From contig JAGOQK010000001.1 of NCBI GenBank assembly GCA_017991475.1, positions 105,689 to 169,688 of the forward strand: a stretch of DNA of 64,000 nucleotides. The letters are read 5' to 3'. The DNA comes from Minisyncoccota bacterium. GTDB lineage: Bacteria; Patescibacteriota; Minisyncoccia; Phycocordibacterales; PALSA-1337. Positions 1 to 64,000 of this stretch are shown here, piece after piece. Under the pieces are notes generated by a model. That model made no database searches. It saw only the letters and a program-made list of their open reading frames with translations, and was not told the origin of the DNA. Positions within the stretch are counted from its first letter, which is position 1. Every line of letters begins with the position of its first letter. The translations under genes and the position numbers were made by a program.

Positions 1-105
1 AAATCTGTAAGGTATAGAAAAGGTGCGGGTAGACATTATAATGCCAAAAATTCGAGGAACGAGACCTGATTCATGCGACCACCATACAAGACACGACTGA
101 ACAGA

Positions 106-261
106 CTAGGAACGCTTCTTGTCGTTCGTGTCAGCTGGCGTATCCTTGAATGCTCCGCGAAGATGCTTGATTGCATCGACAATATTCCTCGACAATTCTG
201 GGATCTTCTTCGATCCGAACAATATCAAAAGTATCACCGCAATGATGATGATCTCCTTCAT
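106..261 (-). CDS. tatA: Twin-arginine translocase subunit TatA (51 aa; below the ORF-track size cutoff)
   Basis: Manual translation of the minus strand gives MKEIIIIAVILLILFGSKKIPELSRNIVDAIKHLRGAFKDTPADTNDKKRS. The N-terminal TM helix followed by FGxKKxPEL and an amphipathic helix is the TatA/E signature. It lies immediately downstream of tatC. Confidence 0.6.
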   Translation of the reverse strand: MKEIIIIAVILLILFGSKKIPELSRNIVDAIKHLRGAFKDTPADTNDKKRS

Positions 262-288
262 GCCTATATTTCCAAACATAGTATTGAA

Positions 289-1041
289 TTAAAAATTACT
301 AATAATTTCCTGCTTCCTAAATCTTGAATTTACAATAATTGTAACTTCGTAAAGAAGGATAAGCGGCAACGCCATTGCCATTAATGATAACCCGTCAGTA
401 GGTGGAAGTAAAGAAGTAAAAATGAAGATTATCAACACCGCCAGGCGCCTCTTCTTTTTCAAGAAACCAACATCAAAAAGGCCTACTCTGACGACAAGCG
501 AGACTACAATAGGAAACTGAAAAAGTACCCCAAGTAGCGTAGATGTGAGGATAATCTGAGATAGAAACATGCCAATATCCCATATATTCTGGACGCCAAT
601 GTGGACATTGATTTGAGCCAGTAATATCAATGCGTAGTACATGATCGCAAAACCATAGGCAAATCCAGCAAAGAATAATGCGAGAGCGATGGGGACCAGT
701 GAGAAAAAGACTCCCTTTTCCCTCCTTGTAAGTGCGGGTTTCAGGAATACGAACATGTGATATGCAAAAACGGGACAACTAACCAGAAAAGCAGTAAATA
801 GACCAATATTAATCGAGAGGTCTGCGAACTGAAAAGGTGAGGTGGTGGCAATAACTACATCCTGAATATCGAAGAATGAAAGTATGTACTTGAGTATCCT
901 ACTCGTCAAAAGAAAACCCGCGATAAAAAGCAGTGCAAATAGAATCGCAAGCTTATAGAGCCTCCCCCGTATATCCTCTAAATACGGGGTAAATTTTGAG
1001 ATGAAATCCCTTATCTTTTCCACGGTACTAGAATAGTACAC
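289..1041 (-). CDS. tatC: Twin-arginine translocase subunit TatC
   Basis: 250 aa, six predicted TM segments, and a TatC-like N-terminus (LEDIRGRLYK...). Size and hydropathy fit the TatC family. Confidence 0.75.
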   Translation of the reverse strand: MYYSSTVEKIRDFISKFTPYLEDIRGRLYKLAILFALLFIAGFLLTSRILKYILSFFDIQDVVIATTSPFQFADLSINIGLFTAFLVSCPVFAYHMFVFLKPALTRREKGVFFSLVPIALALFFAGFAYGFAIMYYALILLAQINVHIGVQNIWDIGMFLSQIILTSTLLGVLFQFPIVVSLVVRVGLFDVGFLKKKRRLAVLIIFIFTSLLPPTDGLSLMAMALPLILLYEVTIIVNSRFRKQEIISNF

Positions 1042-1229
1042 TACTATTCAGACATAATGAAGATATTGCTTCCTCCACCGGTAACTGCAGGTATTTCTGA
1101 ACAAAGAAAAGCGCCATTACTGCCGAGAAGAACATCATTGGGAATAAATGCTGGATTTCCTGCAGGAATTTCAACTAAGAAATCCTGGCCATCCCCTGTT
1201 TGTGCAAGAATATCAGTTATTGCCATATG

Positions 1230-2063
1230 TTATAAACCCAACTTCTTAGAAATCTTATTCTTCACCAATTTTTTCGCGAACGCCACGACTTCTTCAGTGG
1301 TCGTGCTCGTATTCGTCGGCGTTTCCAAGATAGGCGGCACCACTATGGCCGGACTCTCCTCGATTACAGTTGTATCCGAAGATGTCGCATTTGTGTCAGA
1401 AGGTGCTGGGGGTACGATAATTTCTGGGGTTGTCGTTGAAACATTCTGATCTGGAATCAGAATTTCGGGGGGAGTTGTAGTTGCGACTGGCGCAACACCC
1501 GGAAGTACACTACCCGGGGTCGTCGTGGATGTTTCAGTAGGTGGATAATTGAAAGTTGGAGTCGTTGTTGCTGTCGTCGACGGTGTAGTAGTTGACTGAG
1601 TTGTAGGTGTGGTTGTCGAGGTGACCACTGGAGGCGTTGTGGTGGATGTGTTGGTATTTGGGGCTGGATTGACCACTGCTGGGGTTGTGGTCGCGGTTTC
1701 GGTATTCGTCGGCGTTTCTGCTTCTTCCTCGACTGCAGCTGCCTCTTCTGTAGGCACGACGCCTTCAGCCTGCGGCACGATATTTTCAATTACTTTATCG
1801 ACTGCAACTTGCTGACTATCCTTACCATAGAGACTCTTGGGATCAAGTTTGATTATCTCTGCGAGTAACTCGTCTGGATCTGAGATCGAGTACACCATGC
1901 CCCCATAGGCAACAAATCGTGCCTCATAGCGAACTGCTGGTTCGTCAGGAAATGCCTTTGGTGCACAAATGATAGAATCACCGTCATTGTAGTAACCTGT
2001 CTGATCATAAACGACCAGTGTCGGATTATCTGTAAGTGCTTGTCCTTTTTTTAGATAAATCAT
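1230..2063 (-). CDS. Hypothetical protein with a globular N-terminal domain and a long Thr/Pro-rich low-complexity region (STTTP repeats)
   Basis: 277-aa ORF. Residues 1-100 look like ordinary protein; residues 110-250 are dominated by T/P/S with reiterated TTTP units; the C-terminus is a basic amphipathic tail (KKLVKNKISKKLGL). Confidence 0.55.
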   Translation of the reverse strand: MIYLKKGQALTDNPTLVVYDQTGYYNDGDSIICAPKAFPDEPAVRYEARFVAYGGMVYSISDPDELLAEIIKLDPKSLYGKDSQQVAVDKVIENIVPQAEGVVPTEEAAAVEEEAETPTNTETATTTPAVVNPAPNTNTSTTTPPVVTSTTTPTTQSTTTPSTTATTTPTFNYPPTETSTTTPGSVLPGVAPVATTTPPEILIPDQNVSTTTPEIIVPPAPSDTNATSSDTTVIEESPAIVVPPILETPTNTSTTTEEVVAFAKKLVKNKISKKLGL

Positions 2064-2092
2064 ATAGTTTTGTATTGAATAATTATATCATA

Positions 2093-4936
2093 TTACTGCG
2101 TCAACACTGCCCTGACTTTTAAATTATCCCCAAGAGATGCTGGAGTGTACCTAATGTAGGTTGTTTCATTTCCCTTGTCTGTCGTATTGTAAGCACCCCA
2201 AGATGTACCATCAGTAGATTTCTGCCATGTACCACTATTCGTACTAGTCGTGTAATCATCGAGCAGAAGATCTTCTGTGACTGCATTATAAAGTCTGATT
2301 CGTAACGTAGGAACTGTTCCACCGAAGGTAGTCGCAAATCTCCAAACAAACTGCTTGGCTGCAGCATTTGATTTTACGACTGATGGTTGATAGTGAGAAT
2401 CCGTTTTATTTACCGCATCATCATAGACGACGACTATACCCATAATACGAGCAGGTACACACGACCACCCTATCGTATCAAACTCAAACATAAACTGTAT
2501 TCGAGGTGAACTGGCAAGACTTGAAAGGTCGCCGTCACGTGGAACAAGTGACCATTCTCCAGTATCTGTCAAAATACCTTTTGTTCTGAAATATATCTGG
2601 TACGGTTCTGTATTCACAAGAATTTCTCCCGTGCCCAACTGATCAGTATGAAAAATATTCACACTACTAAATTGTGCACAATCTGTCGTATAAAGAGCGG
2701 GTGTTATAACTCGCTGATTTGTGGTTGCTGCATACGTGGAGTGTGCTGAAAATGGCAGTGCATACATCTGTGATAATGCCGCAGTCACACCATGCTTCAC
2801 AATATGAACAATACCATTCTGACTCCAGATAGATGCCAGCTGAGATGACGTACTGAAATGTGGTTCTGTGCCACTATTCCAATCGATTACATAGGCTGAG
2901 CCGGCACTAATAGTTCCCGCTGTCGAACTCAACGTGATTGAAGTTATAGAAGTAAAAGCAGAAATCGTGAACCATGAAACTATAGCTGTAGGATCAGTAG
3001 AACCAAAACCGATACGAAAGCCAACCATAGCAGCTGTAAAAAATGTATTAGTACCAGTAACTGCCGTACCAGAAACCGCAACAGTACCTGAGGAAATATA
3101 TGCATTACCGAGCGCAAGAATTTGATCTTGTTGTTTGTCGTCAACGCCCCAGATATGATCAAAGGGAGAACCACTCAGATCAGGATACTGGGTAACATAA
3201 TGTCTGAGACCTGTGGCTCCTGTGGTGAGCACAATGAGTCTATCCATTCCGTCTGCAATTTCCACAGAGCTGAGTGCTGATGATGCTGGAGTAGAACTGA
3301 CACCACCTGTCGGAATTTCAGCCAAATTCTCTGATATCCATCCATTATTCCCCGCATATATTCTGAATATTGAAGCACGATAGATACGAGTATGGGTGAC
3401 GAAATAGATAGAAATTATACCAGCACCTGGACCATGATTAAGTGTTCCAATTCTTCCGTTATTGACACCAGAAACTGTTCCGTTCACAAGCTGTGGACCC
3501 GTACAGATGACATCAGCCGAATCAACTATGAAATTTGCTCCTGCACCTATCGTTCCAGCCGATGATGAAAGTGTTATTGAAGTTGTTGATGAAAAAGCAG
3601 AAATTGTGTACCACGTAGTGACATTCGCAGGACTTGTCGTTCCAAAACCAATTTTCATTCCAACCATTGCAGCGGTGAATGTCGTTCCACTTCCTGTGAC
3701 AGCTGTTCCCGTCACCTCGACAGTTCCGGTGGTATAGTACTCAATTGACATGAGCATCTTACCAGAAGTAAGAACACCTGTTGCTCGCAGATTATAACGG
3801 TATACTTTCAAATAAGTTGATCCAAAACCATCTATTACATACGCGTAATGAAGACCCTTATTAATTTCAGGCTCTATTGTCAATCCACAAGGGGTGATAT
3901 TGGTAACCACATTTGCTGTGGTACCAGCATCTGAAAGCCAATAGACTGCCTTGATGTTATCCGTGGTTGTTGCAAATGCGACAGTAGTCGTACCATTTGT
4001 AGTAAAATCAGAATAATTTACACCCTTAACCAAGTGTAATCCACCATTTGCGGCGGTGGTAGCATTTGTTGTAGTGATAGCAAATCTCAATTCTTCAATT
4101 ACATACGAACTCCCTGCACTGACTGTTCCTGCTGTCGAGGCAAGCGTGATACCCGTCTCACTATCAATACTAGATATCACATACCACGATACGATGGCAG
4201 TAGGATCAGTAGAACCAAAACCGATACGCGCTCCGACCGCCAACCCTTCCGTTTGCCACAATGTATCAGTACCTGTAACAGCAGTTGCTGCTACTTCGAC
4301 AGTTCCTGTGGTGTGTAGATATCGAAGTGCTCTGAAACCACGAATTGTGTGCGCTGTTGCGGAATTGAGTGTGGCAGCAATAAAGCCTTTCCATGTATAT
4401 ACAGAAGTGGTTTTATTGTACTCATACATACTAATTTCTCTTGCAGCAACTGAAGCAATTGAATTTTCAATAAGAAATACCCAGTCTATCGTTGAACTGT
4501 AGGTCATGGCGTGCGGATACATCATGGGCGTGTTGTATACGACCACATAGGCAGTACCAGCCGTGACAGGAGTAGCACCTACCGAAGGTGATATAGTCAT
4601 CCCTGTTGTAGATGCGCGTGCTGTTATTGAATACCACGTAGTGATCTTCGCTGGATCATTTGAACCGAAACCGATAGACATACCTATCATGCTCGTCAGA
4701 AAATTTGTACCAGAACCAGTGACAGCAGTAGTAGTTACCTGTACTGTTCCTACAGTATCAACTACTTCCTGCATAGGAAGAGTAATTCCTACCGGCAGTG
4801 GGCCAACGAATTTGTCTTCAGGGTTTGAACCCGTATTCTGAATCATCAATGTACCCAAACACGTTTTTGTGTAGTCATAAGAAGCGATTGGTGTCGTCTC
4901 TCCGGTGAATGTATGTTTGACTGCGCGTAGTGCCAT
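2093..4936 (-). CDS. Giant repeat protein, paralog 3 of a tandem triplet (947 aa), function unknown
   Basis: The N-terminus (MALRAVKHTFTGETTPIASYD...GTLMIQNTG) and C-terminus (YIRYTPASLGDNLKVRAVLTQ) are conserved with the two upstream paralogs. Four internal ~75-aa repeats carry the motif GTVxVxGTAVTGxGTxF...IGFGSTDPTxIVSWY...ITLSSxAGT. No signal peptide. The stop/start spacing to the next gene is 1 nt. Confidence 0.8.
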   Translation of the reverse strand: MALRAVKHTFTGETTPIASYDYTKTCLGTLMIQNTGSNPEDKFVGPLPVGITLPMQEVVDTVGTVQVTTTAVTGSGTNFLTSMIGMSIGFGSNDPAKITTWYSITARASTTGMTISPSVGATPVTAGTAYVVVYNTPMMYPHAMTYSSTIDWVFLIENSIASVAAREISMYEYNKTTSVYTWKGFIAATLNSATAHTIRGFRALRYLHTTGTVEVAATAVTGTDTLWQTEGLAVGARIGFGSTDPTAIVSWYVISSIDSETGITLASTAGTVSAGSSYVIEELRFAITTTNATTAANGGLHLVKGVNYSDFTTNGTTTVAFATTTDNIKAVYWLSDAGTTANVVTNITPCGLTIEPEINKGLHYAYVIDGFGSTYLKVYRYNLRATGVLTSGKMLMSIEYYTTGTVEVTGTAVTGSGTTFTAAMVGMKIGFGTTSPANVTTWYTISAFSSTTSITLSSSAGTIGAGANFIVDSADVICTGPQLVNGTVSGVNNGRIGTLNHGPGAGIISIYFVTHTRIYRASIFRIYAGNNGWISENLAEIPTGGVSSTPASSALSSVEIADGMDRLIVLTTGATGLRHYVTQYPDLSGSPFDHIWGVDDKQQDQILALGNAYISSGTVAVSGTAVTGTNTFFTAAMVGFRIGFGSTDPTAIVSWFTISAFTSITSITLSSTAGTISAGSAYVIDWNSGTEPHFSTSSQLASIWSQNGIVHIVKHGVTAALSQMYALPFSAHSTYAATTNQRVITPALYTTDCAQFSSVNIFHTDQLGTGEILVNTEPYQIYFRTKGILTDTGEWSLVPRDGDLSSLASSPRIQFMFEFDTIGWSCVPARIMGIVVVYDDAVNKTDSHYQPSVVKSNAAAKQFVWRFATTFGGTVPTLRIRLYNAVTEDLLLDDYTTSTNSGTWQKSTDGTSWGAYNTTDKGNETTYIRYTPASLGDNLKVRAVLTQ

Positions 4937-4937
4937 A

Positions 4938-7373
4938 TTAATTTTGTGTTAAATGTGCCCTCACTGATATACCATCCGTAAGTGCCGAGGGGGTATATCG
5001 TATGTAGGTAATATCGTTGGTCTTATCGGTACTATTATACGCTGTCCAGCTAGCCCCGTCGTCTATTGATTTGTGCCATGTTCCATTGGCTGAAGCTGCA
5101 GTAGTATCAGTAAACAAAGACGCATCCGTCTCAGCATTAAATAATTCAATCTTCAAATTTGGAACTGTGCCACCAAACCCATGACAAAATCTCCATGCAA
5201 ATCTTTCATTTGTTGCATCGGAATGTACTGTCGAAAGCTGATAATGTGAGTCAGTCGATCCATCTTCATACGTCACAGCTATACGCATCACTCGTGCTGG
5301 TAGACATAATCTGCCGATAGTATAAAACTCAAGCATGAATTGAATTGCATTTGCTGGTGACACAGAACTGAGATCTCCATTCCCTTCAACGAGCACCCAG
5401 GAGCTGGTAGCATCTGACGCAATATCAGCAGTACGGTAGTACACCCGAAACGATTCTGGCGACAATCTGAGCTCACCTGATCCAAGATACCTATCTTCAG
5501 TCACAATCACTTGATCAAATTTTACACAACCTGCTGTTGCGAGCGATGGAGTGATGACACGCTGGTGATTTGCGGGTGATACTGAATATGCATAAGTGGC
5601 ATGTGCACCAAACGGTAATGAGTACATTTGGTTCAATTGGGCTGTTGCCCCATTCCTGGTAATATGAACGATACCATTACTCACATCCGCAGATAATAAC
5701 TGTGAACCTGTATTAAAATGAACCACACCTTGTGAGCTTAGAAGAGACTGATCTTGCTGTTTATCGTCAACACCAAATACATGATCGAAGGGGGTTGTAT
5801 CAGTGGCAGGATACCGCGTCACATACTGACGATACGCAGCGTTTGCAGCATACGTAGTAATCAACAATTTATCGATAGTCGGCATATACTGTACGTTTAC
5901 CATGTTTCCTGTCGCAGGGAATGTCGAGATTCCACCCGGAGGAATCTCCTGCCTGATATTTGCAGCTGTGATGAATGTCGTATTACCAGCTGTAATGAGA
6001 GAAACATCAACACAATAGAGTCGTGTGAGCGTTACAAAATATAAATAGGATGAGCCTGAACCTGGACCATGCGCAAGTGTTTCAACTGTGCCATTATTCG
6101 CTGAAAGGTTGGGTATTGTTCCTGTTACAGCTTGTGTTCCTGTACTGACAATATTTGCACCAGCGAGTGTCATCTTCCCTGCCGCAACAGCATCATTCGC
6201 CCTGAGATTATACTTGAATATGCGTGCATTTGTTGTGTTCGTACCGTTCAGAATATAAGCAAAATGACTTGTCTTACTTGTTTCAGCTTCCAAAGCCAAA
6301 CCGCTTGCTGCTGTGTTCGTAACTGTGGCCGCATCTGCAAGCCAGTACACACCTCTCTGATTATCGATATTACTCGCAATCGAGGGAAATGTGTTTCCAG
6401 CCGTCGTGAAGTCAAGGTGACTTGCTCCTTTAAGGAGAAATAGTCCACCGTTTGTTGATGTTGTGTTTGTAAGTGATATAGCAAACCTCAACTCCTCAAT
6501 CACATATGGGGTACCTGCAGGGACAACTCCAGGTGAGGTAGTGATGTTGAGGGATGTATCACTGGCAATAGCTCCGATCTGGTACCACTGAGTGATTTGG
6601 GTTGGATCCGTTGATCCAAAACCAATACGGGGACCGAGACCTCCAGCAACAGATGTTGAAGCAGTTCCTGCAGCTATACGATCAGCAACAAATGTTGTAC
6701 TTGTTCCCGTCACTGTACACGATGCGATGACGTAGTTTGCAGATGCGGCAATGGCGCTCGACGCACCAGAAACTGTAATTGAAAGTGTTGAGGTAAATGT
6801 GATGATCGGGTACCAACAATTGATCTGGGCTACGTTCGTACTCCCAAAACCAATCATTTTACCAACCATTGCTACAGTAAATGTGGTACCAACTCCAGTT
6901 ACAACACCCGTAACTGCGAGAGCAACAGAAGTTCCTGCTGCATAATAGCTTACTGGTGCTGCTACTGCGACGGTACCTGTTGTGTGGAGATAGCGGAGCG
7001 CACGAAAGCCTCTATTTATATTTGTAGCAAAAGGTGTCGTGGCAGTAATAAAACCATTACGAGTATAGACAGAATTAACCTTGTCATATTCATACAGAAA
7101 TATTCTTTTTGCGGCAGTGATAGAGTTTTCGAGCATGAATACCCAATCAACCGTAGAACTATAGGGGACTACGTGTGGAAACATCATAGCCACAGCTGTT
7201 GATTCTTCCATCGGTCTCGCTATCGCGACAGGAAGCGGTCCGACGAAATTCTCTTGTGGAGTCAAACCAGTTTTTTGCACCATCAAAGTACCCAAGCTTG
7301 TCTTGGTCGAATCGTATGAAGCGATCGGTGTAGTAGCTCCTGTGAAAATATGTTCGTTAACTCGTAGTGACAT
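4938..7373 (-). CDS. Giant repeat protein, paralog 2 (811 aa), function unknown
   Basis: Shares the N-terminal module (MSLRVNEHIFTGATTPIASYD), the central blocks (GFRALRYLHTTGTV; DDKQQDQ; LAHGPGSG; IQFMLEFYTIG) and the C-terminal module (YIRYTPSALTDGISVRAHLTQN) with the flanking paralogs. Confidence 0.8.
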   Translation of the reverse strand: MSLRVNEHIFTGATTPIASYDSTKTSLGTLMVQKTGLTPQENFVGPLPVAIARPMEESTAVAMMFPHVVPYSSTVDWVFMLENSITAAKRIFLYEYDKVNSVYTRNGFITATTPFATNINRGFRALRYLHTTGTVAVAAPVSYYAAGTSVALAVTGVVTGVGTTFTVAMVGKMIGFGSTNVAQINCWYPIITFTSTLSITVSGASSAIAASANYVIASCTVTGTSTTFVADRIAAGTASTSVAGGLGPRIGFGSTDPTQITQWYQIGAIASDTSLNITTSPGVVPAGTPYVIEELRFAISLTNTTSTNGGLFLLKGASHLDFTTAGNTFPSIASNIDNQRGVYWLADAATVTNTAASGLALEAETSKTSHFAYILNGTNTTNARIFKYNLRANDAVAAGKMTLAGANIVSTGTQAVTGTIPNLSANNGTVETLAHGPGSGSSYLYFVTLTRLYCVDVSLITAGNTTFITAANIRQEIPPGGISTFPATGNMVNVQYMPTIDKLLITTYAANAAYRQYVTRYPATDTTPFDHVFGVDDKQQDQSLLSSQGVVHFNTGSQLLSADVSNGIVHITRNGATAQLNQMYSLPFGAHATYAYSVSPANHQRVITPSLATAGCVKFDQVIVTEDRYLGSGELRLSPESFRVYYRTADIASDATSSWVLVEGNGDLSSVSPANAIQFMLEFYTIGRLCLPARVMRIAVTYEDGSTDSHYQLSTVHSDATNERFAWRFCHGFGGTVPNLKIELFNAETDASLFTDTTAASANGTWHKSIDDGASWTAYNSTDKTNDITYIRYTPSALTDGISVRAHLTQN

Positions 7374-7374
7374 A

Positions 7375-10026
7375 CTAGTAAAGTGTCAGCAATGATCTGA
7401 CTTTTATATTGTCAGGCAAGGTTGCGGGAGTATATCGAATGTATGTTGTTTCGTTTCCCTTATCTGTCGTATTGTATGCGACCCATGTCGTGCCATCAGT
7501 TGTTTTTTCCCAGGTACCCGCAGGAGTAGAGGAAATATCATCTACAAGTAATCCACCTGTCACCGCATCGAGAAGTCTTATTCTGAGTGTCGGTACAGCA
7601 GAACCAAATGCTGTAGAAAAACGCCAAGCAAATTGTTTGCTTGCAAGTACCGTCTTCCCTGCAGAGGGTTGATAGTGTGGATCAGTTGTATAATCATCAT
7701 ACAATACCGCGAGTGACATGATACGACCCGGAATCCCAAGAAGACTGATGGTGACAAACTCAAACATAAACTGAATATTAGAAGCTGGTGACAAACCAGT
7801 AAGATCACCGTCTGCAGCAAGCAGTGTCCATTCTCCACTATTATCTGTAATGCCGTTTGTTCGGTAATACGTAAGGATAGAAGCAGTCGGTACTCGAAAT
7901 TCTTCACTACCAAGGTGGTCAACTGTTGATAGTAGAACTCTCGTATACGCGGCACAATCGGGTGTTGAGAGAGTTGGAGAGATTATTCTTTGGTTTGTTT
8001 CTGACGCATGAACCCAATGTGCCGACAACGGTAGTGCATACAATTGACATAATGCTGCAGTTGTACCGTGTTTAATGATATGCGCAACACCATTTTCACT
8101 CCATACTGAAGTAATCTGTGATGCGGTGTTGAAGTGAATAGCTGTGTTTGGATCAGCTAGAGATTGATCCTGCTGCTTATCGTCAAGACCAAAGAATCGA
8201 CTAAACTGGTCACCGGCTGCATCAGGATACTTTGTGACGTAGTGCTTGAATGCCGTCGCACCTGTGGTAAGCACAATCAAACGATCGATAGCATCTGCAA
8301 TCTCAATCATATTGAGAGCTCCTGTCGCTGGGAAGGTACTCGCGGATCCTGGGGGGATCTCTGGGCGATTGTCGGATATCCAACCAAGATTTCCTGAATA
8401 TATATTTGATAATGCCGCTCGGTAAATACGGCTTGCTGTCACAAAATAAAGCGACAGCTCCCCAGCACCTGGACCATGATTGAGTGTACCGACACGGCCA
8501 TTGTTGGCACCAATCACAGTACCTGTGACGAGCTGATTTCCTGTACAAATGACGTCTGCACTATCGATAATGTACGATGAGCCGCCTGCAATGGTACCAG
8601 CCGATGAAGAAAGCGTGATTGATGTTGTCGAGCTAAATGACTCTATCGTGTACCAAGTGGTAACAGTAGCGGGACTAGTCGTACCAAAACCAATTTTCAT
8701 TCCTACCATCGTTGCTGTAAACGTAGTACCAGAACCCGTCACTGCTGTTCCTGAAACTCCTACTGTACCTGTCGTATAGTATGCAATTGACATCAGCATC
8801 TTACCAGAAGTGATCGTACCAGTCGCACGAAGATTGTACCTATACACTTTCATGAATGTTGCACCCACCCCGTCGGGTACATATGCATAATGAAGGCCTT
8901 TATTGATTTCTGGTAGCAGAGTAAGTCCACAGGCAGCTGTATTTGTAGCTACATTGGCAGTCGTTCCCGCATCACACAACCAATATACCCCTCGCTGATT
9001 GTCAATTGCACTTGCAATAGCGGGAAATGTTGTTCCAGCAGTTCTAAAATCATAAAAGCCCGCGCCTTTGAGTAAGAAAAGTCCGCTATTAGTAGTTGTC
9101 GTTGCTTGTGATATGGTGAACGCAAACCTTAGTTCCTCTATCACATAGGGCGTACCAGCAGGAACGACTCCTGGTGACGTGTTGAGGTTGAGTGATGTAT
9201 CACTCGCTATAGCTCCAATGTGATACCAGCTTGTGATCTGGGTCGGATCAGTAGAACCAAAACCGATACGGGGACCAAGACCTCCTACTGCTGCAGTAAC
9301 TGTCGTACCCGCGGCTATACCTTCTTCTACAAATTTTGTTCCTGTGCCCGTTACTACACACGAGGCAATAACATAGTTTGCAGATGCAGCGATGACACTC
9401 GATGCTCCAGAAACTGTGATTGAAAGTGTTGAGGTGAATGTAATGATCGGGTACCAGCAGTTGATTTGAGCTACGTTTGTACTACCGAAGCCAATCATTT
9501 TACCTACCATAGCAGAAGTGAATGTGGTACCTACACCAGTCACTATACCACTCACTGCAAGAGCCACAGAAGTTCCTGCGGAATAATAGCTCACTGGTGC
9601 TGCAACAGCGACTGTGCCAGTGGTATGAAGATACCGGAGAGCACGAAATCCTCTTGTTGTGTTCGCATTTGCGGCACTCGGCAACGTTGCAGTAATAAAA
9701 CCCTTCCAATTGTATGTTGATTTTGTCTTATCATACTCATACAAGAAAATTTCACGGGCTGCCGTTGCTGTCGCAAGGTTACGAGTCACAAAAACCCAGT
9801 CTATCGTAGAGCTATAAGTTAGGACGTGAGGATACATCATACCAAGCGCAGTAGTTTCCTCAGCTGGTCGTGCAATACCTACAGGGAGTGGTCCAGCCCA
9901 ATTATCCTCAGGATAGGTTCCTGATTTTTGGACCATCAACGTACCTAAATTTGTCTTAGTAGGATCATAAGACGCTATAGGTGTTGTGGGTCCGTTGAAT
10001 ATATGTTCGACTGCGCGTAGTGCCAT
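7375..10026 (-). CDS. Giant repeat protein, paralog 1 (883 aa), function unknown
   Basis: Same conserved N-terminal, central and C-terminal modules as its paralogs, and the same IGFGSTDPT..W[YF] repeat units. Its first ~330 aa are nearly identical to paralog 2. Confidence 0.8.
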   Translation of the reverse strand: MALRAVEHIFNGPTTPIASYDPTKTNLGTLMVQKSGTYPEDNWAGPLPVGIARPAEETTALGMMYPHVLTYSSTIDWVFVTRNLATATAAREIFLYEYDKTKSTYNWKGFITATLPSAANANTTRGFRALRYLHTTGTVAVAAPVSYYSAGTSVALAVSGIVTGVGTTFTSAMVGKMIGFGSTNVAQINCWYPIITFTSTLSITVSGASSVIAASANYVIASCVVTGTGTKFVEEGIAAGTTVTAAVGGLGPRIGFGSTDPTQITSWYHIGAIASDTSLNLNTSPGVVPAGTPYVIEELRFAFTISQATTTTNSGLFLLKGAGFYDFRTAGTTFPAIASAIDNQRGVYWLCDAGTTANVATNTAACGLTLLPEINKGLHYAYVPDGVGATFMKVYRYNLRATGTITSGKMLMSIAYYTTGTVGVSGTAVTGSGTTFTATMVGMKIGFGTTSPATVTTWYTIESFSSTTSITLSSSAGTIAGGSSYIIDSADVICTGNQLVTGTVIGANNGRVGTLNHGPGAGELSLYFVTASRIYRAALSNIYSGNLGWISDNRPEIPPGSASTFPATGALNMIEIADAIDRLIVLTTGATAFKHYVTKYPDAAGDQFSRFFGLDDKQQDQSLADPNTAIHFNTASQITSVWSENGVAHIIKHGTTAALCQLYALPLSAHWVHASETNQRIISPTLSTPDCAAYTRVLLSTVDHLGSEEFRVPTASILTYYRTNGITDNSGEWTLLAADGDLTGLSPASNIQFMFEFVTISLLGIPGRIMSLAVLYDDYTTDPHYQPSAGKTVLASKQFAWRFSTAFGSAVPTLRIRLLDAVTGGLLVDDISSTPAGTWEKTTDGTTWVAYNTTDKGNETTYIRYTPATLPDNIKVRSLLTLY

Positions 10027-10047
10027 ATGATTGAATAAAAATACAAA

Positions 10048-10749
10048 TTAAACTTCCAAATAATCTATGTTTATCTGGACTGTAGTCGTACCAGATATCA
10101 CACAGTATAACACCTCATCGATACCTCCCTCGATATAGTTTGGGTGGTTATTTGCACCATACAATCCTCCTGCTTTAGGAGAAACGTACTTTTCATGATC
10201 GGTACCACCAGATGTAAAGCGGAATGATACCGAAGTAGCATCAGCGGTCAATGAAAAACGTGAAGCATACACGCGGATCTTGTTGCCGGATCCTGGTGTG
10301 AGCACATTGCCTGACGCGGCAAGATTAATGGAGAGCTTAGTTACCCCTTGGCCTGTAACCAGTGAGGACAACGTTTCTTCAGTCGCAGGATTTATTCGAT
10401 CGTTGCTTGCGTCCTTAACGCCAACCACGCTCGATGATGGTGTACTACCCATCACCAAGGCTGATGCTTTATTCGGAAGGAGCTGCGATGCCACCACGCC
10501 GGCGCCTGCAAGACCGAGCGCCTTAAGAAAGAATCTCTTGTTGTTGTCAGGGACTGCAACCGTAGAAATATCTCCAGATGAAATACCTGGTGCGGTGTTT
10601 GTAAGCTCCCTCACGGGCTCAACAACACTCTCCCGTATGAAGCGGAATGAATGTTTATTTGTAAGCATAAAAAGCGATGGGCATTTCTCCTTAATTATCG
10701 TCGAAATATGCTTTTGTCGCAAGGCTATTTTTGCCCTGCTTATCCACAC
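10048..10749 (-). CDS. Hypothetical exported protein with a Tat-like signal motif (KRFFLKALGLAGAGVVAS...ASA); start codon uncertain
   Basis: 233-aa ORF. About 60 residues in from the annotated start it contains NNKRFFLK followed by a hydrophobic Ala/Gly-rich h-region and an AxA site. An in-frame GTG about 24 codons upstream of the motif is an alternative start. It is the first gene of the operon that ends in tatC-tatA. Confidence 0.55.
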   Translation of the reverse strand: MWISRAKIALRQKHISTIIKEKCPSLFMLTNKHSFRFIRESVVEPVRELTNTAPGISSGDISTVAVPDNNKRFFLKALGLAGAGVVASQLLPNKASALVMGSTPSSSVVGVKDASNDRINPATEETLSSLVTGQGVTKLSINLAASGNVLTPGSGNKIRVYASRFSLTADATSVSFRFTSGGTDHEKYVSPKAGGLYGANNHPNYIEGGIDEVLYCVISGTTTVQINIDYLEV

Positions 10750-10760
10750 ATGAACAATTT

Positions 10761-11741
10761 TTATACTTTGAGATACCTTCGAGCGGCAACGTAGCTCGCC
10801 AATCCCCCCACTACGACACCGAGACCCATTATGAGCAGAAATATCTGTGTGAAATTGGCCACGAAATAGCGGGAAAGGATATTCACTGCAAGCTCGAAAT
10901 CTGCTGCAACCTGAACACCAGCGAAACGAAGGACCAAAACATCACTCCAGTATGCAACTGCTGCCATACAGATGAGCGCTATGGTGCCTGACAATATGCC
11001 GTACATGACTCCAGAAACCACGAGCGGACCGCGAACGTAAATGTTACTTGCTCCTACAAGCTTCATGACGGATATCTCATCTTTCGAGGTATATACGATA
11101 AGACGAATAGTATTCCAAACGACCACAATCGACACTAATATTAATATGAGAGCTATAACAGTTCCCGCCTGCTCTACTGCAGGAATAATGCGCCCGAGAC
11201 GGTCAATAATAAGTTTGTTCTGTTGATAGTTGACCTTCTCGACTATCGGGTCACCGGAAGCATCTACAGGTGCCTTATTTTCAAGAAAATTTGCGATACT
11301 TCCATACTGACCAGGATCTTTGGCTTTGATATTGAGAACCGCAGGAAATGGGTTGGTGCCGATCTCGTCGAGACCCTGCATAATGAGGGCATTACCTTGC
11401 CACTTCTCTGAAAACTGCTCGAGAGCGAGATCACGAGAGACATACTCGACACGAGAAACCTCTGCGAGTCGTTCGATATCCTTCTTGAGTGACAAAATAT
11501 CATCTTCAGGGGCTTCGAGAGTGAAGTAGACATTGATATCAACTTTCTCCTTCACATCGGCAATAAGGCTCTTACTGAACGCTCCTGCAAATATAATGCC
11601 GCCCACTGTTACGAGCGATAGTGTCATGACGACAACTGCAGCAAATGACAGGAAGCCATTGCGCCAGAAATTGACGAAGCCTGTACGTGTAATTCTTTTA
11701 AAAGTGGTAAATATCATAAAAATGCAAAATTTAAAAATCAA
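10761..11741 (-). CDS. ftsX: Cell division ABC-transporter permease FtsX (the true start is probably an internal Met)
   Basis: Four-TM topology with a large periplasmic loop, the conserved KLVGA motif, and the usual position immediately downstream of ftsE. Confidence 0.8.
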   Translation of the reverse strand: MIFKFCIFMIFTTFKRITRTGFVNFWRNGFLSFAAVVVMTLSLVTVGGIIFAGAFSKSLIADVKEKVDINVYFTLEAPEDDILSLKKDIERLAEVSRVEYVSRDLALEQFSEKWQGNALIMQGLDEIGTNPFPAVLNIKAKDPGQYGSIANFLENKAPVDASGDPIVEKVNYQQNKLIIDRLGRIIPAVEQAGTVIALILILVSIVVVWNTIRLIVYTSKDEISVMKLVGASNIYVRGPLVVSGVMYGILSGTIALICMAAVAYWSDVLVLRFAGVQVAADFELAVNILSRYFVANFTQIFLLIMGLGVVVGGLASYVAARRYLKV

Positions 11742-11820
11742 AATGCAAAATTACAATTCAAAATGCAAAAATTTTGCTGGAGTTTCATTTTAAATTTTGA
11801 ATTGTAATTTTGCATTTTGA
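11738..11820. repeat. AT-rich perfect 27-bp inverted repeat (arms 11738-11764 and 11794-11820, 29-nt loop) overlapping three 20-nt-spaced direct copies of CAAAATGCAAAA
   Basis: Read directly from the sequence in the ftsE-ftsX intergenic region. Confidence 0.7.
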
Positions 11821-11835
11821 CTTTTAAATTTTTAT

Positions 11836-12516
11836 TTACAACACATACTTACCATTCTTGTCATCTCTCACAACCTTACCCTTCTCCATAGTGATGACGC
11901 GACCCTTGACCGCATCGACAACACCCTTATTGTGCGTCGTTAACAGAACTGTAGTGCCGAGTTCATTGATCTTCTGAAGAATACGGATGATCTCATGCGT
12001 ATTGATAGGGTCGAGGTTACCTGTCGGTTCGTCCGCAATGATGATATCGGGCTGATTGACGATAGCGCGGGCTATCGCGACACGCTGACGCTCGCCGCCA
12101 GAGAGCTCGTGCGGAAAATTCCATATTTTGTGGCCAATATCGACAAGCTCAAGAACATGCGGCACATCTGCGGCGATCTCATTGTCAGTGCGACCAGATG
12201 CTTCCATGGCAAAGGCAATATTCTCATAGACAGTCTTATTTGGAATGAGGCGAAAATCCTGAAATACCGTGCCTATTCTACGACGTAACTTATTCATGGA
12301 ACGCTTATTGAGCCGGTGAATATCTATGGATTCGAGGAATACTGAGCCCTGAGTCGGATAATCCTCAGCGATGAGCATTTTGATGAGTGTAGTCTTACCT
12401 GCACCTGATTGGCCCACAATAGTGACGAATTCCTTGGGTTCAACGACGAAACTCACCCCATCGAGGGCAACGGACTTGTCGGCGTATATTTTGGTTACTT
12501 TATCGTAATAGATCAT
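11836..12516 (-). CDS. ftsE: Cell division ATP-binding protein FtsE
   Basis: Walker A GQSGAGKTT, ABC signature LSGGERQR, Walker B IIIADEP. About 225 aa, and it precedes ftsX. Confidence 0.85.
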   Translation of the reverse strand: MIYYDKVTKIYADKSVALDGVSFVVEPKEFVTIVGQSGAGKTTLIKMLIAEDYPTQGSVFLESIDIHRLNKRSMNKLRRRIGTVFQDFRLIPNKTVYENIAFAMEASGRTDNEIAADVPHVLELVDIGHKIWNFPHELSGGERQRVAIARAIVNQPDIIIADEPTGNLDPINTHEIIRILQKINELGTTVLLTTHNKGVVDAVKGRVITMEKGKVVRDDKNGKYVL

Positions 12517-12628
12517 GAGCCTCTATTATACAAAAATTGACCCAATTAACCTAATTTCTAATTGACCTAAAATCAATCCTAAACTGATTTTCATTAGGTT
12601 AATTAGATTAATTAGAAATTAGGTCAAT

Positions 12629-13519
12629 TTATAGCTCCTTCTCCGCTTCAATAAACTCATCAATCTCCCCTTCAAGTACCTTGTCCACTTGCGCAGTCTC
12701 TAAGTTAGTTCTATGGTCTTTTACCATTTTGTACGGATGTAGCACATATGAGCGTATCTGATTGCCCCATTCGATGGCGGTTGTCGATGATATCTGCATA
12801 CCGCGCTCCTTGGCAATACGAGCGTCTTCCATACGCTTCCAGAGCTTGCCTCGAAGAATGTCGAGTGCCTTCTCGCGATTTTGGGCCTGTGATCTCTCCG
12901 AAGTGACATGAATAGAAATACCCGTCGGCGTGTGAACCAACCTCACCGCAGTTTCGCGCTTGTTCACATTCTGGCCACCGGGGCCGCCCGATTTTGCTAT
13001 AGATATTTCGAGATCGCTGTCAGGAATCACCAAGTCGCTCGCAGAGGTCTTTTCAAATTTAGGAACGACTTCGACCAGAGAAAAAGACGTATGCCTTTTC
13101 TGATTTGCATTGAATGGCGAAATACGAACGAGACGATGGACGCCCGACTCATTCTTGAAAGAACCATATGCATTTTTACCAGAAATTTCGATGGTAATAT
13201 TACGATATCCTCCGTGATCATTTTCATTGCTATGAATGACTGACCATCCCCACCCTTTACCGTCAGCGTACTTGCGATACATCCGCACGAGTATGGCTGA
13301 GAAATCCTCTGAGTCATCACCCCCGGCACCAGAAAGCACGCTCATGATAGCGTCACCCTTGTCATACTTCCCTACGCCTTCTAGCTCATCCTTGAGCCGC
13401 TGAAGTTCCTTGACTGATGCTTGAGCTCTGACTTTGTCTACCCAAAAATCAGCATCGCCCATAGACGCTTCAAGTTCGACGATTTTCTTCTCTATTTCTT
13501 CTTTTTGGTTGATAGACAT
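12629..13519 (-). CDS. prfB: Peptide chain release factor 2 (296 aa; N-terminally short form, no programmed frameshift)
   Basis: GGQ motif ([11 protein letters not shown]) and the RF2-specific SPF tripeptide ([15 protein letters not shown]). Start trimmed to the MSINQ Met, because the longer ORF extension runs antisense through tRNA-Thr. Confidence 0.85.
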
Positions 13520-13527
13520 AATTCGAG

Positions 13528-13600
13528 AGCCGAAGCCCGGGATCGAACCGGGGACCCTTGCTTTACGAAAGCAATGCTCTACCAACTGAGCTACTTCGGC
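13528..13600 (-). tRNA. tRNA-Thr (anticodon CGU)
   Basis: Manual cloverleaf: acceptor GCCGAAG/CTTCGGC, D-arm GCTC-AGTTGGTA-GAGC, anticodon arm TTGCT-TTCGTAA-AGCAA, T-arm CCCGG-TTCGATC-CCGGG. Confidence 0.8.
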
Positions 13601-13693
13601 ACCGCTTCGCTCTACGCCATACTCCGAGCTTCGCAGTGCAGGCAATAAATAACCAAGCTTGCACTTCGAAGCTTGCGCAGCTTAGCGAAGAAG

Positions 13694-13769
13694 TGGAGCC
13701 AATGTCCGGGATTGAACCGGAGACCTCGCCATTACCAATGGCGTGCTCTACCAACTGAGCTACATTGGC
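13694..13769 (-). tRNA. tRNA-Thr (anticodon GGU), CCA encoded
   Basis: Acceptor GCCAATG/CATTGGC, anticodon arm CGCCA-TTGGTAA-TGGCG, T-arm TCCGG-TTCAATC-CCGGA, 3' CCA present. Confidence 0.8.
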
Positions 13770-13854
13770 GCAATCAATCTATCATTGCACAACCAGACAA
13801 CAATAGCTTATTTATTGAATATTTTCAATCCGCGCCCCTCTCGGAGCTACACTC

Positions 13855-13915
13855 CTCACAACTGCGCCATATAAAAAACTGAACATATCGTTCAGTTTTT
13901 TATATGGCGCAGTTG
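13855..13915. repeat. Perfect 26-bp hairpin whose distal arm is the 3' acceptor/CCA end of tRNA-Asp
   Basis: caactgcgccatataaaaaactgaac-atatcg-gttcagttttttatatggcgcagttg. Confidence 0.7.
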
Positions 13916-13981
13916 ACGGGGCTCGAACCCGCAACCTCTCCCGTGACAGGGGAGTGCTCTAACCAATTGAGCTACAACTGC
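13905..13981 (-). tRNA. tRNA-Asp (anticodon GUC), CCA encoded
   Basis: Acceptor GCAGTTG/CAACTGC, anticodon arm CTCCC-CTGTCAC-GGGAG, T-loop TTCGAGC, discriminator G. Confidence 0.8.
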
Positions 13982-14044
13982 ATATCGCACCAGTCGCATC
14001 AGTCTAGCAAAAAAGCATAAAAACACAAGAATGACCCACTAATG

Positions 14045-14118
14045 TGTCGGCGGAAGGGATCGAACCTTCGACCTTGGGCTTATGAGTCCCACGCTCTAAC
14101 CAACTGAGCTACGCCGAC
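14045..14118 (-). tRNA. tRNA-Met elongator (anticodon CAU; the Ile2 lysidine type cannot be excluded)
   Basis: Acceptor GTCGGCG/CGCCGAC with a G1-C72 pair, anticodon loop CTCATAA, T-loop TTCGATC. Confidence 0.7.
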
Positions 14119-14217
14119 ATTGATACTACGATGTTTGAGATAATAATCGAAAAAACAGCTTTATGCAAACCTCATCCTTGCATTCATGGAGATACTATGG
14201 CAAAATCAATGAATCAT

Positions 14218-14289
14218 CGCGGGGTAGGGTAACGGTAACCCGTCAGGCTCATAACCTGAAAATTGCTGGTTCGATTCCGGCCCCCGCAA
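14218..14289 (+). tRNA. tRNA-fMet initiator (anticodon CAU)
   Basis: C1xA72 mismatch at the end of the acceptor stem (CGCGGGG/CCCCGCA) and discriminator A73; anticodon arm TCAGG-CTCATAA-CCTGA; T-arm GCTGG-TTCGATT-CCGGC. Confidence 0.7.
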
Positions 14290-14298
14290 CAAGTATTG

Positions 14299-14925
14299 CT
14301 AGATATAATAGAACTCTTCGAACACCGCTCGATAGTTCGAGATAGCGGCCTTCGCTTCATGATGCCCGAGTTGGAATCCCGGCTCATGAGCAATCTGGTT
14401 GCGGACCTTGTGACCCTCCCACGCTTCATTGAGGGACTTCATGTCGCCTGGATTGACACGCTTGAGTTTCTCGCCGATACTCTCTCCCCTATACCCCATC
14501 GAAGTCAGTATTTCATCAAGGATCATGTCTGCCTCAAGAATCGCCTGCTTCCAGTCATTCTGATTGTGTGAATCGATATGCGCTTTCACGCGCTCCCAAC
14601 GAGTTGCAAGACCACTGTCCTGTACGGCCTCTTGATACGCAGGCTCAACCTTGGTGTCATAGATAAGCTCTTCTTTCTTGCGAATGAGCTTGAGCTGCTC
14701 GACACAATACACAATAACAATGACCAAGAATAACGCGATAGGAATCGACAGGCCGACCAGTATACCGACGGTCGTCTTCATCCACGCAAACAGCGTCGGC
14801 GACCACTCAATGAGCTTGTCGTAGAATGACTGAAGATATGGAGTGTAGTCATATGCCGGAGGGCCGACACTGATTTGAGGAACGGGATCAATATCTGTAG
14901 GGAGCATGACAATATTATAGCGCAC
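14299..14925 (-). CDS. Hypothetical membrane-anchored protein
   Basis: 208-aa ORF with one central TM segment (VGILVGLSIPIALFLVIVIVY) and a hydrophilic C-terminal domain. No recognisable motif. Confidence 0.5.
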   Translation of the reverse strand: MRYNIVMLPTDIDPVPQISVGPPAYDYTPYLQSFYDKLIEWSPTLFAWMKTTVGILVGLSIPIALFLVIVIVYCVEQLKLIRKKEELIYDTKVEPAYQEAVQDSGLATRWERVKAHIDSHNQNDWKQAILEADMILDEILTSMGYRGESIGEKLKRVNPGDMKSLNEAWEGHKVRNQIAHEPGFQLGHHEAKAAISNYRAVFEEFYYI

Positions 14926-15007
14926 AATTCCAAATTACAAATGACAGATTCCAGGAAACAGGAGCATGACACTCATAATTAATCGCAGGCGTTGAATAAA
15001 CTACTAC

Positions 15008-16453
15008 TTAGCTTTCCAAATCTGTCCCCGCCTCGAATAAGGCATTTTCCTCCCCATGTCTCGCGGTGAGCTGAATACCAACCGGCAATTGTTTACCTTC
15101 CTTTTCTGCGGTCCCGCATGGCACCGAAATAGCCGGCATACCCGTAATATTGGCGGTGACTGTAAATATATCCTCGAGATACATAGCAACAGGATCACTC
15201 GTCTTCTCCCCTATCTTGAATGCAGGTGATGGCGCTGTTGGGGTTGCAATGATATCAACATCCTTGAATGCTTTGATGAAATCATCAGTGATCATCTTGC
15301 GAACTGCGTTTGCACGGTTGTAGTAGGCATCATAATAGCCAGACGAAAGTACATAGGTACCGAGGAGGATGCGACGAATAACTTCACGCCCAAGACCTGC
15401 CCGGCGCGACTCAAAATAGTCCTGTATACCGTCGGCACCATCAACATGAAGTCCGAACCTCATACCGTCGAAGCGCGCCATGTTGGACGAGACTTCTGCA
15501 AAATTCAATATGTAGTATACCGGAAGTGCATAATCATTCAGCGGAAGCTCGATATCTTTTATTTCATAGCCAAGATCCTTGAATTTTACTTCCGTTTCAA
15601 GAAACGCTTTTTTTACCCCCGAATCGAGACCGCCGATTTTCAAGAAGGCGCGCGGAATACCAATAACCGGTTTCTTTGTACCGACTGATTTTTTCCCATA
15701 TGTAGTGTCTGCAATAGTTGTTCCATCCTGTATGTCAGTTCCCGCAATTACATTAAGAACAATTTTACAATCTTCAACTGTCTTTGTGATCGGACCAATC
15801 TGATCAAATGAAGAAACCGCAGCTATGAGACCATACCTGGATACCTTTCCGTAAGTTGGCTTAATTCCGACAACTCCACAAAAACTCGACGGCTGACGGA
15901 TGGATCCCCCCGTATCCGAACCAAGCGCAAAAAGAGCCATATCTGCAGCGATTGCTGCTGCAGAACCCCCAGAAGTCCCACCAGGAACCCTTTCAAGATC
16001 GTGCGGATTCTTGGTCGGACCGTAGGCACTATTCTCCGTCGAACCACCCATCGCAAATTCATCCATATTGGTGCGGCCAAGAAATACGACGCCCTCAGCC
16101 TTGAGCTTCTCGATGACGGTCGCATCGTATGTCGCGTGATAGTTCTCAAGGATTTTCGATGAAGCCCCGGCAATCCTGCCTTTGATGAGGATATTGTCCT
16201 TGATCGCGCACGGAATGCCGAGCAACATGCCAAATTCCTTGCCTTCAGCTCGAGAAGCTTGAATCTTCCGATCAGCCTCTTTTGCTTGTTCGAGTACATC
16301 CACGAACACTTCACGATACGCATTGATGGCGCCATCCTTCTTCTCGATCTCATCCAAATAAGCTTGGGCCAGCTCAACCGCGGTAAATTCACCCTTTTTG
16401 AGAGCTTCATGAGCCTGCGCAATTGTTAAGTTTTTGAGGTCAATGGTCGCCAT
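15008..16453 (-). CDS. gatA: Glutamyl-tRNA(Gln) amidotransferase subunit A
   Basis: Amidase signature GGSSGGSAAAIAA. Start trimmed to MATIDLKNL; about 481 aa, adjacent to gatC. Confidence 0.9.
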   Translation of the reverse strand: MATIDLKNLTIAQAHEALKKGEFTAVELAQAYLDEIEKKDGAINAYREVFVDVLEQAKEADRKIQASRAEGKEFGMLLGIPCAIKDNILIKGRIAGASSKILENYHATYDATVIEKLKAEGVVFLGRTNMDEFAMGGSTENSAYGPTKNPHDLERVPGGTSGGSAAAIAADMALFALGSDTGGSIRQPSSFCGVVGIKPTYGKVSRYGLIAAVSSFDQIGPITKTVEDCKIVLNVIAGTDIQDGTTIADTTYGKKSVGTKKPVIGIPRAFLKIGGLDSGVKKAFLETEVKFKDLGYEIKDIELPLNDYALPVYYILNFAEVSSNMARFDGMRFGLHVDGADGIQDYFESRRAGLGREVIRRILLGTYVLSSGYYDAYYNRANAVRKMITDDFIKAFKDVDIIATPTAPSPAFKIGEKTSDPVAMYLEDIFTVTANITGMPAISVPCGTAEKEGKQLPVGIQLTARHGEENALFEAGTDLES

Positions 16454-16467
16454 GATGCATACAGAAA

Positions 16468-16761
16468 CTAATCTTGCGCGATGATCTTCTTTACTGCGAT
16501 GAAATCTCCTTCTCTGTCGGGTGCTTCGGTAAGCAAGCACTCGCGGTCTTCGATAGTTGTATCGCGAGATTCATCTGACCTCATAACATTTTTAACTGCG
16601 CCAACACGACCCTCAGCATCGAGCGATATATCGAGTTTCTTGAGCTGGTCCACATAACCAAGGATAGAGTCAAATTCCTTGGCAAGGGACTCTTTGTCAG
16701 CATCAGTAAGCTTGATACGCGCGAGCGTCGCCAACTTCTCGAGTTCGGGGATAGTTATCAT
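16468..16761 (-). CDS. gatC: Asp/Glu-tRNA amidotransferase subunit C
   Basis: 97 aa with a GatC-like sequence (ITIPELEKLATLARIKLTD...), immediately upstream of gatA. Confidence 0.8.
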   Translation of the reverse strand: MITIPELEKLATLARIKLTDADKESLAKEFDSILGYVDQLKKLDISLDAEGRVGAVKNVMRSDESRDTTIEDRECLLTEAPDREGDFIAVKKIIAQD

Positions 16762-16836
16762 GATTCAGAGTGTAGCATGGGAAAAACAAAGAAAAAAGAG
16801 ACGTATTACACCACACTCTACACACTATACTGGAGG

Positions 16837-18984
<2,148 letters not shown>

Positions 18985-19041
18985 CTAAGGATAGCAAAAT
19001 GGCGGACGAGGTTCCACCTCGTCCGCCCGAACAGCTCCGCC

Positions 19042-19632
19042 TTAATAACTCGTTGTGAGACGGAGCGCACGCTCGACAGTACGCGTACTTGGGAGCGGTC
19101 CTAACGCATCGCACTGATTGTAGCCGCGAGAAGAGACTCGAACGACATCGTCTGATGTACGAGCATCCACGCCGTATGCAACTGTGACGATCGCGCATGG
19201 AGGATTGACCTGTCCATCCACGCCGAGCGGATGCACAATAATATCTCCCGACTGGGTTATCTCAGTCCCCTCCCACAATGTAGTATCAGGATTTGAGATC
19301 TCTTCGAATGCGCCGTCGGCGACGTGAATGTTTCCATTACAATCGAGCTCAGGAGTTCGTAATGTGGTCTCATCGACTTCGGTCATAGTGAATCCTTTTC
19401 CGAGATCGGTATTGTAGTTGAGTTCGCGAGCCGCACACTCCATCGCACCATCAGCGGCATAGAGGGCGTACATGGATTCGCGAGCAGCGACCGAAAGCGC
19501 GAATTGTTTCTTGCTAACTCCGAGAATGAACACTCCAACACTGAGGACAAGCGATGCAGTGATCACCGCGAACAAGAGAGTGTATCCCTTCTCTGTGCGC
19601 TGTCTCGAATTGTGTGTGTGATGGATAGTCAT
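19042..19632 (-). CDS. Type IV pilus minor pilin-like protein (PilX-like; N-terminal TM helix without a canonical cleavage motif)
   Basis: N-terminal basic stretch then hydrophobic helix (KGYTLLFAVITASLVLSVGVFILG). Last gene of the pseudopilin series. Confidence 0.5.
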   Translation of the reverse strand: MTIHHTHNSRQRTEKGYTLLFAVITASLVLSVGVFILGVSKKQFALSVAARESMYALYAADGAMECAARELNYNTDLGKGFTMTEVDETTLRTPELDCNGNIHVADGAFEEISNPDTTLWEGTEITQSGDIIVHPLGVDGQVNPPCAIVTVAYGVDARTSDDVVRVSSRGYNQCDALGPLPSTRTVERALRLTTSY

Positions 19633-19641
19633 ACTGATATA

Positions 19642-20205
19642 TTACCTGCGTACGGCGACCATAGTGCTTACGAGATGGATCTCGAACGGTATCGTCCCTT
19701 GCATCCAGTTCACCGTCACATGAGCCTGTACCTCTGGCATAAGGTGTGTACCTCCTACATTCTCCAAATAGAACTTTCGTGAAAATTCCGTCATCGTACC
19801 GCCGGCACTCGAGTCGCTCGTATACCCATCGTCATCGGAGTAATATACCGGGCAGCCTTCCGACGGACAATCTGTAGAGATCATGTACGATCCGATTCCA
19901 TTAGCATCGCAAGGATCATTTTCCGTACAACTACCGATCCCCGTGAGCCACTGTGCCGCGATATCGTCTGCGTCATAAATATTATTATCGTGAATATTCT
20001 TGACGACCTCCATACTTTCTTGTGCCAAGAATGACGCAATCATCTGGTTCTTGGAATAGAGAGCGGCCGTAAGACCCTTGGTCGCGATGACGAGCGGCCC
20101 AGCGATCGCGATCATCAAGATTGCGACTGCGACGAGCGTCTCTACGAGCGTGAAGGCTCGGGCGCCTGTGATTGAACGATGTGTTGTATGTTTGCGAATA
20201 CTCAT
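19642..20205 (-). CDS. Prepilin-type N-terminal cleavage/methylation domain protein (pseudopilin)
   Basis: GARAFTLVETLVAVAILMIAI, the class III signal (G/AFTLxE). Confidence 0.7.
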   Translation of the reverse strand: MSIRKHTTHRSITGARAFTLVETLVAVAILMIAIAGPLVIATKGLTAALYSKNQMIASFLAQESMEVVKNIHDNNIYDADDIAAQWLTGIGSCTENDPCDANGIGSYMISTDCPSEGCPVYYSDDDGYTSDSSAGGTMTEFSRKFYLENVGGTHLMPEVQAHVTVNWMQGTIPFEIHLVSTMVAVRR

Positions 20206-20207
20206 GA

Positions 20208-20879
20208 TTACTGCGCAACGTGCGGCGCTACACTAGTCTGAACATTGAAATATGTCTTCTCGCGCTCCTTGGTGCCCGCATAGCCTGATATACGGATCGT
20301 TGCGAGAGGATACTCACCCGCATCCTCGACATTGAGATAGTACCCCACGACCTTGAGGTTACTATCAAGAATAGAGATGAAGTCTCCGTCACTTATCGGC
20401 TCTGCACACTCTACCTGCTCTGCTTTCCGTAGTTCATATGTGTCATCTATTGGCACGAAGCGGTACGCTATTGCTCGTGCACATGAAGTGGAACCTTCGA
20501 TGATACGGCCCGCTCTGAATACCAGAGTAGCATCAGATGACTCACCAATCGCCCTACAACCACCAGCATCAGTGAGCGAATCTCCTGAATAGTTTGCAAC
20601 ACCACCGATCTCGCAGGTATAAGCACCTCCTGTGCGCATCTCGCGCGACATCGCATCGAGAGCAAAATTGAGGTTGGTGATAGACGTCTGCAATGTCTGT
20701 GCTTTCCTATTCGCAGACACGATCTTGACCAATGCGCCGAGTGCGACAACGGCGACTACCGAGAAAACCGCGAGCGAAACAATCATCTCGACAAGGGTGA
20801 ATCCTCGAGGTGGAGTGACTACTTCTCGATTAATTATATTTTTTTTAAACAATGATGAAGGCATGTATAGATGTACCAT
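20208..20879 (-). CDS. Prepilin-type N-terminal cleavage/methylation domain protein (pseudopilin)
   Basis: RGFTLVEMIVSLAVFSVVAV motif. Confidence 0.7.
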   Translation of the reverse strand: MVHLYMPSSLFKKNIINREVVTPPRGFTLVEMIVSLAVFSVVAVVALGALVKIVSANRKAQTLQTSITNLNFALDAMSREMRTGGAYTCEIGGVANYSGDSLTDAGGCRAIGESSDATLVFRAGRIIEGSTSCARAIAYRFVPIDDTYELRKAEQVECAEPISDGDFISILDSNLKVVGYYLNVEDAGEYPLATIRISGYAGTKEREKTYFNVQTSVAPHVAQ

Positions 20880-21527
20880 TTACTCCTCAAGCCCAGAATC
20901 ATTAACACTTATCTGACCATTCTTTCTTATAGAAACGAAGCGGTAGTCACCTGACGGACTGCTAATCATAATTTGTGCCGTAATAATTAATCCACACCTT
21001 CCAGCTACACTCCCATTATAAGAGCACATCTGAGCACTTGGATCTGGGCGCTTAAATACAACATCAAACGATGAACCTACGTTGAAGCACTGCGTCACAC
21101 ATGCAACACTATCACAACAAGTTGCAGCAATATCTAATATTCGTACCCCCCCTCTCAGTGTTGAATATGAAATTTCCTCTCCTTGATCATATATGCCATT
21201 TGCATTCAAATCAGAAAATGTGACGATTGTTTGGCTATTTGGAATATTTGACAACTCATTTATTTGTTCACCTATTTCACGAATAGAAAAATTCACTCCA
21301 TAAGCGTTGTTGAAGCCGCCCGAGTCATCACTCCTCACACTCAATCCATACGTCTGCGCCGTACGGATCGCCAGCGCCACATCATATGCAGCATTGGTGA
21401 GCAGGACGTTGTTGTTGAAATTGCCATACTTCGCCACCACGAGCGTAGTCATGAGAGCGAAGATGCTGATCGAGACGAGAAGCTCGACGAGTGTGAATGC
21501 GTGCGTATGTTTTCGAGAGCGGAACAT
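20880..21527 (-). CDS. Prepilin-type N-terminal cleavage/methylation domain protein (pseudopilin)
   Basis: HAFTLVELLVSISIFALM motif. Confidence 0.7.
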   Translation of the reverse strand: MFRSRKHTHAFTLVELLVSISIFALMTTLVVAKYGNFNNNVLLTNAAYDVALAIRTAQTYGLSVRSDDSGGFNNAYGVNFSIREIGEQINELSNIPNSQTIVTFSDLNANGIYDQGEEISYSTLRGGVRILDIAATCCDSVACVTQCFNVGSSFDVVFKRPDPSAQMCSYNGSVAGRCGLIITAQIMISSPSGDYRFVSIRKNGQISVNDSGLEE

Positions 21528-21578
21528 GGGGATAGTATATCACAAGACCCTAGCCGAGGTGGAACCTCGGTTGACATT

Positions 21579-22376
21579 TCACTGAAAAATGATTTCTTTT
21601 AGTAAGTTGATATCGAGCACTTGTATCTGGAACAAGAGCACGAGATACATCCCAAGAATGAGATACGGGCCAAACGGCACCTCGGTTCTCGGTTTGAATT
21701 TCTTGTAGGTGACAAAAAGCCACACGAGACTGGCTGCTGCTGCGATCCAGAACGCCAGTATCATCGCATTGATGGCACCTGAAACGCCCAAAAACCACCC
21801 TATACCGAGCATGAGCTTGGCATCGCCCAATCCCATCCACTTACCCCGAGAAATGAGCCAAAGCACTGCAAATGGCGTAGCAGCAAGCGGACCCGCGATG
21901 AGTGCCCAGTACCCCGGGATATGCCACCATGAGGACCCTCCTACGAAGAGGCTCAGAAGTGCAGCGGCAGAAAACGCATACGAGAAGCTATCTGGGATAA
22001 TCTTGTGCTTGATGTCATAGACGCAAATAACCAGGAGAAGACATGCGGCAATGACGTGAATGAGGGTGACGACAGCTACTAGAGCATCGAATGGCGGAAA
22101 AGTCAGAAAAATCAACACAAATATTACTCCAGCCATGAATTCGACGAGTGGATACTGCCACGAGATCTTGCTCTTACACTTCTTGCAAGCCCCTCTTTGG
22201 ATCAAGAAGCTGAAAACAGGAACCAATTCCTTCCAAGTAAGCCCTTCTCCGCACGACATACACTTGGATCTACCCCCGAGCCCTACCCCGGTATTGAAAC
22301 GAAGCGAAACGACATTGAGGAAACTACCGACGATAGCGCCGAATATGAAGGAAATGAGGAGCGAGAGCGGGGTCAT
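21579..22376 (-). CDS. pilD: Prepilin leader peptidase / N-methyltransferase (A24 family)
   Basis: Polytopic membrane protein with a cytoplasmic tetracysteine motif (CMSC...CKKC) and conserved GLGDAKL in the peptidase domain. Confidence 0.85.
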   Translation of the reverse strand: MTPLSLLISFIFGAIVGSFLNVVSLRFNTGVGLGGRSKCMSCGEGLTWKELVPVFSFLIQRGACKKCKSKISWQYPLVEFMAGVIFVLIFLTFPPFDALVAVVTLIHVIAACLLLVICVYDIKHKIIPDSFSYAFSAAALLSLFVGGSSWWHIPGYWALIAGPLAATPFAVLWLISRGKWMGLGDAKLMLGIGWFLGVSGAINAMILAFWIAAAASLVWLFVTYKKFKPRTEVPFGPYLILGMYLVLLFQIQVLDINLLKEIIFQ

Positions 22377-22395
22377 CTGAGACTAAGGAAATGAA

Positions 22396-22929
22396 TTAAT
22401 TTGAAGAAATACAATACTGATAGAGGGGGCTTCCGCTCTCACCCTCATCCTTACACGCATCTACAAAAGTGCCTGACCACACACCAAATTCACTATCTAT
22501 ATCATCTTGCAGAGCGACGCTTTTTGATTCCAGCACCGTACGCAGTATATACGCATCTACCGTGGCACCGTTTGTATGCACGATATATTCATAGTTATCA
22601 GATCCGCCCTCAGCTTGAGGTTCGGGGCTTTTTGGTATCGTAGGAAGGAAATTTCCGAGAGTTATGCCTGATGGGCACCTATCACTTCCATTATCGCTTA
22701 AATCTAAATATGTATCCATCGTTGGGTAAGTCTTACATCTATCATAGAAAAGCTCGAGCGCCAGCTGTATCTGACCAAGATCTGATACCCTCTTTGCGTC
22801 TCTGGCCTTCGCCTTGGGTCCAGTGAGATTGGCCATGACAATACCAGTCAATATTGCGATGATTGCGATGACGACGAGCAGTTCGATGATGGTGAATGCG
22901 CCTTTAAAATTTTTGAGAGATTTTTTCAT
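22396..22929 (-). CDS. Type IV pilin (177 aa)
   Basis: MKKSLKNFKGAFTIIELLVVIAIIAILTGI, the canonical GFTxxELLVV prepilin signal. Start trimmed to that Met. Confidence 0.8.
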   Translation of the reverse strand: MKKSLKNFKGAFTIIELLVVIAIIAILTGIVMANLTGPKAKARDAKRVSDLGQIQLALELFYDRCKTYPTMDTYLDLSDNGSDRCPSGITLGNFLPTIPKSPEPQAEGGSDNYEYIVHTNGATVDAYILRTVLESKSVALQDDIDSEFGVWSGTFVDACKDEGESGSPLYQYCISSN

Positions 22930-23051
22930 GGGTTTATTGTAGCACAGTCGAAGAGTAACAACTGGGGATGAGCGGTAACAACGCATTTCCCCGCATATAC
23001 AAAACCACCCCTCGGGTGAGGGGTGGTGATTTATACTGAGAAACGACAATA

Positions 23052-23471
23052 CTAGTTACAAGCTGTTGTATCAGCACCCTTGGTAGCCGACTGTGAACCT
23101 GCAAATCCTGAACTATCGACACAGAAGAATGATGTTGCACCACTTCCTCCAAGATCTGTTGACATGTTAACTTCAGCAGCCCATGCGGCAGTATCCTCAT
23201 CACAGTTAACTGTTGCGGTAGTCAAATTTTCCACTGCGGTAACGAGAGTTACCAATCCAACTGTACAAAGATCTGCAGGATACTGACCAGCAGGTGTAAC
23301 AACGAGCTCAGCAGCGGATCTCATACTGGTCATGCTTCCAATTGCAGAAGCCGCCTGACCCTTTGTCCTTGCACTGTTAAGAGAAACCAACACAACTGAT
23401 GACAAAATACCAATAATCGCGATAACGACGAGCAATTCGATAAGAGTGAAACCTCTTGTGTACTTTTTCAT
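23052..23471 (-). CDS. Type IV major pilin PilA-like (139 aa)
   Basis: MKKYTRGFTLIELLVVIAIIGILSSVV prepilin signal; small size and Cys near the C-terminus, typical of a major pilin. Start trimmed. Confidence 0.8.
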   Translation of the reverse strand: MKKYTRGFTLIELLVVIAIIGILSSVVLVSLNSARTKGQAASAIGSMTSMRSAAELVVTPAGQYPADLCTVGLVTLVTAVENLTTATVNCDEDTAAWAAEVNMSTDLGGSGATSFFCVDSSGFAGSQSATKGADTTACN

Positions 23472-23607
23472 AATATGAAAGTTACGAATAATTATTAATA
23501 CTATGCTAATAACACCCCTTCTCTGAACAATAAGGTTTGTTGGAGTAATTATACCACCCACCTAGTAGACCCTTATAAACATAATGTGGATAACTACTCC
23601 CCACCCC

Positions 23608-24819
23608 CTACTGAGCATTCGCGATATTGTAGATAGGGACGAGCACCGAAGCGAGCAGCACTGCCACTCCACCTCCAAGCATCACGATCATGAGAGGCTC
23701 AATGAGCGAAACGAGGCCATCAACAGCCGTTGTGACTTCACGGCTATAGAATTTTGCAACCGTCTTCAAGATATTACCGAGCTCTCCCGACTCCTCACCC
23801 ACCTTCATCATCTGGATCATAATAGTCGGAATGGCCTGAGGGTCTGAGGAGAGCGACTCCGAAAGTGTCTTGCCTCCCTTTACGGCCTCAACAGAGCCCG
23901 CGATCAGATCTTTATAAACTTGGTTATTGATAACCGATGAAGTCAGCTCGAGCGAGCGAACCATGGGGATACCCGACAGGAGCATCGTGGTCATATTGTC
24001 TGCAAGGCGCGAGAGATACAGCTTGCGATAAAGGCCACTAATATACGGAATACCGAGCTTGAACCGGTCAAAAGCCATCTTACCGACTGGGGTGCGAATG
24101 AAACGAACAACGAGGAATCCGATGATAATAGCGACGCCGAGCAAGATAAATCCATACTCAACGAGGAAATTACTGATTCCAAGGATTACTTGGGTATATA
24201 CGGGGATTTCTGCGCCAGACTCAGTCAGAATACCGCTAATCTTGGGGATAACCATGGTGAACATGAGTATCATCACGGTGATGAAAGTCATGACCACGAA
24301 TGCCGGATATATGAGAGCTCCTCGTACCTTGGAACTCAGCTCATATGAGCGGTCGAGATAGTCAGCGAGATACTGGAAAGTCTCATCGAGCTTTCCCGAC
24401 TCCTCTCCCGCCTTGACCATACTCACATAGAACTCTGAGAAAACCTTGGGATGCTTGGCGAGTGCGGCCGATATCGAACTTCCTGCCTGGAGGTCATCTG
24501 CAACCTCAGTAAGCTTCTTTGCCAAAACATGATTTTCATTCTCGCTACCAAGGAGCCTGAAAATACGAAGTGCGGAGACTTGCGCCTCGAAGAGCGTCGA
24601 AAGCTGACGCGAAAGTATGACCACATCCTTGCCTGAAACTCGATCGAAGATCGAAAGATTCATATTGAGGATACCGGTAGACGCATCACTCTCCTTGATA
24701 GTAGTCAAGACGAGTCCCCTTCTCTGAAGCGAGGAGATGGCGATATCGACATTGACGGCATCAATCGATCCGTTCTTCTTCGCGCCGGTCGAATCTATTG
24801 CTTCGTAGTTGAATAACAT
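23608..24819 (-). CDS. pilC: Type IV pilus assembly platform protein PilC (GspF family)
   Basis: 403 aa with two GspF repeats and three TM segments. Positioned between pilT and the pilins. Confidence 0.85.
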   Translation of the reverse strand: MLFNYEAIDSTGAKKNGSIDAVNVDIAISSLQRRGLVLTTIKESDASTGILNMNLSIFDRVSGKDVVILSRQLSTLFEAQVSALRIFRLLGSENENHVLAKKLTEVADDLQAGSSISAALAKHPKVFSEFYVSMVKAGEESGKLDETFQYLADYLDRSYELSSKVRGALIYPAFVVMTFITVMILMFTMVIPKISGILTESGAEIPVYTQVILGISNFLVEYGFILLGVAIIIGFLVVRFIRTPVGKMAFDRFKLGIPYISGLYRKLYLSRLADNMTTMLLSGIPMVRSLELTSSVINNQVYKDLIAGSVEAVKGGKTLSESLSSDPQAIPTIMIQMMKVGEESGELGNILKTVAKFYSREVTTAVDGLVSLIEPLMIVMLGGGVAVLLASVLVPIYNIANAQ

Positions 24820-24853
24820 GTTGAGTTAATTATAGCGCATTGATTGTTTATCC

Positions 24854-24967
24854 GCAGCATCAGGACATGTGTATGTGTTCTGCTCATTATGCACAGTTTC
24901 TCGGTTTCTTGAGCATTCAGTTCACTTTGCGTCATGAGCAGAACACATACACATGTCCTGATGCTGC
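24854..24967. repeat. Perfect 34-bp inverted repeat (arms 24854-24887 and 24934-24967, 46-nt spacer) in the pilT-pilC intergenic region
   Basis: gcagcatcaggacatgtgtatgtgttctgctcat ... atgagcagaacacatacacatgtcctgatgctgc, read directly. Confidence 0.85.
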
Positions 24968-24974
24968 GAAACTA

Positions 24975-26033
24975 CTAAATCATCCTCTCAAGATTCTTCG
25001 GATTGAGCGAATTCATGTACGCACTCTCTACGGTGATCTCGCCTGAACGGACCAATTCTGCCAACGAACGATTCATGTCGATCATACCTTCCTGTGAGCT
25101 CGTCTCGATGACTGTGTTGATCTCGTGGATACGCTTCTCGCGAATGAGGTTGGAAACGGCGTTGTTGTTGATGAGCAGCTCATACGCGGGAATGAGGCCA
25201 CCTGAAATACGAGGGATGAGGCGCTGAGAGAATATACCTGTGAGCGAGCCCGCAAGCTGTATACGAATCTGATCTTGCTGATTTGGCGGGAATGAATCGA
25301 TAATACGGTTGATCGTCTGTGCGGCATTGTTGGTATGGAGCGTCGAGAAGATGAGGTGTCCAGTCTCTGCAGCAGTGACAGCAGTCGCGATCGTTGTTGT
25401 ATCGCGCATCTCGCCCACCATACATACGTCGATATCCTGGCGGAACATGGCAGTGAGAGCATTGGCGAAGTCTGGCGCATCGAAACGGATCTCGCGCTGG
25501 TCAATGATCGACTTCTTGGACTCAAAAAGATACTCGATAGGGTCTTCGATAGTGAGGATGTGCTCCGTGCGCGTCTGATTGATCATCTCGATGAGTGTAG
25601 CGAGCGTTGTCGTCTTACCTTGACCGATCGGACCTACTACGAGGAAGAATCCTTGCTGTTTGCGAGTGAATGATTCGAGAATTGGGGGCAAATTGAGCTC
25701 AGTGAGTGTACGAATAGCCTTGGGAATGAGACGCAGGGCCACAGAAAGGACGCCTTGATGATAATATGCGTTGCCACGGAAACGCGCGTGAGTGAGATTG
25801 TATGAGAAATCAACATCTTTCTGGGTCTCGAGGATAGCCTTGTGTGGAGCGCCGAGAAGCACACTGAGGAATCCTTTCATATCAGCGTCAGACAGCACTG
25901 GCTTCTTCACGAGCGGAATAAGATTGCCGGACACGCGGATGATCGGCGAGCGTCCCGATGAAAGGTGAAGGTCAGAAGCTCCCTCTTTCAGGATCAGGTC
26001 GACCAGGTCTTGAATTTCTTTTTTATAGTCCAT
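24975..26033 (-). CDS. pilT: Twitching-motility retraction ATPase PilT
   Basis: 352 aa with Walker A (GPIGQGKTTT), Asp box and His box of the PilT/GspE family. Lacks the long GspE N-terminal domain, so PilT. Confidence 0.85.
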   Translation of the reverse strand: MDYKKEIQDLVDLILKEGASDLHLSSGRSPIIRVSGNLIPLVKKPVLSDADMKGFLSVLLGAPHKAILETQKDVDFSYNLTHARFRGNAYYHQGVLSVALRLIPKAIRTLTELNLPPILESFTRKQQGFFLVVGPIGQGKTTTLATLIEMINQTRTEHILTIEDPIEYLFESKKSIIDQREIRFDAPDFANALTAMFRQDIDVCMVGEMRDTTTIATAVTAAETGHLIFSTLHTNNAAQTINRIIDSFPPNQQDQIRIQLAGSLTGIFSQRLIPRISGGLIPAYELLINNNAVSNLIREKRIHEINTVIETSSQEGMIDMNRSLAELVRSGEITVESAYMNSLNPKNLERMI

Positions 26034-26036
26034 AAT

Positions 26037-26444
26037 TTAACTTACTTTTTTGCTGCTAGTAATCTTCTCCACCTCCGCAAGCACTTCTGAGGGAATAGTC
26101 GTCGCCTTGACGATATACCCATCAACATTGAGCTTCTTGGCGCGGGAAATGTCGTCTGACGATCCCTGATTGGTGAGCATAATCATCGTCGCATGAGGAG
26201 CGAGTCTCTCTTTGCGAATCATCGACATGAGCTCAAGGCCATCCATTCCCGGCATGACGATATCTGAGAGCATAACATCCGGTTCATACCCATCGCGAAC
26301 GAGCTTGAGCGCACTATCAGTAGAATCAGCAGTTTTTACTTCATAGCCTGCTTTGGAAAACTTGATTGCGTACATATCGAGCAAAAATCTATCGTCATCC
26401 ACGAGCAATATCTTCTTATTCGTCGAAGGTGTTGGGTCTGACAT
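26037..26444 (-). CDS. Single-domain response regulator (CheY/PilH-like receiver)
   Basis: Acidic pocket DD at LLVDDD, phospho-acceptor Asp (LSDIVMPGMDG) and a conserved Lys. 135 aa. Confidence 0.8.
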   Translation of the reverse strand: MSDPTPSTNKKILLVDDDRFLLDMYAIKFSKAGYEVKTADSTDSALKLVRDGYEPDVMLSDIVMPGMDGLELMSMIRKERLAPHATMIMLTNQGSSDDISRAKKLNVDGYIVKATTIPSEVLAEVEKITSSKKVS

Positions 26445-26451
26445 AGCAGTA

Positions 26452-28191
26452 TTATAGCTTATTTACCTCCTCCAGTGGAATCTGTTTGTTGAACGCCTTT
26501 ATAAGCGCATCTTCCTTAAGCGAGAGCATTCCCTTGGAACGAGCAATCTTGAGTATCTCTGTTTCTGTAGGATTGGTAAGAATAGCTTTCTCAATATCCT
26601 TATCCATACTGAACATCTCGAAGACTGCCATACGACCGCGAGTTCCCTTGGGAAGCTCAGGCGTAGGTTTGATCTTGTAAATCGTATCGCTAAACGGTAT
26701 CTCTTTCTTGTACTGCTCCGGAAGATCTTCAAATTGCTTGTCGATCATCATCTTAATACTTCCATCGACCGGTACCGCCTCACCTGCTCCCGGCGGCAAG
26801 AGACCGACAAGTCGCTGCGCAACTGCAAGAATGAGTGTTGGCGCAATAAGATACGGGTCAACACCCATGTCGATAAGGCGTGGAATAACGCCGGCGGAAT
26901 TGTTGGTGTGGAGAGTCGAGAATACCAAGTGACCAGTCAACGCCGCTTGTACGGCGAGCTGCGCGGTCTCCTTGTCGCGAATCTCTCCAACCATGATGAT
27001 ATCCGGGTCCTGACGGAGTGTGGTACGGAGACCTGAACTGAAGTCATAACCAATCTCGGGTCTGACCTGAGACTGACTCACCCCTTCCATCTGATACTCC
27101 ACTGGATCTTCGAGCGAGAGTACGTTATAGCTTTCACGATCAACCTCGCTCAAAATAGAATACAATGTCGTCGACTTACCAGATCCGGTCGGTCCCGTCA
27201 CCAAAATCATACCGTAAGGCTTGTTGATCGCCTCGCGGAGTATGGCGAGATTCTTTTCAGACAAACCGATCTGATCGAGACCACGAACCCCCTTGGCCTG
27301 ATCGAGAATACGCATTTCGACCTTCTCACCATAATATGACGGGAATGTAGAAACACGGAAATCAATACGACGACCATCGATACGCGCCGAGAAACGGCCG
27401 TCCTGAGGCTTGCGCTTCTCATCGAGGCGCATATTGGAAAGCACTTTGATGCGCGCAACAACAGCAGAATGAACCTGTGGGGGCAGGATAAGCGACGTAT
27501 TGAGTACACCATCGACACGGAAGCGTACGCGGATCTTGTCGCGCATATGCTCGATATGCACATCTGAAGCTTCTCCTTCGACCGCATATCGAACGATCGT
27601 AGCCACAATTTTGACCACAGGCGCATCTTCTATGATGAGCGTTTCTTCGCCTCCCTTCTCCTTGCCCTTACCACTCTTATCCGAAGCGAGATCCTCCTTC
27701 TTGATACCATCAGCAATATCGACTGAGAGCTCGCTCTCAAGCTCCGAGAGTGCCTTGGACACCTCTCCCGTGATGCCCTTATACATCTCCATGACGCGCG
27801 CGAAGTCGTCGTTGGTGATCAAGAACACCTTGTACGGAATATTTTTCTTAGCAGCAAGGAAGTTGAGTGCGTCGCGGGCTTCCATATTGTCCGGGTCGAC
27901 AACACCGACGAGAAGCGTCCCCTCCTCCATGCCTATCGGTGCGAAATGATAGTGGGCAGCTGATTCCTCGGGTATATACTCGAGAATCTCGAATGGCACA
28001 GAATTGTCGGCGACCGATCGGACGGGAATATTCAGAAATTCGCCGCGCGCGTCGACGATATCCTGCGGTTTGACTCCGCGCGCGATGAGTGCGTCATCGA
28101 GCGAAGAGCCCGCGGCCGTCTGCTTGCGGATCTCGCGGATGTCGTCTTTGGTTATGACGCTCTTTTGAAGGAGAATATCAAGTACGGACAT
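26452..28191 (-). CDS. pilB: Type IV pilus assembly ATPase PilB (GspE family)
   Basis: 579 aa with a GspII_E N-terminal domain plus ATPase core (Walker A GPTGSGKSTT, tetracysteine-less CPR type). Confidence 0.85.
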   Translation of the reverse strand: MSVLDILLQKSVITKDDIREIRKQTAAGSSLDDALIARGVKPQDIVDARGEFLNIPVRSVADNSVPFEILEYIPEESAAHYHFAPIGMEEGTLLVGVVDPDNMEARDALNFLAAKKNIPYKVFLITNDDFARVMEMYKGITGEVSKALSELESELSVDIADGIKKEDLASDKSGKGKEKGGEETLIIEDAPVVKIVATIVRYAVEGEASDVHIEHMRDKIRVRFRVDGVLNTSLILPPQVHSAVVARIKVLSNMRLDEKRKPQDGRFSARIDGRRIDFRVSTFPSYYGEKVEMRILDQAKGVRGLDQIGLSEKNLAILREAINKPYGMILVTGPTGSGKSTTLYSILSEVDRESYNVLSLEDPVEYQMEGVSQSQVRPEIGYDFSSGLRTTLRQDPDIIMVGEIRDKETAQLAVQAALTGHLVFSTLHTNNSAGVIPRLIDMGVDPYLIAPTLILAVAQRLVGLLPPGAGEAVPVDGSIKMMIDKQFEDLPEQYKKEIPFSDTIYKIKPTPELPKGTRGRMAVFEMFSMDKDIEKAILTNPTETEILKIARSKGMLSLKEDALIKAFNKQIPLEEVNKL

Positions 28192-28209
28192 GAGTTAAGT
28201 ATACACCAT

Positions 28210-28551
28210 TTATCGCGCACCCCCCGTAGCGGGCACCTCGCTTACCCCCGGTATCGGAGCAAAGGGATTGGGCCTCCCGACCTCGACGGGCGGAATCTGT
28301 ATCGATCGATCTCTAAACGTGTTGTACACAGGATCATCGAATATATCAGTGTCGATTTCAAGCCTACTGACCTGATTGAGCAAACTTAGGATGCGCGCAC
28401 TGACTGCATCAGCCTGCGGAGTTGACTGTCGGACGAGAGCACCCTCAGAAGGTTCACTACCCTTGGTAAAGAAGTAGTATGCCAAACCCGCCATCACAAT
28501 GATGATTATGATACTGATAGTTGTTTTCTTTGAACTCGGTTGATTCTTCAT
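28210..28551 (-). CDS. Small bitopic membrane protein in the pilus operon (PilP-like?)
   Basis: 113 aa with an N-terminal TM segment (TISIIIIIVMAGLAYYFF); located between pilO and pilB. Confidence 0.45.
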   Translation of the reverse strand: MKNQPSSKKTTISIIIIIVMAGLAYYFFTKGSEPSEGALVRQSTPQADAVSARILSLLNQVSRLEIDTDIFDDPVYNTFRDRSIQIPPVEVGRPNPFAPIPGVSEVPATGGAR

Positions 28552-28557
28552 GGGATT

Positions 28558-29163
28558 TTATTGCTGGCGCAGCCAATATGTTTTGAGCTCGACCCCGAAA
28601 TCATACATGCCATTCTGGCCAGCTGAAACCGTAAGTCGACTGACGTCCATTATGCGCAGATTACCCTCGAGATCACGAAGCAAATCGATGAATTGCTGAT
28701 ATGATGCAGTCACACTAAACGAAACTGCCACTGTATCGAGCGTGGGCGTTGGTATGGTCGTAGAACGAGGTGCTGCTGCTCCCCCGCCCGCTATTGCAGG
28801 CTGAGAGGTGACTCCTCCTGATGAACCCTGCTTGGCAGCGCTTGCAGCTACAGCCTTCACATTACGCAACGAAAGACCCCTATCGTTCGCAATACCGTTG
28901 AGATCGATAATCAAACGTATATTATCGACTGTATTTGGTATCATTTTATCGAGTCGTTCGCGATCATCATCGGATATAGCATTGTAGCTATCGAGCACCT
29001 TCTTGCGAACTTCAACGAGCTTATCTGCATTATCGATAGCGGCGAGATACTGATCATTAACCTGGCGAACAGCCTTGACCTCGGCGAGCTTGGCACGCGT
29101 AAAAGTCACATAAATCCCTATGGCGAGCACTATGAGTATTGTTGCGGTAACGTTGCGATTCAT
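28558..29163 (-). CDS. pilO: Type IV pilus assembly protein PilO-like
   Basis: N-terminal TM segment, a coiled-coil region, then a C-terminal domain. Gene order is pilM-pilN-pilO. Confidence 0.55.
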   Translation of the reverse strand: MNRNVTATILIVLAIGIYVTFTRAKLAEVKAVRQVNDQYLAAIDNADKLVEVRKKVLDSYNAISDDDRERLDKMIPNTVDNIRLIIDLNGIANDRGLSLRNVKAVAASAAKQGSSGGVTSQPAIAGGGAAAPRSTTIPTPTLDTVAVSFSVTASYQQFIDLLRDLEGNLRIMDVSRLTVSAGQNGMYDFGVELKTYWLRQQ

Positions 29164-29169
29164 ATTATT

Positions 29170-29835
29170 TTATTGGGTTGCGGACGAATCCTCATCTGCC
29201 TCCGGCTCATCTGATGGCATCACACTCTTCGCATATGAGAGATTGGATGGATCGATTGTCGCAGAAAATCCGAAAGAGACCATACCATTCCCATCAAGGG
29301 AAGGATCTGAAAGTATCGGGTTTTTCACGACCTTGCGCAAATTGTACTGTTCGAGCTGTCCCAGCACATCTGATTGGTAAGCGACTACGGGGAAATTGAC
29401 ACCGTATCCTTTCAAGGAGACCTTGATGCCCTCTGCTGGCGTACCCGCTGCGACATCCATGCTCAAAAATCTTACCTTCTCGATAGTAATACGACCGATG
29501 ACATCGAAAACTTGAGACATTGCTATGTGATTTGCCATCAACTCCTTGGCAAGATCAATCTTCACGTTCTGTCGTTTGAGCTCCTCGATGAGGTCGACAT
29601 TAAAAAGCTTCTCACGTTCGACAAGCTGGTCCTTATACTTCTGTTGAGAAGATTCGAGTGTCGACTTCCAGAAATACATGCCGCCCGCCGCTACGATCGA
29701 AGCGATGAACACGAGAGACGCTATCGACATGAACAAGCTCGATGTATGTCTGTGCTGCGTAGGAGCATTGAATGCACCACTAGCAGGCATGAGCGGCTTC
29801 TTTGGTATGAATGAGGTTTGGAATTTAGTTTCCAT
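29170..29835 (-). CDS. pilN: Type IV pilus assembly protein PilN-like
   Basis: Bitopic protein with a TM segment near residue 40 and a periplasmic coiled coil; follows pilM. Confidence 0.55.
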   Translation of the reverse strand: METKFQTSFIPKKPLMPASGAFNAPTQHRHTSSLFMSIASLVFIASIVAAGGMYFWKSTLESSQQKYKDQLVEREKLFNVDLIEELKRQNVKIDLAKELMANHIAMSQVFDVIGRITIEKVRFLSMDVAAGTPAEGIKVSLKGYGVNFPVVAYQSDVLGQLEQYNLRKVVKNPILSDPSLDGNGMVSFGFSATIDPSNLSYAKSVMPSDEPEADEDSSATQ

Positions 29836-29888
29836 AGGTTCCCTTTAAGTATACCAGAGATGCCAATGCAATGGTTGTGTATAACGCT

Positions 29889-30986
29889 CTATTCGATCTC
29901 AGAAAGCCTACGAAGAGCCGCACCGATCGCTACTGCAAATTCTGGACCTGCTTGGGAGAATTCCTCCGCAAGGAAAGCTGGCGTCTCGAGCTTACCGAAA
30001 GGATCAGCATATACAACATCTGTCTGGAAACTAATCTTAGCAAGATCAGTAAATCCTTTGAGGAGCACTCCTCCGCCAGTCAATATGACTTTGCTTATAT
30101 TCTTGTTGGACTTCTTCTGATAGTTGAGGAGTGTCGCGTTAGCTTCATAGAAAATATAGTCGAGGTTGACGGTGATGATTTCAGTAAGCTCCTTGTACTC
30201 TGGACCGCCCTTGAGACCGTGCGTGCGCTTCAAGGTTTCCGCTTCATTCACGCTGATACTCAAAGACTTGGACAACGCCAAAGTGATATCCTGACTTCCT
30301 TTGTTAATGATATGTGATGCACGCAATATGCCGCGCTCGACGATATAGAGTTTGGTCGATCGGGCACCCATGTCGATAATCATCACTGTGGAGATTCCCT
30401 GATCAACGACCGCGCGAATGGAGCTGAATATCTCAATCTCATAGAAGCTTGGCATCAACCCACTTCCTTGCATGATAGACTGATAATCATTGATGTACTG
30501 ATTGTGTATGGCGACGACGAGCACATCGCTCCCCTGTTTCTCCGGCTTCGCTGCTTCATCATCTGATACATATGCATCCTCCTTTGGAATAACGGACCAA
30601 TCAAGCAAGACTTCATTGAGTGGAACGGGTATATACTTGCGCGCTTCGATGGCAATAACATCGGCCATCTGCTTCTCGGGAACTGGCGGTATAGATACAA
30701 ATGAAATGAGGCTCGAGGATAGCGGGAGAGCTACTCCGCACATGCTCGTCGTGGTCTTGGATTCTCTCAATATATCCTTGATAGCTTCGACGATCTTGTC
30801 CGCAGGAACGCTTGCGGCGCGGCCAACCTCGATGCCCGCATACGGCCCGAGCGCGAGCTCACCATAAGTCTCAAGCACTGCGCGGCCACGCTTCTTCTTG
30901 ATCTGTATGACCTTGATAGCAGATGAGCCGATATCAATGCCTAGGACACTGGAGTCTTTTTTGAAAAATGAGGAAAACATGCCCAT
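29889..30986 (-). CDS. pilM: Type IV pilus assembly ATPase-fold protein PilM
   Basis: Actin-like ATPase fold (LGIDIGSSAIKVIQI). Start trimmed to MGMFSSFFKK; about 365 aa. Confidence 0.8.
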   Translation of the reverse strand: MGMFSSFFKKDSSVLGIDIGSSAIKVIQIKKKRGRAVLETYGELALGPYAGIEVGRAASVPADKIVEAIKDILRESKTTTSMCGVALPLSSSLISFVSIPPVPEKQMADVIAIEARKYIPVPLNEVLLDWSVIPKEDAYVSDDEAAKPEKQGSDVLVVAIHNQYINDYQSIMQGSGLMPSFYEIEIFSSIRAVVDQGISTVMIIDMGARSTKLYIVERGILRASHIINKGSQDITLALSKSLSISVNEAETLKRTHGLKGGPEYKELTEIITVNLDYIFYEANATLLNYQKKSNKNISKVILTGGGVLLKGFTDLAKISFQTDVVYADPFGKLETPAFLAEEFSQAGPEFAVAIGAALRRLSEIE

Positions 30987-30999
30987 AGGAGTATTATAT

Positions 31000-31944
31000 A
31001 TGGAAAAACGTAAAGAAGGAACCTGGCCTACAGAAACATGTACCCACTGCCGCTCGGTATTCACAGACACAATGTGGCGCGATACAATACATCCTATCGG
31101 CATGTTCTCCATCCTCTATCGCACAGTTATAGATGCGCTTTTTCCTCTTTCCTCAGCGGAACAGGAGCTTTTTTTGTTATCACCTAAAGAGGCGTTGCAG
31201 GAATTGAATCGCGCGCCAGACTATTCTGGACTCGCAGTCCCCCTTCCTGGCGCAAGATCAGTGTTTGCATACAAAGATGAGCGAGTTGCGAAACTAGTAT
31301 GGAGTATAAAATACAAGAGGTCTGCTCAGGCGGTAAAAATAGGAGGGTATGCACTATTTCAAGTTCTTGCGAGCGCAGCAGCTAAGGAAAGAGATTTTGA
31401 GGGGGCTTTCGGACCGAGTGTAGACGAGGGAGAACGAGCCGCTGCGTCAGCAGACGCAGACGGCGTACCCCGAACAAATCTACTTTCCTTAGCTGCTGCG
31501 CCTTACAAACAGATCATAGTCATACCTACACCTATCACCGCACAGCGACGACGCGAACGTGGATATAACCAGTGCGAGTTGTTGCTCGATGAATTGGAGA
31601 GATTGGCGAAGGAGCTTATCGATCCGACACTAGAGCCGAATGCAGAACAAAAACATTACATATTCGAGAGAAATCTGCTTATTCGCACACAACATGCGGA
31701 ACGACAGACTCTGAAAGGGCGTGAGGACCGGGTCGAAAGTGCTCAGGGGATTTTTGGGGTAAATGAAAAAGCGATTGGAAGATTGAGGATTGAAATATTG
31801 AAAGATTTGGGAGCGGCAATCGAAAAAATGCCGATCATCATTGTAGATGATGTGATTACAACAGGAAGTACGATGCATGAAGCAATAGAGACGCTTAGAA
31901 AAGCGGGGTTTGAAAATGTAAGAGCACTTTCATTGGCACATTAA
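31000..31944 (+). CDS. comF: ComF-family phosphoribosyltransferase (competence protein ComFC-like)
   Basis: N-terminal CxxC zinc finger (CTHCRSVF) and a C-terminal PRTase motif (IIIVDDVITTGSTM). Start placed at the Met at 31000, which is preceded by AGGAG; divergent from pilM. Confidence 0.7.
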   Translation: MEKRKEGTWPTETCTHCRSVFTDTMWRDTIHPIGMFSILYRTVIDALFPLSSAEQELFLLSPKEALQELNRAPDYSGLAVPLPGARSVFAYKDERVAKLVWSIKYKRSAQAVKIGGYALFQVLASAAAKERDFEGAFGPSVDEGERAAASADADGVPRTNLLSLAAAPYKQIIVIPTPITAQRRRERGYNQCELLLDELERLAKELIDPTLEPNAEQKHYIFERNLLIRTQHAERQTLKGREDRVESAQGIFGVNEKAIGRLRIEILKDLGAAIEKMPIIIVDDVITTGSTMHEAIETLRKAGFENVRALSLAH

Positions 31945-31954
31945 AAAGTTGTAC

Positions 31955-33190
31955 TTACAACTGATCACTGACAACTATTTTTACAAACCTCCTCTTCCCC
32001 ACCTTGAGAATCATCGTCTTTATCGGTTTGAAATTGGCATCAGTAATCTTGGTGTCATCCTCAGTCTTGATACCACCACCTTCGATCAACCTACGCCATT
32101 CGGACTTGGATGGAACAACACCGGCCTTCACGAGCGCATCAGAGAGAGGTTCGTCTGCACCAAGCTTCACTTCCTGAATATCATCGGGGATCCCACCCTT
32201 CGCGAAGGTATTGATGAACGCCTGCTCTGCATCTACCGCAGCCTGCTCACCATGGAATCGCTTCACAATATCGGCTGCAATGCGCGCTTTTGCCTCTCTT
32301 GGCCCGGCGGCCATGAGCCCATCCTTCTCCTCCATCGGAATGCGTGTGCAGTTCAAGAACAATGGCTCGATCATTGGATCTGGAAGCGCCATAAGTGCAC
32401 CGAAAAGGTCATTTGGTGACTGGTCGATGAAGACACCTGTGCCGTTGGACTTGGACATGAGCTCACCTGTCTTGGGATTGGCGATAAGGTTGAGAGCGAC
32501 GACGAGTTTCTCTTTGTCTTTGAGACGCTTCATGAGTGTACGCCCCGCGAGCGCGTTGAATATCTGATCAGTACCACACAGCTCGACATCGACATCCATA
32601 GCGACGCTGTCATAACCCTGCATGAGTGGGTACATGAACTCATGAACATGGATCGGATTGTTCTCCTTGAGACGCTTCTGGAACATATCGCGCTCGAGCA
32701 TCTGTTGGACCGTAAAATTTGAAGCGAGACTGACTACATCAGTGAATGAAAGTTTGGAGAGCCACTCTGAGTTGTACTTGATCTGCGCAGGATTGGTCGC
32801 TGCATCAAAATCCAGAAGCGGCTTCACTTGCTTGACCCAACCAGCCACATTCTTCTTCACATCTTCCGGCGTGAGCTGCTTCCTGGTAGCAGCCTTGTCG
32901 CTTGGGTCACCGATCTGTGCAGTGAAATCGCCAAAAAGTACGATGACCTCATGACCGAGCTGGCGAAGCTCCTCGAGGAACATGAGGTTCTTGGCATGAC
33001 CAAGGTGCAGCGAGGTGAAGGTTGGATCGAAGCCGATATACATGCGGAGTTTGTCTCCCGAGAGGAGTCGTGCGATGAACATGTCGCGTGATGGCAACAC
33101 ATCGGTCACGGTCGCACGAGCGAACAGGGCTTCGAGGCGAGCTTTATCTACGGATGATTTCATGGCTCTATAGTAGCGTGATTTGGGCAA
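31955..33190 (-). CDS. tyrS: Tyrosyl-tRNA synthetase
   Basis: Class I HIGH motif in a TyrRS context (GFDPTFTSLHLGH), KMSKS-type motif (ELMSKSNG), and a C-terminal S4-like region. 411 aa. Confidence 0.75.
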   Translation of the reverse strand: MPKSRYYRAMKSSVDKARLEALFARATVTDVLPSRDMFIARLLSGDKLRMYIGFDPTFTSLHLGHAKNLMFLEELRQLGHEVIVLFGDFTAQIGDPSDKAATRKQLTPEDVKKNVAGWVKQVKPLLDFDAATNPAQIKYNSEWLSKLSFTDVVSLASNFTVQQMLERDMFQKRLKENNPIHVHEFMYPLMQGYDSVAMDVDVELCGTDQIFNALAGRTLMKRLKDKEKLVVALNLIANPKTGELMSKSNGTGVFIDQSPNDLFGALMALPDPMIEPLFLNCTRIPMEEKDGLMAAGPREAKARIAADIVKRFHGEQAAVDAEQAFINTFAKGGIPDDIQEVKLGADEPLSDALVKAGVVPSKSEWRRLIEGGGIKTEDDTKITDANFKPIKTMILKVGKRRFVKIVVSDQL

Positions 33191-33259
33191 AAAGAAAATC
33201 GCCCTTCGACAAGCTTGGGACGATCTTCTTTATCGCCTTGAGGCTAAGCCTTAAGACAT

Positions 33260-33580
33260 CTATGCAGCTGGATTTGAAGTTGAACTAGAAGCCGGAGGAG
33301 TTGTGCTCGAAGCGGGAGGTGTACCGTTATCCTTGAACTTATGCCACTTCCCTACGACGAAGTAGAGGTAGGCGAGCTCAAGAAGGCCAACCGTGTTGAT
33401 GAGAAGAAGAGCGATGAACCACCACTTCTCACTGCGGCGTGCAGCATGCCAGAGCGCATATCCTTTGAGAGCGATGATCACTACAGCGAGCAAGAGGGCG
33501 AGGAGGATGCCAAAACCACCGAGACCGAAGGTGAGCCAAGGCGATGCACCCCATGAATGAGACGAGAAACCATACATCAT
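33260..33580 (-). CDS. Small membrane protein (2 TM segments), function unknown
   Basis: 106 aa with two hydrophobic helices and a Pro/Ser/Thr-rich C-terminal tail. Confidence 0.5.
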   Translation of the reverse strand: MMYGFSSHSWGASPWLTFGLGGFGILLALLLAVVIIALKGYALWHAARRSEKWWFIALLLINTVGLLELAYLYFVVGKWHKFKDNGTPPASSTTPPASSSTSNPAA

Positions 33581-33685
33581 GATAGTAATTTACTTAATAT
33601 TATAATAATTCAACTATACAACTTATTCATGTGTTGTCTAGATGCGTGAAACAGTTCTCTATAGTGGTTCACTAGCTTGGATACA

Positions 33686-33712
33686 CTCTGCGACATAAAA
33701 AGGCGAGCTGGT
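33686..33712 (-). terminator. Intrinsic terminator after the 33733-34014 gene
   Basis: GGCGAG-aaccag-CUCGCC stem followed by a UUUUU run on the minus strand. Confidence 0.55.
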
Positions 33713-33732
33713 TCTCGCCTTGAAACCTCCTC

Positions 33733-34014
33733 TCAAATATTCAATCGAGGATACGGCTGTACTCCAAAAGGAATGCCGTGTTTTTTACGAAATGCGTCCA
33801 TACCTCCGCCGGTTATGTAATGATAGACGCACTCCGCGATCGATGGCGCATGGTCGAACCGAATGCCTGCAAACCATCGATTGTCCGATCCAACGATTTC
33901 TTGCTCCATCGAACCCCGTTGTTCAGGTTCGAGAGGTAACACACTCAATGCATTGACAATATCCATAAGTGAATCTCCTGCTCTCATTCTATACCCACCG
34001 TGCTTTTGACGCAT
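33733..34014 (-). CDS. Hypothetical protein
   Basis: 93-aa ORF followed by a terminator. No motif recognised. Confidence 0.4.
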   Translation of the reverse strand: MRQKHGGYRMRAGDSLMDIVNALSVLPLEPEQRGSMEQEIVGSDNRWFAGIRFDHAPSIAECVYHYITGGGMDAFRKKHGIPFGVQPYPRLNI

Positions 34015-34054
34015 CTAGTGCCTGTGCATAATTTGGAAATTTACCCGTTCGTTG

Positions 34055-34141
34055 CGGAGAGAGTGGGATTCGAACCCACGGTTCTCTTGCGAGAACGGCG
34101 GTTTAGTAAACCGCTGCCTTAAACCACTCAGCCATCTCTCC
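34055..34141 (-). tRNA. tRNA-Ser, type II (long variable arm), apparent anticodon ACU
   Basis: Acceptor GGAGAGA/TCTCTCC, discriminator G73, anticodon arm GCGGT-TTACTAA-ACCGC, 19-nt variable arm, T-arm GTGGG-TTCGAAT-CCCAC. Confidence 0.7.
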
Positions 34142-34226
34142 GGATAGTGTGAATCATAACCGAACATACTGAGTTGCGCCAGTTTTTGATAAATACGACA
34201 TTTTATGCAAGAATGGCAAAGCAACT

Positions 34227-34313
34227 GGAGACGTGGTGGAGTGGTCTAACATACCTCTTTGCTAAAGAGGCAGGCCTTAACGGGCCTCGAGGGTTCGAAT
34301 CCCTCCGTCTCCG
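34227..34313 (+). tRNA. tRNA-Ser (anticodon GCU), type II
   Basis: Acceptor GGAGACG/CGTCTCC, anticodon arm CCTCT-TTGCTAA-AGAGG, long variable arm, T-loop TTCGAAT, discriminator G. Confidence 0.8.
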
Positions 34314-34384
34314 CAACACCGTTTGCTCAGCCTGAGATGTGCGCTATGATATCACCATACTAGCCTAGATAACCTCATATCATC

Positions 34385-35062
34385 ATGCTCAAAACTACAA
34401 TTGCTTTGATCGTCGTTATCGTCCTCGCTGGCGGAGCATTCCTCTATGCCACTCGCCCTGCAGCAGCACCTTCACAAGATATCAACTCTGCAACAAACTC
34501 CGATACGGCCGTCACCGCAACTGCTTCAAGTACTACATATCGCATCTCGCAGGCCAGTTCCACGATCGAATTTACTATTGGCGAGATACTCAATGACAAA
34601 CCAAAAACAGTTGTCGGTATCACTGACCAAGTAGCTGGAGACATCATGATATCTGGCAACACTGTTTCGTTTGGCACACTGGCCGTCAACGCGCGCACCT
34701 TCAAGACAGATAGCGAGAAGCGCGACGGTGCCATCGCCCGATTCATCCTCAAATCTGAAGATGCTGGCAATGAATTCATGACACTCAAGCCCGACCATGA
34801 TGTACACATAGAATTTAGTCTTCCCTCAGATCTTCCTCTTGTTTCAAGCATTACCGGAAATCTCACTATTGGAGGAGTAACAAAATCTGTGATGTTTGAA
34901 ACGCGTATGAAAATAGGAAAAGATATCATCACTGGCACCGCCACGACCAAGCTCAAGCGCGCTGATTTCAATCTCAAGATACCCGAGGTCAAATCCGTTG
35001 CCAGTGTTGATGAGGAATTCACGGTAACCGCAACCATCACTGCAAACAAAATCACCAATTAG
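34385..35062 (+). CDS. YceI-like periplasmic protein (polyisoprenoid-binding family)
   Basis: N-terminal TM/signal segment and YceI-family sequence features (YRISQASSTIEFTIGEIL...VVGITDQVAG). Confidence 0.65.
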   Translation: MLKTTIALIVVIVLAGGAFLYATRPAAAPSQDINSATNSDTAVTATASSTTYRISQASSTIEFTIGEILNDKPKTVVGITDQVAGDIMISGNTVSFGTLAVNARTFKTDSEKRDGAIARFILKSEDAGNEFMTLKPDHDVHIEFSLPSDLPLVSSITGNLTIGGVTKSVMFETRMKIGKDIITGTATTKLKRADFNLKIPEVKSVASVDEEFTVTATITANKITN

Positions 35063-35088
35063 TTTAAGCCTCCCCCCTCGTAGTCTCC

Positions 35089-35646
35089 ATGGAAATCTCT
35101 GAACTATTCTTCTCACTCAAACCATACATTGTCGCTGTTCATGCGGCAAGCGCGATAGCAGGCATGGGCGCAGCACTGACATCCGATATCATGTTTAGCT
35201 TCTATAGTCGTGACCGCATATTCGATGAGCGCGAGCAACGCGTATTCGAAAATCTATCACGAATCATATGGATATCTCTCATTGCTATCATCATCACAGG
35301 TGCAGCCCTATTCCTTTCTGATCCAGTCGTATATAGTGCCTCGACCAAATTTTTGGTGAAAATGACCATCGTACTCGCACTCACTTTGAATGGAATTGTA
35401 CTTTCACGCTGGATACAGCCACATATCGCACAAGAGGGATTCCTAACTTCAAGCACTCAGCGTCACGCGCGTCGCATCGCATTCGCCTGTGGAGCGATCT
35501 CACTCACCTCATGGAGCTTGGCTTTCATCCTCGGCATGATCGACTCCATCCCCCTCTCATACACTGGAGCCATCATTTCATACCTCGGTCTCATCGGCAT
35601 CGCGGCATTCTGCGCAATCTTGATCGAGCATCATTCGTTTGAGTAG
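35089..35646 (+). CDS. Hypothetical polytopic membrane protein
   Basis: 185-aa ORF with 4-5 predicted TM helices. Confidence 0.5.
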   Translation: MEISELFFSLKPYIVAVHAASAIAGMGAALTSDIMFSFYSRDRIFDEREQRVFENLSRIIWISLIAIIITGAALFLSDPVVYSASTKFLVKMTIVLALTLNGIVLSRWIQPHIAQEGFLTSSTQRHARRIAFACGAISLTSWSLAFILGMIDSIPLSYTGAIISYLGLIGIAAFCAILIEHHSFE

Positions 35647-35728
35647 TGACTAGTACTGATGCCTTTAGCTCTGATACCTTTGCCTGATCCCCTGGTCGGC
35701 CAACCCTTTTTACAGTACCATAGCGCCC

Positions 35729-36583
35729 ATGGATAGATTCATTCGAATAGTCTGGAAACATTACGCCGCTCACAAGCGTGACATGCCCTGGCGCGCCGAC
35801 ACGAGGCCATACTATGTCGTCGTTTCCGAAATCATGCTCCAGCAGACCCAAGTCGATCGCGTCATGCGCAAGTTCGACTCATTCATCGCCCGCTTCCCTG
35901 ATTGGCAGACCCTCGCGCAAGCATCAACTAGAGATGTTTTACAGGAATGGTCCGGACTCGGCTACAACAGGCGCGCACTCTATCTAAAAAAAATTGCAGA
36001 GATCATCACTGATAATGGAAAACCCTCGGGAACATTGCCCCAAACTTATGACGAGCTCCGTAAATTGCCCGGCATCGGTCCGAATACCGCCGGCTCCATT
36101 CTTGCCTTTGCCTACAATATTCCCCACCCCTTCATCGAAACCAACATTCGCTCGGTGTTCATTCATTTTTTCTTCTCTGAGATCGAGAAGCGCGAAGGTA
36201 AGAAAGCCTGCAAAAAGATTTCCGATGAACAGATCATGCCTTTTATCGAGAAAGCATTGAGTGATCCGAGAAACGCCAAGAATCCGCGCGAGTGGCACTA
36301 TGCGCTCATGGATTATGGCGCGCTCCTGAAGAAAACCCTGCCCAACCCTTCTCGTAGAAGTGCTCATCATGTGACGCAGAAACCATTCAAGGGATCAAAT
36401 CGAGAACTCCGATCGAGAATATTGAAACTTGTGATGGAGAAACCAGTGAAAACCACGGAAATCTTTGCACATTTCAAAAAAAGAAAGAGTAACCAAGAAA
36501 AAATTCACAAAAATATTGATGACCTCATAAATGAAGGGTTCATCACTCAGAAAAGTAACGGCATTTTGGTCATTGTATCTTGA
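35729..36583 (+). CDS. HhH-GPD base-excision DNA glycosylase, MutY-like (A/G-specific adenine glycosylase family)
   Basis: MutY N-terminal signature (KRDMPWRADTRPYYVVVSEIMLQQTQV) and HhH-GPD motif (LRKLPGIGPNTAGSI). 284 aa; lacks the C-terminal NUDIX domain. Confidence 0.7.
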   Translation: MDRFIRIVWKHYAAHKRDMPWRADTRPYYVVVSEIMLQQTQVDRVMRKFDSFIARFPDWQTLAQASTRDVLQEWSGLGYNRRALYLKKIAEIITDNGKPSGTLPQTYDELRKLPGIGPNTAGSILAFAYNIPHPFIETNIRSVFIHFFFSEIEKREGKKACKKISDEQIMPFIEKALSDPRNAKNPREWHYALMDYGALLKKTLPNPSRRSAHHVTQKPFKGSNRELRSRILKLVMEKPVKTTEIFAHFKKRKSNQEKIHKNIDDLINEGFITQKSNGILVIVS

Positions 36584-36681
36584 TTATTGGTTATTTTTTG
36601 GGAATTAGTGCTTTTATTTGGAATTTGTTTTGTAATTAGGTCAATTAGAAATTAGATCGATTTCTCTGGTATCATACTCCC

Positions 36682-39018
36682 ATGCCTCTCTCTCCTGACA
36701 TCCCCGTCTCAGAACACTTCCGCATCACGCCGATACAGAAAGATGCTCTCAAAAAGCTTGGGATTCATACCGTCGAAGACCTGCTCTACCATTTCCCTGC
36801 ACGCTATGGCGATACCGCAGAAGCACGCAGTATCGACTCACTCAGGAAGGGAGATACGGTAGCGATTTACGGAAAAATCACCGGTCTGAAAGCGAGCAAA
36901 GGGTTCAAGACGCGCATCACCATGGCGACCGCGACCGTCGAGGACGAGACCGGCTCCATCCAGTGCGTCTGGTTCAATCAGCCCTACATCGCCAAGATGA
37001 CTCCCGAAGGCGCACTCGTCCGCATCGAGGGGAAAGTCAGCCAGAGGAGAAGTAAGGAAAAGGATGTTATCAGTAAGGAGACTGTACTAATACCTCCCGA
37101 GCTTTCCGGAACCGAGCCCGCCGTAGATATGGGTGAAGGGGCCTTGCGAGGCTCGACGGAGCGAGCACGAGGAATTTCCCAGCAGGGAAATATCCGTGCC
37201 CCTGAATCCATATCTACGGCGGGCGAAGGTTCCGGAAAGCTCTATTTCTCTAACCCCAAACTCGAGATCGTCGACAAACTCCCCATCGGCGTCGGCGACT
37301 CACTGTTCGGCGCAGAAGCGGAGTCACACACCCTCTATCCAGTCTACCCAGAATCTCGCGGCATCAGCTCGCTCTGGCTTTATCACTCACTCCAAAAGCT
37401 TTTCAAGGGTGGCATTCTCGATTTACTTGAAGATCCAATTCCCGAGGATATCTTGAAGAAGTACAATCTACCAGGTATCAAAACTGCACTGATCTGGATT
37501 CATTCTCCTGCAAAGAATGATGATGCAATAGCTGCGCGCAAGCGTTTTTCATTCCAAGAAATATTCACGATACAGCTCGGTCGCCAACAAGCACGCAAGC
37601 TCTATGAACAATACCCATCATTCGCGCTTGAGACCGATATGCGCCATGTCGAAGAATTCATCCGACGATTCCCTTTTGAGGCGACCGACGCACAGAAGCG
37701 CGCAATCGAAACTATTATTTCAGACATGTCTGGCGAGAAGCCGATGTCACGCCTCCTTGAAGGTGATGTCGGATCAGGAAAAACTGCCGTTGCAGCTGCT
37801 ACGGCATACGCCGTAATGAGTGCCCGTTTGCAAATCGCCTATATGTGCCCCACTGAAATACTTGCGGTGCAACATTTCGAATCCTTCATCCAGTATTTCT
37901 CGTATATGCCCGTGCGTATCGCCCTCATCACGGGATCTGGCTGTCGCGTATTCCCGTCCAAAGTCAATCCAAAAAGTTGGACGGATATCTCTCGTTCCCA
38001 ACTCCTCACCTGGGTCGCCGACGGATCGATTGCGGCCATCATCGGAACTCAGGCGCTCATCCAGAAGTCAGTAAAGTTCAAGAAACTCGCATATGCGATC
38101 ATCGATGAGCAACATCGTTTCGGCATCGGCCAACGCAAGCGTCTCGTACAGAAGAACGCCGGATTGCCCAATGCACTAGCTCCCCACCTCCTCTCCATGA
38201 CCGCCACCCCGATACCTCGAACACTCGCACTCACCATCTATGGCGATCTAGATCTTACCGTCATAGATCAGAGCCCTGCAGGACGCAAACCTATCATCAC
38301 CGAGCTCGTCCTCCCCGACAAGCGTGATGCGACCTATGACAAGGTACGCCGCGAGCTCGCCGACGGGCGTCAGCTCTATGTCATCTGTCCCCGCATCGAT
38401 GAACCCGATCCTGACAAAGAGGCCGCTATCATAGCCAAATCCGTCAAAGAAGAAGCGAAGAGGCTCAAGCGATTAGTTTTTCCTCAGTATGAAGTCGGCG
38501 TCCTACACGGCAAAATGAAACCTACAGAGAAGGATGCAACTATGGCGGATTTCAAATCGGGTAAAATACAAATTCTGTGCGCAACTTCAGTCGTGGAGGT
38601 TGGCGTCAATGTACCCAATGCGACCGTTATCATCATCGAAGGAGCCGAACGATTTGGTCTCGCCCAGCTCCACCAGCTCCGTGGGCGCGTCATGAGAAGC
38701 AGTCATCAGGCATACTGCTACGCTTTCACAGACACAAGCTCCGCGAAGTCCGTCGAACGACTCAACGCGCTCGTCACTGCCAAAAATGGGTTCGAACTCG
38801 CTGAGCTCGATCTTGCCCAGCGCGGCGCCGGCGAACTCTCTGGACTTCGCCAGTGGGGAGTCTCCGATGTCGCCATGGAAGCTCTCAAGAACATAAAGAT
38901 GGTGGAAGCGGCGCGCACAGAAGCGACACGGCTCATCGCGCAGGATTCAACGCTTGAAAAATATCCTCTCCTGAAGAGAATGGTCGACCTGTCATCACAA
39001 CTCAATCATTTCGAATAG
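36682..39018 (+). CDS. recG: ATP-dependent DNA helicase RecG
   Basis: Wedge domain, helicase motif I (GDVGSGKT), DEQH box (IIDEQHRFG), TATPIPRTLA, motif VI (QLRGRVMRS). 778 aa. Confidence 0.9.
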   Translation: MPLSPDIPVSEHFRITPIQKDALKKLGIHTVEDLLYHFPARYGDTAEARSIDSLRKGDTVAIYGKITGLKASKGFKTRITMATATVEDETGSIQCVWFNQPYIAKMTPEGALVRIEGKVSQRRSKEKDVISKETVLIPPELSGTEPAVDMGEGALRGSTERARGISQQGNIRAPESISTAGEGSGKLYFSNPKLEIVDKLPIGVGDSLFGAEAESHTLYPVYPESRGISSLWLYHSLQKLFKGGILDLLEDPIPEDILKKYNLPGIKTALIWIHSPAKNDDAIAARKRFSFQEIFTIQLGRQQARKLYEQYPSFALETDMRHVEEFIRRFPFEATDAQKRAIETIISDMSGEKPMSRLLEGDVGSGKTAVAAATAYAVMSARLQIAYMCPTEILAVQHFESFIQYFSYMPVRIALITGSGCRVFPSKVNPKSWTDISRSQLLTWVADGSIAAIIGTQALIQKSVKFKKLAYAIIDEQHRFGIGQRKRLVQKNAGLPNALAPHLLSMTATPIPRTLALTIYGDLDLTVIDQSPAGRKPIITELVLPDKRDATYDKVRRELADGRQLYVICPRIDEPDPDKEAAIIAKSVKEEAKRLKRLVFPQYEVGVLHGKMKPTEKDATMADFKSGKIQILCATSVVEVGVNVPNATVIIIEGAERFGLAQLHQLRGRVMRSSHQAYCYAFTDTSSAKSVERLNALVTAKNGFELAELDLAQRGAGELSGLRQWGVSDVAMEALKNIKMVEAARTEATRLIAQDSTLEKYPLLKRMVDLSSQLNHFE

Positions 39019-39032
39019 GGAGAGTAGTAGTT

Positions 39033-39929
39033 CTATTCCCAGGAATCTATGCAGAGAGGGGTGGCGTAGTTTGAATTATTCACCGCGGTGTCGACGCCGA
39101 TCAGCGATATGCAAAATGGCGGAATGAAACCACGAAGCTCCCAGGCTGTTGGAGTCAATGTCACATAGGTATTATCGACAGGGATAGCTGAGATATTTTT
39201 ATTTTGCGTATATACGCCCGTGCCTTGATTGTACTTATAGAACGTATATCTTTGAATTGATTGACCCGGATAGGTGGTAATCGAAGGAGACCAGGTAAAG
39301 GTGGCTGTAGGACCAAACTCCATTGAAAATTCATAACTCAAATTACTTGGAGCACTCACACTTGGGAGCGGAGGTATCACCGCCGCATAACTGTTTGATG
39401 ATCCGTTGTTTCCGCTCGGAACAGTCTGTCGTTCCATCGGAGCATATACCTGATAGGTATCGTCTGAGGCCGTGCACTCTCCCCCGTTGTCACAATAGTA
39501 CTGCACAGCCAGTGGCGCGACATAGGTATATCCTATAGGAAATTCACTCGACGAGGAGACGCATGATCCTTTGCATGGATCATCGGGTATTTTGATGAAC
39601 TCTTCCAAGGCATCTCTGTATGCAATCCAATTGTTATGCTGCAAACTACCGACTTCCGCAGTCGACACCGCGAAGCACGCTGAGGCGGCTTGCTCATCCG
39701 GAGTACTCTCGGAAATCTCATCGCACCCTGTTTGATAAAGCGGAGGGGTTTTCTTGTATGTATCCACATACATCTGCGTCGCCAAGTCTATCTGCTTAAT
39801 CTGCTGAGTACGGACTGCATCACGACCGTTTGCTTGAGCGAGACTTATTTGGACCATAACGACACTGGCGAGCATCGAGACGATGGAGATCACCACGAGC
39901 AGCTCAACGAGAGTGAATGCGCGTTTCAT
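39033..39929 (-). CDS. Large prepilin-type protein (298 aa) with N-terminal cleavage/methylation signal
   Basis: MKRAFTLVELLVVISIVSMLASVV at the N-terminus; long Cys-containing C-terminal domain. Confidence 0.7.
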   Translation of the reverse strand: MKRAFTLVELLVVISIVSMLASVVMVQISLAQANGRDAVRTQQIKQIDLATQMYVDTYKKTPPLYQTGCDEISESTPDEQAASACFAVSTAEVGSLQHNNWIAYRDALEEFIKIPDDPCKGSCVSSSSEFPIGYTYVAPLAVQYYCDNGGECTASDDTYQVYAPMERQTVPSGNNGSSNSYAAVIPPLPSVSAPSNLSYEFSMEFGPTATFTWSPSITTYPGQSIQRYTFYKYNQGTGVYTQNKNISAIPVDNTYVTLTPTAWELRGFIPPFCISLIGVDTAVNNSNYATPLCIDSWE

Positions 39930-40016
39930 GAAGTGATTATATCACTCCACATGAGAATCTGCTGGGGACAACCCGAGATGCGTCATCTCGGAGCAGTCCT
40001 CCGGAAGGACAACCTG

Positions 40017-40090
40017 TCCGCCCTCTTGGATTCGAACCAAGGACCCCAGAGGTATAAGCTCTGTGCTCTAACCAACTGAGCTAAGGGCGG
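40017..40090 (-). tRNA. tRNA-Ile (anticodon UAU)
   Basis: Acceptor CCGCCCT/AGGGCGG, D-arm GCTC-AGTTGGTT-AGAGC, anticodon arm CAGAG-CTTATAC-CTCTG (TAT at positions 34-36), T-arm CTTGG-TTCGAAT-CCAAG, discriminator A. Confidence 0.75.
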
Positions 40091-40146
40091 GTATGCATTC
40101 CTACGACACGCTAATACTAAACAATAAACAGCAATCAGTAAACCCA

Positions 40147-42075
40147 CTAGGCAACCGTCTCCAATTTTTTCTTGAGCGGTATGCCATGTGCTGTAATAAG
40201 AGACTCGTACTCCTCGCGTTCAATAGTCTCCTTCTCGATGAGTCTCTTCGAAACGAGCTCGAATGCGACCTTATGATCGGCAAGTACTTTCTCAGCAATA
40301 CTGCGTGCCTCGGTCATGATGCGCGATACTTCAGCATCTATCTCGGCTGCAACTTTCTCGGAATAATCCCGATCGTTCACACCTGAACCGAACAACACCT
40401 TACCTGACGCACTCTCGAGCGCGACCGGACCAATCTTCTCCGACATGCCATACTGCGTGACCATCGCGCGCGCCAGCGAAGTAGAGACTTGCAAATCATT
40501 GGATGCGCCCGTCGTGAAATCACCGTATATAAGGCGCTCAGCAACATATCCACCAAGAGATACGGCGATGTCATCCAGGAATTCACGGCGTGACTGAAGC
40601 TTGCGATCCTCGAGCGGCAACTTGAGAGTATATCCTGCGGCACGCCCACGTGAGATGATCGATATCTTGTGGACAGGATCAGCGTGAGGCAGTACCGACG
40701 CTACTATTGCATGGCCAGCCTCATGATACGCAGTGATCTCCTTCTCATGAAGACTCAGGATGTGGCTGCGGCGCTCAGGACCGAGCATGACTTTCTCGAT
40801 AGAGCGAATGAGGTCGAATTGGCCTATCTCGGTACGATCTTCACGGGCAGCAAGTATAGCCGCCTCATTCATGAGCGATGCGAGATCAGCTCCAGAAAAT
40901 CCTGGTGTACGCTCCGCGATCACTCCAAGATTGACATCCTCCGCGAGCTTCTTCTTGGCAGCATGTATCTTGAGGATATCCTGACGATCACCGCGGTCTG
41001 GTACATCTATGACCACACGACGATCAAATCTTCCAGGGCGGAGGAGCGCCGGATCGAGCACGTCAGGACGGTTCGTAGCGGCCATAACGATAACTTTCAC
41101 ATTGGGCTCGAAGCCATCCATCTCCACAAGGATCTGGTTCAGCGTCTGCTCCCTCTCGTCATTGCCACCACCCATGCCCGTACCACGAGCACGGCCAACA
41201 GCATCGATCTCATCGACGAAGACGATTGCAGGCGCTGCTTCTTTGGCCATCTTGAAGAGATCACGAACGCGAGACGCTCCGACTCCGACGAACATCTCGA
41301 CGAACTCTGATCCTGATATTGAGAAGAATGTCACTCCAGCCTCCCCTGCCACTGCGCGTGCCAGTAATGTCTTACCAGTTCCCGGGGCACCCATCAGAAG
41401 CACACCCTTAGGTATTTCAGCGCCAATCTCGATGAATTTCTTGGGGTTACGAAGGAAGTCGACGATTTCTGCGAGCTCTTGTTTCGCTTCTTTTGCACCA
41501 GCAACATCCTTGAATGTGATTTTGTTCTTTTTGTCGTCAAATGCAGTGATGCGCGCCTTGGACTGACCGAACGACATCGCCTGCACACCAGCCCCTTTCA
41601 CCTGACGCGAAAGCATCCATATAAAGAAGACGAGGAATAAAATCGGTGCGAGGAATGGGGCGAGTTGACCAAGCCAATATCCTGCGCCACTTGGGTCATT
41701 GATTGCAATAGTTGTCGAAGCAAGTCGTGCCTGCGAAACACCAAACGATGAGAGTGTCTCAACAATGGATGCCCCACTCTCCTTTTGCGAAGATTTGGAT
41801 GTCTTGTCCGCATATTCAGCGACGATACTGTCGCCCCGAACAGTAATAGACGAAACTATGCCCTGTTCAACATCTGCAGCAATAGTCGACAATGGCACGC
41901 TCGGCGACGCGATTGATTGCGCGGAAAATTCCGCATAGATGCCGGCGATGAGCAGGAATGAGAGTACCGCAATAATAACAGTCATCGGGAAACTCATACG
42001 GGGCGGCATAAATCCACGACCTTTCTTGTCTGGCTGACGGCCACCTTGCTGATTTGGTGAAATATTGTCTGGCAT
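40147..42075 (-). CDS. ftsH: ATP-dependent zinc metalloprotease FtsH
   Basis: AAA+ Walker A (GAPGTGKT), second region of homology, zinc-binding HEAGHAIV, N-terminal TM segments. Start trimmed to MPDNISP; about 642 aa. Confidence 0.9.
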
Positions 42076-42184
42076 GGGTTGATTATGTAAAGTATGTTGA
42101 TTATACAGAAAAGCGCTGTAAATGGAAGAAAAAAGCGCATCTACAGTTTGTAGATGCGCGTGAAAACAAAGGTACAGCAAGAGA

Positions 42185-42550
42185 TCAGAGGATTGCAATT
42201 TTACAACTTATGACCCGACCAGGGGTCGTCGACAAGAGGTATTTGTAGCGATGGTGTCTGATCGAATACCACCGGGCACGGACAATCTTGAGATATGCCT
42301 TAACAGCGATAGGTTTTCCCTTGTCCATACAACACTGTCCGTTGCAGCGCTGACGAGTGGTGCAGTCGACTCGGTAAAAACCATCAGCATCGGGGCCTCG
42401 ATTCATATAGAGCTCTCGTTCATGCCAGCGCTCAATATTACGACTGAAACAGTGAGTGCACCGTCGATTGAATCGACGGTACCACTGAAATATCATGCGA
42501 AACAGCACGATTACGGCTATCAAGACCAGAATCAAGTATCCATATTCCAT
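42185..42550 (-). CDS. Hypothetical small membrane-anchored Cys-rich protein
   Basis: N-terminal TM helix followed by basic residues, then CTHC...C...C...CC. Strand choice over the overlapping plus-strand ORF is tentative. Confidence 0.3.
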   Translation of the reverse strand: MEYGYLILVLIAVIVLFRMIFQWYRRFNRRCTHCFSRNIERWHERELYMNRGPDADGFYRVDCTTRQRCNGQCCMDKGKPIAVKAYLKIVRARWYSIRHHRYKYLLSTTPGRVISCKIAIL

Positions 42551-42574
42551 AACGCGTCCTTTCGTTGGGGGTTT

Positions 42575-43063
42575 TCAGGCCATCTGCGTAGCGAGCGGCG
42601 CGGTCGGAACAACCTGCTTCGGATTGATAATCCGCATGAGCGCGTTATAGATGATGAGGAACAGATCCTGTGAAATAATCCCTCGGGCAGATTTGGATGC
42701 ACGGAGAAGATTCTCGCGAACTGAGACTTCTTGGTCATACTGGGCGCCGTTGAAAAGTAGATACCCATCGGCACAGCCAACCTTCTGAAGCTCTTCCACC
42801 ACCTCGAAAGCCGCGAACTTGACGCTTGTTTCGCAGACCGCGTAGTTCGGAGGGGTTCGGTACTTGATCTCACCATCGTGGACCAAGCAACAATACAACC
42901 CGTCTTCCGTGTCACCCATAAAAATAATGGGTAGGAACTGTGACTGGTGCTGCCGCTGATTGAGAACGAATGCTTTTACCATATGCTTTTCTCTTTCTTT
43001 TGTTGAGTGTTTCGTTGTTGTGAATGTATCTCTAAAACCGTATTTCCGCATAAAAGTATACAT
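42575..43063 (-). CDS. Hypothetical protein (start is probably the internal MVKAF Met)
   Basis: 162-aa ORF located between ftsH and ssrA. No motif recognised. Confidence 0.45.
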   Translation of the reverse strand: MYTFMRKYGFRDTFTTTKHSTKEREKHMVKAFVLNQRQHQSQFLPIIFMGDTEDGLYCCLVHDGEIKYRTPPNYAVCETSVKFAAFEVVEELQKVGCADGYLLFNGAQYDQEVSVRENLLRASKSARGIISQDLFLIIYNALMRIINPKQVVPTAPLATQMA

Positions 43064-43091
43064 TGTTTGGAATGATAAGTCAAGTAAATAA

Positions 43092-43120
43092 AAAAGACTG
43101 GAGAAGTCCAGTCTTTTTAT
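43092..43120. terminator. Bidirectional intrinsic terminator adjacent to the ssrA 3' end
   Basis: AAGACTGGA-gaa-GTCCAGTCTT stem flanked by A-runs and T-runs. Confidence 0.65.
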
Positions 43121-43126
43121 TTGTTG

Positions 43127-43491
43127 TGGAAGTGCGGGGAATCGAACCCCGGTGCAATCGATATGCGTCTAACGAATCTACGGCGGTAGAATGCCTTGAA
43201 GTTTAACCGATGCGTTAAGAAAGCAGACAAAACGCGCACCAGCGATCTCTTTTATTCGGACAATGAGGTGAGAAGGCTCATCTGTCCTACATTCAGGTTA
43301 TAACACCCGTCCCTCGAGTCAGAATCCCCCGAGGCGAGTGCGTTCCTTATGCAGGAACGAATGCAAAGTCCTTAGCTCCGAAATACGGAGAAACGGTTGA
43401 TTTAGCATTTAGGGTTTCCGTCAGATTTACGAGGTAACGGTGCTCGCGCCGCACGAACGAACATGGTCGACTGTCTATGCCGATCACTCCC
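43127..43491 (-). ncRNA. ssrA: tmRNA (SsrA)
   Basis: 3' tRNA-like end GGGGTTCGATTCCCCGCACTTCC-A. 5' GGGAGTG pairs with the 3' strand and includes a G3-U70 wobble (the Ala identity element). An internal tag-type ORF ends ...GAKDFAFVPA-UAA. Adjacent to smpB. Confidence 0.85.
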
Positions 43492-43574
43492 AAATTTCGG
43501 TTTTGCGAAATTTGTGTCAGAATCTTTTTCGTCATGCAAATGACGGAAAAATTTTGACCAGAATCCCGGATGCT

Positions 43575-44021
43575 TTATCTATCAACGAACTCCCTCCTCA
43601 CATTCCTATCCGTCTCCCTCTTCTTGGTCGTCTCGCGCTTGTCATATTTTTTCTTGCCTCGCACGACACCAATAGAGACTTTGATAAGAGTATTCTTATT
43701 ATACACCTTTATAGGCACTATTGTCAAGCCCCTCCCCGACTCCATATCAGCGAGTTTTCTGATCTCCTCGTTCGTAAGTAGGAGCCTGCGATTGCGACGC
43801 GGTTCATACCCTTCAGGCGTATTATTCTCCTGATACGGAGACACGAGCATATTGACCACATACGCCTCACCGCCGCGCACAACGACATGCGCACCCTCGA
43901 GGGAGCCCTTCTTAGCCTTGATTGACTTGACCTCGAAGCCCTGGAGTTCGATGCCTGCATCGAACGTTTCCACAACCTCGTAGTCGAAGTGAATTTTGCC
44001 GTTGTCTATAAAAGTGACCAT
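43575..44021 (-). CDS. smpB: SsrA-binding protein SmpB
   Basis: 148 aa from MVTFIDNGKIHFDY, with the SmpB core and C-terminal basic tail (GKKKYDKRETTKKRE). Directly upstream of ssrA. Confidence 0.85.
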   Translation of the reverse strand: MVTFIDNGKIHFDYEVVETFDAGIELQGFEVKSIKAKKGSLEGAHVVVRGGEAYVVNMLVSPYQENNTPEGYEPRRNRRLLLTNEEIRKLADMESGRGLTIVPIKVYNKNTLIKVSIGVVRGKKKYDKRETTKKRETDRNVRREFVDR

Positions 44022-44043
44022 GGAAGTATGGTAGCATATCTCC

Positions 44044-45126
44044 ATGACCACACCCACCTCCTGGACCCTATACGCCACCAACGAAGAAGCCTGGACAGCC
44101 ATGCTCGCCGATTGCGCACAAGCGCAGAAGAGTATTTCACTGGAACAGTTCATCTTCGTCAACGACGACCTCGGCAAGAAACTCATCGATATCTGTGCCG
44201 AGAGAGCTGCAGCAGGAGTGAAAGTTCGATTCCTCTGGGACGCTGCAGGGAGCTTTTCATTCTTCGGATCTGATATCGCCCGCGACCTCAAGGAACGCGG
44301 CATTGAACTCGTATTCTGGAAAACACTCATTCCGAGCTACTTCAAGGTGCCGAACTTCCGATCATGGTACCTCCGCAACCATCGCCGCACACTCGTCGTC
44401 GATGAGCATATCGGCTTCACAGGAAGTATCTGTGTAAGTGATCGCATGAAAGGCTGGCGCGATACCAATGCCCGCTTCCAAGGCTCTGTAGTGCGCGAGA
44501 TGAGCAACGCTTTCGACCGCATGTGGGCGCGCGCCACCGAGGGTACACCCGTCCCCAAGCGCGTCCATGTCCGCGATCATGAATTCCGCTATGTTACGAA
44601 TTATCCTGCACCCAAACGCCGTCATGTATATGGCGACTTGATCGAAGCGATTCGCTCTGCGCGCAAATACATATACATCACCACACCCTACTTCGTACCA
44701 ACCCATCGGCTTGCACGAGTCATCAAGCTCGCGGCCCACCGTGGAGTTGATGTGAAGATCATTCTGCCTGAGCGCACCGACCACTACCCCACCCTCGATC
44801 TCGCAGCACGATCATATTTCAAGACTCTTCTCCATTCTGGCGTGAAAATATTCCTCTATGAGGGCACCGTCATTCATAGCAAATCAATCGTCGTCGATGG
44901 CGAATGGTCGACCGTCGGTTCGATGAACCTCGACAGCGCCAGCCTTCTCTACAATTTCGAAGCAAATATCATCACTACCAACGCCAAATTTGCCGAAGAG
45001 TTGTCAGCACATTTCGTCCATGATATGCAGAAGTCACATGAAGTAAGGAGGGACGAGTGGTACAACAAGTTCTATACGGACAAGATACTCTTCTTCGCGA
45101 TCAGATTGATCAGGAAATTTCTCTAG
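44044..45126 (+). CDS. Phospholipase D-family protein (cardiolipin synthase-like; two HKD-type motifs)
   Basis: The second motif is canonical, HSKSIVVDGEWSTVGSMNLD; the first is degenerate HRRTLVVDEH. 360 aa with no TM anchor. Confidence 0.7.
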   Translation: MTTPTSWTLYATNEEAWTAMLADCAQAQKSISLEQFIFVNDDLGKKLIDICAERAAAGVKVRFLWDAAGSFSFFGSDIARDLKERGIELVFWKTLIPSYFKVPNFRSWYLRNHRRTLVVDEHIGFTGSICVSDRMKGWRDTNARFQGSVVREMSNAFDRMWARATEGTPVPKRVHVRDHEFRYVTNYPAPKRRHVYGDLIEAIRSARKYIYITTPYFVPTHRLARVIKLAAHRGVDVKIILPERTDHYPTLDLAARSYFKTLLHSGVKIFLYEGTVIHSKSIVVDGEWSTVGSMNLDSASLLYNFEANIITTNAKFAEELSAHFVHDMQKSHEVRRDEWYNKFYTDKILFFAIRLIRKFL

Positions 45127-45614
45127 CCGAGTGCAAAAATCAAGAAAAGCACCACGAATGTAATCGCCGCGGTCACATTCACGGCCATACCAACAAGTGA
45201 CCCTGCAAAGCCGCCGATGGCTGCTTTCTCAGCCTTTTTTATATCCGCAGTGCGATACCATTCTGCGACGAGAATGCCGAGGAATAAACCTGCGAGACTG
45301 CCGACGACGGGGATAGGAATGACCACTGTACCGACGAGCAATCCCAGGAATCCGTACAGAAGCGACTTGGTGCTCGCACCTCCCCAACGCGCACCGATGA
45401 GACCAGATGAGAGATCGGCGAGCATCGCGAGTGTCATAACGAGCGCAAGGATGCCAAGATTGCCGAGCGTGAGATGCTCGAAGTGATCGAATGCCCCGAA
45501 AATAAGGGCGACGGTGAGCATGTAGAGGAGCCCCGGAAGACCGGGAATGAGTGCCATCAATACCCCAGGAAGAAGTAATACTGCGGTGACTATGGTAAAT
45601 ATGAGATAGGTCAT
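45123..45614 (-). CDS. Hypothetical polytopic membrane protein
   Basis: 163 aa with 4-5 TM helices, Gly/Leu-rich. Confidence 0.5.
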   Translation of the reverse strand: MTYLIFTIVTAVLLLPGVLMALIPGLPGLLYMLTVALIFGAFDHFEHLTLGNLGILALVMTLAMLADLSSGLIGARWGGASTKSLLYGFLGLLVGTVVIPIPVVGSLAGLFLGILVAEWYRTADIKKAEKAAIGGFAGSLVGMAVNVTAAITFVVLFLIFALG

Positions 45615-45683
45615 AAGATACAGTATATCCTATAAAGCAAAAGCCCCGAAATTTCGAGGCTTTTGCAAGACAGAACCGTAATC

Positions 45684-46253
45684 CTATTTCGTCAAACAGA
45701 GATAAACTTCGTGCGCAAAATTACCTGCTGACGCGCTTGAAGTGTTCAATTTATTGCCTGTATGCACAGAACTGTATGTCGCTGAACAACCTGCTCCAGT
45801 TGCAACTCCCCACGGATTGACTATATATGTTTGGGACTGAACTTCTTGATTGATAGACTTCACATATCCACCCACCACCAAGCCTGCAGGGACCGTACTT
45901 GGCGAAGTAACTGTAGCGGGAAGTGCGACCCATGTACCCACCCCATTTGCATCAGAAGTGAGAACCTTGCCTGTAGGAGAGGCTCCATTCAGTATTCCTA
46001 CATCAATAAGCTTGATACCATTTACAACCTCCAAACCGTACGCACCGAGACCGCTGCTGTTGAGCGAGAGTTGGCCGAGCTTGGTCTGCAAAGATGAACC
46101 AACGTGAAGTGGCGCATCACAGCCTGGTTGACCAGATGTACAGTTCGGGGGTGTTGAAGCGGGTGCAGTCCACGCAGCAAGTGCAGAGAGTGCTGTTGCA
46201 CCGAGAACGAATCCAAGAACGACGAGAGTTGATGATATTATTTTTGATTTCAT
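45684..46253 (-). CDS. Secreted hypothetical protein (signal peptide)
   Basis: MKSKIISSTLVVLGFVLGATALSALA signal peptide, then a Cys-containing Ser/Thr/Gly-rich domain. Start trimmed. Confidence 0.55.
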   Translation of the reverse strand: MKSKIISSTLVVLGFVLGATALSALAAWTAPASTPPNCTSGQPGCDAPLHVGSSLQTKLGQLSLNSSGLGAYGLEVVNGIKLIDVGILNGASPTGKVLTSDANGVGTWVALPATVTSPSTVPAGLVVGGYVKSINQEVQSQTYIVNPWGVATGAGCSATYSSVHTGNKLNTSSASAGNFAHEVYLCLTK

Positions 46254-46290
46254 GGTATCTAAATGATTATTTCTAAAAATTGTATAAATG

Positions 46291-46602
46291 TTACTGCGCC
46301 TGAATCTTACGAAGCTGCTCAAGCTGTGCAGTCGTCAGATTTGCAGAAGGTACTGGTTTATTGACGAGAGTTTTCAATTTTGCAGTTTCCTCCGCCGTAA
46401 GGTTCGCAGCAGGAACTGGTTTACCCGTGGACTCATTGAGCGCCGCAGCACGATCTCGCGCCACATTGTCTGTAGAATCAACTGGCTTCAAATAATACGT
46501 CAGTAATACCGCGCCTAGTAATACTCCTGCAGCGACCAGAGCCCAGACAGCTCGACGGTGGTGCGGGTGCGCCATATCTTTTTGTGTTGGAAGATCAATC
46601 AT
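46291..46602 (-). CDS. Small membrane-anchored protein with tandem KPVPxANLT(A/T)xx repeats
   Basis: A TM segment (AVWALVAAGVLLGAVLLTYYL) and two copies of GKPVPAANLTAEETAKL / NKPVPSANLTTAQLEQL. Start trimmed; a Met 27 nt downstream is an alternative. Confidence 0.45.
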   Translation of the reverse strand: MIDLPTQKDMAHPHHRRAVWALVAAGVLLGAVLLTYYLKPVDSTDNVARDRAAALNESTGKPVPAANLTAEETAKLKTLVNKPVPSANLTTAQLEQLRKIQAQ

Positions 46603-46667
46603 AGACCATATTTTACCTTTGATAGAACATAACAACAATAGCTTGTTGTCCCCAACTCGCATGTGCA

Positions 46668-46792
46668 TCCACTTGAAACGCAAGGGGCGAGGCATGGGTA
46701 TTTTTGAGATGGTCATGCAGAACGGCGCACCAAAGTTTCGTGTACAAATACAACATGGCCATCTCAAAAATACCCATGCCTCGCCCCTTGCG
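46668..46792. repeat. Perfect 38-bp inverted repeat (arms 46668-46705 and 46755-46792, 49-nt spacer) immediately upstream of infC
   Basis: gaaacgcaaggggcgaggcatgggtatttttgagatgg ... ccatctcaaaaatacccatgcctcgccccttgcgtttc, read directly. Confidence 0.85.
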
Positions 46793-46838
46793 TTTCTCTT
46801 CCCCGCATGCTATAAATAACCCCTGTAATCCCAATCAA

Positions 46839-47348
46839 TTGGCCATCCGCGTCAAAATAAACCATCAGATTAAAGCGCCCGAGTTGCGCGTCATAACAGC
46901 CGAAGGAGAGAATCTCGGTGTTATAACGCTCACCGTCGCATTGGCAGAGGCTCAAAAGAGGTCCCTCGACCTCATTGAGATCTCCCCCACTGCTACTCCT
47001 CCGGTCGCCAAGATCATGGATTACGGTAAGTATCAGTACGATGAAAAGAAGAAGGAGAAGGCTGCCAAGGCGAAAGTCGTGGTGAGCGAACTCAAGATTG
47101 TCCAGGTCAAAGTAGGCACTGGAGAACATGACCTTGAACTCAAGGCCAAGAAGATCTCTGAGTGGATCGCTGAGGGCAATCGTGTCAAAGTCGACCTCTT
47201 CCTCATCGGACGCTCCAAGTACATGGATATCAACTTCCTCAAGGAGCGTCTCGACCGTGTGATGAAACTCATCACCGTCGAGTACAAGATAGCGCAGGAT
47301 GTCACCAAGGGACCCAAGGGACTCACCATCGTCATCGAGAAGAAATAA
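46839..47348 (+). CDS. infC: Translation initiation factor IF-3 (non-AUG start presumed; exact start uncertain)
   Basis: IF3 N-terminal and C-terminal domains (KINHQIKAPELRVI...; ...KDLFLIGRSKYMD...). The ATG-initiated ORF from 46704 would read through the inverted repeat. An in-frame TTG at 46839 or ATC at 46845 gives the normal IF3 length; AUU/AUC-type starts are known for infC. Confidence 0.6.
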   Translation: MAIRVKINHQIKAPELRVITAEGENLGVITLTVALAEAQKRSLDLIEISPTATPPVAKIMDYGKYQYDEKKKEKAAKAKVVVSELKIVQVKVGTGEHDLELKAKKISEWIAEGNRVKVDLFLIGRSKYMDINFLKERLDRVMKLITVEYKIAQDVTKGPKGLTIVIEKK

Positions 47349-47359
47349 CACTCATTACC

Positions 47360-47548
47360 ATGATAAAAACCAACAAATCATATTTGAAGCGCCTCAAAGT
47401 CACCAAAAATGGCAAGATTTTGGCACGCAAGGCTGGCCAGAACCACTTCAACGCTCGCGAGCGCACTCGCACCAGCATGAGCAAGCGCCGCATGACCGTC
47501 ATCCATATGGATAACAAGGCGAAGAGTCGTTTCTTGGTCAATCAATAA
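47360..47548 (+). CDS. rpmI: 50S ribosomal protein L35
   Basis: 62-aa basic protein (MIKTNKSYLKRLKVTKNGKI...) sitting between infC and rplT. Confidence 0.85.
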   Translation: MIKTNKSYLKRLKVTKNGKILARKAGQNHFNARERTRTSMSKRRMTVIHMDNKAKSRFLVNQ

Positions 47549-47567
47549 TCATTTTTAATCAACTACC

Positions 47568-47912
47568 ATGTCCCGAGTCAAAAAAGCAGTTCACGCCCTC
47601 AAATACCGCCGCACCGTCCTCAAAGCCGCAAAAGGTATGCGCTTTGGTCGTTCCAAGAAGGAGCGCATGGCCATCGACGCTCTCCAGCATGCAGGTGCCT
47701 ATGCCTTCGCACATCGCCGCGACAAGAAGGGCGACATGCGCCGCCTCTTCAATGTGAAGATCAACGCAGGTCTCCGTCCACTCGGTTTCTCATACTCCAA
47801 GTTCATCGGCGCAGCCAAGAAGAAAGGTATCGAGATTGATCGCAAAGCTCTCGCTCACCTCGCAGAATTTAAGCCAGAGACCTTCGCACGCATAGTTGCC
47901 AAGGTTAAATAA
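47568..47912 (+). CDS. rplT: 50S ribosomal protein L20
   Basis: MSRVKKAVHALKYRRTVLKAAKG... typical L20; 114 aa. Confidence 0.9.
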   Translation: MSRVKKAVHALKYRRTVLKAAKGMRFGRSKKERMAIDALQHAGAYAFAHRRDKKGDMRRLFNVKINAGLRPLGFSYSKFIGAAKKKGIEIDRKALAHLAEFKPETFARIVAKVK

Positions 47913-47983
47913 TAGTATTACTATTTAAAAAGATGCCGTAGTACCGTCGAGGGAATCGGTCCAACAGCTTAGAGGCAGCATTG

Positions 47984-48018
47984 GGAGCTTCAGGAACACC
48001 TGAGGCTCTTCTTTTTTA
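47984..48018 (+). terminator. Intrinsic terminator of the infC-rpmI-rplT operon
   Basis: GAGCTTCAGG-aaca-CCTGAGGCTC stem followed by TTCTTTTTT. Confidence 0.7.
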
Positions 48019-48171
48019 TAATTGTACTTAGAATTTACCCGTGCTATGATTTTATCACCATATTATTGGTCAGCTCGTGGATTAAGCGAGCGGTGTCGGG
48101 AACCAGAATCTGGTTCAAGCCTCGAAGAGAGTGACGCCTACCATGGCGAATTCTCCTCTTCGGGGCTCTTT

Positions 48172-49560
48172 TTATTTCAACTCATACTCCTTCAGCCTCT
48201 CCGGTGCCACCGCCTCGAGATTCAACTCATCATTCAGCCTCTGAGATAGATGCATAGCCGCCTTTGGCTCCCCCATCACCACGAACACCTGTTTCAAACG
48301 ATCCGTCGCAGTTGCCACGAAATCAACTAGATGGTCACTATCCTTGTGTGCAGAATATCCATACAAAGTGTCAATATGCGCTTTCACATTAATAGATTGA
48401 TCATGTATCGTCACTTTCTTCGCACCATCAGCGAGCTTCCTGCCGAGAGATCCCGCCGTCTGATACCCAACAAGTAGTACAGTATTCTTGGGGTCCGGAA
48501 GATAGTCAGCCTCATGACTCACGACACGGCCGCCAACTGACATGCCTGAACCAGCGAGAATGATCTTTGCCCCCTTGAGGCGCTCAATATCACGAGACTC
48601 ATTCTGTGAAATAGTGAACTGCAAGTGTGGAAAATCAAAGATGTTGTCACCACCAGAGATCTGCTTCTGCACATGATCATTGAAAAGATTGGAATTGCCC
48701 TGATACACCTGCGTAGCTTTTATCGCCATCGGGGAATCCACGAACACTGGTACAGACGGGATCAGCTTCTTCTCAACAAGATTATTGAGCTCATAGAGGA
48801 GAAGTTGGGTGCGATCGATCGAGAACGCAGGAATGACGAGCGTACCACCACGGTTCAAGGTGTCATTGATGACTTTGGTGAACTGTTCAAGACGCTGTTC
48901 TCGCGATTCATGATTGCGGTCGCCATAAACGCTCTCCGTAATCATGTAGTCCACATCACCAACCTCCTCCGTATCTCTGAGGAGTGGCGCCGGCGAATTG
49001 CCCACATCACCAGTAAAAAGAATTTTCTGCGATTTCCTGACTGTCGACTGCTGACTGCTGACCGTTACTTCTATCATCGCCGACCCGAGAATATGTCCCG
49101 CATCCTTGAGAAATACCGAGACATCATCGGTGATTTTCGTCTGCTCATGGTAGGGGATCGTCTTCCAGAGTGGAAATACCGCCTGTACATCCTCCACATC
49201 GTACATAGGGACCGCCCCATTCTGCTTGGCATCCATTGCTAGAATATTCACCGCATCATTGAGTACCAACTCCGCGAGCTCACGGGTGACCGGTGTGGAA
49301 TATATTGGGCCACTATAGCCTTCCTTGATGAGCTTAGGAATCCTGCCCACATGGTCGAGATGCGCATGTGTGATGATGAGTGCGTCTATCTCTGAAATGT
49401 CATATCCAAAAGGTTTTGCATTCTCCTCAGTCGCAAACCTCTCTCCTTGCACCATTCCACAATCGATCAGGATCTTAGATTTCCCTGTGTCCAGGCGGAA
49501 ATTGGCACCGGTGACTGTGCTGACGCCCGTGAAAAATGTGAGTTTAGGATTTGTAGACAT
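48172..49560 (-). CDS. MBL-fold metallo-hydrolase of the beta-CASP / RNA-metabolising type
   Basis: HxHxDH motif (ITHAHLDHVG) and downstream beta-CASP-like motifs. 462 aa, with a tandem-repeat-encoded insertion (VSSQQSTVRKSQ). Confidence 0.75.
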   Translation of the reverse strand: MSTNPKLTFFTGVSTVTGANFRLDTGKSKILIDCGMVQGERFATEENAKPFGYDISEIDALIITHAHLDHVGRIPKLIKEGYSGPIYSTPVTRELAELVLNDAVNILAMDAKQNGAVPMYDVEDVQAVFPLWKTIPYHEQTKITDDVSVFLKDAGHILGSAMIEVTVSSQQSTVRKSQKILFTGDVGNSPAPLLRDTEEVGDVDYMITESVYGDRNHESREQRLEQFTKVINDTLNRGGTLVIPAFSIDRTQLLLYELNNLVEKKLIPSVPVFVDSPMAIKATQVYQGNSNLFNDHVQKQISGGDNIFDFPHLQFTISQNESRDIERLKGAKIILAGSGMSVGGRVVSHEADYLPDPKNTVLLVGYQTAGSLGRKLADGAKKVTIHDQSINVKAHIDTLYGYSAHKDSDHLVDFVATATDRLKQVFVVMGEPKAAMHLSQRLNDELNLEAVAPERLKEYELK

Positions 49561-49572
49561 ATTCTCGGTTTA

Positions 49573-49959
49573 TTACTTACTGATTTCTATTTTCGCTTTA
49601 CGGCCCAAAATCCACGCGACCACTGCCCCACCGAGCACATCATCAACCATATCTTTGACCGTATCGATGTAGTAGAGCTTGGTCCAGAGTGGATGTCCTG
49701 TCAGTTTATATACTATTTCGAATAATTCCCAGACAATGCCGATAACGATGACACCGAGAATAACATTTCTACGAGAAAATAGTGCGCCTTGACGATACGA
49801 ACGCAACAGTGCCGCGACGAAAAGACCAATACCTACACCACCTGCGATATGCATGAATACATCGTACCCATCGATCGTGTAATAGTATCCATCAAGACCA
49901 CTAATATGTGCACCGAGGACCAGAGCAAGAACAATAAAAGCTGAAATATATATGCGCAT
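49573..49959 (-). CDS. Small polytopic membrane protein (VanZ-like?)
   Basis: 128 aa with 3-4 TM helices. Preceded by a structured leader and a terminator. Confidence 0.5.
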   Translation of the reverse strand: MRIYISAFIVLALVLGAHISGLDGYYYTIDGYDVFMHIAGGVGIGLFVAALLRSYRQGALFSRRNVILGVIVIGIVWELFEIVYKLTGHPLWTKLYYIDTVKDMVDDVLGGAVVAWILGRKAKIEISK

Positions 49960-49992
49960 CGGTTAAGTATAGGTGTTTCTCGTTGATAAATC

Positions 49993-50015
49993 AAAAACCG
50001 CTCAATAATGAGCGG
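49993..50015 (-). terminator. Intrinsic terminator (CCGCUCA-uuau-UGAGCGG plus U5) 30 nt upstream of the membrane-protein start codon
   Basis: Read on the minus strand; a perfect 7-bp GC-rich stem followed by UUUUU. Confidence 0.6.
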
Positions 50016-50023
50016 TACTTGAT

Positions 50024-50155
50024 CGGTTACGAAGTATTATTAACCTAGTTAGACTAGGTGGGTGCCCGCAAGATCAGTGCCGAAGCACGATCTAATGTGA
50101 GCCGAAGCTCGTTGGGCTCCCAAAATATGTGGTATAGGATTTAATACTCCGTAAC
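50024..50155 (-). ncRNA. Candidate structured RNA / cis-regulatory leader (about 132 nt) closed by a 15-bp helix
   Basis: On the minus strand, the 5' GGUUACGGAGUAUUA pairs with the 3' UAAUACUUCGUAACC. Internal hairpins GAGC-UUCG-GCUC, GUGC-UUCG-GCAC and CCUAG-UCUAA-CUAGG. A GGAGG followed by an ATG-initiated 38-codon ORF (50048-50164) lies inside it. Confidence 0.35.
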
Positions 50156-50278
50156 CTGTACTCATTGTATTCCTCCTACACACAGATGCAAGTGCCTGAA
50201 GTAGTTACGACATTTTTTCTCACACGAGACAATGTTGACAAGTAGTTTTTTGACTTACGACTGTCGACTGGTGACTTT

Positions 50279-50890
50279 TTACTTACCGAGAATATCGTCA
50301 AGCGCGATGTCATAGACGATGTGCTCCATAACGAGATGATAGTCGATGAGCTCTTCTTTCCTGAACCAGTGTGCGATCTCATCTTCTGCTTCTTTAACAG
50401 TACCTGAAGCGTGTACAAGATTCCTGATAGAACGATTGTCAGCATCACTCATACGATACGAATCAAGCACGAGATCTCCACGGATGGTTCCGACATCAGA
50501 AGTGACCGGCTCTGTGCCTCCAGTAAGCTTACGTACAACCTCTACCGCATGCGCACCTTCCCAGACGATGGCGATGATAGGTCCCTTGGTCATATATTCG
50601 ACGAGCCTAGTCAATATCTTGGCAGTAATCTTGAGCGGATCCATCTCTGGAGGTGTCAAACCTTTGTCTTGGTAGCCTTTGATCGTTTTGAGGCCAGTCT
50701 TCACGCGCCATTCCGAATCCAGCGTGTAGTGCTTCTCGATGAGCTCGGCAGTGGGGACCATCATCTTGATGCCGACCATTTTGAGTCCTATGCGCTCATA
50801 GCGTCCGATGAGCTCTGCAATGAGTGTTCGCTGGATACCATCTGGCTTGATAATCACAAGTGTCCTCTCCTTTTTTGGATGTGTTGTCAT
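50279..50890 (-). CDS. ndk: Nucleoside diphosphate kinase (with an internal insertion of about 55 aa)
   Basis: N-terminal ERTLVIIKPDG and active-site region NLVHASGTVKEAEDEIAHWF. 203 aa against a typical ~140. Confidence 0.75.
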   Translation of the reverse strand: MTTHPKKERTLVIIKPDGIQRTLIAELIGRYERIGLKMVGIKMMVPTAELIEKHYTLDSEWRVKTGLKTIKGYQDKGLTPPEMDPLKITAKILTRLVEYMTKGPIIAIVWEGAHAVEVVRKLTGGTEPVTSDVGTIRGDLVLDSYRMSDADNRSIRNLVHASGTVKEAEDEIAHWFRKEELIDYHLVMEHIVYDIALDDILGK

Positions 50891-50944
50891 GGGGTCATTG
50901 TAGTGCGTCGGGAGCGGAGGTGCAAGTCAAAACCAACTTTTTAT

Positions 50945-51409
50945 CTATGCTTCGGGAACCTGCCCTGCATTTTCAAACGAGTTATAGCTCTTTATGAGAA
51001 AACTTACTAGCCCAATAAAATATATCAGGAAAACTAGAGGTGAAAATCCGGCAAGAAGCGCTTCTCTTCCTGTATTACACAAATGCCAACCATTGGAACC
51101 TACCAAGACTTGAAAAAACTGATAGGTTCCGGTCCCATCTCCACAATCGCCAGTATTCATCAAAACGGTGAGAATATGAATACCAAGAAGACTGAAAATC
51201 ATGCTTTTCGATACAAATAGATCCCTCCTATTCTTTGAAACAAGATTTGCAATCAACAATACAAGCGTACAAATCACAAATAACAATGCGGTGCCCGGCA
51301 ATACAAAAACAAACGCAGTCCATCCCCCACTTGTAAATACAAAACTGGCGACCGCTAAAATCGCGTACACGATAAACATTCCAAAAAAGAACCATTTATT
51401 TATTTTCAT
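50945..51409 (-). CDS. Hypothetical polytopic membrane protein
   Basis: 154 aa with 4 TM helices. Confidence 0.5.
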   Translation of the reverse strand: MKINKWFFFGMFIVYAILAVASFVFTSGGWTAFVFVLPGTALLFVICTLVLLIANLVSKNRRDLFVSKSMIFSLLGIHILTVLMNTGDCGDGTGTYQFFQVLVGSNGWHLCNTGREALLAGFSPLVFLIYFIGLVSFLIKSYNSFENAGQVPEA

Positions 51410-51424
51410 AGTTGTTAAATTATA

Positions 51425-52192
51425 TCAAGCAGTCAAAATCTCCGCCCCTTTCTCCGTAATCACCACTGTATGCTCAAAATGCGCACTAGCCTTTCCGTCT
51501 GCTGTCCTATAAGTATATCCATCCGCATCCAGTTTGATTTTCTTGGTACCAAGATTAAACATCGGCTCAATAGCGATGACCATTCCTGCCTTGAGTAACT
51601 CACCCTTCCCCGCATGACCGAAATTTGGCACATACGGATCCTCATGAACATGATATCCAACACCATGACCTGCAAGTTCTTCGACAATTCCATATTTATT
51701 AGCAACACCCACTTGCTGAATAGCGGCACTGATATCGCCCACACGAGCACCCGCCTTAGCAGCTTTAATTCCCGCCATGAGTGCCTCCTTGGTCGTCGCG
51801 AGTAGTTTCTCGAGTTCTGGCTTGATCTTCCCTACTGCGACAGTGATCGCACCATCGGTGATGAGCTTCTTGTGCACGAGTCCAAGATCAATACTTACAA
51901 CATCGCCTTCTTTGAGCACTTTGTCACCTTCTGTTGGGATACCATGAACAATCTCATCATTGATCGAGACACAGAGAGTTGCCGGATACGGGCGAGATGC
52001 GCCGTATGGCTGATAATTCAAAAATGCCGCAGTATCTCCTCCTTCACGGATGAGTTCTACAGCTTTCTCGTCGAGCTTTGCGATATGTACACCTGGCTTC
52101 GCCAGCTTGGCAACTTCCTTGAGAATATGTGCATGACGCTTACCTCCTTCGCGGAGAATAGCGATATCTTCTTTAGTCTTAATGTTTATCAC
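51425..52192 (-). CDS. map: Methionine aminopeptidase, type I
   Basis: Pita-bread fold with metal ligands (D..D..H..E..E pattern: GDVVSIDLG, HGIP, E in VIAIEPM). 255 aa. Confidence 0.85.
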   Translation of the reverse strand: MINIKTKEDIAILREGGKRHAHILKEVAKLAKPGVHIAKLDEKAVELIREGGDTAAFLNYQPYGASRPYPATLCVSINDEIVHGIPTEGDKVLKEGDVVSIDLGLVHKKLITDGAITVAVGKIKPELEKLLATTKEALMAGIKAAKAGARVGDISAAIQQVGVANKYGIVEELAGHGVGYHVHEDPYVPNFGHAGKGELLKAGMVIAIEPMFNLGTKKIKLDADGYTYRTADGKASAHFEHTVVITEKGAEILTA

Positions 52193-52201
52193 TCCCCTAA
52201 A

Positions 52202-52813
52202 TTACACCAAACCGACCTTTTTTACAATATCAGCATGCACCTCGTCAATACTCCTCTCTCCATCAATATCCAAGAATCTGACGTTGGGATTGCTGCGATA
52301 AAACTCAACAGAAGGCCTCACATCGTTATCAAACCATGCCATGCGCTTCTTGATAGCTTCCTCCGTATCATCTGCCCTACCGCGGCCTTGGAGACGCCTG
52401 GTGGACTCTTCGTGGTCAACATCGAGGTAGATGACCCATGGCTTGTCGATACCGTAGAATGGAAACAGAGAATCGAGCACCTTGGCCTCCATGAGCTTGC
52501 GCGGTGTACCATCGAAAATAGTCGTCTCCTGACCAGTGAATCCTCCCACGAACAGCTTGCCCCAGAGGTACATCGGCATGAATTCGGGCATGAGACCTCC
52601 CTCAGCAAGCACTTTCTTGGTCAAAGCGGCAGAATAATTGTCCTCCTTCGCAAATTTGCGGAGCTCATTGCCACTCTCAACATGCAAAATCTTGATAGTC
52701 GGATTTGCTGCTCTCAATTTCTTGGTCAGAAGCTCTGCCTGCGTCCCCTTCCCGCATCCCGATCGACCGATAAAGATATACGCTTGAAGTTTCTGTGTGG
52801 TGTTATTCTGCAT
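52202..52813 (-). CDS. adk: Adenylate kinase
   Basis: P-loop GRSGCGKGTQ and NMP-binding/LID features. 203 aa. Confidence 0.8.
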   Translation of the reverse strand: MQNNTTQKLQAYIFIGRSGCGKGTQAELLTKKLRAANPTIKILHVESGNELRKFAKEDNYSAALTKKVLAEGGLMPEFMPMYLWGKLFVGGFTGQETTIFDGTPRKLMEAKVLDSLFPFYGIDKPWVIYLDVDHEESTRRLQGRGRADDTEEAIKKRMAWFDNDVRPSVEFYRSNPNVRFLDIDGERSIDEVHADIVKKVGLV

Positions 52814-52923
52814 GGTTTTTGTATTCGTCCCAGTGTACCTTTTTAGCGAGCGCCTGACAAGAAAATCCCCGCTTTGGGCGGGAATTTTCTCTACTGGACC
52901 ACTTCATTCACGAACCGTCGAGA

Positions 52924-55900
52924 TTAGTACCCGAAGAAGTACGCCTTAAAAGTATCGACCAAAGCAGCTGTGAGTGTCGGTCGTCTCATAGGATCAATAA
53001 CATCGTTGAAGTTCAATCCGACATACGAGGTCTTGAAGCCGTCAAGACTTGTGTATGTATTTTCAGGTATAGAATCATCGGCCACACCCCACTTGATGCC
53101 GGTGAGCGAAGTTCGGTATTGTCCGGCAGTATACGTGCCGCCGAGCTGGACATTGACTGTCAGTGTGAAGGTTTCCGATGTGCCTTCTTCTATAACAAAG
53201 TTTCCTGTGGATGTCTTGGTCCAATCCGTATCATTTGTGATGACAGCCGATATTGCTGACGCAGCCACGGGTACGCCTGCCCTGTCAACGATGTAATTCA
53301 CGGCCATATTGGTCGCTGACGGGATATAGACATCTCCACCATTCGCTGTCACCTTGTATTTAATTCTGAATATGCCTGTATCGTCATTAGCGCCGGTTCC
53401 GGCCGATACCGTGGTGTCGGCTGAAATGAACTGTGCCACAACACTCGGTTGTACGGACGCAAAATCCACATAGAACACGAGGTTGCTCGTGCCGAGAGTC
53501 TGAGCGCCCGTTACGGTCGGTCGCTTGGTCGTATCTGCCCCTGTCGGGAATGATCCATACCATCGTGCAGCGTATGTTCCAGGGCCACTCGATGAAACTG
53601 TACGAGAACAAGTACCCGAGACCACACCCTTCGGCGTCGACAAACTAACGGCACAAGCGGACGGAATTTCGTTCACAGCGAGCACTCTGCCGTCGAGGCG
53701 AGATATGATCGAAACTGTTGGTGTAGATGGAGCTGGTGTTGTTGAGGCTGACTTGAAATCAACATAGAAGGTGACCGGATTCTCGCCCGCTGGACGATTG
53801 CCCAGGAAGCGGACTGGAGTTATTGTTGGTGCTTTGGTCGTATCCGCACCTGCGGGATATCCATTTTCCCATTTAAGTGTATATGTCCCCGCTGACTGGT
53901 TGGTCAGACTTCGCGCGCACCCAGCGGTATTGCTACCAGAAGGACCTGTGAGGGTCGATACGCACGGAGCGGCATTCGAGGGATTGAGCGCGCTTCCGTC
54001 GAGGCGAGTGATGATATTGATAACACCAGAAAACGGCGCAACTGCCGACGACACCACGTTCAGAGATCCACTCGTAAGTTTCGTGCCGCCGCTACTGTAT
54101 ACCGTGACTTCATACTTGCCTGCGTCGAGCGCGGGCGATACCGTCACTGACCATTTTCCACTGGTTACCGGTATCAATCCACTGCCATATACCTTGCCTC
54201 CGCTATTACTCAACACGACACCGACGCCGGTATTTCCGCTTACCGTTCCACTGATGACAGGATTCGAGGAAGTAGTTTGTGTATCACTAGTAATGGTTGC
54301 TGATGACTTAGGATTACTTGAAACAACATTGATATACGCATCACTCGTATCCCTTACATCTGGATCACTTTCAAGAAAAACGATTGTCCTGTACAGGCCT
54401 GGCACCAGCGTAAGTGCTGTTCCCGGACATTTATACCCGGCAACTAGACTCAAATTTATGGAGTTAGCATAACTTGAAATACTGCCAATCCTACACACTG
54501 CACCGCTTGGAAACTCTAGCCCTGTCCACAGCACTTGCTCTGGCTGATTGGCCAAAGTTTGGGATGACCACCTCAAAGGAATCGTCTGTCCGAGAGCGAA
54601 TGACTCTCCGCCATTTGGTGAAATAATCGTGAGGTTCGATGAGTACGATGGGATGCATGTAGCATTGACACTAGCTCTTGTGATTGCGCCAAAATAGCCG
54701 GTAGCCTCGACCCCGATGCTTTTCTGATACTCCTTTAAAGCTTGGAATGTTGCATAACCGAAATATCCCTTATTCGCACTACTACCGAGAGTCAGGTCCC
54801 CAATAGTGAACCCCTTTGCGAGCAGAAAATTCTGCAGATTTTCTACATCCTTGCTTCCACGGACATCGCGAGAACCTAACCGAAGATCTCTGGTAAAAGT
54901 ATAGCAAGGGGTAGGAGTTCCGTCATTTTTTATTTCAAAGAATAATGGGTTACTCCAGTCACTATCATTCGTTGAGGCTGCAATATAGTAATCCCCATTC
55001 GGAAGGATTTCATCGCCGGGTAAAACAAATGATATTTCTGAGCCTATACTACTTGGCACTTCAGAAATCTGATAAATTGAATTATTATTACTATCTCTTA
55101 TCTCAACCCAATTATTCTCCAATGAAAAACCTTGGCCAGATATTTTTATTGTCTGACCTTGTTTGGAAAAGAGATTACCTAATGCGGCGAGTTGATTTGC
55201 ATTATTTGATACTGCGGTGGTGTCATTTATAACGGGAGATTTCGCTGCGAGTATAGGATTCCCTGATTTAGCTATTTCATAGCGCAATAAACTACCACCA
55301 TCTTCACTAACAAATTTAGGTGTTACATCTGTTACTGAATTTCCTTTTGCAACAACTTTTTTTACACACTGCTTCTTATTGCACAATAAAGGAATAGTAT
55401 CTACTTCGGTATACCTGTTATCTCCTGACACAATAACTTGACCAGGTTCAGAAATTTCACCAGAAATACTGAGGATATTTACATATTTCTTATTCGGGTC
55501 TCCGCCAATAAAAGCAAGGGACGTCTTGGATGATGCTGATTTTTTAGTAATAATCTCCTCTTCTATATTAATGCTTGTTCCATAACTTCTTTTAATCAGC
55601 TGATTCAAACTACCCAGGAGACTCTGCCCTCCATAGGAAGTGATTGAATCTGGTCCATCTTGTATTATCGTCTCCGTGTCACAAGATATACCCCCATTTC
55701 CCTTTTGAACTTTAGTAAGAATACTACCGTTCCACGAGGAACCTGTAGTGATTTTCTTATTTTCACACATATGCTCGGTCGTAAATGATGCAGTATAAAG
55801 TCCAACAAAAAGACTACTTCCGGTATCATTTTCTGCCAAAAGCTTTGCGAGAGCCAGCTGATCCTTTACACTAAAGGTTCCTTTACTAGTAAAACTACCA

Positions 55901-56085
55901 GATGTGTTTGGTGCTTGAGATATGATATTAGTAGTTTCACTCAGAAATGCATAATTTAAAAATACTATTGATTTAGGCACATCGGTCACCTGTGCTCTCA
56001 CCTTCTGTGGCACACTAGCTACAACAAACACCGCCAGCGAAAAGAGTGCGAGCGGGATGATAAACGAACCGAGTAATTTTTTCAT
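52924..56085 (-). CDS. Large secreted protein (1053 aa) with a putative peptidoglycan-binding domain
   Basis: Signal peptide MKKLLGSFIIPLALFSLAVFVVASVPQKVRA. A central PG_binding_1-like segment (YTFTRDLRLGS...LQNFLLAKGF...GYFGYATFQALKEYQK). Ser/Thr/Gly-rich beta-type repeats in the C-terminal half. Confidence 0.65.
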   Translation of the reverse strand: MKKLLGSFIIPLALFSLAVFVVASVPQKVRAQVTDVPKSIVFLNYAFLSETTNIISQAPNTSGSFTSKGTFSVKDQLALAKLLAENDTGSSLFVGLYTASFTTEHMCENKKITTGSSWNGSILTKVQKGNGGISCDTETIIQDGPDSITSYGGQSLLGSLNQLIKRSYGTSINIEEEIITKKSASSKTSLAFIGGDPNKKYVNILSISGEISEPGQVIVSGDNRYTEVDTIPLLCNKKQCVKKVVAKGNSVTDVTPKFVSEDGGSLLRYEIAKSGNPILAAKSPVINDTTAVSNNANQLAALGNLFSKQGQTIKISGQGFSLENNWVEIRDSNNNSIYQISEVPSSIGSEISFVLPGDEILPNGDYYIAASTNDSDWSNPLFFEIKNDGTPTPCYTFTRDLRLGSRDVRGSKDVENLQNFLLAKGFTIGDLTLGSSANKGYFGYATFQALKEYQKSIGVEATGYFGAITRASVNATCIPSYSSNLTIISPNGGESFALGQTIPLRWSSQTLANQPEQVLWTGLEFPSGAVCRIGSISSYANSINLSLVAGYKCPGTALTLVPGLYRTIVFLESDPDVRDTSDAYINVVSSNPKSSATITSDTQTTSSNPVISGTVSGNTGVGVVLSNSGGKVYGSGLIPVTSGKWSVTVSPALDAGKYEVTVYSSGGTKLTSGSLNVVSSAVAPFSGVINIITRLDGSALNPSNAAPCVSTLTGPSGSNTAGCARSLTNQSAGTYTLKWENGYPAGADTTKAPTITPVRFLGNRPAGENPVTFYVDFKSASTTPAPSTPTVSIISRLDGRVLAVNEIPSACAVSLSTPKGVVSGTCSRTVSSSGPGTYAARWYGSFPTGADTTKRPTVTGAQTLGTSNLVFYVDFASVQPSVVAQFISADTTVSAGTGANDDTGIFRIKYKVTANGGDVYIPSATNMAVNYIVDRAGVPVAASAISAVITNDTDWTKTSTGNFVIEEGTSETFTLTVNVQLGGTYTAGQYRTSLTGIKWGVADDSIPENTYTSLDGFKTSYVGLNFNDVIDPMRRPTLTAALVDTFKAYFFGY

Positions 56086-56488
56086 TCTCTGAGAGAGTTA
56101 GTGCTAGTAATAAAAATACAAAACTTAGTTGCTTGTAGAATTATAGCCCCTACTGAGGGGCTATACAAAAGGATAACTAGACTACCCCGCCATCACTGCT
56201 TGCATTGCCGGTGAAGTAAATGTGAGCCATGCGAGCGCAGTGAGTACGAATACATATTTGAAATGGTCCTTGGAGAAAACTGCTTTGTGATCGATCAACA
56301 TGATGATGGTTGTGTTAGCGAGCTGAATAATGCACATCTCCGATAACGGAGAAAGGCACGCCTCACTGAGAGGTCATGCCTTGGGTAGTGAGGATAGTAT
56401 AGCAAGAGGGAAAATTCCTGCAAATAGAGTTATCCCCACCGGAACTACTCCGTAATAACACACGTGCGTTGCCCGCAAGCGCAAATAC

Positions 56489-57109
56489 CTAGTTCCCCGA
56501 TGCTCCAGCATCTGCTGAAACATTGGTACCTACAGTGCTCTTCAAGGCTCCATGTATAGCCCTCACGAATACCGCCTTGGTCGTATTCGTAAGTTTAGCT
56601 TCCCCTTCGACACCCATATCTGATGTTCCGATAGTAGCATTTATCTTTGACTGGACCGCGACTTCAGCACCAGCATCATCCGCACTAACTAGGAAGTAAT
56701 ACCAGGGATGCGAGACTTTCACATCACCACGAGCGTCAACAGTAGTTCTGACATTCATGCCCATAGGAATGAACCCGAAAAGCCGTGCAGGAACCTTGTA
56801 CCAGAGACTTACTGATGAGTCATCACTTTCTACTTTCGTCACATTATCATCTGAACTCACCTCAGCAGCAAGCGTAGTATCTATATCCGCACTTGTAGAT
56901 GTTTCCGATGTCTGATCGCCCTTATAGACGCGACCATCGCCATTCACATCAACATTGAGACCACCTGACGTGCTCGATGACACAAGCTCTGCCTGCATGT
57001 CAGCCTTGACATCGATCGAGAGGGGCGCACCGATTTCTACAGCCGCCTGAGCAGGGAGTGCACACATGAGAGCCAGAAGCGCGAATATAAAACTGTGTGA
57101 TTTGTTCAT
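56489..57109 (-). CDS. Secreted hypothetical protein (signal peptide)
   Basis: MNKSHSFIFALLALMCALPAQA signal peptide, then an acidic Ser/Thr/Asp-rich domain. 206 aa. Confidence 0.55.
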   Translation of the reverse strand: MNKSHSFIFALLALMCALPAQAAVEIGAPLSIDVKADMQAELVSSSTSGGLNVDVNGDGRVYKGDQTSETSTSADIDTTLAAEVSSDDNVTKVESDDSSVSLWYKVPARLFGFIPMGMNVRTTVDARGDVKVSHPWYYFLVSADDAGAEVAVQSKINATIGTSDMGVEGEAKLTNTTKAVFVRAIHGALKSTVGTNVSADAGASGN

Positions 57110-57232
57110 AAATAGTAGTTAATTATATCTAATAACCCCATACTATGACGGATATGAACCCCACTTATTACAAAAATATTACAGAAACACCAATCTTTTA
57201 TTCGATAGCAGCAAAGTAATGTGCTAGAAATA

Positions 57233-57262
57233 GTAAAAAATCGCACTTCTGCGATTTTTTAC
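57233..57262. terminator. Bidirectional intrinsic terminator downstream of fusA
   Basis: AAAAAATCGCA-cttc-TGCGATTTTTT. Confidence 0.7.
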
Positions 57263-57282
57263 TACCTTACTTTCTTACTATT

Positions 57283-59448
<2,166 letters not shown>

Positions 59449-59490
59449 AGAAATCTTTAAAATTAAATATTAAATCTCAAATCTAATAAA

Positions 59491-59847
59491 CTATCCCTTA
59501 TTCTTCTTCATAGTGATGATACTGGCTCCAAGAATATTCGCTATTTCCGTTGTCTCCTCAAGGATACTATTCGCCTGATTTTTCGGTAGCTTCCCTGTAT
59601 CTCGAGCTAAACCTATCCATAGTTTTGATTCATTAGCCGATTTCAAACTATGAGTATAGAAGTTTATGTAATCCTTTCGGGAGCTTGCTCCTTTTGCTTC
59701 TACTATGTTTGCTACAACTGATGTTCCACTTCTTATCAATTGATTAGCTATAGCTCGTGCAGATACATCCTTCGCAAATCCATCCACACATTTTACTATA
59801 CTTACTGCATACTTGTATAATCTTTGATCAAACTCCTTCTTTATCAT
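59491..59847 (-). CDS. Four-helix-bundle protein (23S rRNA intervening-sequence protein family), inserted between rpsG and fusA
   Basis: 118-aa all-helical protein with the family's AVSIVKCVDGF...ANIVEAKGASSRKDYINFYTHSLKSANES pattern. Confidence 0.6.
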   Translation of the reverse strand: MIKKEFDQRLYKYAVSIVKCVDGFAKDVSARAIANQLIRSGTSVVANIVEAKGASSRKDYINFYTHSLKSANESKLWIGLARDTGKLPKNQANSILEETTEIANILGASIITMKKNKG

Positions 59848-59883
59848 TTTTAAGATTTAAAATTTGATCTTAAAGATTAAAAC

Positions 59884-60354
59884 CTACCACGCAAAGTGAG
59901 CAAATGCCTTGTTGGCCTCAGCCATCTTGTGCATGTTCTCGCGCTTCTTGATAGCCTCACCCTCATTCTTGGATGCTGCGATGATCTCTTCGGCGAGCTT
60001 GATAGCGATCGGCTTACCCTTCTTGGAACGAGCCGCTTCGACGATCCACTTCATCGAGAGAGCCGAGCGGCGCTCTGGACGAACTTCGCGAGGAACCTGA
60101 TAGTTGGCACCTCCGACACGGCGGGAACGGACCTCCATAGCCGGTGAGGTGTTCTTGAGTGCGAGTTCGAAGACTTCGAGTGGATTCTCCACCTTGGCCT
60201 TATCCTTGATCTCCTTCATACAGTCAGCAACAATGGCGCGAGCGATGTTCTTCTTGCCAGACTCCATGATGTAGTTGGTAAACTTGCCGAGCTTAACAGA
60301 TTGGAAGTTTATGTCCGGCTTTATTTCTCTCTTTATGTTTAGTTTTCTTCGCAT
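59884..60354 (-). CDS. rpsG: 30S ribosomal protein S7
   Basis: 156 aa (MRRKLNIKREIKPD...) with canonical S7 conservation. Confidence 0.95.
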   Translation of the reverse strand: MRRKLNIKREIKPDINFQSVKLGKFTNYIMESGKKNIARAIVADCMKEIKDKAKVENPLEVFELALKNTSPAMEVRSRRVGGANYQVPREVRPERRSALSMKWIVEAARSKKGKPIAIKLAEEIIAASKNEGEAIKKRENMHKMAEANKAFAHFAW

Positions 60355-60366
60355 GATAGTTGGAGA

Positions 60367-60783
60367 TTACTTTGCCGCTTTCGGCTTCTTATTACCGTAC
60401 TGGCTTCGACCTTTCCTGCGCTTCTCGACACCTGCTGCATCGAGCACGCCACGAACTACTGTATAACGGAGACCAACGTCCTTGACGCGACCACCACGGA
60501 GGAGGACCACAGAGTGCTCCTGGAGGTTGTGACCCTCTCCTGGAACGTATGCGGTGACTTCCATACCGTTCGAAAGACGAACACGAGCAATCTTGCGGAT
60601 AGCTGAGTTTGGCTTCTTTGGGGTCTTGGTGGTGACCTTCACACATACTCCGCGCTTGAATGGAGCTGGGAAGAAGATCGGGCGGTTCTTGATGCTATTA
60701 AAAGTACGGGTCAAAGCAATAGACTTCGACTTGCGTGTGAAGCGGGTACGATTCCGCTTTGTGAGCTGATTGATTGTAGGCAT
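60367..60783 (-). CDS. rpsL: 30S ribosomal protein S12
   Basis: [15 protein letters not shown]...[10 protein letters not shown]; 138 aa. Confidence 0.95.
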
Positions 60784-60987
60784 TTGTAATTGTTAGCACC
60801 CTGAATTCTTCACCGCTTTTGGCTTGAGGTCCCCTTTCGGAGAATGCCTAGGCGATTACTCAGAATGCGTTGTTAATCGAACGCTGTTCTCTCGAAAGAG
60901 ACAGTGGGGATACCTTACCAGAGAAATATGAAGAGTGCAAGTGAAATATACCCCCCTCTTTGAATGCGACCATATAAACTATAGATA

Positions 60988-61350
60988 TAAAAAAGAGGGT
61001 GCCGGCAGTTGGACGTAACTGCACAACACCCTCCCACACAACTACGGAGGAACCTCCGCAGTAAATGATGAAATTGACTGGTTGCGCGACACTATTAGAC
61101 GAGCTGTCGCACAACCAGTTGCTCCGAATCGAGAAAGGAGGGAGCAACCTCACTTAATCTCGACGAATCAGGAATCGCAACCGAAGCGACGATTTCCCGA
61201 CTCTTCTGGTGGCTTCCGGCTGAGGCCTGGACGGGCGGAGGACGATGGATGCTAGCGGTGAAACCCGCGCGCCGAGCATCATACAGTTTCCGCGATTGGC
61301 CCCGCTTATGCGATAACGCCGGATGTTTGAAACGCCACAGGTACTTACCG
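60988..61350 (-). ncRNA. Candidate novel ~360-nt non-coding RNA with its own near-consensus promoter and intrinsic terminator, upstream of rpsL
   Basis: On the minus strand: TTGACA (61385-61380), a 17-nt spacer, TATACT (61362-61357). About 360 nt downstream: GAGGGUG...CACCCUC stem (61032-60994) followed by UUUUUU (60993-60988). The candidate rpsL promoter lies beyond it. No long ORF starts at the predicted TSS. Confidence 0.4.
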
Positions 61351-61356
61351 CTATAT

Positions 61357-61385
61357 AGTATAGCACCTTCGAGACTATTTGTCAA
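61357..61385 (-). promoter_or_regulatory. Near-consensus sigma70-type promoter (TTGACA-17 nt-TATACT)
   Basis: Read directly on the minus strand, immediately after the stop of the M50 protease gene and directed toward rpsL. Confidence 0.55.
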
Positions 61386-61407
61386 CTGAGGTGGAACCTC
61401 GACACAC

Positions 61408-62013
61408 CTATATGATCCCTATTCCCGTAAATGCCTTGAAAATAGGCCATATTATCGGGGATATAGCTTCCCAGAGGAAAAATACGACAACAATGATCAG
61501 GATCGGCGCGTACATCTCGAGCATATGACGCACCCGACCATACTGGCTTGGCAGGAATGAAAACAGAAGCTTCGATCCGTCCAGGGGCGGGATCGGGATA
61601 AGGTTGAAAACTGCAAGCACGATATTGATGATGACAATACGAGCAGATATTTCTATGAAAGGTGTCATCACCTCACCCATCATGCTCCTTATGAGGAGTC
61701 CGAATATAAGCGCAATCAAAATATTAGACGCGGGACCTGCAGCCGCAATGAGAAACTCACCCATGCGTCTATTTTTCAAATTATACGGATTGTATGGCAC
61801 GGGCTTGGCCCAGCCGAAAGTAAATCCGCCAAGCGAAGTCACGATAGGTACGAGAATTGAGCCGACCGGATCAATATGTTTGAACGGATTGAGCGTCAGT
61901 CTCCCCTGTAATCGAGCAGTAGGATCACCGAGACGGTCAGCCATGTAGCCGTGTGCGACTTCATGGATGATGATGGATAATATGAGAATGGCTATAGAAA
62001 GTATGGTGAGCAT
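61408..62013 (-). CDS. Site-2 protease-family (M50) zinc metalloprotease
   Basis: HExxH in TM1 (IIHEVAHGY) and multiple TM helices with the LDG motif (PIPPLDGSKL). 201 aa. Confidence 0.75.
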   Translation of the reverse strand: MLTILSIAILILSIIIHEVAHGYMADRLGDPTARLQGRLTLNPFKHIDPVGSILVPIVTSLGGFTFGWAKPVPYNPYNLKNRRMGEFLIAAAGPASNILIALIFGLLIRSMMGEVMTPFIEISARIVIINIVLAVFNLIPIPPLDGSKLLFSFLPSQYGRVRHMLEMYAPILIIVVVFFLWEAISPIIWPIFKAFTGIGII

Positions 62014-62051
62014 TTGAATTATTTATTGACCTATGATACCATGGGTTTCCT

Positions 62052-62294
62052 ATGGCGAAAGTATGTGCAATAACCAAGAGAGGTTCAGTCGTCGGAGGAC
62101 GATATTCGAACCGTACCCGTGCAACGCAGTATAACCCCTGCGGCAAGGTTCGTCGCCACCCAAATCTCCAGAAGAAGCGTATTTACGTCCCTGAGCTCAA
62201 GAAAACCATCATCCTTACCATCTCGACTCGTGCACTACGCACTATCCAGAAGAACGGCGCCTACCACACCCTCAAGAAAGCAGGCATTATATAA
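62052..62294 (+). CDS. rpmB: 50S ribosomal protein L28
   Basis: MAKVCAITKRGSVVGGRYSN...RRHPNLQKKRIY; 80 aa. Confidence 0.85.
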   Translation: MAKVCAITKRGSVVGGRYSNRTRATQYNPCGKVRRHPNLQKKRIYVPELKKTIILTISTRALRTIQKNGAYHTLKKAGII

Positions 62295-62321
62295 ACAAAT
62301 CCGGTACTCCTACCGGATTTT

Positions 62322-63230
62322 TTATTCAACCTGTATCGACTTACCGTCCATGGTGATTTTCACCATTCCAGCCTCCCTTAGGTTGAACCTATTCCCTACC
62401 AGAATTCCCGCCAATGGATCAGGTGGTGCTTTTTTGTTCACTGATACTCCCGACTTCCTTGAAGCCGATTTTGAATCCGCTCTTGAATAAATAAGATACT
62501 CAGGTCGTGCCGCCACCATAAACTCGCGGGACATGTTCGTGGCTGATGCACTATGCGAAACAATGATGGCGTCAACCTCGCCTGTCGATGAAGCAATATA
62601 CTTCTGAATCTTCACAGTCACATCGCCAAGTAGGAGCACCGACTGATTCCCATAAGACACCTTCAGGACAATCTGGGGTGCGCTCGCCTTTGAATATTCA
62701 AATGCTGAACTCTTCTCAGGAAACAGAGCCTCTATCTTCACCACACTTGCGTCATTTGATTCGACCAGATCACCCGACTCGAGCTCCACCAGCTCAACGC
62801 CCCCATGCTCGGATGCCTCATGAAATGCATTGTATGCAGGCTCGGAGGATGACGAGATGCCCAGATTTTCCAGGGTGATTGCGGGGATATATACACGACC
62901 AACCTTGTACCGCTCAATAATATTTACCAATCCTGATACATCAGTATCACTCGTATTCACCGCCACGACTGCATCGAGGTGACGAGAATAGAATGGTAGT
63001 ACAGAACTCACCTTACGAACAATCTCCGCGTTTGGTCCACCATTGACCAGTATTCTCTCATCATCTGGCGTGCGTACAAGGGTCGCTATACCGCTCTTGA
63101 GCTGGAAGACAAATACTTCGAGAACTGGCTGCCGGTGCTGCTGCATCCACACATATCCCCCGAGCGCAGAGGCCGATACTGTTGCCACAATAAGGGTGAG
63201 TACTATTTTTCGTCTGGTATTCGATGCCAT
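62322..63230 (-). CDS. Membrane-anchored MBL-fold protein resembling the ComEC C-terminal domain but with degenerate metal-binding motifs
   Basis: N-terminal TM segment; the LVRTPDDERILVNGGP and DAVVAVNTSDTDVSGL segments align with the ComEC MBL blocks (GQGDA...ILIDGG; H-x-D-x-D-H) with the catalytic residues substituted. Confidence 0.55.
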   Translation of the reverse strand: MASNTRRKIVLTLIVATVSASALGGYVWMQQHRQPVLEVFVFQLKSGIATLVRTPDDERILVNGGPNAEIVRKVSSVLPFYSRHLDAVVAVNTSDTDVSGLVNIIERYKVGRVYIPAITLENLGISSSSEPAYNAFHEASEHGGVELVELESGDLVESNDASVVKIEALFPEKSSAFEYSKASAPQIVLKVSYGNQSVLLLGDVTVKIQKYIASSTGEVDAIIVSHSASATNMSREFMVAARPEYLIYSRADSKSASRKSGVSVNKKAPPDPLAGILVGNRFNLREAGMVKITMDGKSIQVE

Positions 63231-63306
63231 GCTCGTATTCTATATAACTGAAATGAAGAAACCGTGATGAAGCGATAGAGTTTCCATGATGTGATACAAT
63301 TCATTC

Positions 63307-63900
63307 ATGAAACAATTCACTGCAAAAACATTCACGATACCTGAACTCGTTGGAATTTCAGCCAAGAGTATCGAAGAACACCTCAAGCTTTACCAGGGCT
63401 ATGTGAAGCACGCCAATCTCATTCTCGAGAAGGTTGTTGAGTACAAAAAGGATGCCGAAAAGAATGCATATGCTCTCGATGAGATCATGCGCAGATTTGG
63501 CTTCGAATACAATGGCATACGAAATCACGAAGTCTACTTCTCTTCTCTCGAAGGGGGTCCATCGGACCTTGCTGACGGAAGCACCTTGAAAGCGGCGCTC
63601 GCTGAAGAATGGGGTTCATTCGATGCGTGGCGAGCGGAATTCAAAGCGCTCGCACTCACGCGCGGTATCGGTTGGGCAATGCTTTACTATGACCGTACAG
63701 ATGGCCGCCTCCTCAATGCGTGGATCGACGAACAACATCTCGGTCAACTCCAGGACTGCGCGCTCATCCTCGGACTTGATATGTGGGAACACTCATTCGT
63801 CGCTGACTACCTGCCGTCAGGTAAGAAGCAGTATGTCGAGGATTTCTTCAAGAACTTGAATTGGGGTGTGGTCGAAGAGAATTTTGAGAAGGTGAAATAG
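63307..63900 (+). CDS. Fe/Mn superoxide dismutase
   Basis: The SOD C-terminal signature D-x-W-E-H is present (LGLDMWEHSFVADY), as are the N-terminal His ligands (EEHLKLYQGYVKHAN). 197 aa. Confidence 0.85.
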   Translation: MKQFTAKTFTIPELVGISAKSIEEHLKLYQGYVKHANLILEKVVEYKKDAEKNAYALDEIMRRFGFEYNGIRNHEVYFSSLEGGPSDLADGSTLKAALAEEWGSFDAWRAEFKALALTRGIGWAMLYYDRTDGRLLNAWIDEQHLGQLQDCALILGLDMWEHSFVADYLPSGKKQYVEDFFKNLNWGVVEENFEKVK

Positions 63901-64000
63901 TATGAGAAAAATAATCCTAATTATCGTTGTCTTAGCAATAATAGTGAGTTTTATTCCACTTTTTTCACATACAAATCTACTTCAGAATAGTTACAAATTA

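Follow-up and report, generated by a model that had tools for sequence, protein, structure and literature searches.

How ultrasmall CPR bacteria recognize and hold their hosts is, to our knowledge, largely unknown beyond type IV pili, and we know of no clear reason for the persistence of a two-gene Tat system in some of these reduced genomes. The locus described here, from a small-genome Paceibacteria (CPR) bacterium, encodes giant proteins devoid of export signal between a Tat-type substrate and tatC-tatA. Our reading, to which we give about even confidence, is that a phage module from the virion surface has been domesticated here and joined to a Tat export route of its own; in this reading we infer export and function.

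In the window, that is, the whole 64-kb stretch of DNA analysed, eight minus-strand ORFs are found as originally predicted, all intact and packed with spacers of 1-29 nt (all coordinates below refer to this strand). The first product had been read as a 233-aa Tat-signal protein; the Tat-type signal stands but not the length. The GTG-started ORF reaching 10749 is an over-extension, and we place the start at the ATG at 10668 because of the NCBI model and because ~190 orthologues measure 202-217 aa. In the resulting 206-aa precursor, S206 (10048..10668), a long Tat-type signal precedes a jelly-roll domain. This ATG is separated from ftsX by 92 nt, which contain a weak sigma-70-like promoter match (TTGCGA-17-GATAAT, 10694..10722, 9/12), to be taken as a hint only, such matches being here no commoner than in shuffles. 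The window flanks are cellular and include FtsX, FtsE, a release factor, tRNAs, GatA, LigA and pilus genes; no other phage genes occur in the ~14 kb of annotated flank, and the locus itself is without capsid, portal, terminase or tail genes. To judge by these flanks, the window locus is not a prophage.

At the distal end, the identities proposed for tatC and tatA were confirmed. TatC (250 aa, 289..1041) belongs to the TatC family, with 125.6 bits against a cut-off of 25.1 for PF00902 (E 3e-36), and reaches 110.7 bits with TIGR00945 (E 1e-31), under the equivalog cut-off of 132.7. TatA (57 aa, 106..279) matches PF02416 with 46.3 bits against a cut-off of 21 (E 2.4e-12). There is one TatA-family gene here, one or two in relatives, and no separate TatB in the cassette. 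Upstream, the 60-aa ORF proves to be a real conserved gene: its acidic product, s60 (1044..1226), shows in the alignment of 50 orthologues an MA(L/I)xDI N-terminus and a GGGxNIFIMSE C-terminus of which NIFIMSE is invariant. TP277 (277 aa, 1230..2063), aligned likewise with 50 orthologues, is a T/P-rich protein without signal peptide; a conserved N-domain of ~95 aa is followed by a variable, acidic tail of low complexity, rich in Thr and Pro, and the C-terminus is basic (AFAKKLVKNKISKKLGL).

The signal-peptide coding part of S206 (residues 1-70, 10459..10668; orthologue alignments and motif census) starts with an N-terminal SFR motif, followed by a variable n-region, the stretch D-x-N-K44-R45-F-F-L-K49 (10522-10539), a mildly hydrophobic h-region (ALGLAGAGVVASQLL) and a basic c-region, P-N-K-A-S-A, with an AxA site. 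The weak h-region, the basic c-region residue and the AxA site are features of Tat signals. Among orthologues the c-region reads P-x-K-A-x-A with a conserved Lys, A68 being kept in at least 90% and A70 invariant. The window protein displays N-K-R-F-F-L-K against the Tat consensus (S/T)-R-R-x-F-L-K, hence KR and not RR, and scores 17.4 bits with TIGR01409, barely above the cut-off of 16.7. In a census of the [K/R]R-x-F-L-K motif, 187 of the 191 S206 orthologues carry KR (174) or RR (13), which interchange at one position, and the other four carry near-variants. Single-arginine Tat signals are reportedly tolerated (PMC3827258). S206 bears the sole Tat-like N-terminal motif within the window. Its mature part, a 14-kDa jelly-roll domain of apparently viral-type fold, is the most conserved part, with a median identity of 80% (48% for TatC). 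Such strong conservation fits a putative hub touching both translocase and cargo.

The three giant paralogues, G883 (883 aa, 93 kDa, 7375..10026), G811 (811 aa, 86 kDa, 4938..7373) and G947 (947 aa, 100 kDa, 2093..4936), are mutually 61-66% identical. The tandem of three is present as predicted, but most related genomes carry a single giant and the triplet is specific to one subclade; giant copy number and module number differ between lineages. G883 opens with ~57 conserved residues, continues with a six-bladed beta-propeller into which the modules are inserted and closes with a C-terminal beta domain, and the structure modelled for G811 displays six four-stranded blades around an axis, as expected of a propeller of the NHL/PknD/PAL-like type. 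NHL, PknD and lectin propellers score equally as structural matches, at 7-12% sequence identity, and in Pfam and NCBIfam the giants match neither a repeat family (NHL or other) nor a catalytic family. The predicted absence of signal peptide holds, and no TM segment is present either. According to the jackhmmer domain table, the ~75-aa modules number three in G883 (8536..9573; aa 152-230, 9337-9573; aa 227-306, 9109-9348; aa 418-497, 8536-8775), two in G811 (6471..6941; aa 145-226 and 223-301) and four in G947 (2864..4756; aa 61-137, 4526-4756; aa 209-291, 4064-4312; aa 402-481, 3494-3733; aa 615-691, 2864-3094).

These modules speak against the view that the locus holds no recognisable phage motifs. 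G947 matches the N-terminus of the tail-fibre PHROG phrog_1591 in three stretches (E 1.2e-17); in G947 and G883, the matches to phrog_1591 and phrog_1980 are confined to the modules, and the PHROG search gave no match for G811. Some 50 viral contigs of IMG/VR carry full-length homologues of the giants within blocks of virion-structural genes, with the full architecture in common and 36-53% identity; cultured phages in GenBank gave no match. The S206 jelly roll, the TP277 N-domain and s60 have phage homologues as well. In one group of phages (L084, L152 and L153), S206-like, giant, TP-like and s60-like genes stand in cassette order between portal/Mu-F and protease/capsid genes, with neither Tat motif nor tat genes. 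Phage homologues of TP277 comprise the N-domain only (63-64 aa), and those of s60 directly follow giants. The closest relatives of all four non-Tat proteins are phage genes and, by their gene order, the four are one unit independent of Tat. The suggestion of a CPR-specific structure does not hold for its origin. Phage homology with flanking phage genes had been named in advance as an outcome that would speak against the original prediction: this outcome holds for homologues elsewhere, whereas the window locus has only cellular flanks and is fixed beside tatAC. Some of the uncultured-phage contigs bearing these families are of jumbo-phage size.

A profile-HMM survey of Patescibacteria found the order S206, giant, T/P protein, ~60-aa protein, tatC, tatA again in 70 genomes at species level, between unrelated flanks; about 50 of these loci are informative for linkage. 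A giant directly follows S206 wherever DNA is available, and the T/P protein, s60, tatC and tatA are found in all loci with sufficient downstream DNA. Linkage in all ~50 informative loci supports the idea that the genes form one unit, bound functionally to a TatAC of its own and to a substrate of Tat type; the arrangement is far beyond chance. Variants are rare: the tat genes lie upstream in a few loci, and the cargo is swapped in one. The locus L036 retains S206, s60-like, tatC and tatA, but in place of the giant it encodes other proteins, among them one of phage type (phrog_5417). A sister family combines an S206-type signal with a different mature domain, flanked by tatA and tatC and adjoined by an 888-aa signal-less repeat protein. 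On the evidence of these loci, putative carrier and cargo are modular.

Homology and synteny show an ancestral unit of four phage genes, for a jelly-roll protein, a ~700-aa beta-propeller, a ~63-aa protein and a ~60-110-aa protein, in that order. Sequence comparison shows three changes in Paceibacteria: a long Tat-type signal has taken the place of the ~200-aa N-terminus that the jelly-roll protein has in phages, the operon now ends in a fixed, minimal tatC-tatA pair, and the small TP protein acquired a Thr/Pro-rich tail with a basic end.

The cassette probably serves to display outside the cell, on its surface, a binding complex of phage type that is folded beforehand. The giants would fold in the cytoplasm, where the TP277 N-domain and s60 possibly help or join the complex; as large, all-beta propellers that carry inserted domains and lack both signal and TM segment, they would need folded export. 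Each giant would dock on an S206 precursor, S206 acting as signal-bearing carrier and the giant travelling as hitchhiker. The co-encoded TatC would recognise the S206 signal and TatA would pass the folded complex, after which signal peptidase would cleave S206 after AxA. Outside the cell, the beta-propeller and its tail-fibre-type modules could bind a host cell or a surface glycan, and the Thr/Pro-rich protein may be a wall-spanning tether; the three paralogues here would give three binding specificities on one carrier. Signal-less giants encoded beside a signal-bearing S206 are what hitchhiking predicts, and the conserved adjacency of the two genes, phages included, lends indirect support to a putative carrier-partner complex formed in the cytoplasm before transport. 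Against this reading, no Tat proofreading chaperone is recognisable, and no anchor that would hold the complex on the cell after AxA cleavage is obvious; the KR motif and the marginal TIGR01409 score also count against it. The data are still best read as an exported role at the surface or as an adhesin. As for 'adhesin', the phage homologues belong to a head-gene block in L084, L152 and L153, whereas in L074 they have tail-fibre genes on either side, so that this function is extrapolated.

Size bears directly on this scheme and on its main competitor. A 1:1 giant:S206 pair amounts to 100-114 kDa, under the known Tat cargo limit of ~150 kDa, whereas all three giants with S206 reach about 294 kDa, over it (PMC6708511); trimeric fibre-like assemblies would also exceed known cargo sizes. 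The summed figure speaks for a reading, which we consider rather unlikely, where S206 alone uses the co-encoded TatAC and the giants, TP277 and s60 stay cytoplasmic or exit via lysis, vesicles or an unrecognised signal, the operon then joining proteins that meet only outside the cell, or never. The giants indeed lack any signal, and the phage module works without Tat, with a holin adjoining it in L152 and L153. Yet the S206-giant adjacency in every genome, and in phages too, argues for a physical partnership, cargo swaps leave S206, s60 and Tat constant, and it would be hard to explain why reduced genomes keep 8 kb of cytoplasmic beta-propellers in a Tat operon across 70 species.

That the giants are not binding proteins but enzymes for export, such as six-bladed propellers of glycan-degrading or lactonase-like kind for which Tat would serve cofactor- or metal-loaded folding, seems quite improbable: Pfam and NCBIfam returned no catalytic family, identity to the structural matches is 7-12%, and NHL, PknD and lectin propellers score equally well. 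About as improbable in our view is an anti-phage device, in which the exported receptor-binding module would mask a receptor or decoy homologous phages (superinfection exclusion). The phage ancestry of all four proteins, the L084 giant, 49-53% identical to those of the window, and the lineage-dependent copy and module numbers would suit it; however, the ~14 kb of annotated flank gives no sign of a defence neighbourhood, S206 is under strong purifying selection and does not show arms-race divergence, and the homologue-bearing phages range from 31 to 63% GC. Finally, a decaying prophage fragment or moron without cellular function, its tatAC adjacency incidental, is strongly disfavoured and has hardly any likelihood despite the phage homologues of all four proteins, for the annotated flank is cellular, the ORFs are intact, the order beside tatAC is kept in 70 species with differing flanks and S206 gained a Tat signal missing from phage versions.

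Returning to a Tat-exported surface module, the original statement that such an arrangement has not been described was too strong. In B. subtilis phoD-tatAd-tatCd, a Tat substrate is encoded in one operon with its own tatA-tatC (PMC3827258), and the cassette shares with it a two-component TatA-TatC without TatB, a monoderm-type cell and a substrate in the same operon. Unlike there, the substrate is a 14-kDa jelly-roll protein of phage ancestry and not a phosphodiesterase, 2.4-8 kb of signal-less giants are added, and the motif is mostly KR. Co-export of signal-less partners with a signal-bearing subunit is likewise known as hitchhiking (PMC4273604): in E. coli HybO/HybC, DmsA/DmsB and PaoABC, a small subunit with a long Tat signal stands, as here, beside large signal-less partners (PMC4273604, PMC6708511). 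In the HybO/HybC type, the complex is assembled before transport, as it would be here, where we infer co-export. The known hitchhikers are cofactor-containing redox enzymes served by proofreading chaperones of their own, while the cassette has no cofactor family and no recognisable chaperone, and its cargo is of virion-protein origin.

From the viral side, the nearest counterparts are phage tail-fibre or receptor-binding proteins with beta-propellers (e.g. the K1E/K1F endosialidase tailspike) and jelly-roll cement or turret proteins: the giants have the architecture of proteins encoded in phage structural gene blocks, their modules match the N-terminus of the tail-fibre PHROG 1591, and the S206 domain has an apparently viral-type jelly-roll fold. 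Unlike in these virion-surface proteins, S206 has a Tat signal in place of the phage N-terminus, within cellular surroundings. As in tailocins, eCIS/PVC and GTAs, phage virion genes have been fixed in a chromosome and, on our reading, reused for a cell function. Those systems still possess a tail or capsid and leave the cell through lysis or special routes; the cassette keeps only the four-gene surface module, coupled to Tat.

The cassette thereby offers a concrete candidate answer to the questions raised above, with Tat genes tied to one substrate family and a phage-type binding module as cargo. It is a clean example of a cell recruiting a virion surface module by gaining an export signal, and it defines four currently unannotated protein families in dozens of Patescibacteria and many uncultured phages. 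Should beta-propellers of ~90-100 kDa be confirmed as hitchhikers, minimal TatAC systems would accept a wider range of cargo than is known so far. More tentatively, and with less confidence than for the domestication itself, it is possible that Patescibacteria (Paceibacteria, and others via the sister 'N-type' cassette) keep Tat essentially as a private launcher of surface structures that derive from phages and are folded beforehand. A virion module with a jelly-roll base, a fibre made of the beta-propeller and two small proteins for assembly would have been captured; once provided with a Tat signal, it might constitute a host-recognition or attachment organelle whose specificity is set by paralogue expansion and cargo swapping. 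If true, such an organelle would be a bacterial surface appendage of a new class, and Tat would have a biological use that is new as well.

The cassette occupies the minus strand of the window from 106 to ~10.7 kb, where eight genes follow one another with spacers of 1-29 nt (ORF table): the signal-bearing S206, the three paralogous giants G883, G811 and G947, the Thr/Pro-rich TP277, the small protein s60, tatC (289-1041, PF00902, E 3e-36) and tatA (106-279, PF02416, E 2e-12). The eight-gene operon of the original prediction is borne out, and extended, by the ORF table, family matches and conservation among relatives. Its first gene, given there as 233 aa, was too long: KBC33_00630, the database model of S206 in the source MAG (Candidatus Pacebacteria), and ~190 orthologues of 202-217 aa place the start at the ATG at 10668, yielding 206 aa. 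Promoter and terminator scans returned match counts no better than in shuffles, and the single-operon claim therefore rests on spacing and synteny.

Exact protein look-up recovered the same eight-gene order, amid very different neighbours, in two relatives, a Zambryskibacteria MAG and a 300-kb JGI contig. When each species was represented by one genome, a scan located S206 in 70 of them; going by record titles these are all Patescibacteria, some automated mislabels aside, and they were annotated by tblastn, then by profile HMMs. Wherever DNA is available, a giant directly follows S206, and every locus with enough downstream DNA carries homologues of TP277 and s60, together with tatC and either one or two copies of tatA; a few loci instead have their tat genes just upstream. 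A single giant of 707-890 aa is what most genomes carry, while three tandem giants are the property of one subclade (the window, L001, L002, L005, L010, L014, L019, L050, L054, L063, L069 and L072). Linkage of the cassette to tatAC is universal and its packing is operon-like.

S206 has an N-terminal S-F-R motif and a variable n-region, followed by a signal core, D-x-x-[K/R]-R-x-F-[LIVM]-K, invariant in the orthologue alignment. Then come a Gly/Ala-rich h-region, P-x-K-A-x-A and a very conserved domain of ~135 aa, for which modelling gives a predicted jelly-roll fold. Among 191 orthologues, KR is found in 174, RR in 13 and near variants in 4, an interchange at one position that is what the Tat motif predicts. 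S206 also passes TIGR01409, narrowly, and a motif scan detected no other ORF with an S206-like Tat N-terminus in the 64-kb window. Lipoprotein anchoring was considered and rejected, as the alignment has no Cys near the cleavage site. The mature protein is the most conserved of the cassette, with a median identity to the window of 80% (TatA 62%, TatC 48%, s60 49%, TP277 N-domain 39%, giants 51-71%).

The giants (947, 811 and 883 aa) share 61-66% identity and differ mainly in which blocks of ~75 residues they contain. Repeat analysis counts four copies of this module in G947, three in G883 and two in G811, with different insertion points; it is these modules that account for the match to the N-terminal part of PHROG 1591, a tail-fibre family (E 1e-17). 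Models assign the giants a predicted beta-propeller fold, and no signal or TM segment was detected in any of the three. Their genes (2093-10026) form a mosaic: over its first ~1 kb, about the first third, G883 is nearest to G811 (63-83% nucleotide identity), and its remainder is nearest to G947 (62-75%). The paralogues are old, with nucleotide identity that never exceeds 83%, and the mosaic pattern suggests old recombination between giants. TP277 combines a conserved N-domain of ~95 aa with a variable Thr/Pro/Glu-rich tail, often with a basic end, and s60 is conserved throughout, from its MA(L/I)xDI start to its GGGxNIFIMSE end. The weak Tat-signal match is all that Pfam and NCBIfam return for S206, TP277, s60 and the giants, and searches of PDB by sequence, with single sequences and profiles, gave sub-threshold matches only. 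These matches, the P2 gpV spike against the module (E 0.03-0.06) and HIV protease (E 0.3), were taken as noise.

The original prediction saw no phage relationship. This proved wrong: homologues of the giants and S206, together with TP-like and s60-like proteins, occur in phage structural contexts. Searching IMG/VR with the alignment of the giants gave 6 loci, rising to ~50 once viral sequences were added; a viral scan with A6, which used CPR-specific patterns, gave only one further locus. Viral giants, 36-53% identical and carried on contigs of 4-379 kb with 31-63% GC, share the whole architecture: the first 57 aa, a single module, the propeller and a C-terminal domain ending in TYIRYTP. According to PHROG and Pfam annotation, the giant of L074 lies amid tail-fibre and sheath-like genes, and that of L078 occurs with a terminase, a protease-capsid fusion and a portal. 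In L084, L152 and L153 the order is terminase, portal+Mu-F, S206-like, giant, a TP-like protein of 63-64 aa and s60-like; further on come a protein of ~410-430 aa, which in L084 matches head-maturation-protease PHROGs, and an HK97-type capsid gene. L152 also has a tail tube gene. Directly after the four-gene module, between portal and capsid genes of the head-gene block, stands Phage_holin_4_1 (L152:14105-14557, L153:13865-14317).

In phages, the S206-like proteins are 351-471 aa long; their alignment with S206 covers the last ~130 residues, and their N-terminus is coiled-coil and hydrophobic in place of the Tat signal. An exhaustive profile search found many such long signal-less proteins ending in the S206 jelly roll. 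By hhalign, the S206 profile showed no relation to the small proteins encoded ahead of the giants in phages, nor to the conserved C-terminal part of the tail fibre in L074, and tblastn of G811 and S206 against GenBank cultured phages gave no match. Sequence comparison establishes homology with phage proteins, a common gene order and, in S206, the replacement of the phage N-terminus by the signal. tatC and tatA are absent from every viral locus examined. As a separate observation, TatC and TatA of the window (106-1041) match PHROGs of unknown function (phrog_36238, E 1.6e-14; phrog_29532, E 0.0017), thus some phages encode Tat-like components.

The reading of the cassette as a prophage remnant was rejected, given its cellular flanks and conserved synteny. 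Around it, in a window taken from a 172.6-kb MAG contig, are FtsX, FtsE, a release factor, a tRNA cluster, GatA, LigA, pilins, prepilin peptidase and PilC. Type IV pilus genes (19042-24819; N_methyl-motif pilin, prepilin peptidase and PilC) stand no more than ~9 kb from the cassette, and in L002:1-9238 genes for T2SSE, T2SSF and pilins are immediately upstream of it; pilus genes beside the cassette may mark a surface or attachment gene neighbourhood. In three loci that otherwise differ (L002:20487-22880, L036:14839-17292 and L138:16415-18085), large proteins with a Dockerin type I domain come directly after the tat genes, and MG2 is also matched in L036 and L138; the window ends before the equivalent downstream side.

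Several other features of the window deserve mention. The release-factor gene (12629-13645, PCRF and RF-1 domains) has a single frame of ~296 aa from MSINQ and looks N-terminally short, since the PCRF match begins at profile position 74; a longer ORF, which would start at a TTG, overlaps with tRNA-Thr (13527-13600); it is spurious. ARAGORN places a tRNA-Ile with anticodon TAT (UAU) at 40016-40090, an uncommon means of reading AUA in bacteria. Two divergent tRNA-Ser genes lie 86 nt apart (34054-34141 and 34227-34314), with anticodons called as ACT, an unusual one, and GCT. A tmRNA gene (43124-43491; RF00023, 98 bits) encodes the tag peptide AKSTVSPYFGAKDFAFVPA.

The content of the cassette can vary around its signal protein. 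L036:9998-14807 keeps S206, an s60-like protein ending in NIFIMSE, tatC and two tatA, and its giant is replaced by a 144-aa phage-type protein (phrog_5417, E 2e-21), a Pro/Glu-rich protein and two paralogues of ~268 aa. Likewise, phage L154 has a 475-aa protein in place of the giant. A second Tat-linked cassette type also exists, that of the N-type sister family (P0268-P0310), which came to light in the exhaustive profile search and whose signal is homologous to that of S206. Both share the first mature motif GSTPxSxVVGVKxxxNxRINPATE, whereas the C-terminal domain of the N-type, LRRxVKLMESQA ... ARNxYANGIRxNLxFS, is unlike that of S206. N-type genes are flanked by tatA and tatC in metagenome loci L133, L135, L138-L140 and L148; in L138 they are accompanied by a signal-less repeat protein of 888 aa and by a glucosaminidase-like protein whose tail is Pro/Thr-rich. 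Across these cases, the signal protein and TatAC behave as a constant platform, with large signal-less proteins as exchangeable cargo.

The mechanism we favour has a domesticated phage surface module exported through Tat, with S206 serving as its carrier; it is the most likely reading, and we give it an even chance. S206 would be exported by the co-encoded TatAC and the giants would ride along with it, and the exported complex would bind a target on a host or on some other surface. TP277 may tether this complex, and TP277 and s60 might help its assembly. The Tat-linked unit of the original prediction stands, given universal tatAC linkage and a Tat-type signal, and export to the surface is probably correct. 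Hitchhiker export has precedents in PaoABC and hydrogenases (PMC4273604, PMC6708511). A 1:1 giant-S206 pair, at 100-114 kDa, is within the limit of ~150 kDa; three giants together exceed it.

The design had also been considered unique, which does not hold: the substrate of phoD-tatAd-tatCd has its own tatA-tatC encoded alongside it (PMC3827258), so there is precedent for the general design. For Paceibacteria, the literature searched mentions TatA and TatC and names neither a substrate nor such a cassette. The cassette combines known kinds, namely a dedicated Tat operon, hitchhiker export and phage-gene domestication; what is without precedent is the cargo and the origin of that cargo.

Follow-up and report, generated by a model that had tools for sequence, protein, structure and literature searches.

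Three intact open reading frames of 883, 811 and 947 aa, called here P1, P2 and P3, follow each other on the minus strand of the window, i.e. the whole stretch of 64,000 nucleotides that was analysed. Their coordinates are exactly those of a preliminary description of this DNA. Neighbouring genes are separated by 1 nt, at the TAG-T-ATG and TAA-T-ATG junctions reported there, and the three genes are translationally coupled. They belong to a cluster in the order Tat-signal partner, P1, P2, P3, T/P-rich protein, 60-aa protein, TatC, TatA:

10048..10668, minus strand: up233, the partner, with a likely ATG at 10668 (maximal ORF to 10749), from sequence
~10459-10548, minus strand: Tat-type signal of up233 (D-N-N-K-R-F-F-L-K, hydrophobic stretch, A-S-A), from sequence
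7375..10026, minus strand: P1, 883 aa, with modules B1, B2 and C (ORF and translation)
4938..7373, minus strand: P2, 811 aa, with modules B1 and B2 (ORF and translation)
2093..4936, minus strand: P3, 947 aa, with modules A, B2, C and D (ORF and translation)
1230..2063, minus strand: 277-aa protein downstream of P3, with a conserved ~97-aa N-domain and a Thr/Pro-rich low-complexity tail
1044..1226, minus strand: conserved acidic 60-aa protein
289..1041, minus strand: tatC (TIGR00945, E 1e-31, below the curated cutoff; PF00902 in orthologues)
106..279, minus strand: tatA (from sequence; PF02416 in orthologues)

The three P proteins end in a common YIRYTPxxLxDxxxVRxxLT, and the internal blocks listed previously (GFRALRYLHTTGTV, DDKQQDQ, L[NA]HGPG[AS]G and IQFM[FL]EF) were found in all three. 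The shared N-terminal pattern exists as well, but had been written one residue short; it should read M[AS]LR[AV][VN][EK]H. Both antisense ORFs mentioned earlier, at 4056-4502 and 6751-6945, are present. No significant match for P1-P3 or their neighbours was obtained with Pfam, NCBIfam or PADLOC, and the scaffold of P1-P3 matched neither PHROG nor Pfam. P2 is 100% identical to the NCBI entry 'MAG: hypothetical protein KBC33_00620 [Candidatus Pacebacteria bacterium]'. A promoter and terminator scan gave nothing above chance.

The up233 partner has the features of a Tat substrate, namely the motif, the hydrophobic stretch and an A-x-A, and TIGR01409 (TAT_signal_seq) scores 19.3 bits on it for a cutoff of 16.7. 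The motif is kept in orthologues as KRxFLK, and as RRRLFIK in one of them. No Tat motif or signal peptide of their own was detected in P1-P3. TatCA adjoins the cluster in every locus with sufficient flank, including a version of the cluster with a single P gene.

A repeat, put at ~75 aa, had been noticed in the P proteins, with four copies in the 947-aa protein, and both observations hold: an iterated HMM recovers the repeat as a unit of ~70 aa with E-values of 1e-30 to 1e-34. Nine copies, hereafter modules, were counted; P3 has four of them, P1 has three and P2 has two:

9367..9579, minus strand: module B1 of P1, ~70 aa (HMM, E 5e-29)
9136..9345, minus strand: module B2 of P1 (HMM, E 3e-32)
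8563..8772, minus strand: module C of P1 (HMM, E 2e-30)
6726..6938, minus strand: module B1 of P2 (HMM, E 4e-29)
6495..6704, minus strand: module B2 of P2 (HMM, E 2e-31)
4541..4753, minus strand: module A of P3 (HMM, E 2e-28)
4094..4309, minus strand: module B2 of P3 (HMM, E 2e-29)
3521..3730, minus strand: module C of P3 (HMM, E 6e-32)
2882..3091, minus strand: module D of P3 (HMM, E 6e-32)

The repeats had also been thought to be shuffled and to differ in order between the three proteins. This is refuted by the three-way alignment of P1, P2 and P3, which is colinear over its whole length. At each of four positions, comprising five slots, a module is either there or missing: only P3 has A and D, while B1 is filled in P1 and P2, C in P1 and P3, and B2 in all three. 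In 11 genomes, modules from the same site are 65-81% identical between genomes, while modules from different sites are 32-60% identical, whether taken from the same genome or not. Modules are orthologous by site, which means that they are gained and lost on a between-species timescale, and not by shuffling. In the wider family, 6 or more fixed sites either hold a module or lack one. Searches of the 64 kb with blastn, tblastn and a six-frame HMM revealed no further copy that could be a silent or partial donor; nor did a repeat search find any direct or inverted repeat of at least 60 nt beyond the paralog-paralog matches and two tRNA-Thr genes, or any TR/VR-like pair of the kind expected for a diversity-generating retroelement. 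Pfam DUF7182 (PF23810) stays below its gathering threshold, with at best 23 bits (cutoff 27) on the module of an orthologue, and 10.5 bits on the P3 of the window. Profile searches with the module and with the partner gave nothing meaningful among PDB sequences.

The triad of ~880, ~810 and ~945 aa, in identical order and with identical flanks, occurs in at least 11 species-level genomes of Paceibacteria (Vogelbacteria, Zambryskibacteria and about 9 other species). Orthologues of P1 (at least 11 genomes) are 877 to 883 aa long, those of P2 803 to 819 aa and those of P3 942 to 949 aa. The preliminary description had proposed a candidate diversification cassette and named an identical gene structure in related strains among what would refute it; these genomes have the same number of genes, in the same order, of the same lengths and with modules at the same sites, and we conclude from this recurrence that the locus is not a fast-changing cassette array. 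P1-P3 are all full-length and under purifying selection, with strong amino-acid conservation and saturated synonymous sites. The triad is monophyletic (99% bootstrap) with P1 and P3 as sisters (100%): the three genes are ancient paralogs, P2 branching first.

Recombination between the paralogs had been proposed on the basis of their similarity. It is borne out by the nucleotide-level alignment, in which divergence is mosaic and not uniform, and it concerns one segment of two of the genes:

8977..10026, minus strand: 5′ ~1,050 nt of P1, the segment exchanging with P2 (within-genome identity exceeds orthologue identity only here)
6324..7373, minus strand: 5′ ~1,050 nt of P2, the conversion partner (identity, mosaics, trees, exact tracts)

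In the window itself the signal is discreet. The N-terminal ~330 aa of P1 and P2 had been called almost identical, which was overstated: identity is 71% over residues 1-427, and reaches 92-96% only in residues ~141-240. At the nucleotide level, P1 and P2 are 83-86% identical in the B1/B2 block and 47-60% distally (81% for the tract 9305-9604 against 6664-6963). Identity never exceeds 86%, the longest exact match is 17 nt, and third positions are 50-58% identical even in the block where amino acids are 92-96% identical. At identical residues, codon identity is 55% compared to a background of 41% (p = 0.017), and P1 and P2 group as sisters in only 64% of bootstraps (B1+B2). The last conversion in the window genome is old, and its signal there is weak.

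The related genomes provide a much clearer picture. In block B1, P1 and P2 of the same genome are identical at 93% of amino acids, 87% of nucleotides and 71% of third positions, compared to 71%, 67% and 40% respectively for P1 genes of different genomes. At the C-terminus the order is reversed, with 50% within genomes and 79% between genomes. Exact P1/P2 matches of 1,043, 577, 460, 385, 143, 127, 120 and 98 nt were found in 8 of the 10 related genomes, all inside the first ~1,050 nt, and tracts of up to 1,043 nt begin at the ATG. In one genome (L017), identity between P1 and P2 falls from 100% to ~52% past codon ~348. Almost no exact tract joins P1 or P2 to P3; an exchange between P1 and P3 around module C is seen in some genomes only.

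Neighbor-joining trees give the same answer. In six genomes (L001, L002, L010, L011, L012 and L017), P1 is sister to the P2 of its own genome at 100% bootstrap, counting those where this holds for at least one of two 5′ blocks (codons 1-140 or 141-297). Monophyly by gene type has 0% support in the 5′ blocks and 100% in the 3′ block, and P1 is monophyletic at 100% in its C-terminal part. A delimited tract, incongruence between segments and sharp-edged mosaic tracts, all expected of concerted evolution, are therefore observed, weakly in the window itself, and the C-terminal two-thirds are cleanly orthologous. Since the triad is monophyletic and P1 and P3 are sisters, the P2-like 5′ third of P1 is secondary. 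Intergenic gene conversion is recurrent in the initial ~350 codons of both genes, i.e. the N-terminal scaffold with B1 and B2, up to a sharp 3′ limit, where P1 turns P3-like. Recombination had been proposed to generate variation; instead, this conversion makes P1 and P2 more alike.

The P family is unannotated and all-beta, and its basic form is a ~710-aa protein with one ~70-aa module. It comprises about 325 clusters at 50% identity and has no Pfam or NCBIfam model. Relatives of P are encoded in 52 IMG/VR loci. In one of them (L064), a 715-aa homologue (42% identity, E 8e-132) is accompanied by a terminase, a phrog_10330 virion structural protein and a tail fibre; in another (L061), a 715-aa homologue and a homologue of the partner are found with a holin and an endolysin; a third (L094), a contig of 634 kb, carries a T4-type portal and a terminase. 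Within structural modules of phages, full-length homologues occupy the tail-fibre or receptor-binding position, even if some contigs listed as 'viral' in IMG/VR may be bacterial fragments that were classified wrongly. The phage homologues of the partner, directly upstream of the P homologues, have no Tat signal, and in one phage locus (L066) a homologue of the N-domain of the 277-aa protein comes after the P homologue. The partner of the window gave no BLASTP alignment with the 191-aa phage phrog_10330 protein. No match was found in 50,697 GenBank phage records, either by megablast of 12 kb or by tblastn of P1 and one module, so that P1-P3 have no counterpart in sequence among the cultured phages of GenBank. 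Taken singly, module D hits the N-terminal end of PHROG 1591 'tail fiber protein' (E 2.5e-7), and the module is homologous to the N-terminal domain of tail-fibre PHROGs; P1-P3 do not belong to PHROG 1591 or 1980, as just the ~70-aa module matches, at profile positions ~2-81 of 484 and 449.

An AlphaFold2 model of P3 was built from a 139-sequence alignment, replacing a poor version made with 16 sequences (pLDDT 60). It is all-beta, with a pLDDT of 90.5 and a pTM of 0.82. Its best match in the PDB is the phage tail fibre/tailspike 8ck1_A (E 3e-8), and it also matches endosialidases and many tail-type proteins of uncultured Caudovirales (E down to 9e-16). Global TM-scores are all low (0.1-0.24), so that the fold assignment, a predicted propeller-like core with small barrel inserts and a C-terminal sandwich, is tentative. 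We take 8ck1_A to be the Carin-1 tail-spike Dpo31, as its 826-residue chain fits the 828-residue protein described. According to its description, Dpo31 is a beta-helix tailspike carrying an Ig-like insert, which makes the match a local one; it was not used in assigning the fold. Foldseek matches to endosialidases reach E ~3e-5 with TM-scores of just 0.13-0.24, no Pfam match to a sialidase/BNR beta-propeller was obtained, and a single Asp-box-like motif (S-x-D-x-G-x-S-W) was seen by eye near the C-terminus. The conserved N-terminal 57 aa were considered as a disordered export or docking peptide, and this was rejected: they form an ordered beta strand in the model (pLDDT 82-96). As in phage tail-fibre and tailspike proteins, the P paralogs share their N-terminal part and differ distally, and the best fold matches of the P3 model, with the low TM-scores given above, are phage tail proteins (8ck1_A and the K1F, NF and phi92 endosialidases). 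Unlike phage fibre genes, P1-P3 are triplicated, lie in a bacterial housekeeping neighbourhood and are linked to TatCA and to a signal-bearing partner.

Taken together, these data argue for a conserved operon of Paceibacteria encoding phage-fibre-like paralogs with modules at fixed sites, and subject to conversion between the 5′ parts of P1 and P2, a reading to which we give a probability of about 0.78. Its core consists of the Tat-signal partner, P1-P3, the T/P-rich protein, the 60-aa protein, TatC and TatA, and what had been seen as repeats are copies of one small module, placed at set sites in a scaffold that the paralogs share. The likely function is that of an exported receptor-binding or adhesin complex, akin to phage fibres and formed by P1-P3 at the surface. 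The homogenised N-terminal third may anchor all three proteins in common, and three specificities may reside in the C-terminal parts, which are divergent and conserved among orthologues. As P1-P3 lack a signal peptide and start with ordered beta strands in the confident model, their export is something that we infer; it would depend on the adjoining Tat system, possibly by hitch-hiking on the small signal-bearing partner. Tat export of a signal-less subunit with a signal-bearing partner is known for E. coli hydrogenase-2 (HybOC) and DmsAB. As in these systems, a small Tat-signal protein is encoded directly upstream of large signal-less proteins, here with tatCA in the cluster. In contrast to them, no cofactor-binding protein is involved, the complex of the partner with P1-P3 is putative, and the signal of the partner has K-R, not R-R, in most orthologues. 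For proteins of 85-100 kDa, we regard hitch-hiking through Tat as only possible.

A more specific scenario would make of the cluster a domesticated phage receptor-binding module. The small phage partner would have gained a Tat signal, and would carry pre-folded, signal-less fibre-like proteins to the surface by hitch-hiking through TatCA. The triplicated paralogs would be three host- or ligand-specific adhesins of episymbionts, and conversion would keep their anchoring third identical so that all paralogs fit one partner. As a whole, this scenario seems to us unlikely.

Much less probable is a reading in which P1 and P2 did not recombine, where very strong purifying selection would maintain the shared functional 5′ domain and the 100% tracts of other genomes would result from assembly collapse of the repeat. 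Synonymous sites of the window are indeed near saturation, and the relatives are short-read MAGs with contigs often breaking at the repeat, so that part of their 100% tracts could be assembler artefacts. However, selection on the protein cannot raise third-position identity within a genome (71%) above that of orthologues (40%), and the by-genome trees with 100% bootstrap involve six independent assemblies from different projects. Moreover, tracts vary in position and length between genomes, 98-99% tracts occurring beside 100% ones, and in codons 1-140 an older conversion, by now diverged, is common to L011 and L012. Mosaics of intermediate identity and this clade-level clustering cannot be artefacts.

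The diversification cassette of the preliminary description, in which inter-gene recombination shuffles ~75-aa repeats and creates surface variation (antigenic or receptor) within the population, fares slightly worse, and we consider it very improbable. Paralogs with conserved ends and mosaic similarity, genuine P1-P2 conversion in relatives and MAG contigs broken inside the array would fit with it, as would some differences in architecture from one species to another: L015 has an additional copy of P1, the P2 of L019 has one more module, and L011 and L012 have a variant of P3. Against this, the modules keep a colinear order and are orthologous site for site, at least 11 species agree in the number, order and lengths of the genes, and the three coupled genes are full-length and under purifying selection. 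Silent cassettes or extra copies are absent from the 64 kb, and the window genome has no tract of 30 nt or more. Over 6,507 nt, the sole other assembly of the locus, a Logan contig (L040), has 100% identity. Examples of silent-cassette systems of antigenic variation are Neisseria pilE/pilS, Borrelia vlsE and Treponema tprK, and the likeness with these lies in gene conversion among related surface-type protein sequences. The P1-P3 locus is not made of an expression locus and partial promoterless donors: it has no truncated silent donor, all three genes being complete, conserved and presumably co-expressed, and conversion homogenises P1 and P2 and yields no new combinations. Finally, a prophage tail-fibre remnant that does nothing for the host and decays in the chromosome or hitch-hikes there is hardly credible: homologues do occur in bona fide phage structural modules and the module does match tail-fibre PHROGs, but the surroundings contain prfB, ftsE, ftsX and tatCA and no phage genes, the intact cluster with its flanks is kept in many species and in separately named candidate groups (Vogelbacteria, Zambryskibacteria, 'Pacebacteria') with strong amino-acid conservation over saturated synonymous sites, and the partner bears a Tat signal that the phage versions do not have.

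A closer parallel is found in the adhesin paralogs babA, babB and babC of Helicobacter pylori, which evolve in concert by intragenomic gene conversion. There also, three paralogs have conserved ends, conversion is limited to a segment, so that part of each gene is nearly identical within a genome, and other parts are locus-specific. The differences are that bab loci are dispersed whereas P1-P3 are in tandem, coupled and in one operon, that P1-P3 show no phase-variable repeats or expression switching, and that conversion affects just two of the three P genes, and in these the 5′ third, in an architecture which is stable across species.

CPR bacteria (Patescibacteria) are mostly uncultured episymbionts, whose surface and attachment machinery is poorly known, and a literature search returned nothing relevant on the P family, on gene conversion in Patescibacteria or on Tat-linked surface proteins of CPR. 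With the cluster, these bacteria have a concrete candidate attachment complex that would be exported, by a route that can be tested, and its P family is common to phages, at the tail-fibre position, and to a conserved Tat-linked chromosomal operon. It is also a clean natural case of segment-limited concerted evolution, with a homogenised 5′ third and strictly orthologous 3′ two-thirds. Paralog similarity at such a locus should be taken with caution before concluding to a recent duplication. The homogenised 5′ third also explains the breaks of short-read MAGs at the locus: at least 8 MAG contigs stop at residue ~353-360, which is the boundary of the conversion tract.

The interval 2093-10026 was found to be filled by three intact minus-strand ORFs, P1, P2 and P3. 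At both gene junctions the stop-to-start gap is 1 nt (TAG-T-ATG and TAA-T-ATG), just as the preliminary description reported. The genes and their immediate neighbours are:

10048-10749, minus strand, partner ORF as listed, directly upstream of P1
7375-10026, minus strand, P1, 883 aa
4938-7373, minus strand, P2, 811 aa
2093-4936, minus strand, P3, 947 aa
1230-2063, minus strand, T/P-rich protein, 277 aa, with a ~97-aa conserved N-terminal domain and a long Thr/Pro-rich low-complexity tail
106-1041, minus strand, tatC and tatA, directly downstream of the cluster

P2 is 100% identical to the NCBI entry 'MAG: hypothetical protein KBC33_00620 [Candidatus Pacebacteria bacterium]'. In the direction of transcription, prfB, ftsE and ftsX lie upstream of the three genes, tatC and tatA downstream, and gatA and ligA farther on. 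As these are bacterial housekeeping genes, the window is a CPR/Patescibacteria chromosome and not a phage.

An HMM iterated from one repeat detected nine copies of a ~70-aa module (each about E 1e-30 to 1e-34), and no copy outside P1-P3 within the 64-kb window. They occupy the following residues and slots of the scaffold:

P1, residues 150-221, 228-297 and 419-488 (slots B1, B2 and C)
P2, residues 146-217 and 223-293 (slots B1 and B2)
P3, residues 62-133, 210-281, 403-472 and 616-685 (slots A, B2, C and D)

In a three-way protein alignment, P1, P2 and P3 are colinear from the first to the last residue; the only large differences are modules present or absent at fixed slots, and the conserved blocks listed at first are the scaffold between these slots. 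The modules are thus fixed-site insertions. The repeats had been described as shuffled, with a different number and order in each gene: the number does differ, but given this colinearity 'shuffled' and 'different order' are incorrect. Within P3, the D and B2 modules (2960-3016 and 4172-4228) are 82% identical across 57 nt and match exactly for ~29 nt where RIGFGSTDP is encoded; a micro-conversion could explain this, or it may just be that the best-conserved motif is written with biased codons.

The triad, i.e. the three genes together, is present in Vogelbacteria- and Zambryskibacteria-labelled genomes and in about nine more species-representative genomes. Its order is unchanged, the sizes are 877-883, 803-819 and 942-949 aa, and the flanks are kept, with a ~210-aa protein upstream and the T/P-rich protein, a 60-aa protein, TatC and TatA downstream. 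We conclude that it is a stable operon of three ancient paralogs, a constancy of gene structure that speaks against the diversification cassette initially proposed. Modules at the same site in different genomes are 65-81% identical, whereas those at different sites are 32-60% identical, in the same genome or not; they are orthologous by site. Across the family as a whole, at least six fixed sites either hold a module or lack one (e.g. A-B1-B2-C proteins of ~960 aa and A-B1-B2-C-D proteins of ~1,035 aa), and one P2 orthologue carries an additional module after HGPG. Copy number differs at a few loci, e.g. L015, where the additional P1 is the expected outcome of unequal crossing-over between homogenised 5' regions. 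Array architecture does change, then, but between species and not in the manner of a cassette system. Among the other loci, the middle gene of L018 is divergent (876 aa), the P2 of L019 has one module more (896 aa), and the P3 of L011 and L012 have two modules before RYLH, with site D empty.

In the window itself, signs of recombination are slight. Between paralogs, 47% to 86% of nucleotides are identical (third positions, 35-58%), and the longest exact matches are 17, 26 and 15 nt. Divergence is mosaic: around B1, P1 and P2 share 92-96% of amino acids and 80-84% of nucleotides, and around module C, P1 and P3 share 80-92% of amino acids. Residues identical in P1 and P2 use the same codon in 55% of cases in codons 141-297, versus 41% elsewhere (Fisher p = 0.017), a faint trace of old exchange.

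The related genomes are decisive. In eleven complete triads, a genome's own P1 and P2 resemble each other far more closely over the first ~300 codons than orthologues do. For the B1 block, identities are 93% (amino acids), 87% (nucleotides) and 71% (third positions) between P1 and P2 within genomes, and 71%, 67% and 40% between P1 genes of different genomes; over the C-terminal 250 codons the relation is reversed (50% within versus 79% between genomes). In per-genome profiles, tracts of 98-100% identity form mosaics that differ from genome to genome. Exact P1-P2 matches reach 1,043 nt in L017, beginning at the ATG, and 577, 460, 385, 143, 127, 120+101 and 98 nt in other genomes, all confined to the first ~1,050 nt; for P1-P3 and P2-P3, essentially no exact-match tracts were found in these genomes. 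Neighbour-joining trees agree. In six genomes, P1 and P2 are sisters with 100% bootstrap in one or both of the 5' blocks (codons 1-140 and 141-297), where support for monophyly of paralog types is 0%; the 3' block gives the opposite, with 100% for the types and 0% for same-genome pairs.

At least 8 MAG contigs stop at P1 or P2 residue ~353-360, exactly the tract boundary, as expected of an unresolved repeat. The related genomes are short-read MAGs, so that perfect tract identity could partly reflect assembly. Such artefacts cannot, however, account for the tracts of intermediate identity, for the third-position statistics taken across all genomes, or for an older conversion that L011 and L012 have in common. 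We conclude that P1 and P2 are subject to recurrent gene conversion limited to one segment, their 5' third, and stopping sharply at codon ~350 (concerted evolution, an already known phenomenon). When residues 300-810 are analysed, the three paralogs form a single clade (99%) with P1 as the sister of P3 (100%), so the P2-like 5' third of P1 is secondary; B1 may have moved from P2 into P1, or been lost from P3. P1-P3 exchange around module C and the following scaffold is seen in some genomes only (L002, 64-76%; L003, 58%). The initial observation is mostly confirmed, but its reading as a diversification cassette is supported only in part: recombination is real, yet conversion homogenises both genes and neither shuffles repeats nor diversifies them.

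P1-P3 belong to no family in Pfam, NCBIfam or PADLOC. The sole sequence lead was a single module, which matched PHROG 1591/1980 'tail fiber protein' over its N-terminal ~75 positions (E 2.5e-7 for one 70-aa module). An AlphaFold2 model of P3, built from a 139-sequence alignment, is confident (pLDDT 90.5, pTM 0.82) and all-beta, with the conserved N- and C-termini as ordered strands. Its best Foldseek match in the PDB is a phage tail fibre/tailspike (8ck1_A, E 3e-8), followed by phage endosialidases (E ~3e-5), which are beta-propellers into which a barrel is inserted, then by a bacterial sialidase that carries a lectin domain and by generic propellers. Among predicted viral structures there were 137 matches with E <= 1e-3; the strongest, with E as low as 9e-16, are to uncultured Caudovirales proteins, and those named are tail-type. 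As global TM-scores are low (0.1-0.24), the predicted fold, a propeller-like core with small beta-barrel inserts and a C-terminal sandwich, is tentative.

An exhaustive HMMER search of 1.84 billion representatives returned 325 clusters (50% identity) of P2 relatives, most of ~700-740 aa and aligned to P2 residues ~216-810, i.e. with a single module. Relatives were also found in 52 viral loci of IMG/VR, two of which were checked and are real phages. L064 encodes a large terminase, a 'virion structural protein' (phrog_10330), a homologue of 715 aa that is 42% identical to P2 216-810 (E 8e-132), and a tail-fibre protein. In L061, a holin, a 126-aa partner homologue, a 715-aa P homologue, an endolysin and replication genes were identified, a neighbourhood that places the homologue at the usual position of a distal fibre or receptor-binding protein. 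L094 (ENA contig NODE_2, 633,754 bp), which may be a very large phage genome, has a T4-type portal with an intein, a terminase, Gp80 and a 709-aa homologue. No other phage genes are common to the phage loci with P homologues, a variation typical of a horizontally exchanged fibre module.

The partner is similarly related to phage: homologues of its mature domain (~125 aa, about 85% conserved) lie directly upstream of P homologues in L043, L059 and L061, without a Tat signal. The P1-P3 family is homologous to phage tail-region proteins, and the partner to their small partner. The listed GTG start of the partner (10749) is probably wrong, as orthologues start at the ATG at 10668, which gives ~206 aa. 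P1-P3 have no signal peptide; the partner has a Tat-type one, with a conserved D-x-x-K-R-x-F-L-K motif, a hydrophobic stretch and A-x-A (here KRFFLK and ASA, encoded at about 10459-10548), and scores above the curated TIGR01409 cutoff (19.3 vs 16.7 bits). One orthologue has R-R-R. TatC and TatA genes adjoin the cluster in every locus with enough flank, on the opposite side in L017. A 'Pacebacteria' MAG (L093) has the same cluster with one 710-aa P gene: KR-signal partner, P, 201-aa protein, 60-aa protein, TatC and two TatA genes. The window's triad therefore arose by a triplication, specific to its lineage, of a single-gene cluster linked to Tat. The T/P-rich tail varies greatly in length among orthologues (proteins of 164-277 aa), and in phage locus L066 a homologue of the N-terminal domain follows the P homologue.

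Gene linkage suggests that P1-P3 may be exported, possibly by a hitch-hiker route, and the three proteins could assemble into an exported complex that acts in receptor binding or as an adhesin. In it, the homogenised N-terminal third would be a shared anchoring part, like the common N-terminal adaptor domain of phage fibres, and the divergent C-terminal parts would provide three conserved specificities. Neither the P1-P3 family nor the operon that encodes it in CPR bacteria, linked to Tat and related to phage, appears to have been described in the literature and libraries searched.

Two other features of the region were recorded. The match of the prfB (RF2) ORF (12629-13645, minus strand) to the RF2 model begins only at model position ~111, and the ORF runs into a tRNA gene at its 5' end. 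Five tRNA genes (Thr-CGT, Thr-GGT, Asp, Met, Met) are clustered directly upstream (13527-14290); RF2 may be N-terminally short here, or the start miscalled. About 10 kb from the triad, a type IV pilus-like cluster (19642-23049, minus strand) encodes four proteins in a row with type IV pilin N-methylation motifs and a prepilin peptidase (Peptidase_A24).

Follow-up and report, generated by a model that had tools for sequence, protein, structure and literature searches.

The window, by which we mean the whole stretch of 64,000 nucleotides that we analysed, carries a gene for a tRNA-Ile with the anticodon UAU on its minus strand, beside the protease gene ftsH. The features of this locus are as follows.

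40017 to 40090, minus strand: tRNA-Ile, anticodon UAU (ARAGORN, Rfam RF00005 and reading of the sequence)
40147 to 42075, minus strand: ftsH (NCBIfam TIGR01241, 776 bits)
42076 to 43125, no strand assigned: stretch from ftsH to the tmRNA gene, upstream of ftsH, with unconserved open reading frames (ORFs) only and no TilS-like sequence

The window holds nine RNA genes overall, among which ARAGORN places a tRNA-Ile with anticodon tat at 40016-40090 of the minus strand, and the Rfam tRNA model RF00005 matches 40017-40090 of the same strand over its full length with 69.4 bits (E=4.6e-13; gathering score 29). The RNA is 74 nt long. Its 5' part reads CCGCCCU-UA-GCUC-AGUUGGUUA-GAGC-A-CAGAG-CUUAUAC-CUCUG, and its 3' part continues after CUCUG with GGGUC-CUUGG-UUCGAAU-CCAAG-AGGGCGG-A. 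These segments form a regular cloverleaf, in which the anticodon loop is C32-U33-U34-A35-U36-A37-C38. The discriminator is A73, and CCA is not encoded in the gene. An unusual C1-G72 forms the first pair, as it does in most clade members. In the window and in most relatives the acceptor stem contains C4-G69 and C5-G68. Because the anticodon stem CAGAG...CUCUG is palindromic, it is identical on both strands, while the tRNA is formed by the minus strand only. The earlier note on this DNA had read the arm CAGAG-CUUAUAC-CUCUG and its UAU correctly, and the strand, which it left unsaid, is minus. The minimum-free-energy fold of this single sequence is not a cloverleaf. Such folds usually depart from the cloverleaf in tRNAs, and we preferred evidence from covariation.

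The tRNA gene lies 56 nt downstream of ftsH on the same strand, and the gap between the two in the window contains neither a terminator-like site nor a strong promoter-like site. Co-transcription of the two genes is therefore plausible from the sequence. Among species-representative genomes, the best matches to the FtsH protein come from Candidatus Taylorbacteria and Parcubacteria MAGs (78%, 76% and 69-73% identity), with the next matches at 55% and below. At least 120 FtsH protein clusters are 75% or more identical to it and, where named, are assigned to Taylorbacteria, Parcubacteria, Paceibacterota or Minisyncoccia; the clusters listed all lie above the 55-68% range in which outgroup Parcubacteria with an ancestral CAU tRNA might have been met. 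NCBI taxonomy places Taylorbacteria within the Parcubacteria group of Patescibacteria, and we accordingly read the source of the window as an uncultured, ultra-small bacterium of the Parcubacteria (CPR) that is Taylorbacteria-like. The window also contains the housekeeping genes ligA, recG, fusA, smpB with tmRNA, infC, prfB, gatA and rpsL/rpsG, as well as a type IV pilus cluster and a Trp/Tyr-type tRNA synthetase. Upstream of ftsH, the three ORFs at 42076-43125 matched no NCBIfam family and had no homologues in the other clade loci, and this region varies between relatives.

Several other features of the window were observed. Downstream of the tRNA, a pilin-like gene (39033-39929) carries a prepilin N-terminal methylation motif. 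Its extended -10 box, TGATATAAT (39929-39960, minus strand), ends ~7 nt before the ATG, which suggests that the mRNA is leaderless or nearly so. On the minus strand at 2093-10026 lie three tandem ORFs of 947, 811 and 883 aa, with similar N-termini (MALRAV.H.F.G.TTPIASYD...). None of them matched an NCBIfam family, and they are lineage-specific paralogues. A 1053-aa ORF at 52924-56085 is likewise without a family match.

Conservation and covariation of the tRNA

To follow the gene beyond the window, we used relatives that had been chosen by their FtsH, independently of the tRNA. In all nine (L001-L008 and L201), tRNA-Ile(tat) was found just downstream of ftsH. The FtsH proteins of L001-L008 are 69-78% identical to the window's, and L201 is a 618-kb contig. 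In L201, ARAGORN also called a tRNA-Thr(cgt) at 10956-11033 of the minus strand, within the ftsH coding region and on the opposite strand to it, and this call is most likely a false positive. Among 65 clade loci, 47 have ftsH beside the tRNA; the tRNA follows ftsH on the same strand at a distance of up to 1 kb in 37 of the 47, and nine have it on the opposite strand. Compared with the window's FtsH, the tRNA-linked FtsH proteins are 52-100% identical, so the association between ftsH and the tRNA is old and reaches well beyond Taylorbacteria proper.

Metagenomes were scanned with a tRNA pattern in which position 34 could be C or T, while C38 and this D-arm were required. At least 120 loci matched, and among the matches listed 85 have T34 and 35 have C34. 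At least 55 of the T34 loci (47 distinct sequences, 361 kb) share the tRNA body of the window at 78% identity or more, while none of the 35 listed C34 (CAU) matches has this body, the best of them reaching 74% identity. Position 34 is T in the window, in L001-L008, in L201 and in all 55 listed metagenome loci with the same body. As all of these genes, more than 60, have T34, there is no cytidine from which TilS could make lysidine.

The stems of this tRNA change in concert. In an alignment of 32 distinct homologues, cloverleaf pairing holds in 99.9% of cells, and 15 of the 21 stem pairs show changes on both sides, that is, compensatory changes. None of 500 shuffled controls reached the observed covariation values, and a control with a slid alignment was likewise far off. 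The loop CUUAUAC and A73 do not vary in the alignments. For the loop and the D-arm, constancy is informative in the nine FtsH-selected genes only, as the search pattern itself fixed both in the metagenome members. A35, U36, A37 and A73 are thus all invariant, and they are compatible with Ile identity. The pattern of change indicates that purifying selection acts on the tRNA and keeps its anticodon loop unchanged. We conclude that tRNA-Ile(UAU) is a genuine gene, neither an error nor a relic: the tRNA-Ile with UAU that the earlier note had placed at 40017-40090 is borne out by ARAGORN, by the Rfam match of 69.4 bits and by covariation.

CAU tRNAs, tilS and other tRNAs of the clade

Two divergent tRNA genes with a CAU anticodon lie at 14.0-14.3 kb of the window.

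14044 to 14118, minus strand: tRNA(CAU), read as elongator tRNA-Met (ARAGORN; Rfam, 69.7 bits)
14218 to 14290, plus strand: tRNA(CAU), read as probable initiator tRNA-fMet (ARAGORN; Rfam, 64.6 bits)

The minus-strand gene has the acceptor stem GUCGGCG/CGCCGAC, A73 and an A31.G39 mismatch that closes the anticodon stem. E. coli TilS recognises C4-G69 and C5-G68, and in place of these pairs the gene has G4-C69 and G5-C68. Its acceptor sequence resembles that of the GGCGGNG-type CAU tRNAs found in the metagenome scan, which we take to be of the elongator-Met type from their likeness to Bacillus subtilis tRNAMet. Elongator Met is therefore the best reading of this sequence, in line with what had been proposed for the minus-strand CAU tRNA before. 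The plus-strand gene, which the earlier note had missed, reads CGCGGGG...CCCCGCA-A. It has a C1xA72 mismatch, a hallmark of bacterial initiator tRNAs, and for this reason we read it as a probable initiator, although its anticodon stem is closed by only two of the three G-C pairs that are canonical there (A29-U41, G30-C40, G31-C39), and it has G11-C24 instead of A11-U24. No sampled clade locus contained a further CAU tRNA beyond this pair of a probable initiator and an elongator-Met-like tRNA.

In eight metagenome loci from other phyla, a CAU tRNA lies immediately upstream of tilS (L094, L107, L108, L112, L114, L124, L146 and L196). These tRNAs have an elongator-Met-like body, with the acceptor GGCGGNG or GGCTGGG and the loop CUCAUAC, and where the contig continues the order CAU tRNA-tilS-ftsH recurs (in L124, tRNA at 3701, TilS at 3711-4805 and FtsH at 4968-6926). 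We considered these eight tRNAs as candidates for tRNA-Ile2 and dropped them, their acceptor stems and loops being elongator-Met-like.

The order tilS-ftsH provided a place in which to look for tilS. In outgroup FtsH loci (Actinomycetota, Chloroflexota and Dormibacterota), a PP-loop gene is located just upstream of (hpt-)ftsH, and three of these genes are TilS by NCBIfam TIGR02432 (141-156 bits). We built a TilS HMM from 17 outgroup TilS sequences and ran it without filters (--max). In the 2.5 kb upstream of ftsH it found TilS in 43 of 51 outgroup loci, but in none of the 21 clade loci that have at least this much upstream sequence. Between ftsH and tmRNA in the window, the HMM, NCBIfam and blastp were all without a match to a tilS remnant. 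The gene is thus missing from the neighbourhood where it is most conserved. Across the window, L001-L009 and all 65 clade loci, ~569 kb in total and mostly the same ~2-6% of each genome, the HMM had no match either. From this sample of a few per cent per genome, we consider it fairly probable that both tilS and a CAU-type tRNA-Ile2 are missing genome-wide. No IleRS was present in the window or among the ORFs of at least 500 aa in the clade loci.

Another tRNA of the window also has an uncommon wobble base. At 34054-34141 on the minus strand lies a tRNA-Ser with the anticodon ACU (A34; loop UUACUAA), which adjoins a divergent tRNA-Ser(GCU) at 34227-34314. It is present as a separate paralogue in six more clade loci (L006 14871-14960, L007 17240-17329, L087 4725-4814, L101 5601-5688, L128 10258-10345 and L194 2667-2755). 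Bacterial tRNAs with A34 other than tRNA-Arg(ACG) are very rare. Inosine would misread AGA (Arg) in this split box, so A34 of tRNA-Ser(ACU) is presumably unmodified. In the window genes AGU is twice as frequent as AGC (13.8 versus 6.8 per 1000).

Readings of the tRNA and the meaning of AUA

AUA accounts for 21% of the Ile codons in 16 window genes, at 15.1 per 1000 codons overall, but for only 3 of 51 Ile codons in EF-G. These figures indicate a frequently used codon that is served by a minor tRNA. For comparison, a frequency above 10 per 1000 has been termed 'high', and that of E. coli is 4.9 per 1000 (PMC12514573).

We think it likely, on balance, that tRNA-Ile(UAU) is the functional minor AUA decoder of a deep Parcubacteria lineage, in which it would most likely replace tRNA-Ile2(CAU) together with TilS. 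Independence from TilS is supported by the lack of a TilS match in the ~569 kb, by the contrast between clade and outgroup loci upstream of ftsH (0 of 21 versus 43 of 51), and by the precedent of nine bacterial species in three clades that are without tilS and have tRNA-Ile(TAT) (PMC3575796).

It is also quite possible, if not what we expect, that decoding is redundant, with tilS and tRNA-Ile2(CAU) kept elsewhere in the genome and tRNA-Ile(UAU) serving as an extra AUA decoder. Both systems are documented together in Lactobacillus casei, L. plantarum, Cyanothece and Ferrimonas (PMC3575796), and TilS is regarded as near-universal in bacteria (PMC12514573). The sampled clade sequence is a small and mostly identical part of each genome, and the metagenome pattern, with its C38 and this D-arm, would miss a tRNA-Ile2(CAU) with a different body. 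However, if the tRNA were a dispensable duplicate, some genomes should have lost or mutated it, whereas it is kept in all nine FtsH-selected genomes and its loop is invariant down to 52% FtsH identity. The high use of AUA, the small size of these CPR genomes and the lack of TilS in its usual place beside ftsH also speak against redundancy.

The metagenome scan also returned other UAU tRNAs. Some belong to dense arrays in which 9-15 tRNAs, most of them with U34, are clustered (L099, L111, L135, L141, L162, L183 and L185). Most of these contigs are low in GC (0.31-0.38), with L141 at 0.53, and the arrays look like phage tRNA clusters. Given such arrays, UAU tRNAs cannot be called rare in sequence from the environment. 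In other matches, which also have UAU, the anticodon loop is directly followed by an insertion (L093, L097, L100, L104, L110 and L116, and also L141 and L153). These look like intron-containing, eukaryote-type tRNA-Ile(UAU) from aquatic metagenomes, and most of them went uncalled when ARAGORN was run in bacterial mode.

The presence of UAU tRNAs in phage-like, low-GC arrays (L099, L111, L135, L162, L183 and L185) would fit a recent horizontal acquisition of the window's gene, for example from a phage tRNA array; alternatively, an error of assembly or sequencing could have made a CAU gene appear as this one. In either case it would have no meaning at the level of the lineage. We regard this as very unlikely, since the same tRNA is found in more than 60 independent assemblies with conserved ftsH synteny and compensatory stem changes, and the array-type UAU tRNAs are only 58-73% identical to it.

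A reassigned codon, with the UAU tRNA charged with Met or another amino acid and AUA no longer Ile, as in many mitochondria, is the least probable reading of all: the D-arm, variable loop, T-arm and C38 are indeed as close to elongator tRNA-Met types as to tRNA-Ile2 (judged against the metagenome matches and E. coli and B. subtilis sequences), but MetRS depends on C34, and the AUA positions of nine ftsH genes carry Ile, Leu or Val in 70 distant homologues. The latter result comes from a comparison of 144 AUA positions, in well-aligned columns of nine clade ftsH genes, with 70 outgroup FtsH proteins. At these positions the outgroup residues are I (34.5%), L (22.4%) and V (17.2%), and Met is outside the six commonest. 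AUU and AUC positions have the same outgroup profile, whereas AUG positions have M at 29.5%. Because the profile of AUA is that of AUU/AUC and not that of AUG, AUA is read as Ile, and reassignment to Met is excluded. The tRNA calls, the synteny, the covariation and this codon alignment together uphold the alternative AUA-decoding strategy that had been suggested for this DNA, with a UAU tRNA serving AUA as Ile.

A candidate decoding route and its known counterparts

If tRNA-Ile(UAU) is the AUA decoder that we propose, its path may be outlined as follows. The tRNA would be transcribed together with ftsH or directly after it, and its CCA end would be added enzymatically. IleRS would charge it and must then accept U34; we infer this charging because the UAU anticodon, A73 and A37, the site for t6A, all suit Ile identity, and because MetRS needs C34. 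A37 is probably t6A, which would aid isoleucylation. On the ribosome, an unedited U34 would pair with the A of AUA. Misreading of AUG through a U-G wobble would be held down by competition from tRNA-Met, together with the ribosome or the tRNA itself, and one may speculate that the invariant C32/C38 is a candidate element for tuning AUG rejection. The tRNA could have arisen by a C34-to-U change in tRNA-Ile2(CAU) or in elongator tRNA-Met; its body resembles both, and between these two origins the sequence cannot decide.

A bolder possibility, which we offer tentatively and think rather unlikely, is that the lineage, deep and spread across the globe, has dispensed altogether with TilS, which is regarded as essential in bacteria, and decodes its split boxes with exact-match tRNAs (UAU for AUA, and the A34 tRNA-Ser(ACU) for AGU), while the C32/C38 loop or changes in the ribosome keep AUG from being misread. 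If so, this would be the largest natural group living without lysidine.

Decoding by tRNA-Ile(UAU) is already known, and its attribution to a CPR lineage appears to be unreported in the searchable literature, in which we found nothing relevant on lysidine, tilS or tRNA-Ile(UAU) in CPR, Patescibacteria or Parcubacteria. An Ile-TAT gene would show to anyone running tRNAscan-SE on these MAGs. The earlier note's statement that a genomic UAU is known only from a few lineages was too narrow: 371 unique tDNA-Ile(TAT) sequences in metagenome data were already cited by Taniguchi et al. 2013 (PMC3575796), and UAU tRNAs occur here in phage-like arrays and other contigs. Bacterial decoding of AUA by an unmodified-type UAU is still called a rare exception (2026 preprint 10.64898/2026.02.03.703510). 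If a whole CPR lineage, and one abundant in metagenomes of groundwater and soil, relies on UAU, this exception becomes the strategy of a lineage. Experimental work on UAU decoding comes from one Mycoplasma, and the clade would add many natural variants of the tRNA, IleRS and ribosome with which to ask how AUA is told from AUG without lysidine. Annotation would be affected too, as completeness checks that rely on tilS, and tallies of CAU tRNAs, would be misleading for these genomes.

Among known systems, tRNA-Ile2(CAU) with TilS performs the same task, reading AUA as Ile without reading AUG, and the window's tRNA shares its C4-G69 and C5-G68 pairs. The clade differs from it in having T34 in more than 60 genes and no TilS in the sampled sequence. 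Lactobacillus casei, L. plantarum, Cyanothece and Ferrimonas resemble the clade in having a tRNA-Ile(TAT) gene, and these species keep tilS (PMC3575796). Bifidobacterium and Neorickettsia resemble it in having tRNA-Ile(TAT) at the level of a lineage, in bacteria said to lack tilS, and their decoding has been attributed to a horizontally acquired, eukaryote-type IleRS (PMC3575796).

The tRNA-Ile2(UAU) of Mycoplasma mobile is like the clade's tRNA in its genomic UAU, in its role as a minor tRNA-Ile reading AUA, in A37 (the t6A site), in its small genome and in that no tilS was found next to the tRNA gene. Experiments on M. mobile have established the absence of tilS, an unmodified U34, an adaptation of IleRS and rejection of AUG by the ribosome; in this IleRS, Arg865 replaces the Trp that contacts the wobble base, the E. 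coli counterpart being Trp905 (PMC3575796). Unlike that single, experimentally characterised species, the lineage described here is a deep and diverse environmental clade known from sequence, and its tRNA is distinguished by linkage to ftsH, by C1-G72 in most members and by an invariant C32/C38 loop.

Follow-up and report, generated by a model that had tools for sequence, protein, structure and literature searches.

6S RNA is a bacterial RNA that switches off RNA polymerase. It is said to occur in nearly all bacteria (PMC8414754), and 6S RNAs are rods made up of a closing stem, a central bubble and an apical stem (PMC8876501). In the 6S-1 RNA of B. subtilis a small preformed hairpin is found in the 3' side of the bubble, and artificially truncated 6S-1 RNAs of 78-82 nt, comprising the bubble and short arms, retain polymerase binding (albeit about 10-fold weaker), the templating of short product RNAs (pRNAs) and release (PMC8876501). 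RNase J1, a beta-CASP RNase, acts on the 6S RNAs of B. subtilis (PMC10578484). The searchable literature contains no report of a 6S RNA in the CPR, Patescibacteria or Parcubacteria, the co-mention of Patescibacteria there concerning the mitochondrial SRP.

The stretch of DNA analysed here (the window) is 64,000 nt in length, stems from a metagenome-assembled genome of Candidatus Pacebacteria / Patescibacteria, within the candidate phyla radiation (CPR), and encodes, downstream of the ndk gene, a structured RNA that is probably a miniaturised, lineage-specific 6S RNA (ssrS-type) of a Paceibacteria bacterium. All features of the locus lie on the minus strand. Reading along that strand, the genes are adk (52813-52202), map (52192-51425), an unknown 154-aa ORF (51409-50945), ndk (50890-50279), the RNA itself, a gene for a small membrane protein of 128 aa of the DUF2238 type (49959-49573) and a gene for a CPSF-like beta-CASP metallo-beta-lactamase ribonuclease (49560-48172). 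In NCBI the membrane protein is represented by KBC33_00885, at 100% identity. Its assignment to DUF2238 (PF09997) is a precomputed one, our own Pfam search giving a weak match to DUF3021 only.

An earlier note on this DNA, made from the letters alone, had described a structured domain of about 130 nt at this position, closed by a 15-bp helix, containing three hairpins and followed by an intrinsic terminator. These elements are indeed present. The minimum free energy (MFE) fold computed with RNAfold for the minus strand of 49990-50215 reproduces the same architecture, with the 15-bp closing helix, a 20-nt unpaired 5' strand, an apical helix carrying two UUCG hairpins, a third hairpin and a separate terminator hairpin. 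The energy of this fold is -83.7 kcal/mol, compared with a mean of -53.1 +/- 4.5 kcal/mol for shuffled sequences (z = -6.8), and none of 200 shuffles is as stable. The structure of this segment is far beyond chance.

The core of the RNA is 132 nt in length (50025..50156) and is matched by the covariance model R1, described below, with a score of 151 bits (E 7e-34). In its closing stem, which is seen in the MFE fold and borne out by covariation, the 5' strand GGUUACGGAGUAUUA (50142..50156) pairs with the 3' strand UAAUACUUCGUAACC (50025..50039). The 20 nt that follow the 5' strand, AAUCCUAUACCACAUAUUUU (50122..50141), are unpaired in the MFE fold, include a C-U-A-n-A motif and correspond to the 5' central bubble of the Rfam 6S model. 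The apical domain (50060..50121) comprises a helix, GGG-A-GCCC / GGGC-A-CCC, with a conserved A.A mismatch, arranged around the two hairpins GAGC-UUCG-GCUC (50110-50099) and AGAUCGUGC-UUCG-GCAC-U-GAUCU (50093-50071). The 3' side of the central bubble (50040..50062) contains the near-invariant CCCACCU and a hairpin, ACCUAGU-CUA-ACUAGGU (50059-50043), followed by UAA, and is identified by conservation, by covariation and by the Rfam 6S consensus caCCCACCUgg..caGGuU. Beyond the core lies the terminator (49990..50024), with a stem of eight pairs, five of them G-C (50016-49997), that is lengthened by AUCAA/UUGAU pairing, and a run of five T residues (49997-49993); the 128-aa gene begins downstream of it at 49959. 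The closing-helix domain and the terminator coexist in both the MFE and the centroid folds, and no competing alternative pairing is seen.

Contigs encoding homologues of the 128-aa protein all share the order adk-map-ndk, a gap of 260-390 nt, the DUF2238 gene and the beta-CASP gene; the gap downstream of ndk can be aligned among them and contains compensatory changes in every helix. The model R1 was built from eight sequences. A scan anchored on ndk and covering one genome per GTDB species provided 80 further Paceibacteria loci, whose labels are Taylorbacteria, Parcubacteria, Paceibacterota or Minisyncoccia. With the window included, R1 matches 74 loci at E < 1e-3, on the ndk strand and immediately downstream of ndk, and a second-generation model, R2, adds five more divergent loci. 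Judged by these matches, the RNA is conserved after ndk in about 75 CPR species. The 64-kb window holds a single copy, the match at 50025-50156, and no other 6S match; the only other hit of the family models, at 11741-11817, is AT-rich and was rejected as spurious (E 0.08, GC 0.21). The DUF2238 gene follows the RNA in 49 of 77 loci, but some 20 loci whose flanks are long enough to judge lack it and have the beta-CASP gene directly after an unchanged RNA. A beta-CASP gene lies downstream of the RNA in 70 of the 77. The arrangement ndk - RNA - (DUF2238) - beta-CASP is in this sense very stable.

Covariation had been suggested in the earlier note as a means of checking the structure, and the alignment of 74 homologues provides it. 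Standard pairs occupy 94.5% of the cells of the proposed helices, as against 30-42% when the partners are slid by one to three columns, and changes on both sides are found in 37 of 42 pairs, with none of 500 shuffles reaching the observed values. Compensatory changes are seen in all 15 pairs of helices 1 and 2, which form the closing stem; helices 3, 4 and 6 of the apical domain covary, as do the distal pairs of the 3'-bubble hairpin (A-U/G-C and G-C/U-A). As this alignment had been fitted to the model, the 74 sequences were also folded one by one for an independent check; 73 of them gave the closing stem, 67 the 3' hairpin and 61 the GGG/CCC helix. The pattern of substitution says that the structure of the RNA is under selection.

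The family consensus can be written gGuU-(closing stem)-uaaa..CuAnA..(bubble)..GGGA..C-(variable apical hairpins)-G..ACCCACCU-(hairpin)-aGGu-(closing stem). Among the 74 sequences GGGA is near-invariant and, like ACCCACCU and aGGu, at least 90% conserved, whilst the C-U-A-n-A motif of the 5' bubble is conserved at C in 72, at U in 65, at the first A in 70 and at the last A in 72. The length of the RNA ranges from 114 to 187 nt among homologues (median 135). Apical hairpin 1 is absent in loci L008, L017, L021, L025 and L043 and greatly expanded in others, giving RNAs of 187 nt (L030), 170 nt (L090 and L028) and 166 nt (L041).

The sequences flanking the RNA indicate where its gene begins and ends. 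A -35 hexamer, TTGCAT (50186..50191), and a -10 hexamer, TACAAT (50164..50169), precede the RNA in the window, and both are conserved in homologous upstream sequences. When these sequences are anchored on the 5' end of the RNA, 70 of 74 loci are seen to have a TAnA[AC]T box whose end is 5-9 nt upstream of the first base of the RNA, the distance being exactly 7 nt in 57 loci, with a -35-like hexamer (TTGCAT or CTTGCA / TTGACG / TTGTAT) 16 nt upstream of the -10 box across homologous loci. From this fixed sigma-70-type promoter, transcription is predicted to start at A50157 or G50156, where the closing helix starts. At the other end, 69 of 74 loci have a hairpin with a T-run within the 80 nt that follow the RNA. 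Since the RNA has its own -10 box and its own terminator in almost all loci, and is retained in loci without the DUF2238 gene, it can be regarded as a separate gene, and is predicted to form an independent transcription unit from promoter to terminator rather than a 5' leader. An independent small RNA had been the fallback of the earlier note, and it is this suggestion that fits. The DUF2238 gene has a promoter too, TTGATT-17-TATACT (49966..49994), whose -10 box stops 6 nt short of the ATG at 49959. The same geometry recurs in relatives, a TATACT/TATAAT box lying 6-9 nt before the next ATG in many loci, so that the gene probably gives rise to a leaderless mRNA with a start of its own.

The readings to which the earlier note had given first place, a riboswitch or a leader-peptide attenuator controlling the 128-aa membrane protein, are natural ones for a locus of this layout, as terminating riboswitches and attenuators likewise have a structured domain and then an intrinsic terminator ahead of a gene that lies on the same strand, and the DUF2238 gene comes next in most of the loci counted above. 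A cis-acting element that governs read-through into that gene would, however, be hard to reconcile with the loci in which the RNA is kept and the gene is missing. Riboswitches and attenuators depend on mutually exclusive terminator and anti-terminator pairings, whereas here one and the same fold contains both the 15-bp closing helix and the terminator, and no anti-terminator is seen; the gene that comes next varies between loci and has, beyond the terminator, a -10 box of its own and a leaderless start. Nor does any riboswitch family match, either in the Rfam scan at gathering thresholds or in a scan at E <= 10 of 421 nt around the RNA. The separate promoters and the loci without DUF2238 together make cis-regulation of the membrane-protein gene very unlikely. 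The leader-peptide version supposes that an ORF of 38 codons (50049..50165) is translated and that the position of the ribosome governs the structure. The letters on which it was founded are there, in that GGAGG (50176-50172) stands 6 nt before an ATG (50165-50163), but the translated unit is not supported: GGAGG falls inside the promoter spacer, the ATG overlaps the conserved -10 box, and both are upstream of the predicted transcription start, unlike the start of a leader peptide in known attenuators. An ATG is present at this site in about 36 of 77 loci only (L003 has ATA), and the ORF there varies from 1 to 49 codons. Indels in the hairpins of homologous loci are not multiples of three, conservation tracks base pairs and not codons, and the ORF has no match in Pfam. 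We judge that it is not a gene; its unconserved course and the position of GGAGG and ATG upstream of the predicted start rule out the uORF, and the probability that we would give to a leader peptide or small protein is negligible.

What kind of RNA is it? The earlier note, which had proposed a scan of Rfam, could match the RNA by eye to no class that it listed, and the riboswitch classes on its list are indeed absent; the class that the RNA does resemble, 6S, was not on the list. At gathering thresholds, a scan of the whole window finds tmRNA and tRNAs and nothing at the position of the RNA, and the E <= 10 scan of 421 nt around it returns no family for it. Current databases and the standard Rfam model do not recognise this RNA. 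In permissive Rfam scans of 38 homologous loci of about 66 kb each, however, 6S (RF00013) was matched three times, at L056 (20.9 bits), L027 (20.8 bits) and L036 (23.7 bits), each time on the right strand and with ends that lie a few bases at most from those of the RNA, with E-values of 1-5 that refer to scans of ~66 kb. When 151 nt containing the window copy were scanned, 6S was the sole match (12.2 bits, E 1.2). No family other than 6S recurs on the RNA in the permissive scans, all the scores (12-24 bits) being far below the RF00013 gathering threshold of 46.4 bits.

The alignments tell more about the resemblance than the scores do. The Rfam 6S consensus is ...auaauaGGGagccc...(apical)...gggcaCCCACCUggaAcagCaGGuU..., and its counterpart in the Paceibacteria RNAs is ...UAUUUUGGGAGCCC...(apical)...GGGCACCCACCUAGUCUAACUAGGUU...; those letters that Rfam prints in upper case, the most conserved of the 6S model, are the near-invariant letters of the present family and occupy the same structural positions. 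The blocks in common are GGG(a) at the 5' edge of the apical helix and caCCCACCU at its 3' edge, leading into the 3' bubble, followed by caGG. The sequence signature of 6S is thereby found at the boundaries between bubble and apical helix, as GGGA, ACCCACCU and aGGu, and the 6S fold of closing stem, central bubble and apical stem is found in the MFE structure, in the covariation and in the single-sequence folds, with the difference that the apical arm is branched. Like RF00013 6S RNAs, the Paceibacteria RNA is a free-standing small RNA running from promoter to terminator, its 5' and 3' ends form a closing stem, the 5' side of its bubble is a single strand of about 20 nt, and its apical helix GGGAG...CACCC leads into ACCU in the 3' bubble with AGG(U)U downstream. 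The boundaries of the gene, as predicted from sequence, the conserved structure of the RNA and its match to 6S in sequence and architecture can be taken as shown.

There are also clear differences. RF00013 6S RNAs are about 185 nt in length, and the Paceibacteria RNA is about 50 nt shorter. It has a single perfect closing helix of 13-15 bp and lacks the inner, P2-like GAgCC/GGuUC helix, and in place of part of a rod its apical arm forms a three-way junction, of whose two hairpins one is dispensable. The 3'-bubble hairpin, unlike that of RF00013, is predicted to be formed already in the free RNA. This last feature, and the predicted start of pRNA at a C in the 5' bubble, are shared with B. subtilis 6S-1 and its small preformed hairpin in the 3' bubble. 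When L036 is aligned to the 6S model, AGGUU is paired with the AAACC that opens the 5' bubble, giving the equivalent of the canonical inner 'downstream' helix of 6S; the folding model predicts that in the free Paceibacteria RNAs the ACCU hairpin is the ground state.

A comparison with E. coli bears on this point. The ssrS sequence used for it is identical (100%) to the annotated ssrS gene in each of 5,426 genomes. In this RNA the upstream helix, which ends ...CACAUUC, is followed by ACCUUGAACCAAGGGUUCAAGG, the segment of the release hairpin. The order is thus the C at the end of the helix and then ACCU-UGAACCAAGG-GUUCAAGG, a segment that forms the release hairpin after pRNA synthesis (PMC8876501). 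The same segment reads C-ACCU-UG...AAGGGUU in E. coli and C-ACCU-AG...UAGGUU in the Paceibacteria RNA. In the ground state of the E. coli RNA, GGUUC pairs with GAGCC, and the hairpin arises on release only, whereas in the Paceibacteria RNA the hairpin is the predicted ground state. The neighbours differ as well, being zapA-ssrS-fau in E. coli and ndk-RNA-(DUF2238)-beta-CASP in the Paceibacteria. In the reverse direction, R2 does not find E. coli ssrS (L092 1001-1184) at E <= 10 with filters off, this sequence from a distant phylum being the only reference tried. When the 74 RNAs were refolded with the predicted pRNA template masked (from the 5' end to the invariant C of CUAnA), the folds had no helix of the release or 'bubble collapse' kind in common, the liberated 3' strand staying single-stranded; the 6S-1 system, by contrast, has a 'central bubble collapse helix'. 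Given the sub-threshold scores, the failed reverse search, the short length, the single closing helix, the branched apical arm and the lack of an alternative helix, the RNA is best described as a miniaturised, lineage-specific 6S variant rather than as a member of RF00013 as currently defined.

Several of these same observations can be turned against the 6S assignment. It may be that the RNA is a structured small RNA specific to Paceibacteria whose function has nothing to do with RNA polymerase, such as an RNA partner or substrate of the beta-CASP ribonuclease or the scaffold of another ribonucleoprotein, and that its resemblance to 6S is convergent or coincidental. The sub-threshold Rfam scores, the failed reciprocal search and the branched, variable apical domain all sit comfortably with such an RNA, as does the stable synteny with a beta-CASP gene, but gene neighbourhood alone is no proof of partnership and, as RNase J1 acts on the 6S RNAs of B. 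subtilis (PMC10578484), the synteny fits a 6S RNA too. Coincidence would also have to place the overall architecture and the two most conserved blocks at their 6S-consensus positions in four independent alignments, with no Rfam family except 6S recurring on the RNA, and we consider this explanation unlikely, if one to be taken seriously. We are rather doubtful, too, of its close relative, in which the RNA belongs to a CPR-specific ribonucleoprotein and does not sequester polymerase, the GGGA/CCCACCU core being ancestral or convergent; it might then be a partner or guide of the CPSF-like beta-CASP nuclease, or possibly a re-purposed 6S derivative in organisms with minimal transcription regulation. 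Other housekeeping RNAs with paired ends come to mind because of the long helix between the 5' and 3' ends and the branched distal module, namely a Y RNA (the partner of a Ro-like Rsr protein) or the SRP RNA. These are highly improbable here: no YrlA, SRP or other such family is matched at E <= 10 in the Rfam scans, no rsr-like gene lies nearby and the sequence lacks the domain-IV motifs of SRP RNA.

If the RNA is a 6S RNA, as we think probable, its mode of action may be sketched by analogy with those already described. The ~132-nt RNA would mimic an open promoter, and so bind and sequester the holoenzyme containing the primary (housekeeping) sigma factor. In RNA polymerase, the channel for downstream DNA would be filled by the 15-bp closing stem, with the 20-nt 5' strand of the bubble lying in the active site as template. 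On the 3' side of the bubble, CCCACCU and the preformed hairpin would present a -10-like non-template element to be read by the primary sigma factor, and the GGGAG/CACCC helix, with the apical hairpin stacked on it, would stand in for the upstream DNA duplex. Upon nutrient upshift, polymerase would use the 5' bubble and closing stem as template for a short pRNA. Its start probably lies opposite the invariant C of the CUAnA motif, which is position 20 of the RNA (50137 in the window), and the expected pRNA 5' ends would be GGAUUUAAUAC... or GAUUUAAUAC..., complementary to positions 20 or 19 down to position 1. This C is five nt from the first pair of the closing stem, a placement which we take to be comparable to those of the pRNA start sites U44 in E. 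coli and C40 in B. subtilis. The pRNA would run off the 5' end of the RNA at about 20 nt at most, displacing the 15-bp helix and so releasing the enzyme. Polymerase binding, pRNA synthesis and the site at which it starts are all things that we infer from the known 6S systems. That the truncated 6S-1 RNAs remain functional makes a natural 6S RNA of ~132 nt mechanistically plausible.

Were the 6S reading true, the alignment and model would allow a global transcription regulator to be annotated in about 75 species-level Paceibacteria genomes. A natural 6S RNA of ~132 nt with a single 15-bp closing helix would, moreover, be an in vivo counterpart of the engineered minimal 6S-1 RNAs, and as a natural minimal form would show which parts of the promoter mimic are dispensable. 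The biology is expected rather than surprising: the result is a useful annotation that overturns no expectations. The locus also carries a caution, in that a structured RNA followed by a terminator and a gene is not sufficient grounds for calling a riboswitch.

Some smaller points concern elements in and around the RNA. A pair crossing the bubble, between CUA of the 5' bubble and UAG of the 3' hairpin arm, was considered and rejected, as C28 is invariant and its would-be partner varies between G, U, A and C. Pairing of a conserved upstream block, ATGTCGTAAC, with GGUUACG at the 5' end of the RNA was likewise discarded, the changes in L003 and L006 being non-compensating; this block is more likely to be a promoter-associated or protein-binding element. 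The loops of the apical hairpins are UUCG in the window copy and CUUG in most of its relatives.

Across the homologous loci from relatives, the apical domain of the small 6S-like RNA is evolutionarily plastic, while the bubble and the GGGA/CCCACCU core are unchanged. Hairpin 1 is enlarged in some species, giving an RNA of 166-187 nt (locus L030, 2210-2396; L090, 2224-2393; L028, 2163-2332; L041, 2165-2330), and is deleted in others (L008, L017, L021, L025 and L043), giving an RNA of 114-119 nt. In alignment A6 of the RNA, we compared the 5'-bubble motif (columns 28-32) with the 3' hairpin (columns 245-248) and found that the sequence of the hairpin goes with the variable base of the motif. With the exception of two loci, CUAGA in the bubble is accompanied by CCUAG in the hairpin; CUACA is found solely alongside CCUGN, and CUAUA mostly alongside CCUAG. 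No compensatory logic was found between these two sets of columns, and the correlation may reflect shared ancestry rather than pairing.

Conservation extends into the promoter of the RNA. The GGAGG to which the earlier note drew attention (50172-50176, minus strand) contains an AGG that lies 2 bases upstream of the -10 box and is kept in most promoters of the RNA at the homologous loci. The AGG was not seen at the promoter of the DUF2238 membrane-protein gene and may be a promoter-specific element. Further upstream lies a conserved block (50204-50241, minus strand) made up of TGTCAAC...TTGTCT, an A-run and then (A/G)TGTCnnAAC some 12 nt upstream of the -35 box. Most loci with a spacer after ndk carry this block, and it is missing where the -35 box adjoins the ndk stop codon (L072, L062, L026 and L050). 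Possible roles for the block are as an UP-like element, as a second promoter or as a regulator site; comparison of the homologous loci revealed no covariation between it and the 5' end of the RNA. Immediately 3' of the ndk stop codon are four tandem 7-mers, GTCACCA, GTCGACA, GTCGTAA and GTCAAAA (50248-50275, minus strand), with no obvious conservation in relatives. On the other side of ndk, between it and map, is a 154 amino acid hydrophobic ORF (50945-51409, minus strand) with no match in Pfam or NCBIfam. In relatives L001, L003, L005, L006 and L009, ndk comes straight after map, and the ORF is probably a lineage-specific insertion.

Downstream of the RNA, the DUF2238 gene has a promoter-like site of its own, TTGATT-17-TATACT (49966-49994, minus strand), the -35 box of which overlaps the T-run of the RNA terminator. 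As only 6 nt separate the end of the -10 box from the ATG at 49959, the sequence predicts a leaderless mRNA; a distance of 6-9 nt is seen again 3' of the terminator in many homologous loci. Next comes a gene encoding a CPSF/aCPSF1-like beta-CASP ribonuclease, rather than RNase J (48172-49560, minus strand), and such a gene lies 3' of the RNA, directly or after DUF2238, in 70 of 77 loci (L012-L091 and the window). Since the beta-CASP enzyme RNase J1 both matures and degrades the 6S RNAs of B. subtilis (PMC10578484), processing of the RNA by the neighbouring ribonuclease is, by analogy, conceivable.

Elsewhere in the window, Rfam gathering thresholds identify a tmRNA (43124-43491, minus strand; 98 bits) and eight tRNAs (13528-14289, 34055-34313 and 40017-40090), five of which are clustered at 13.5-14.3 kb.
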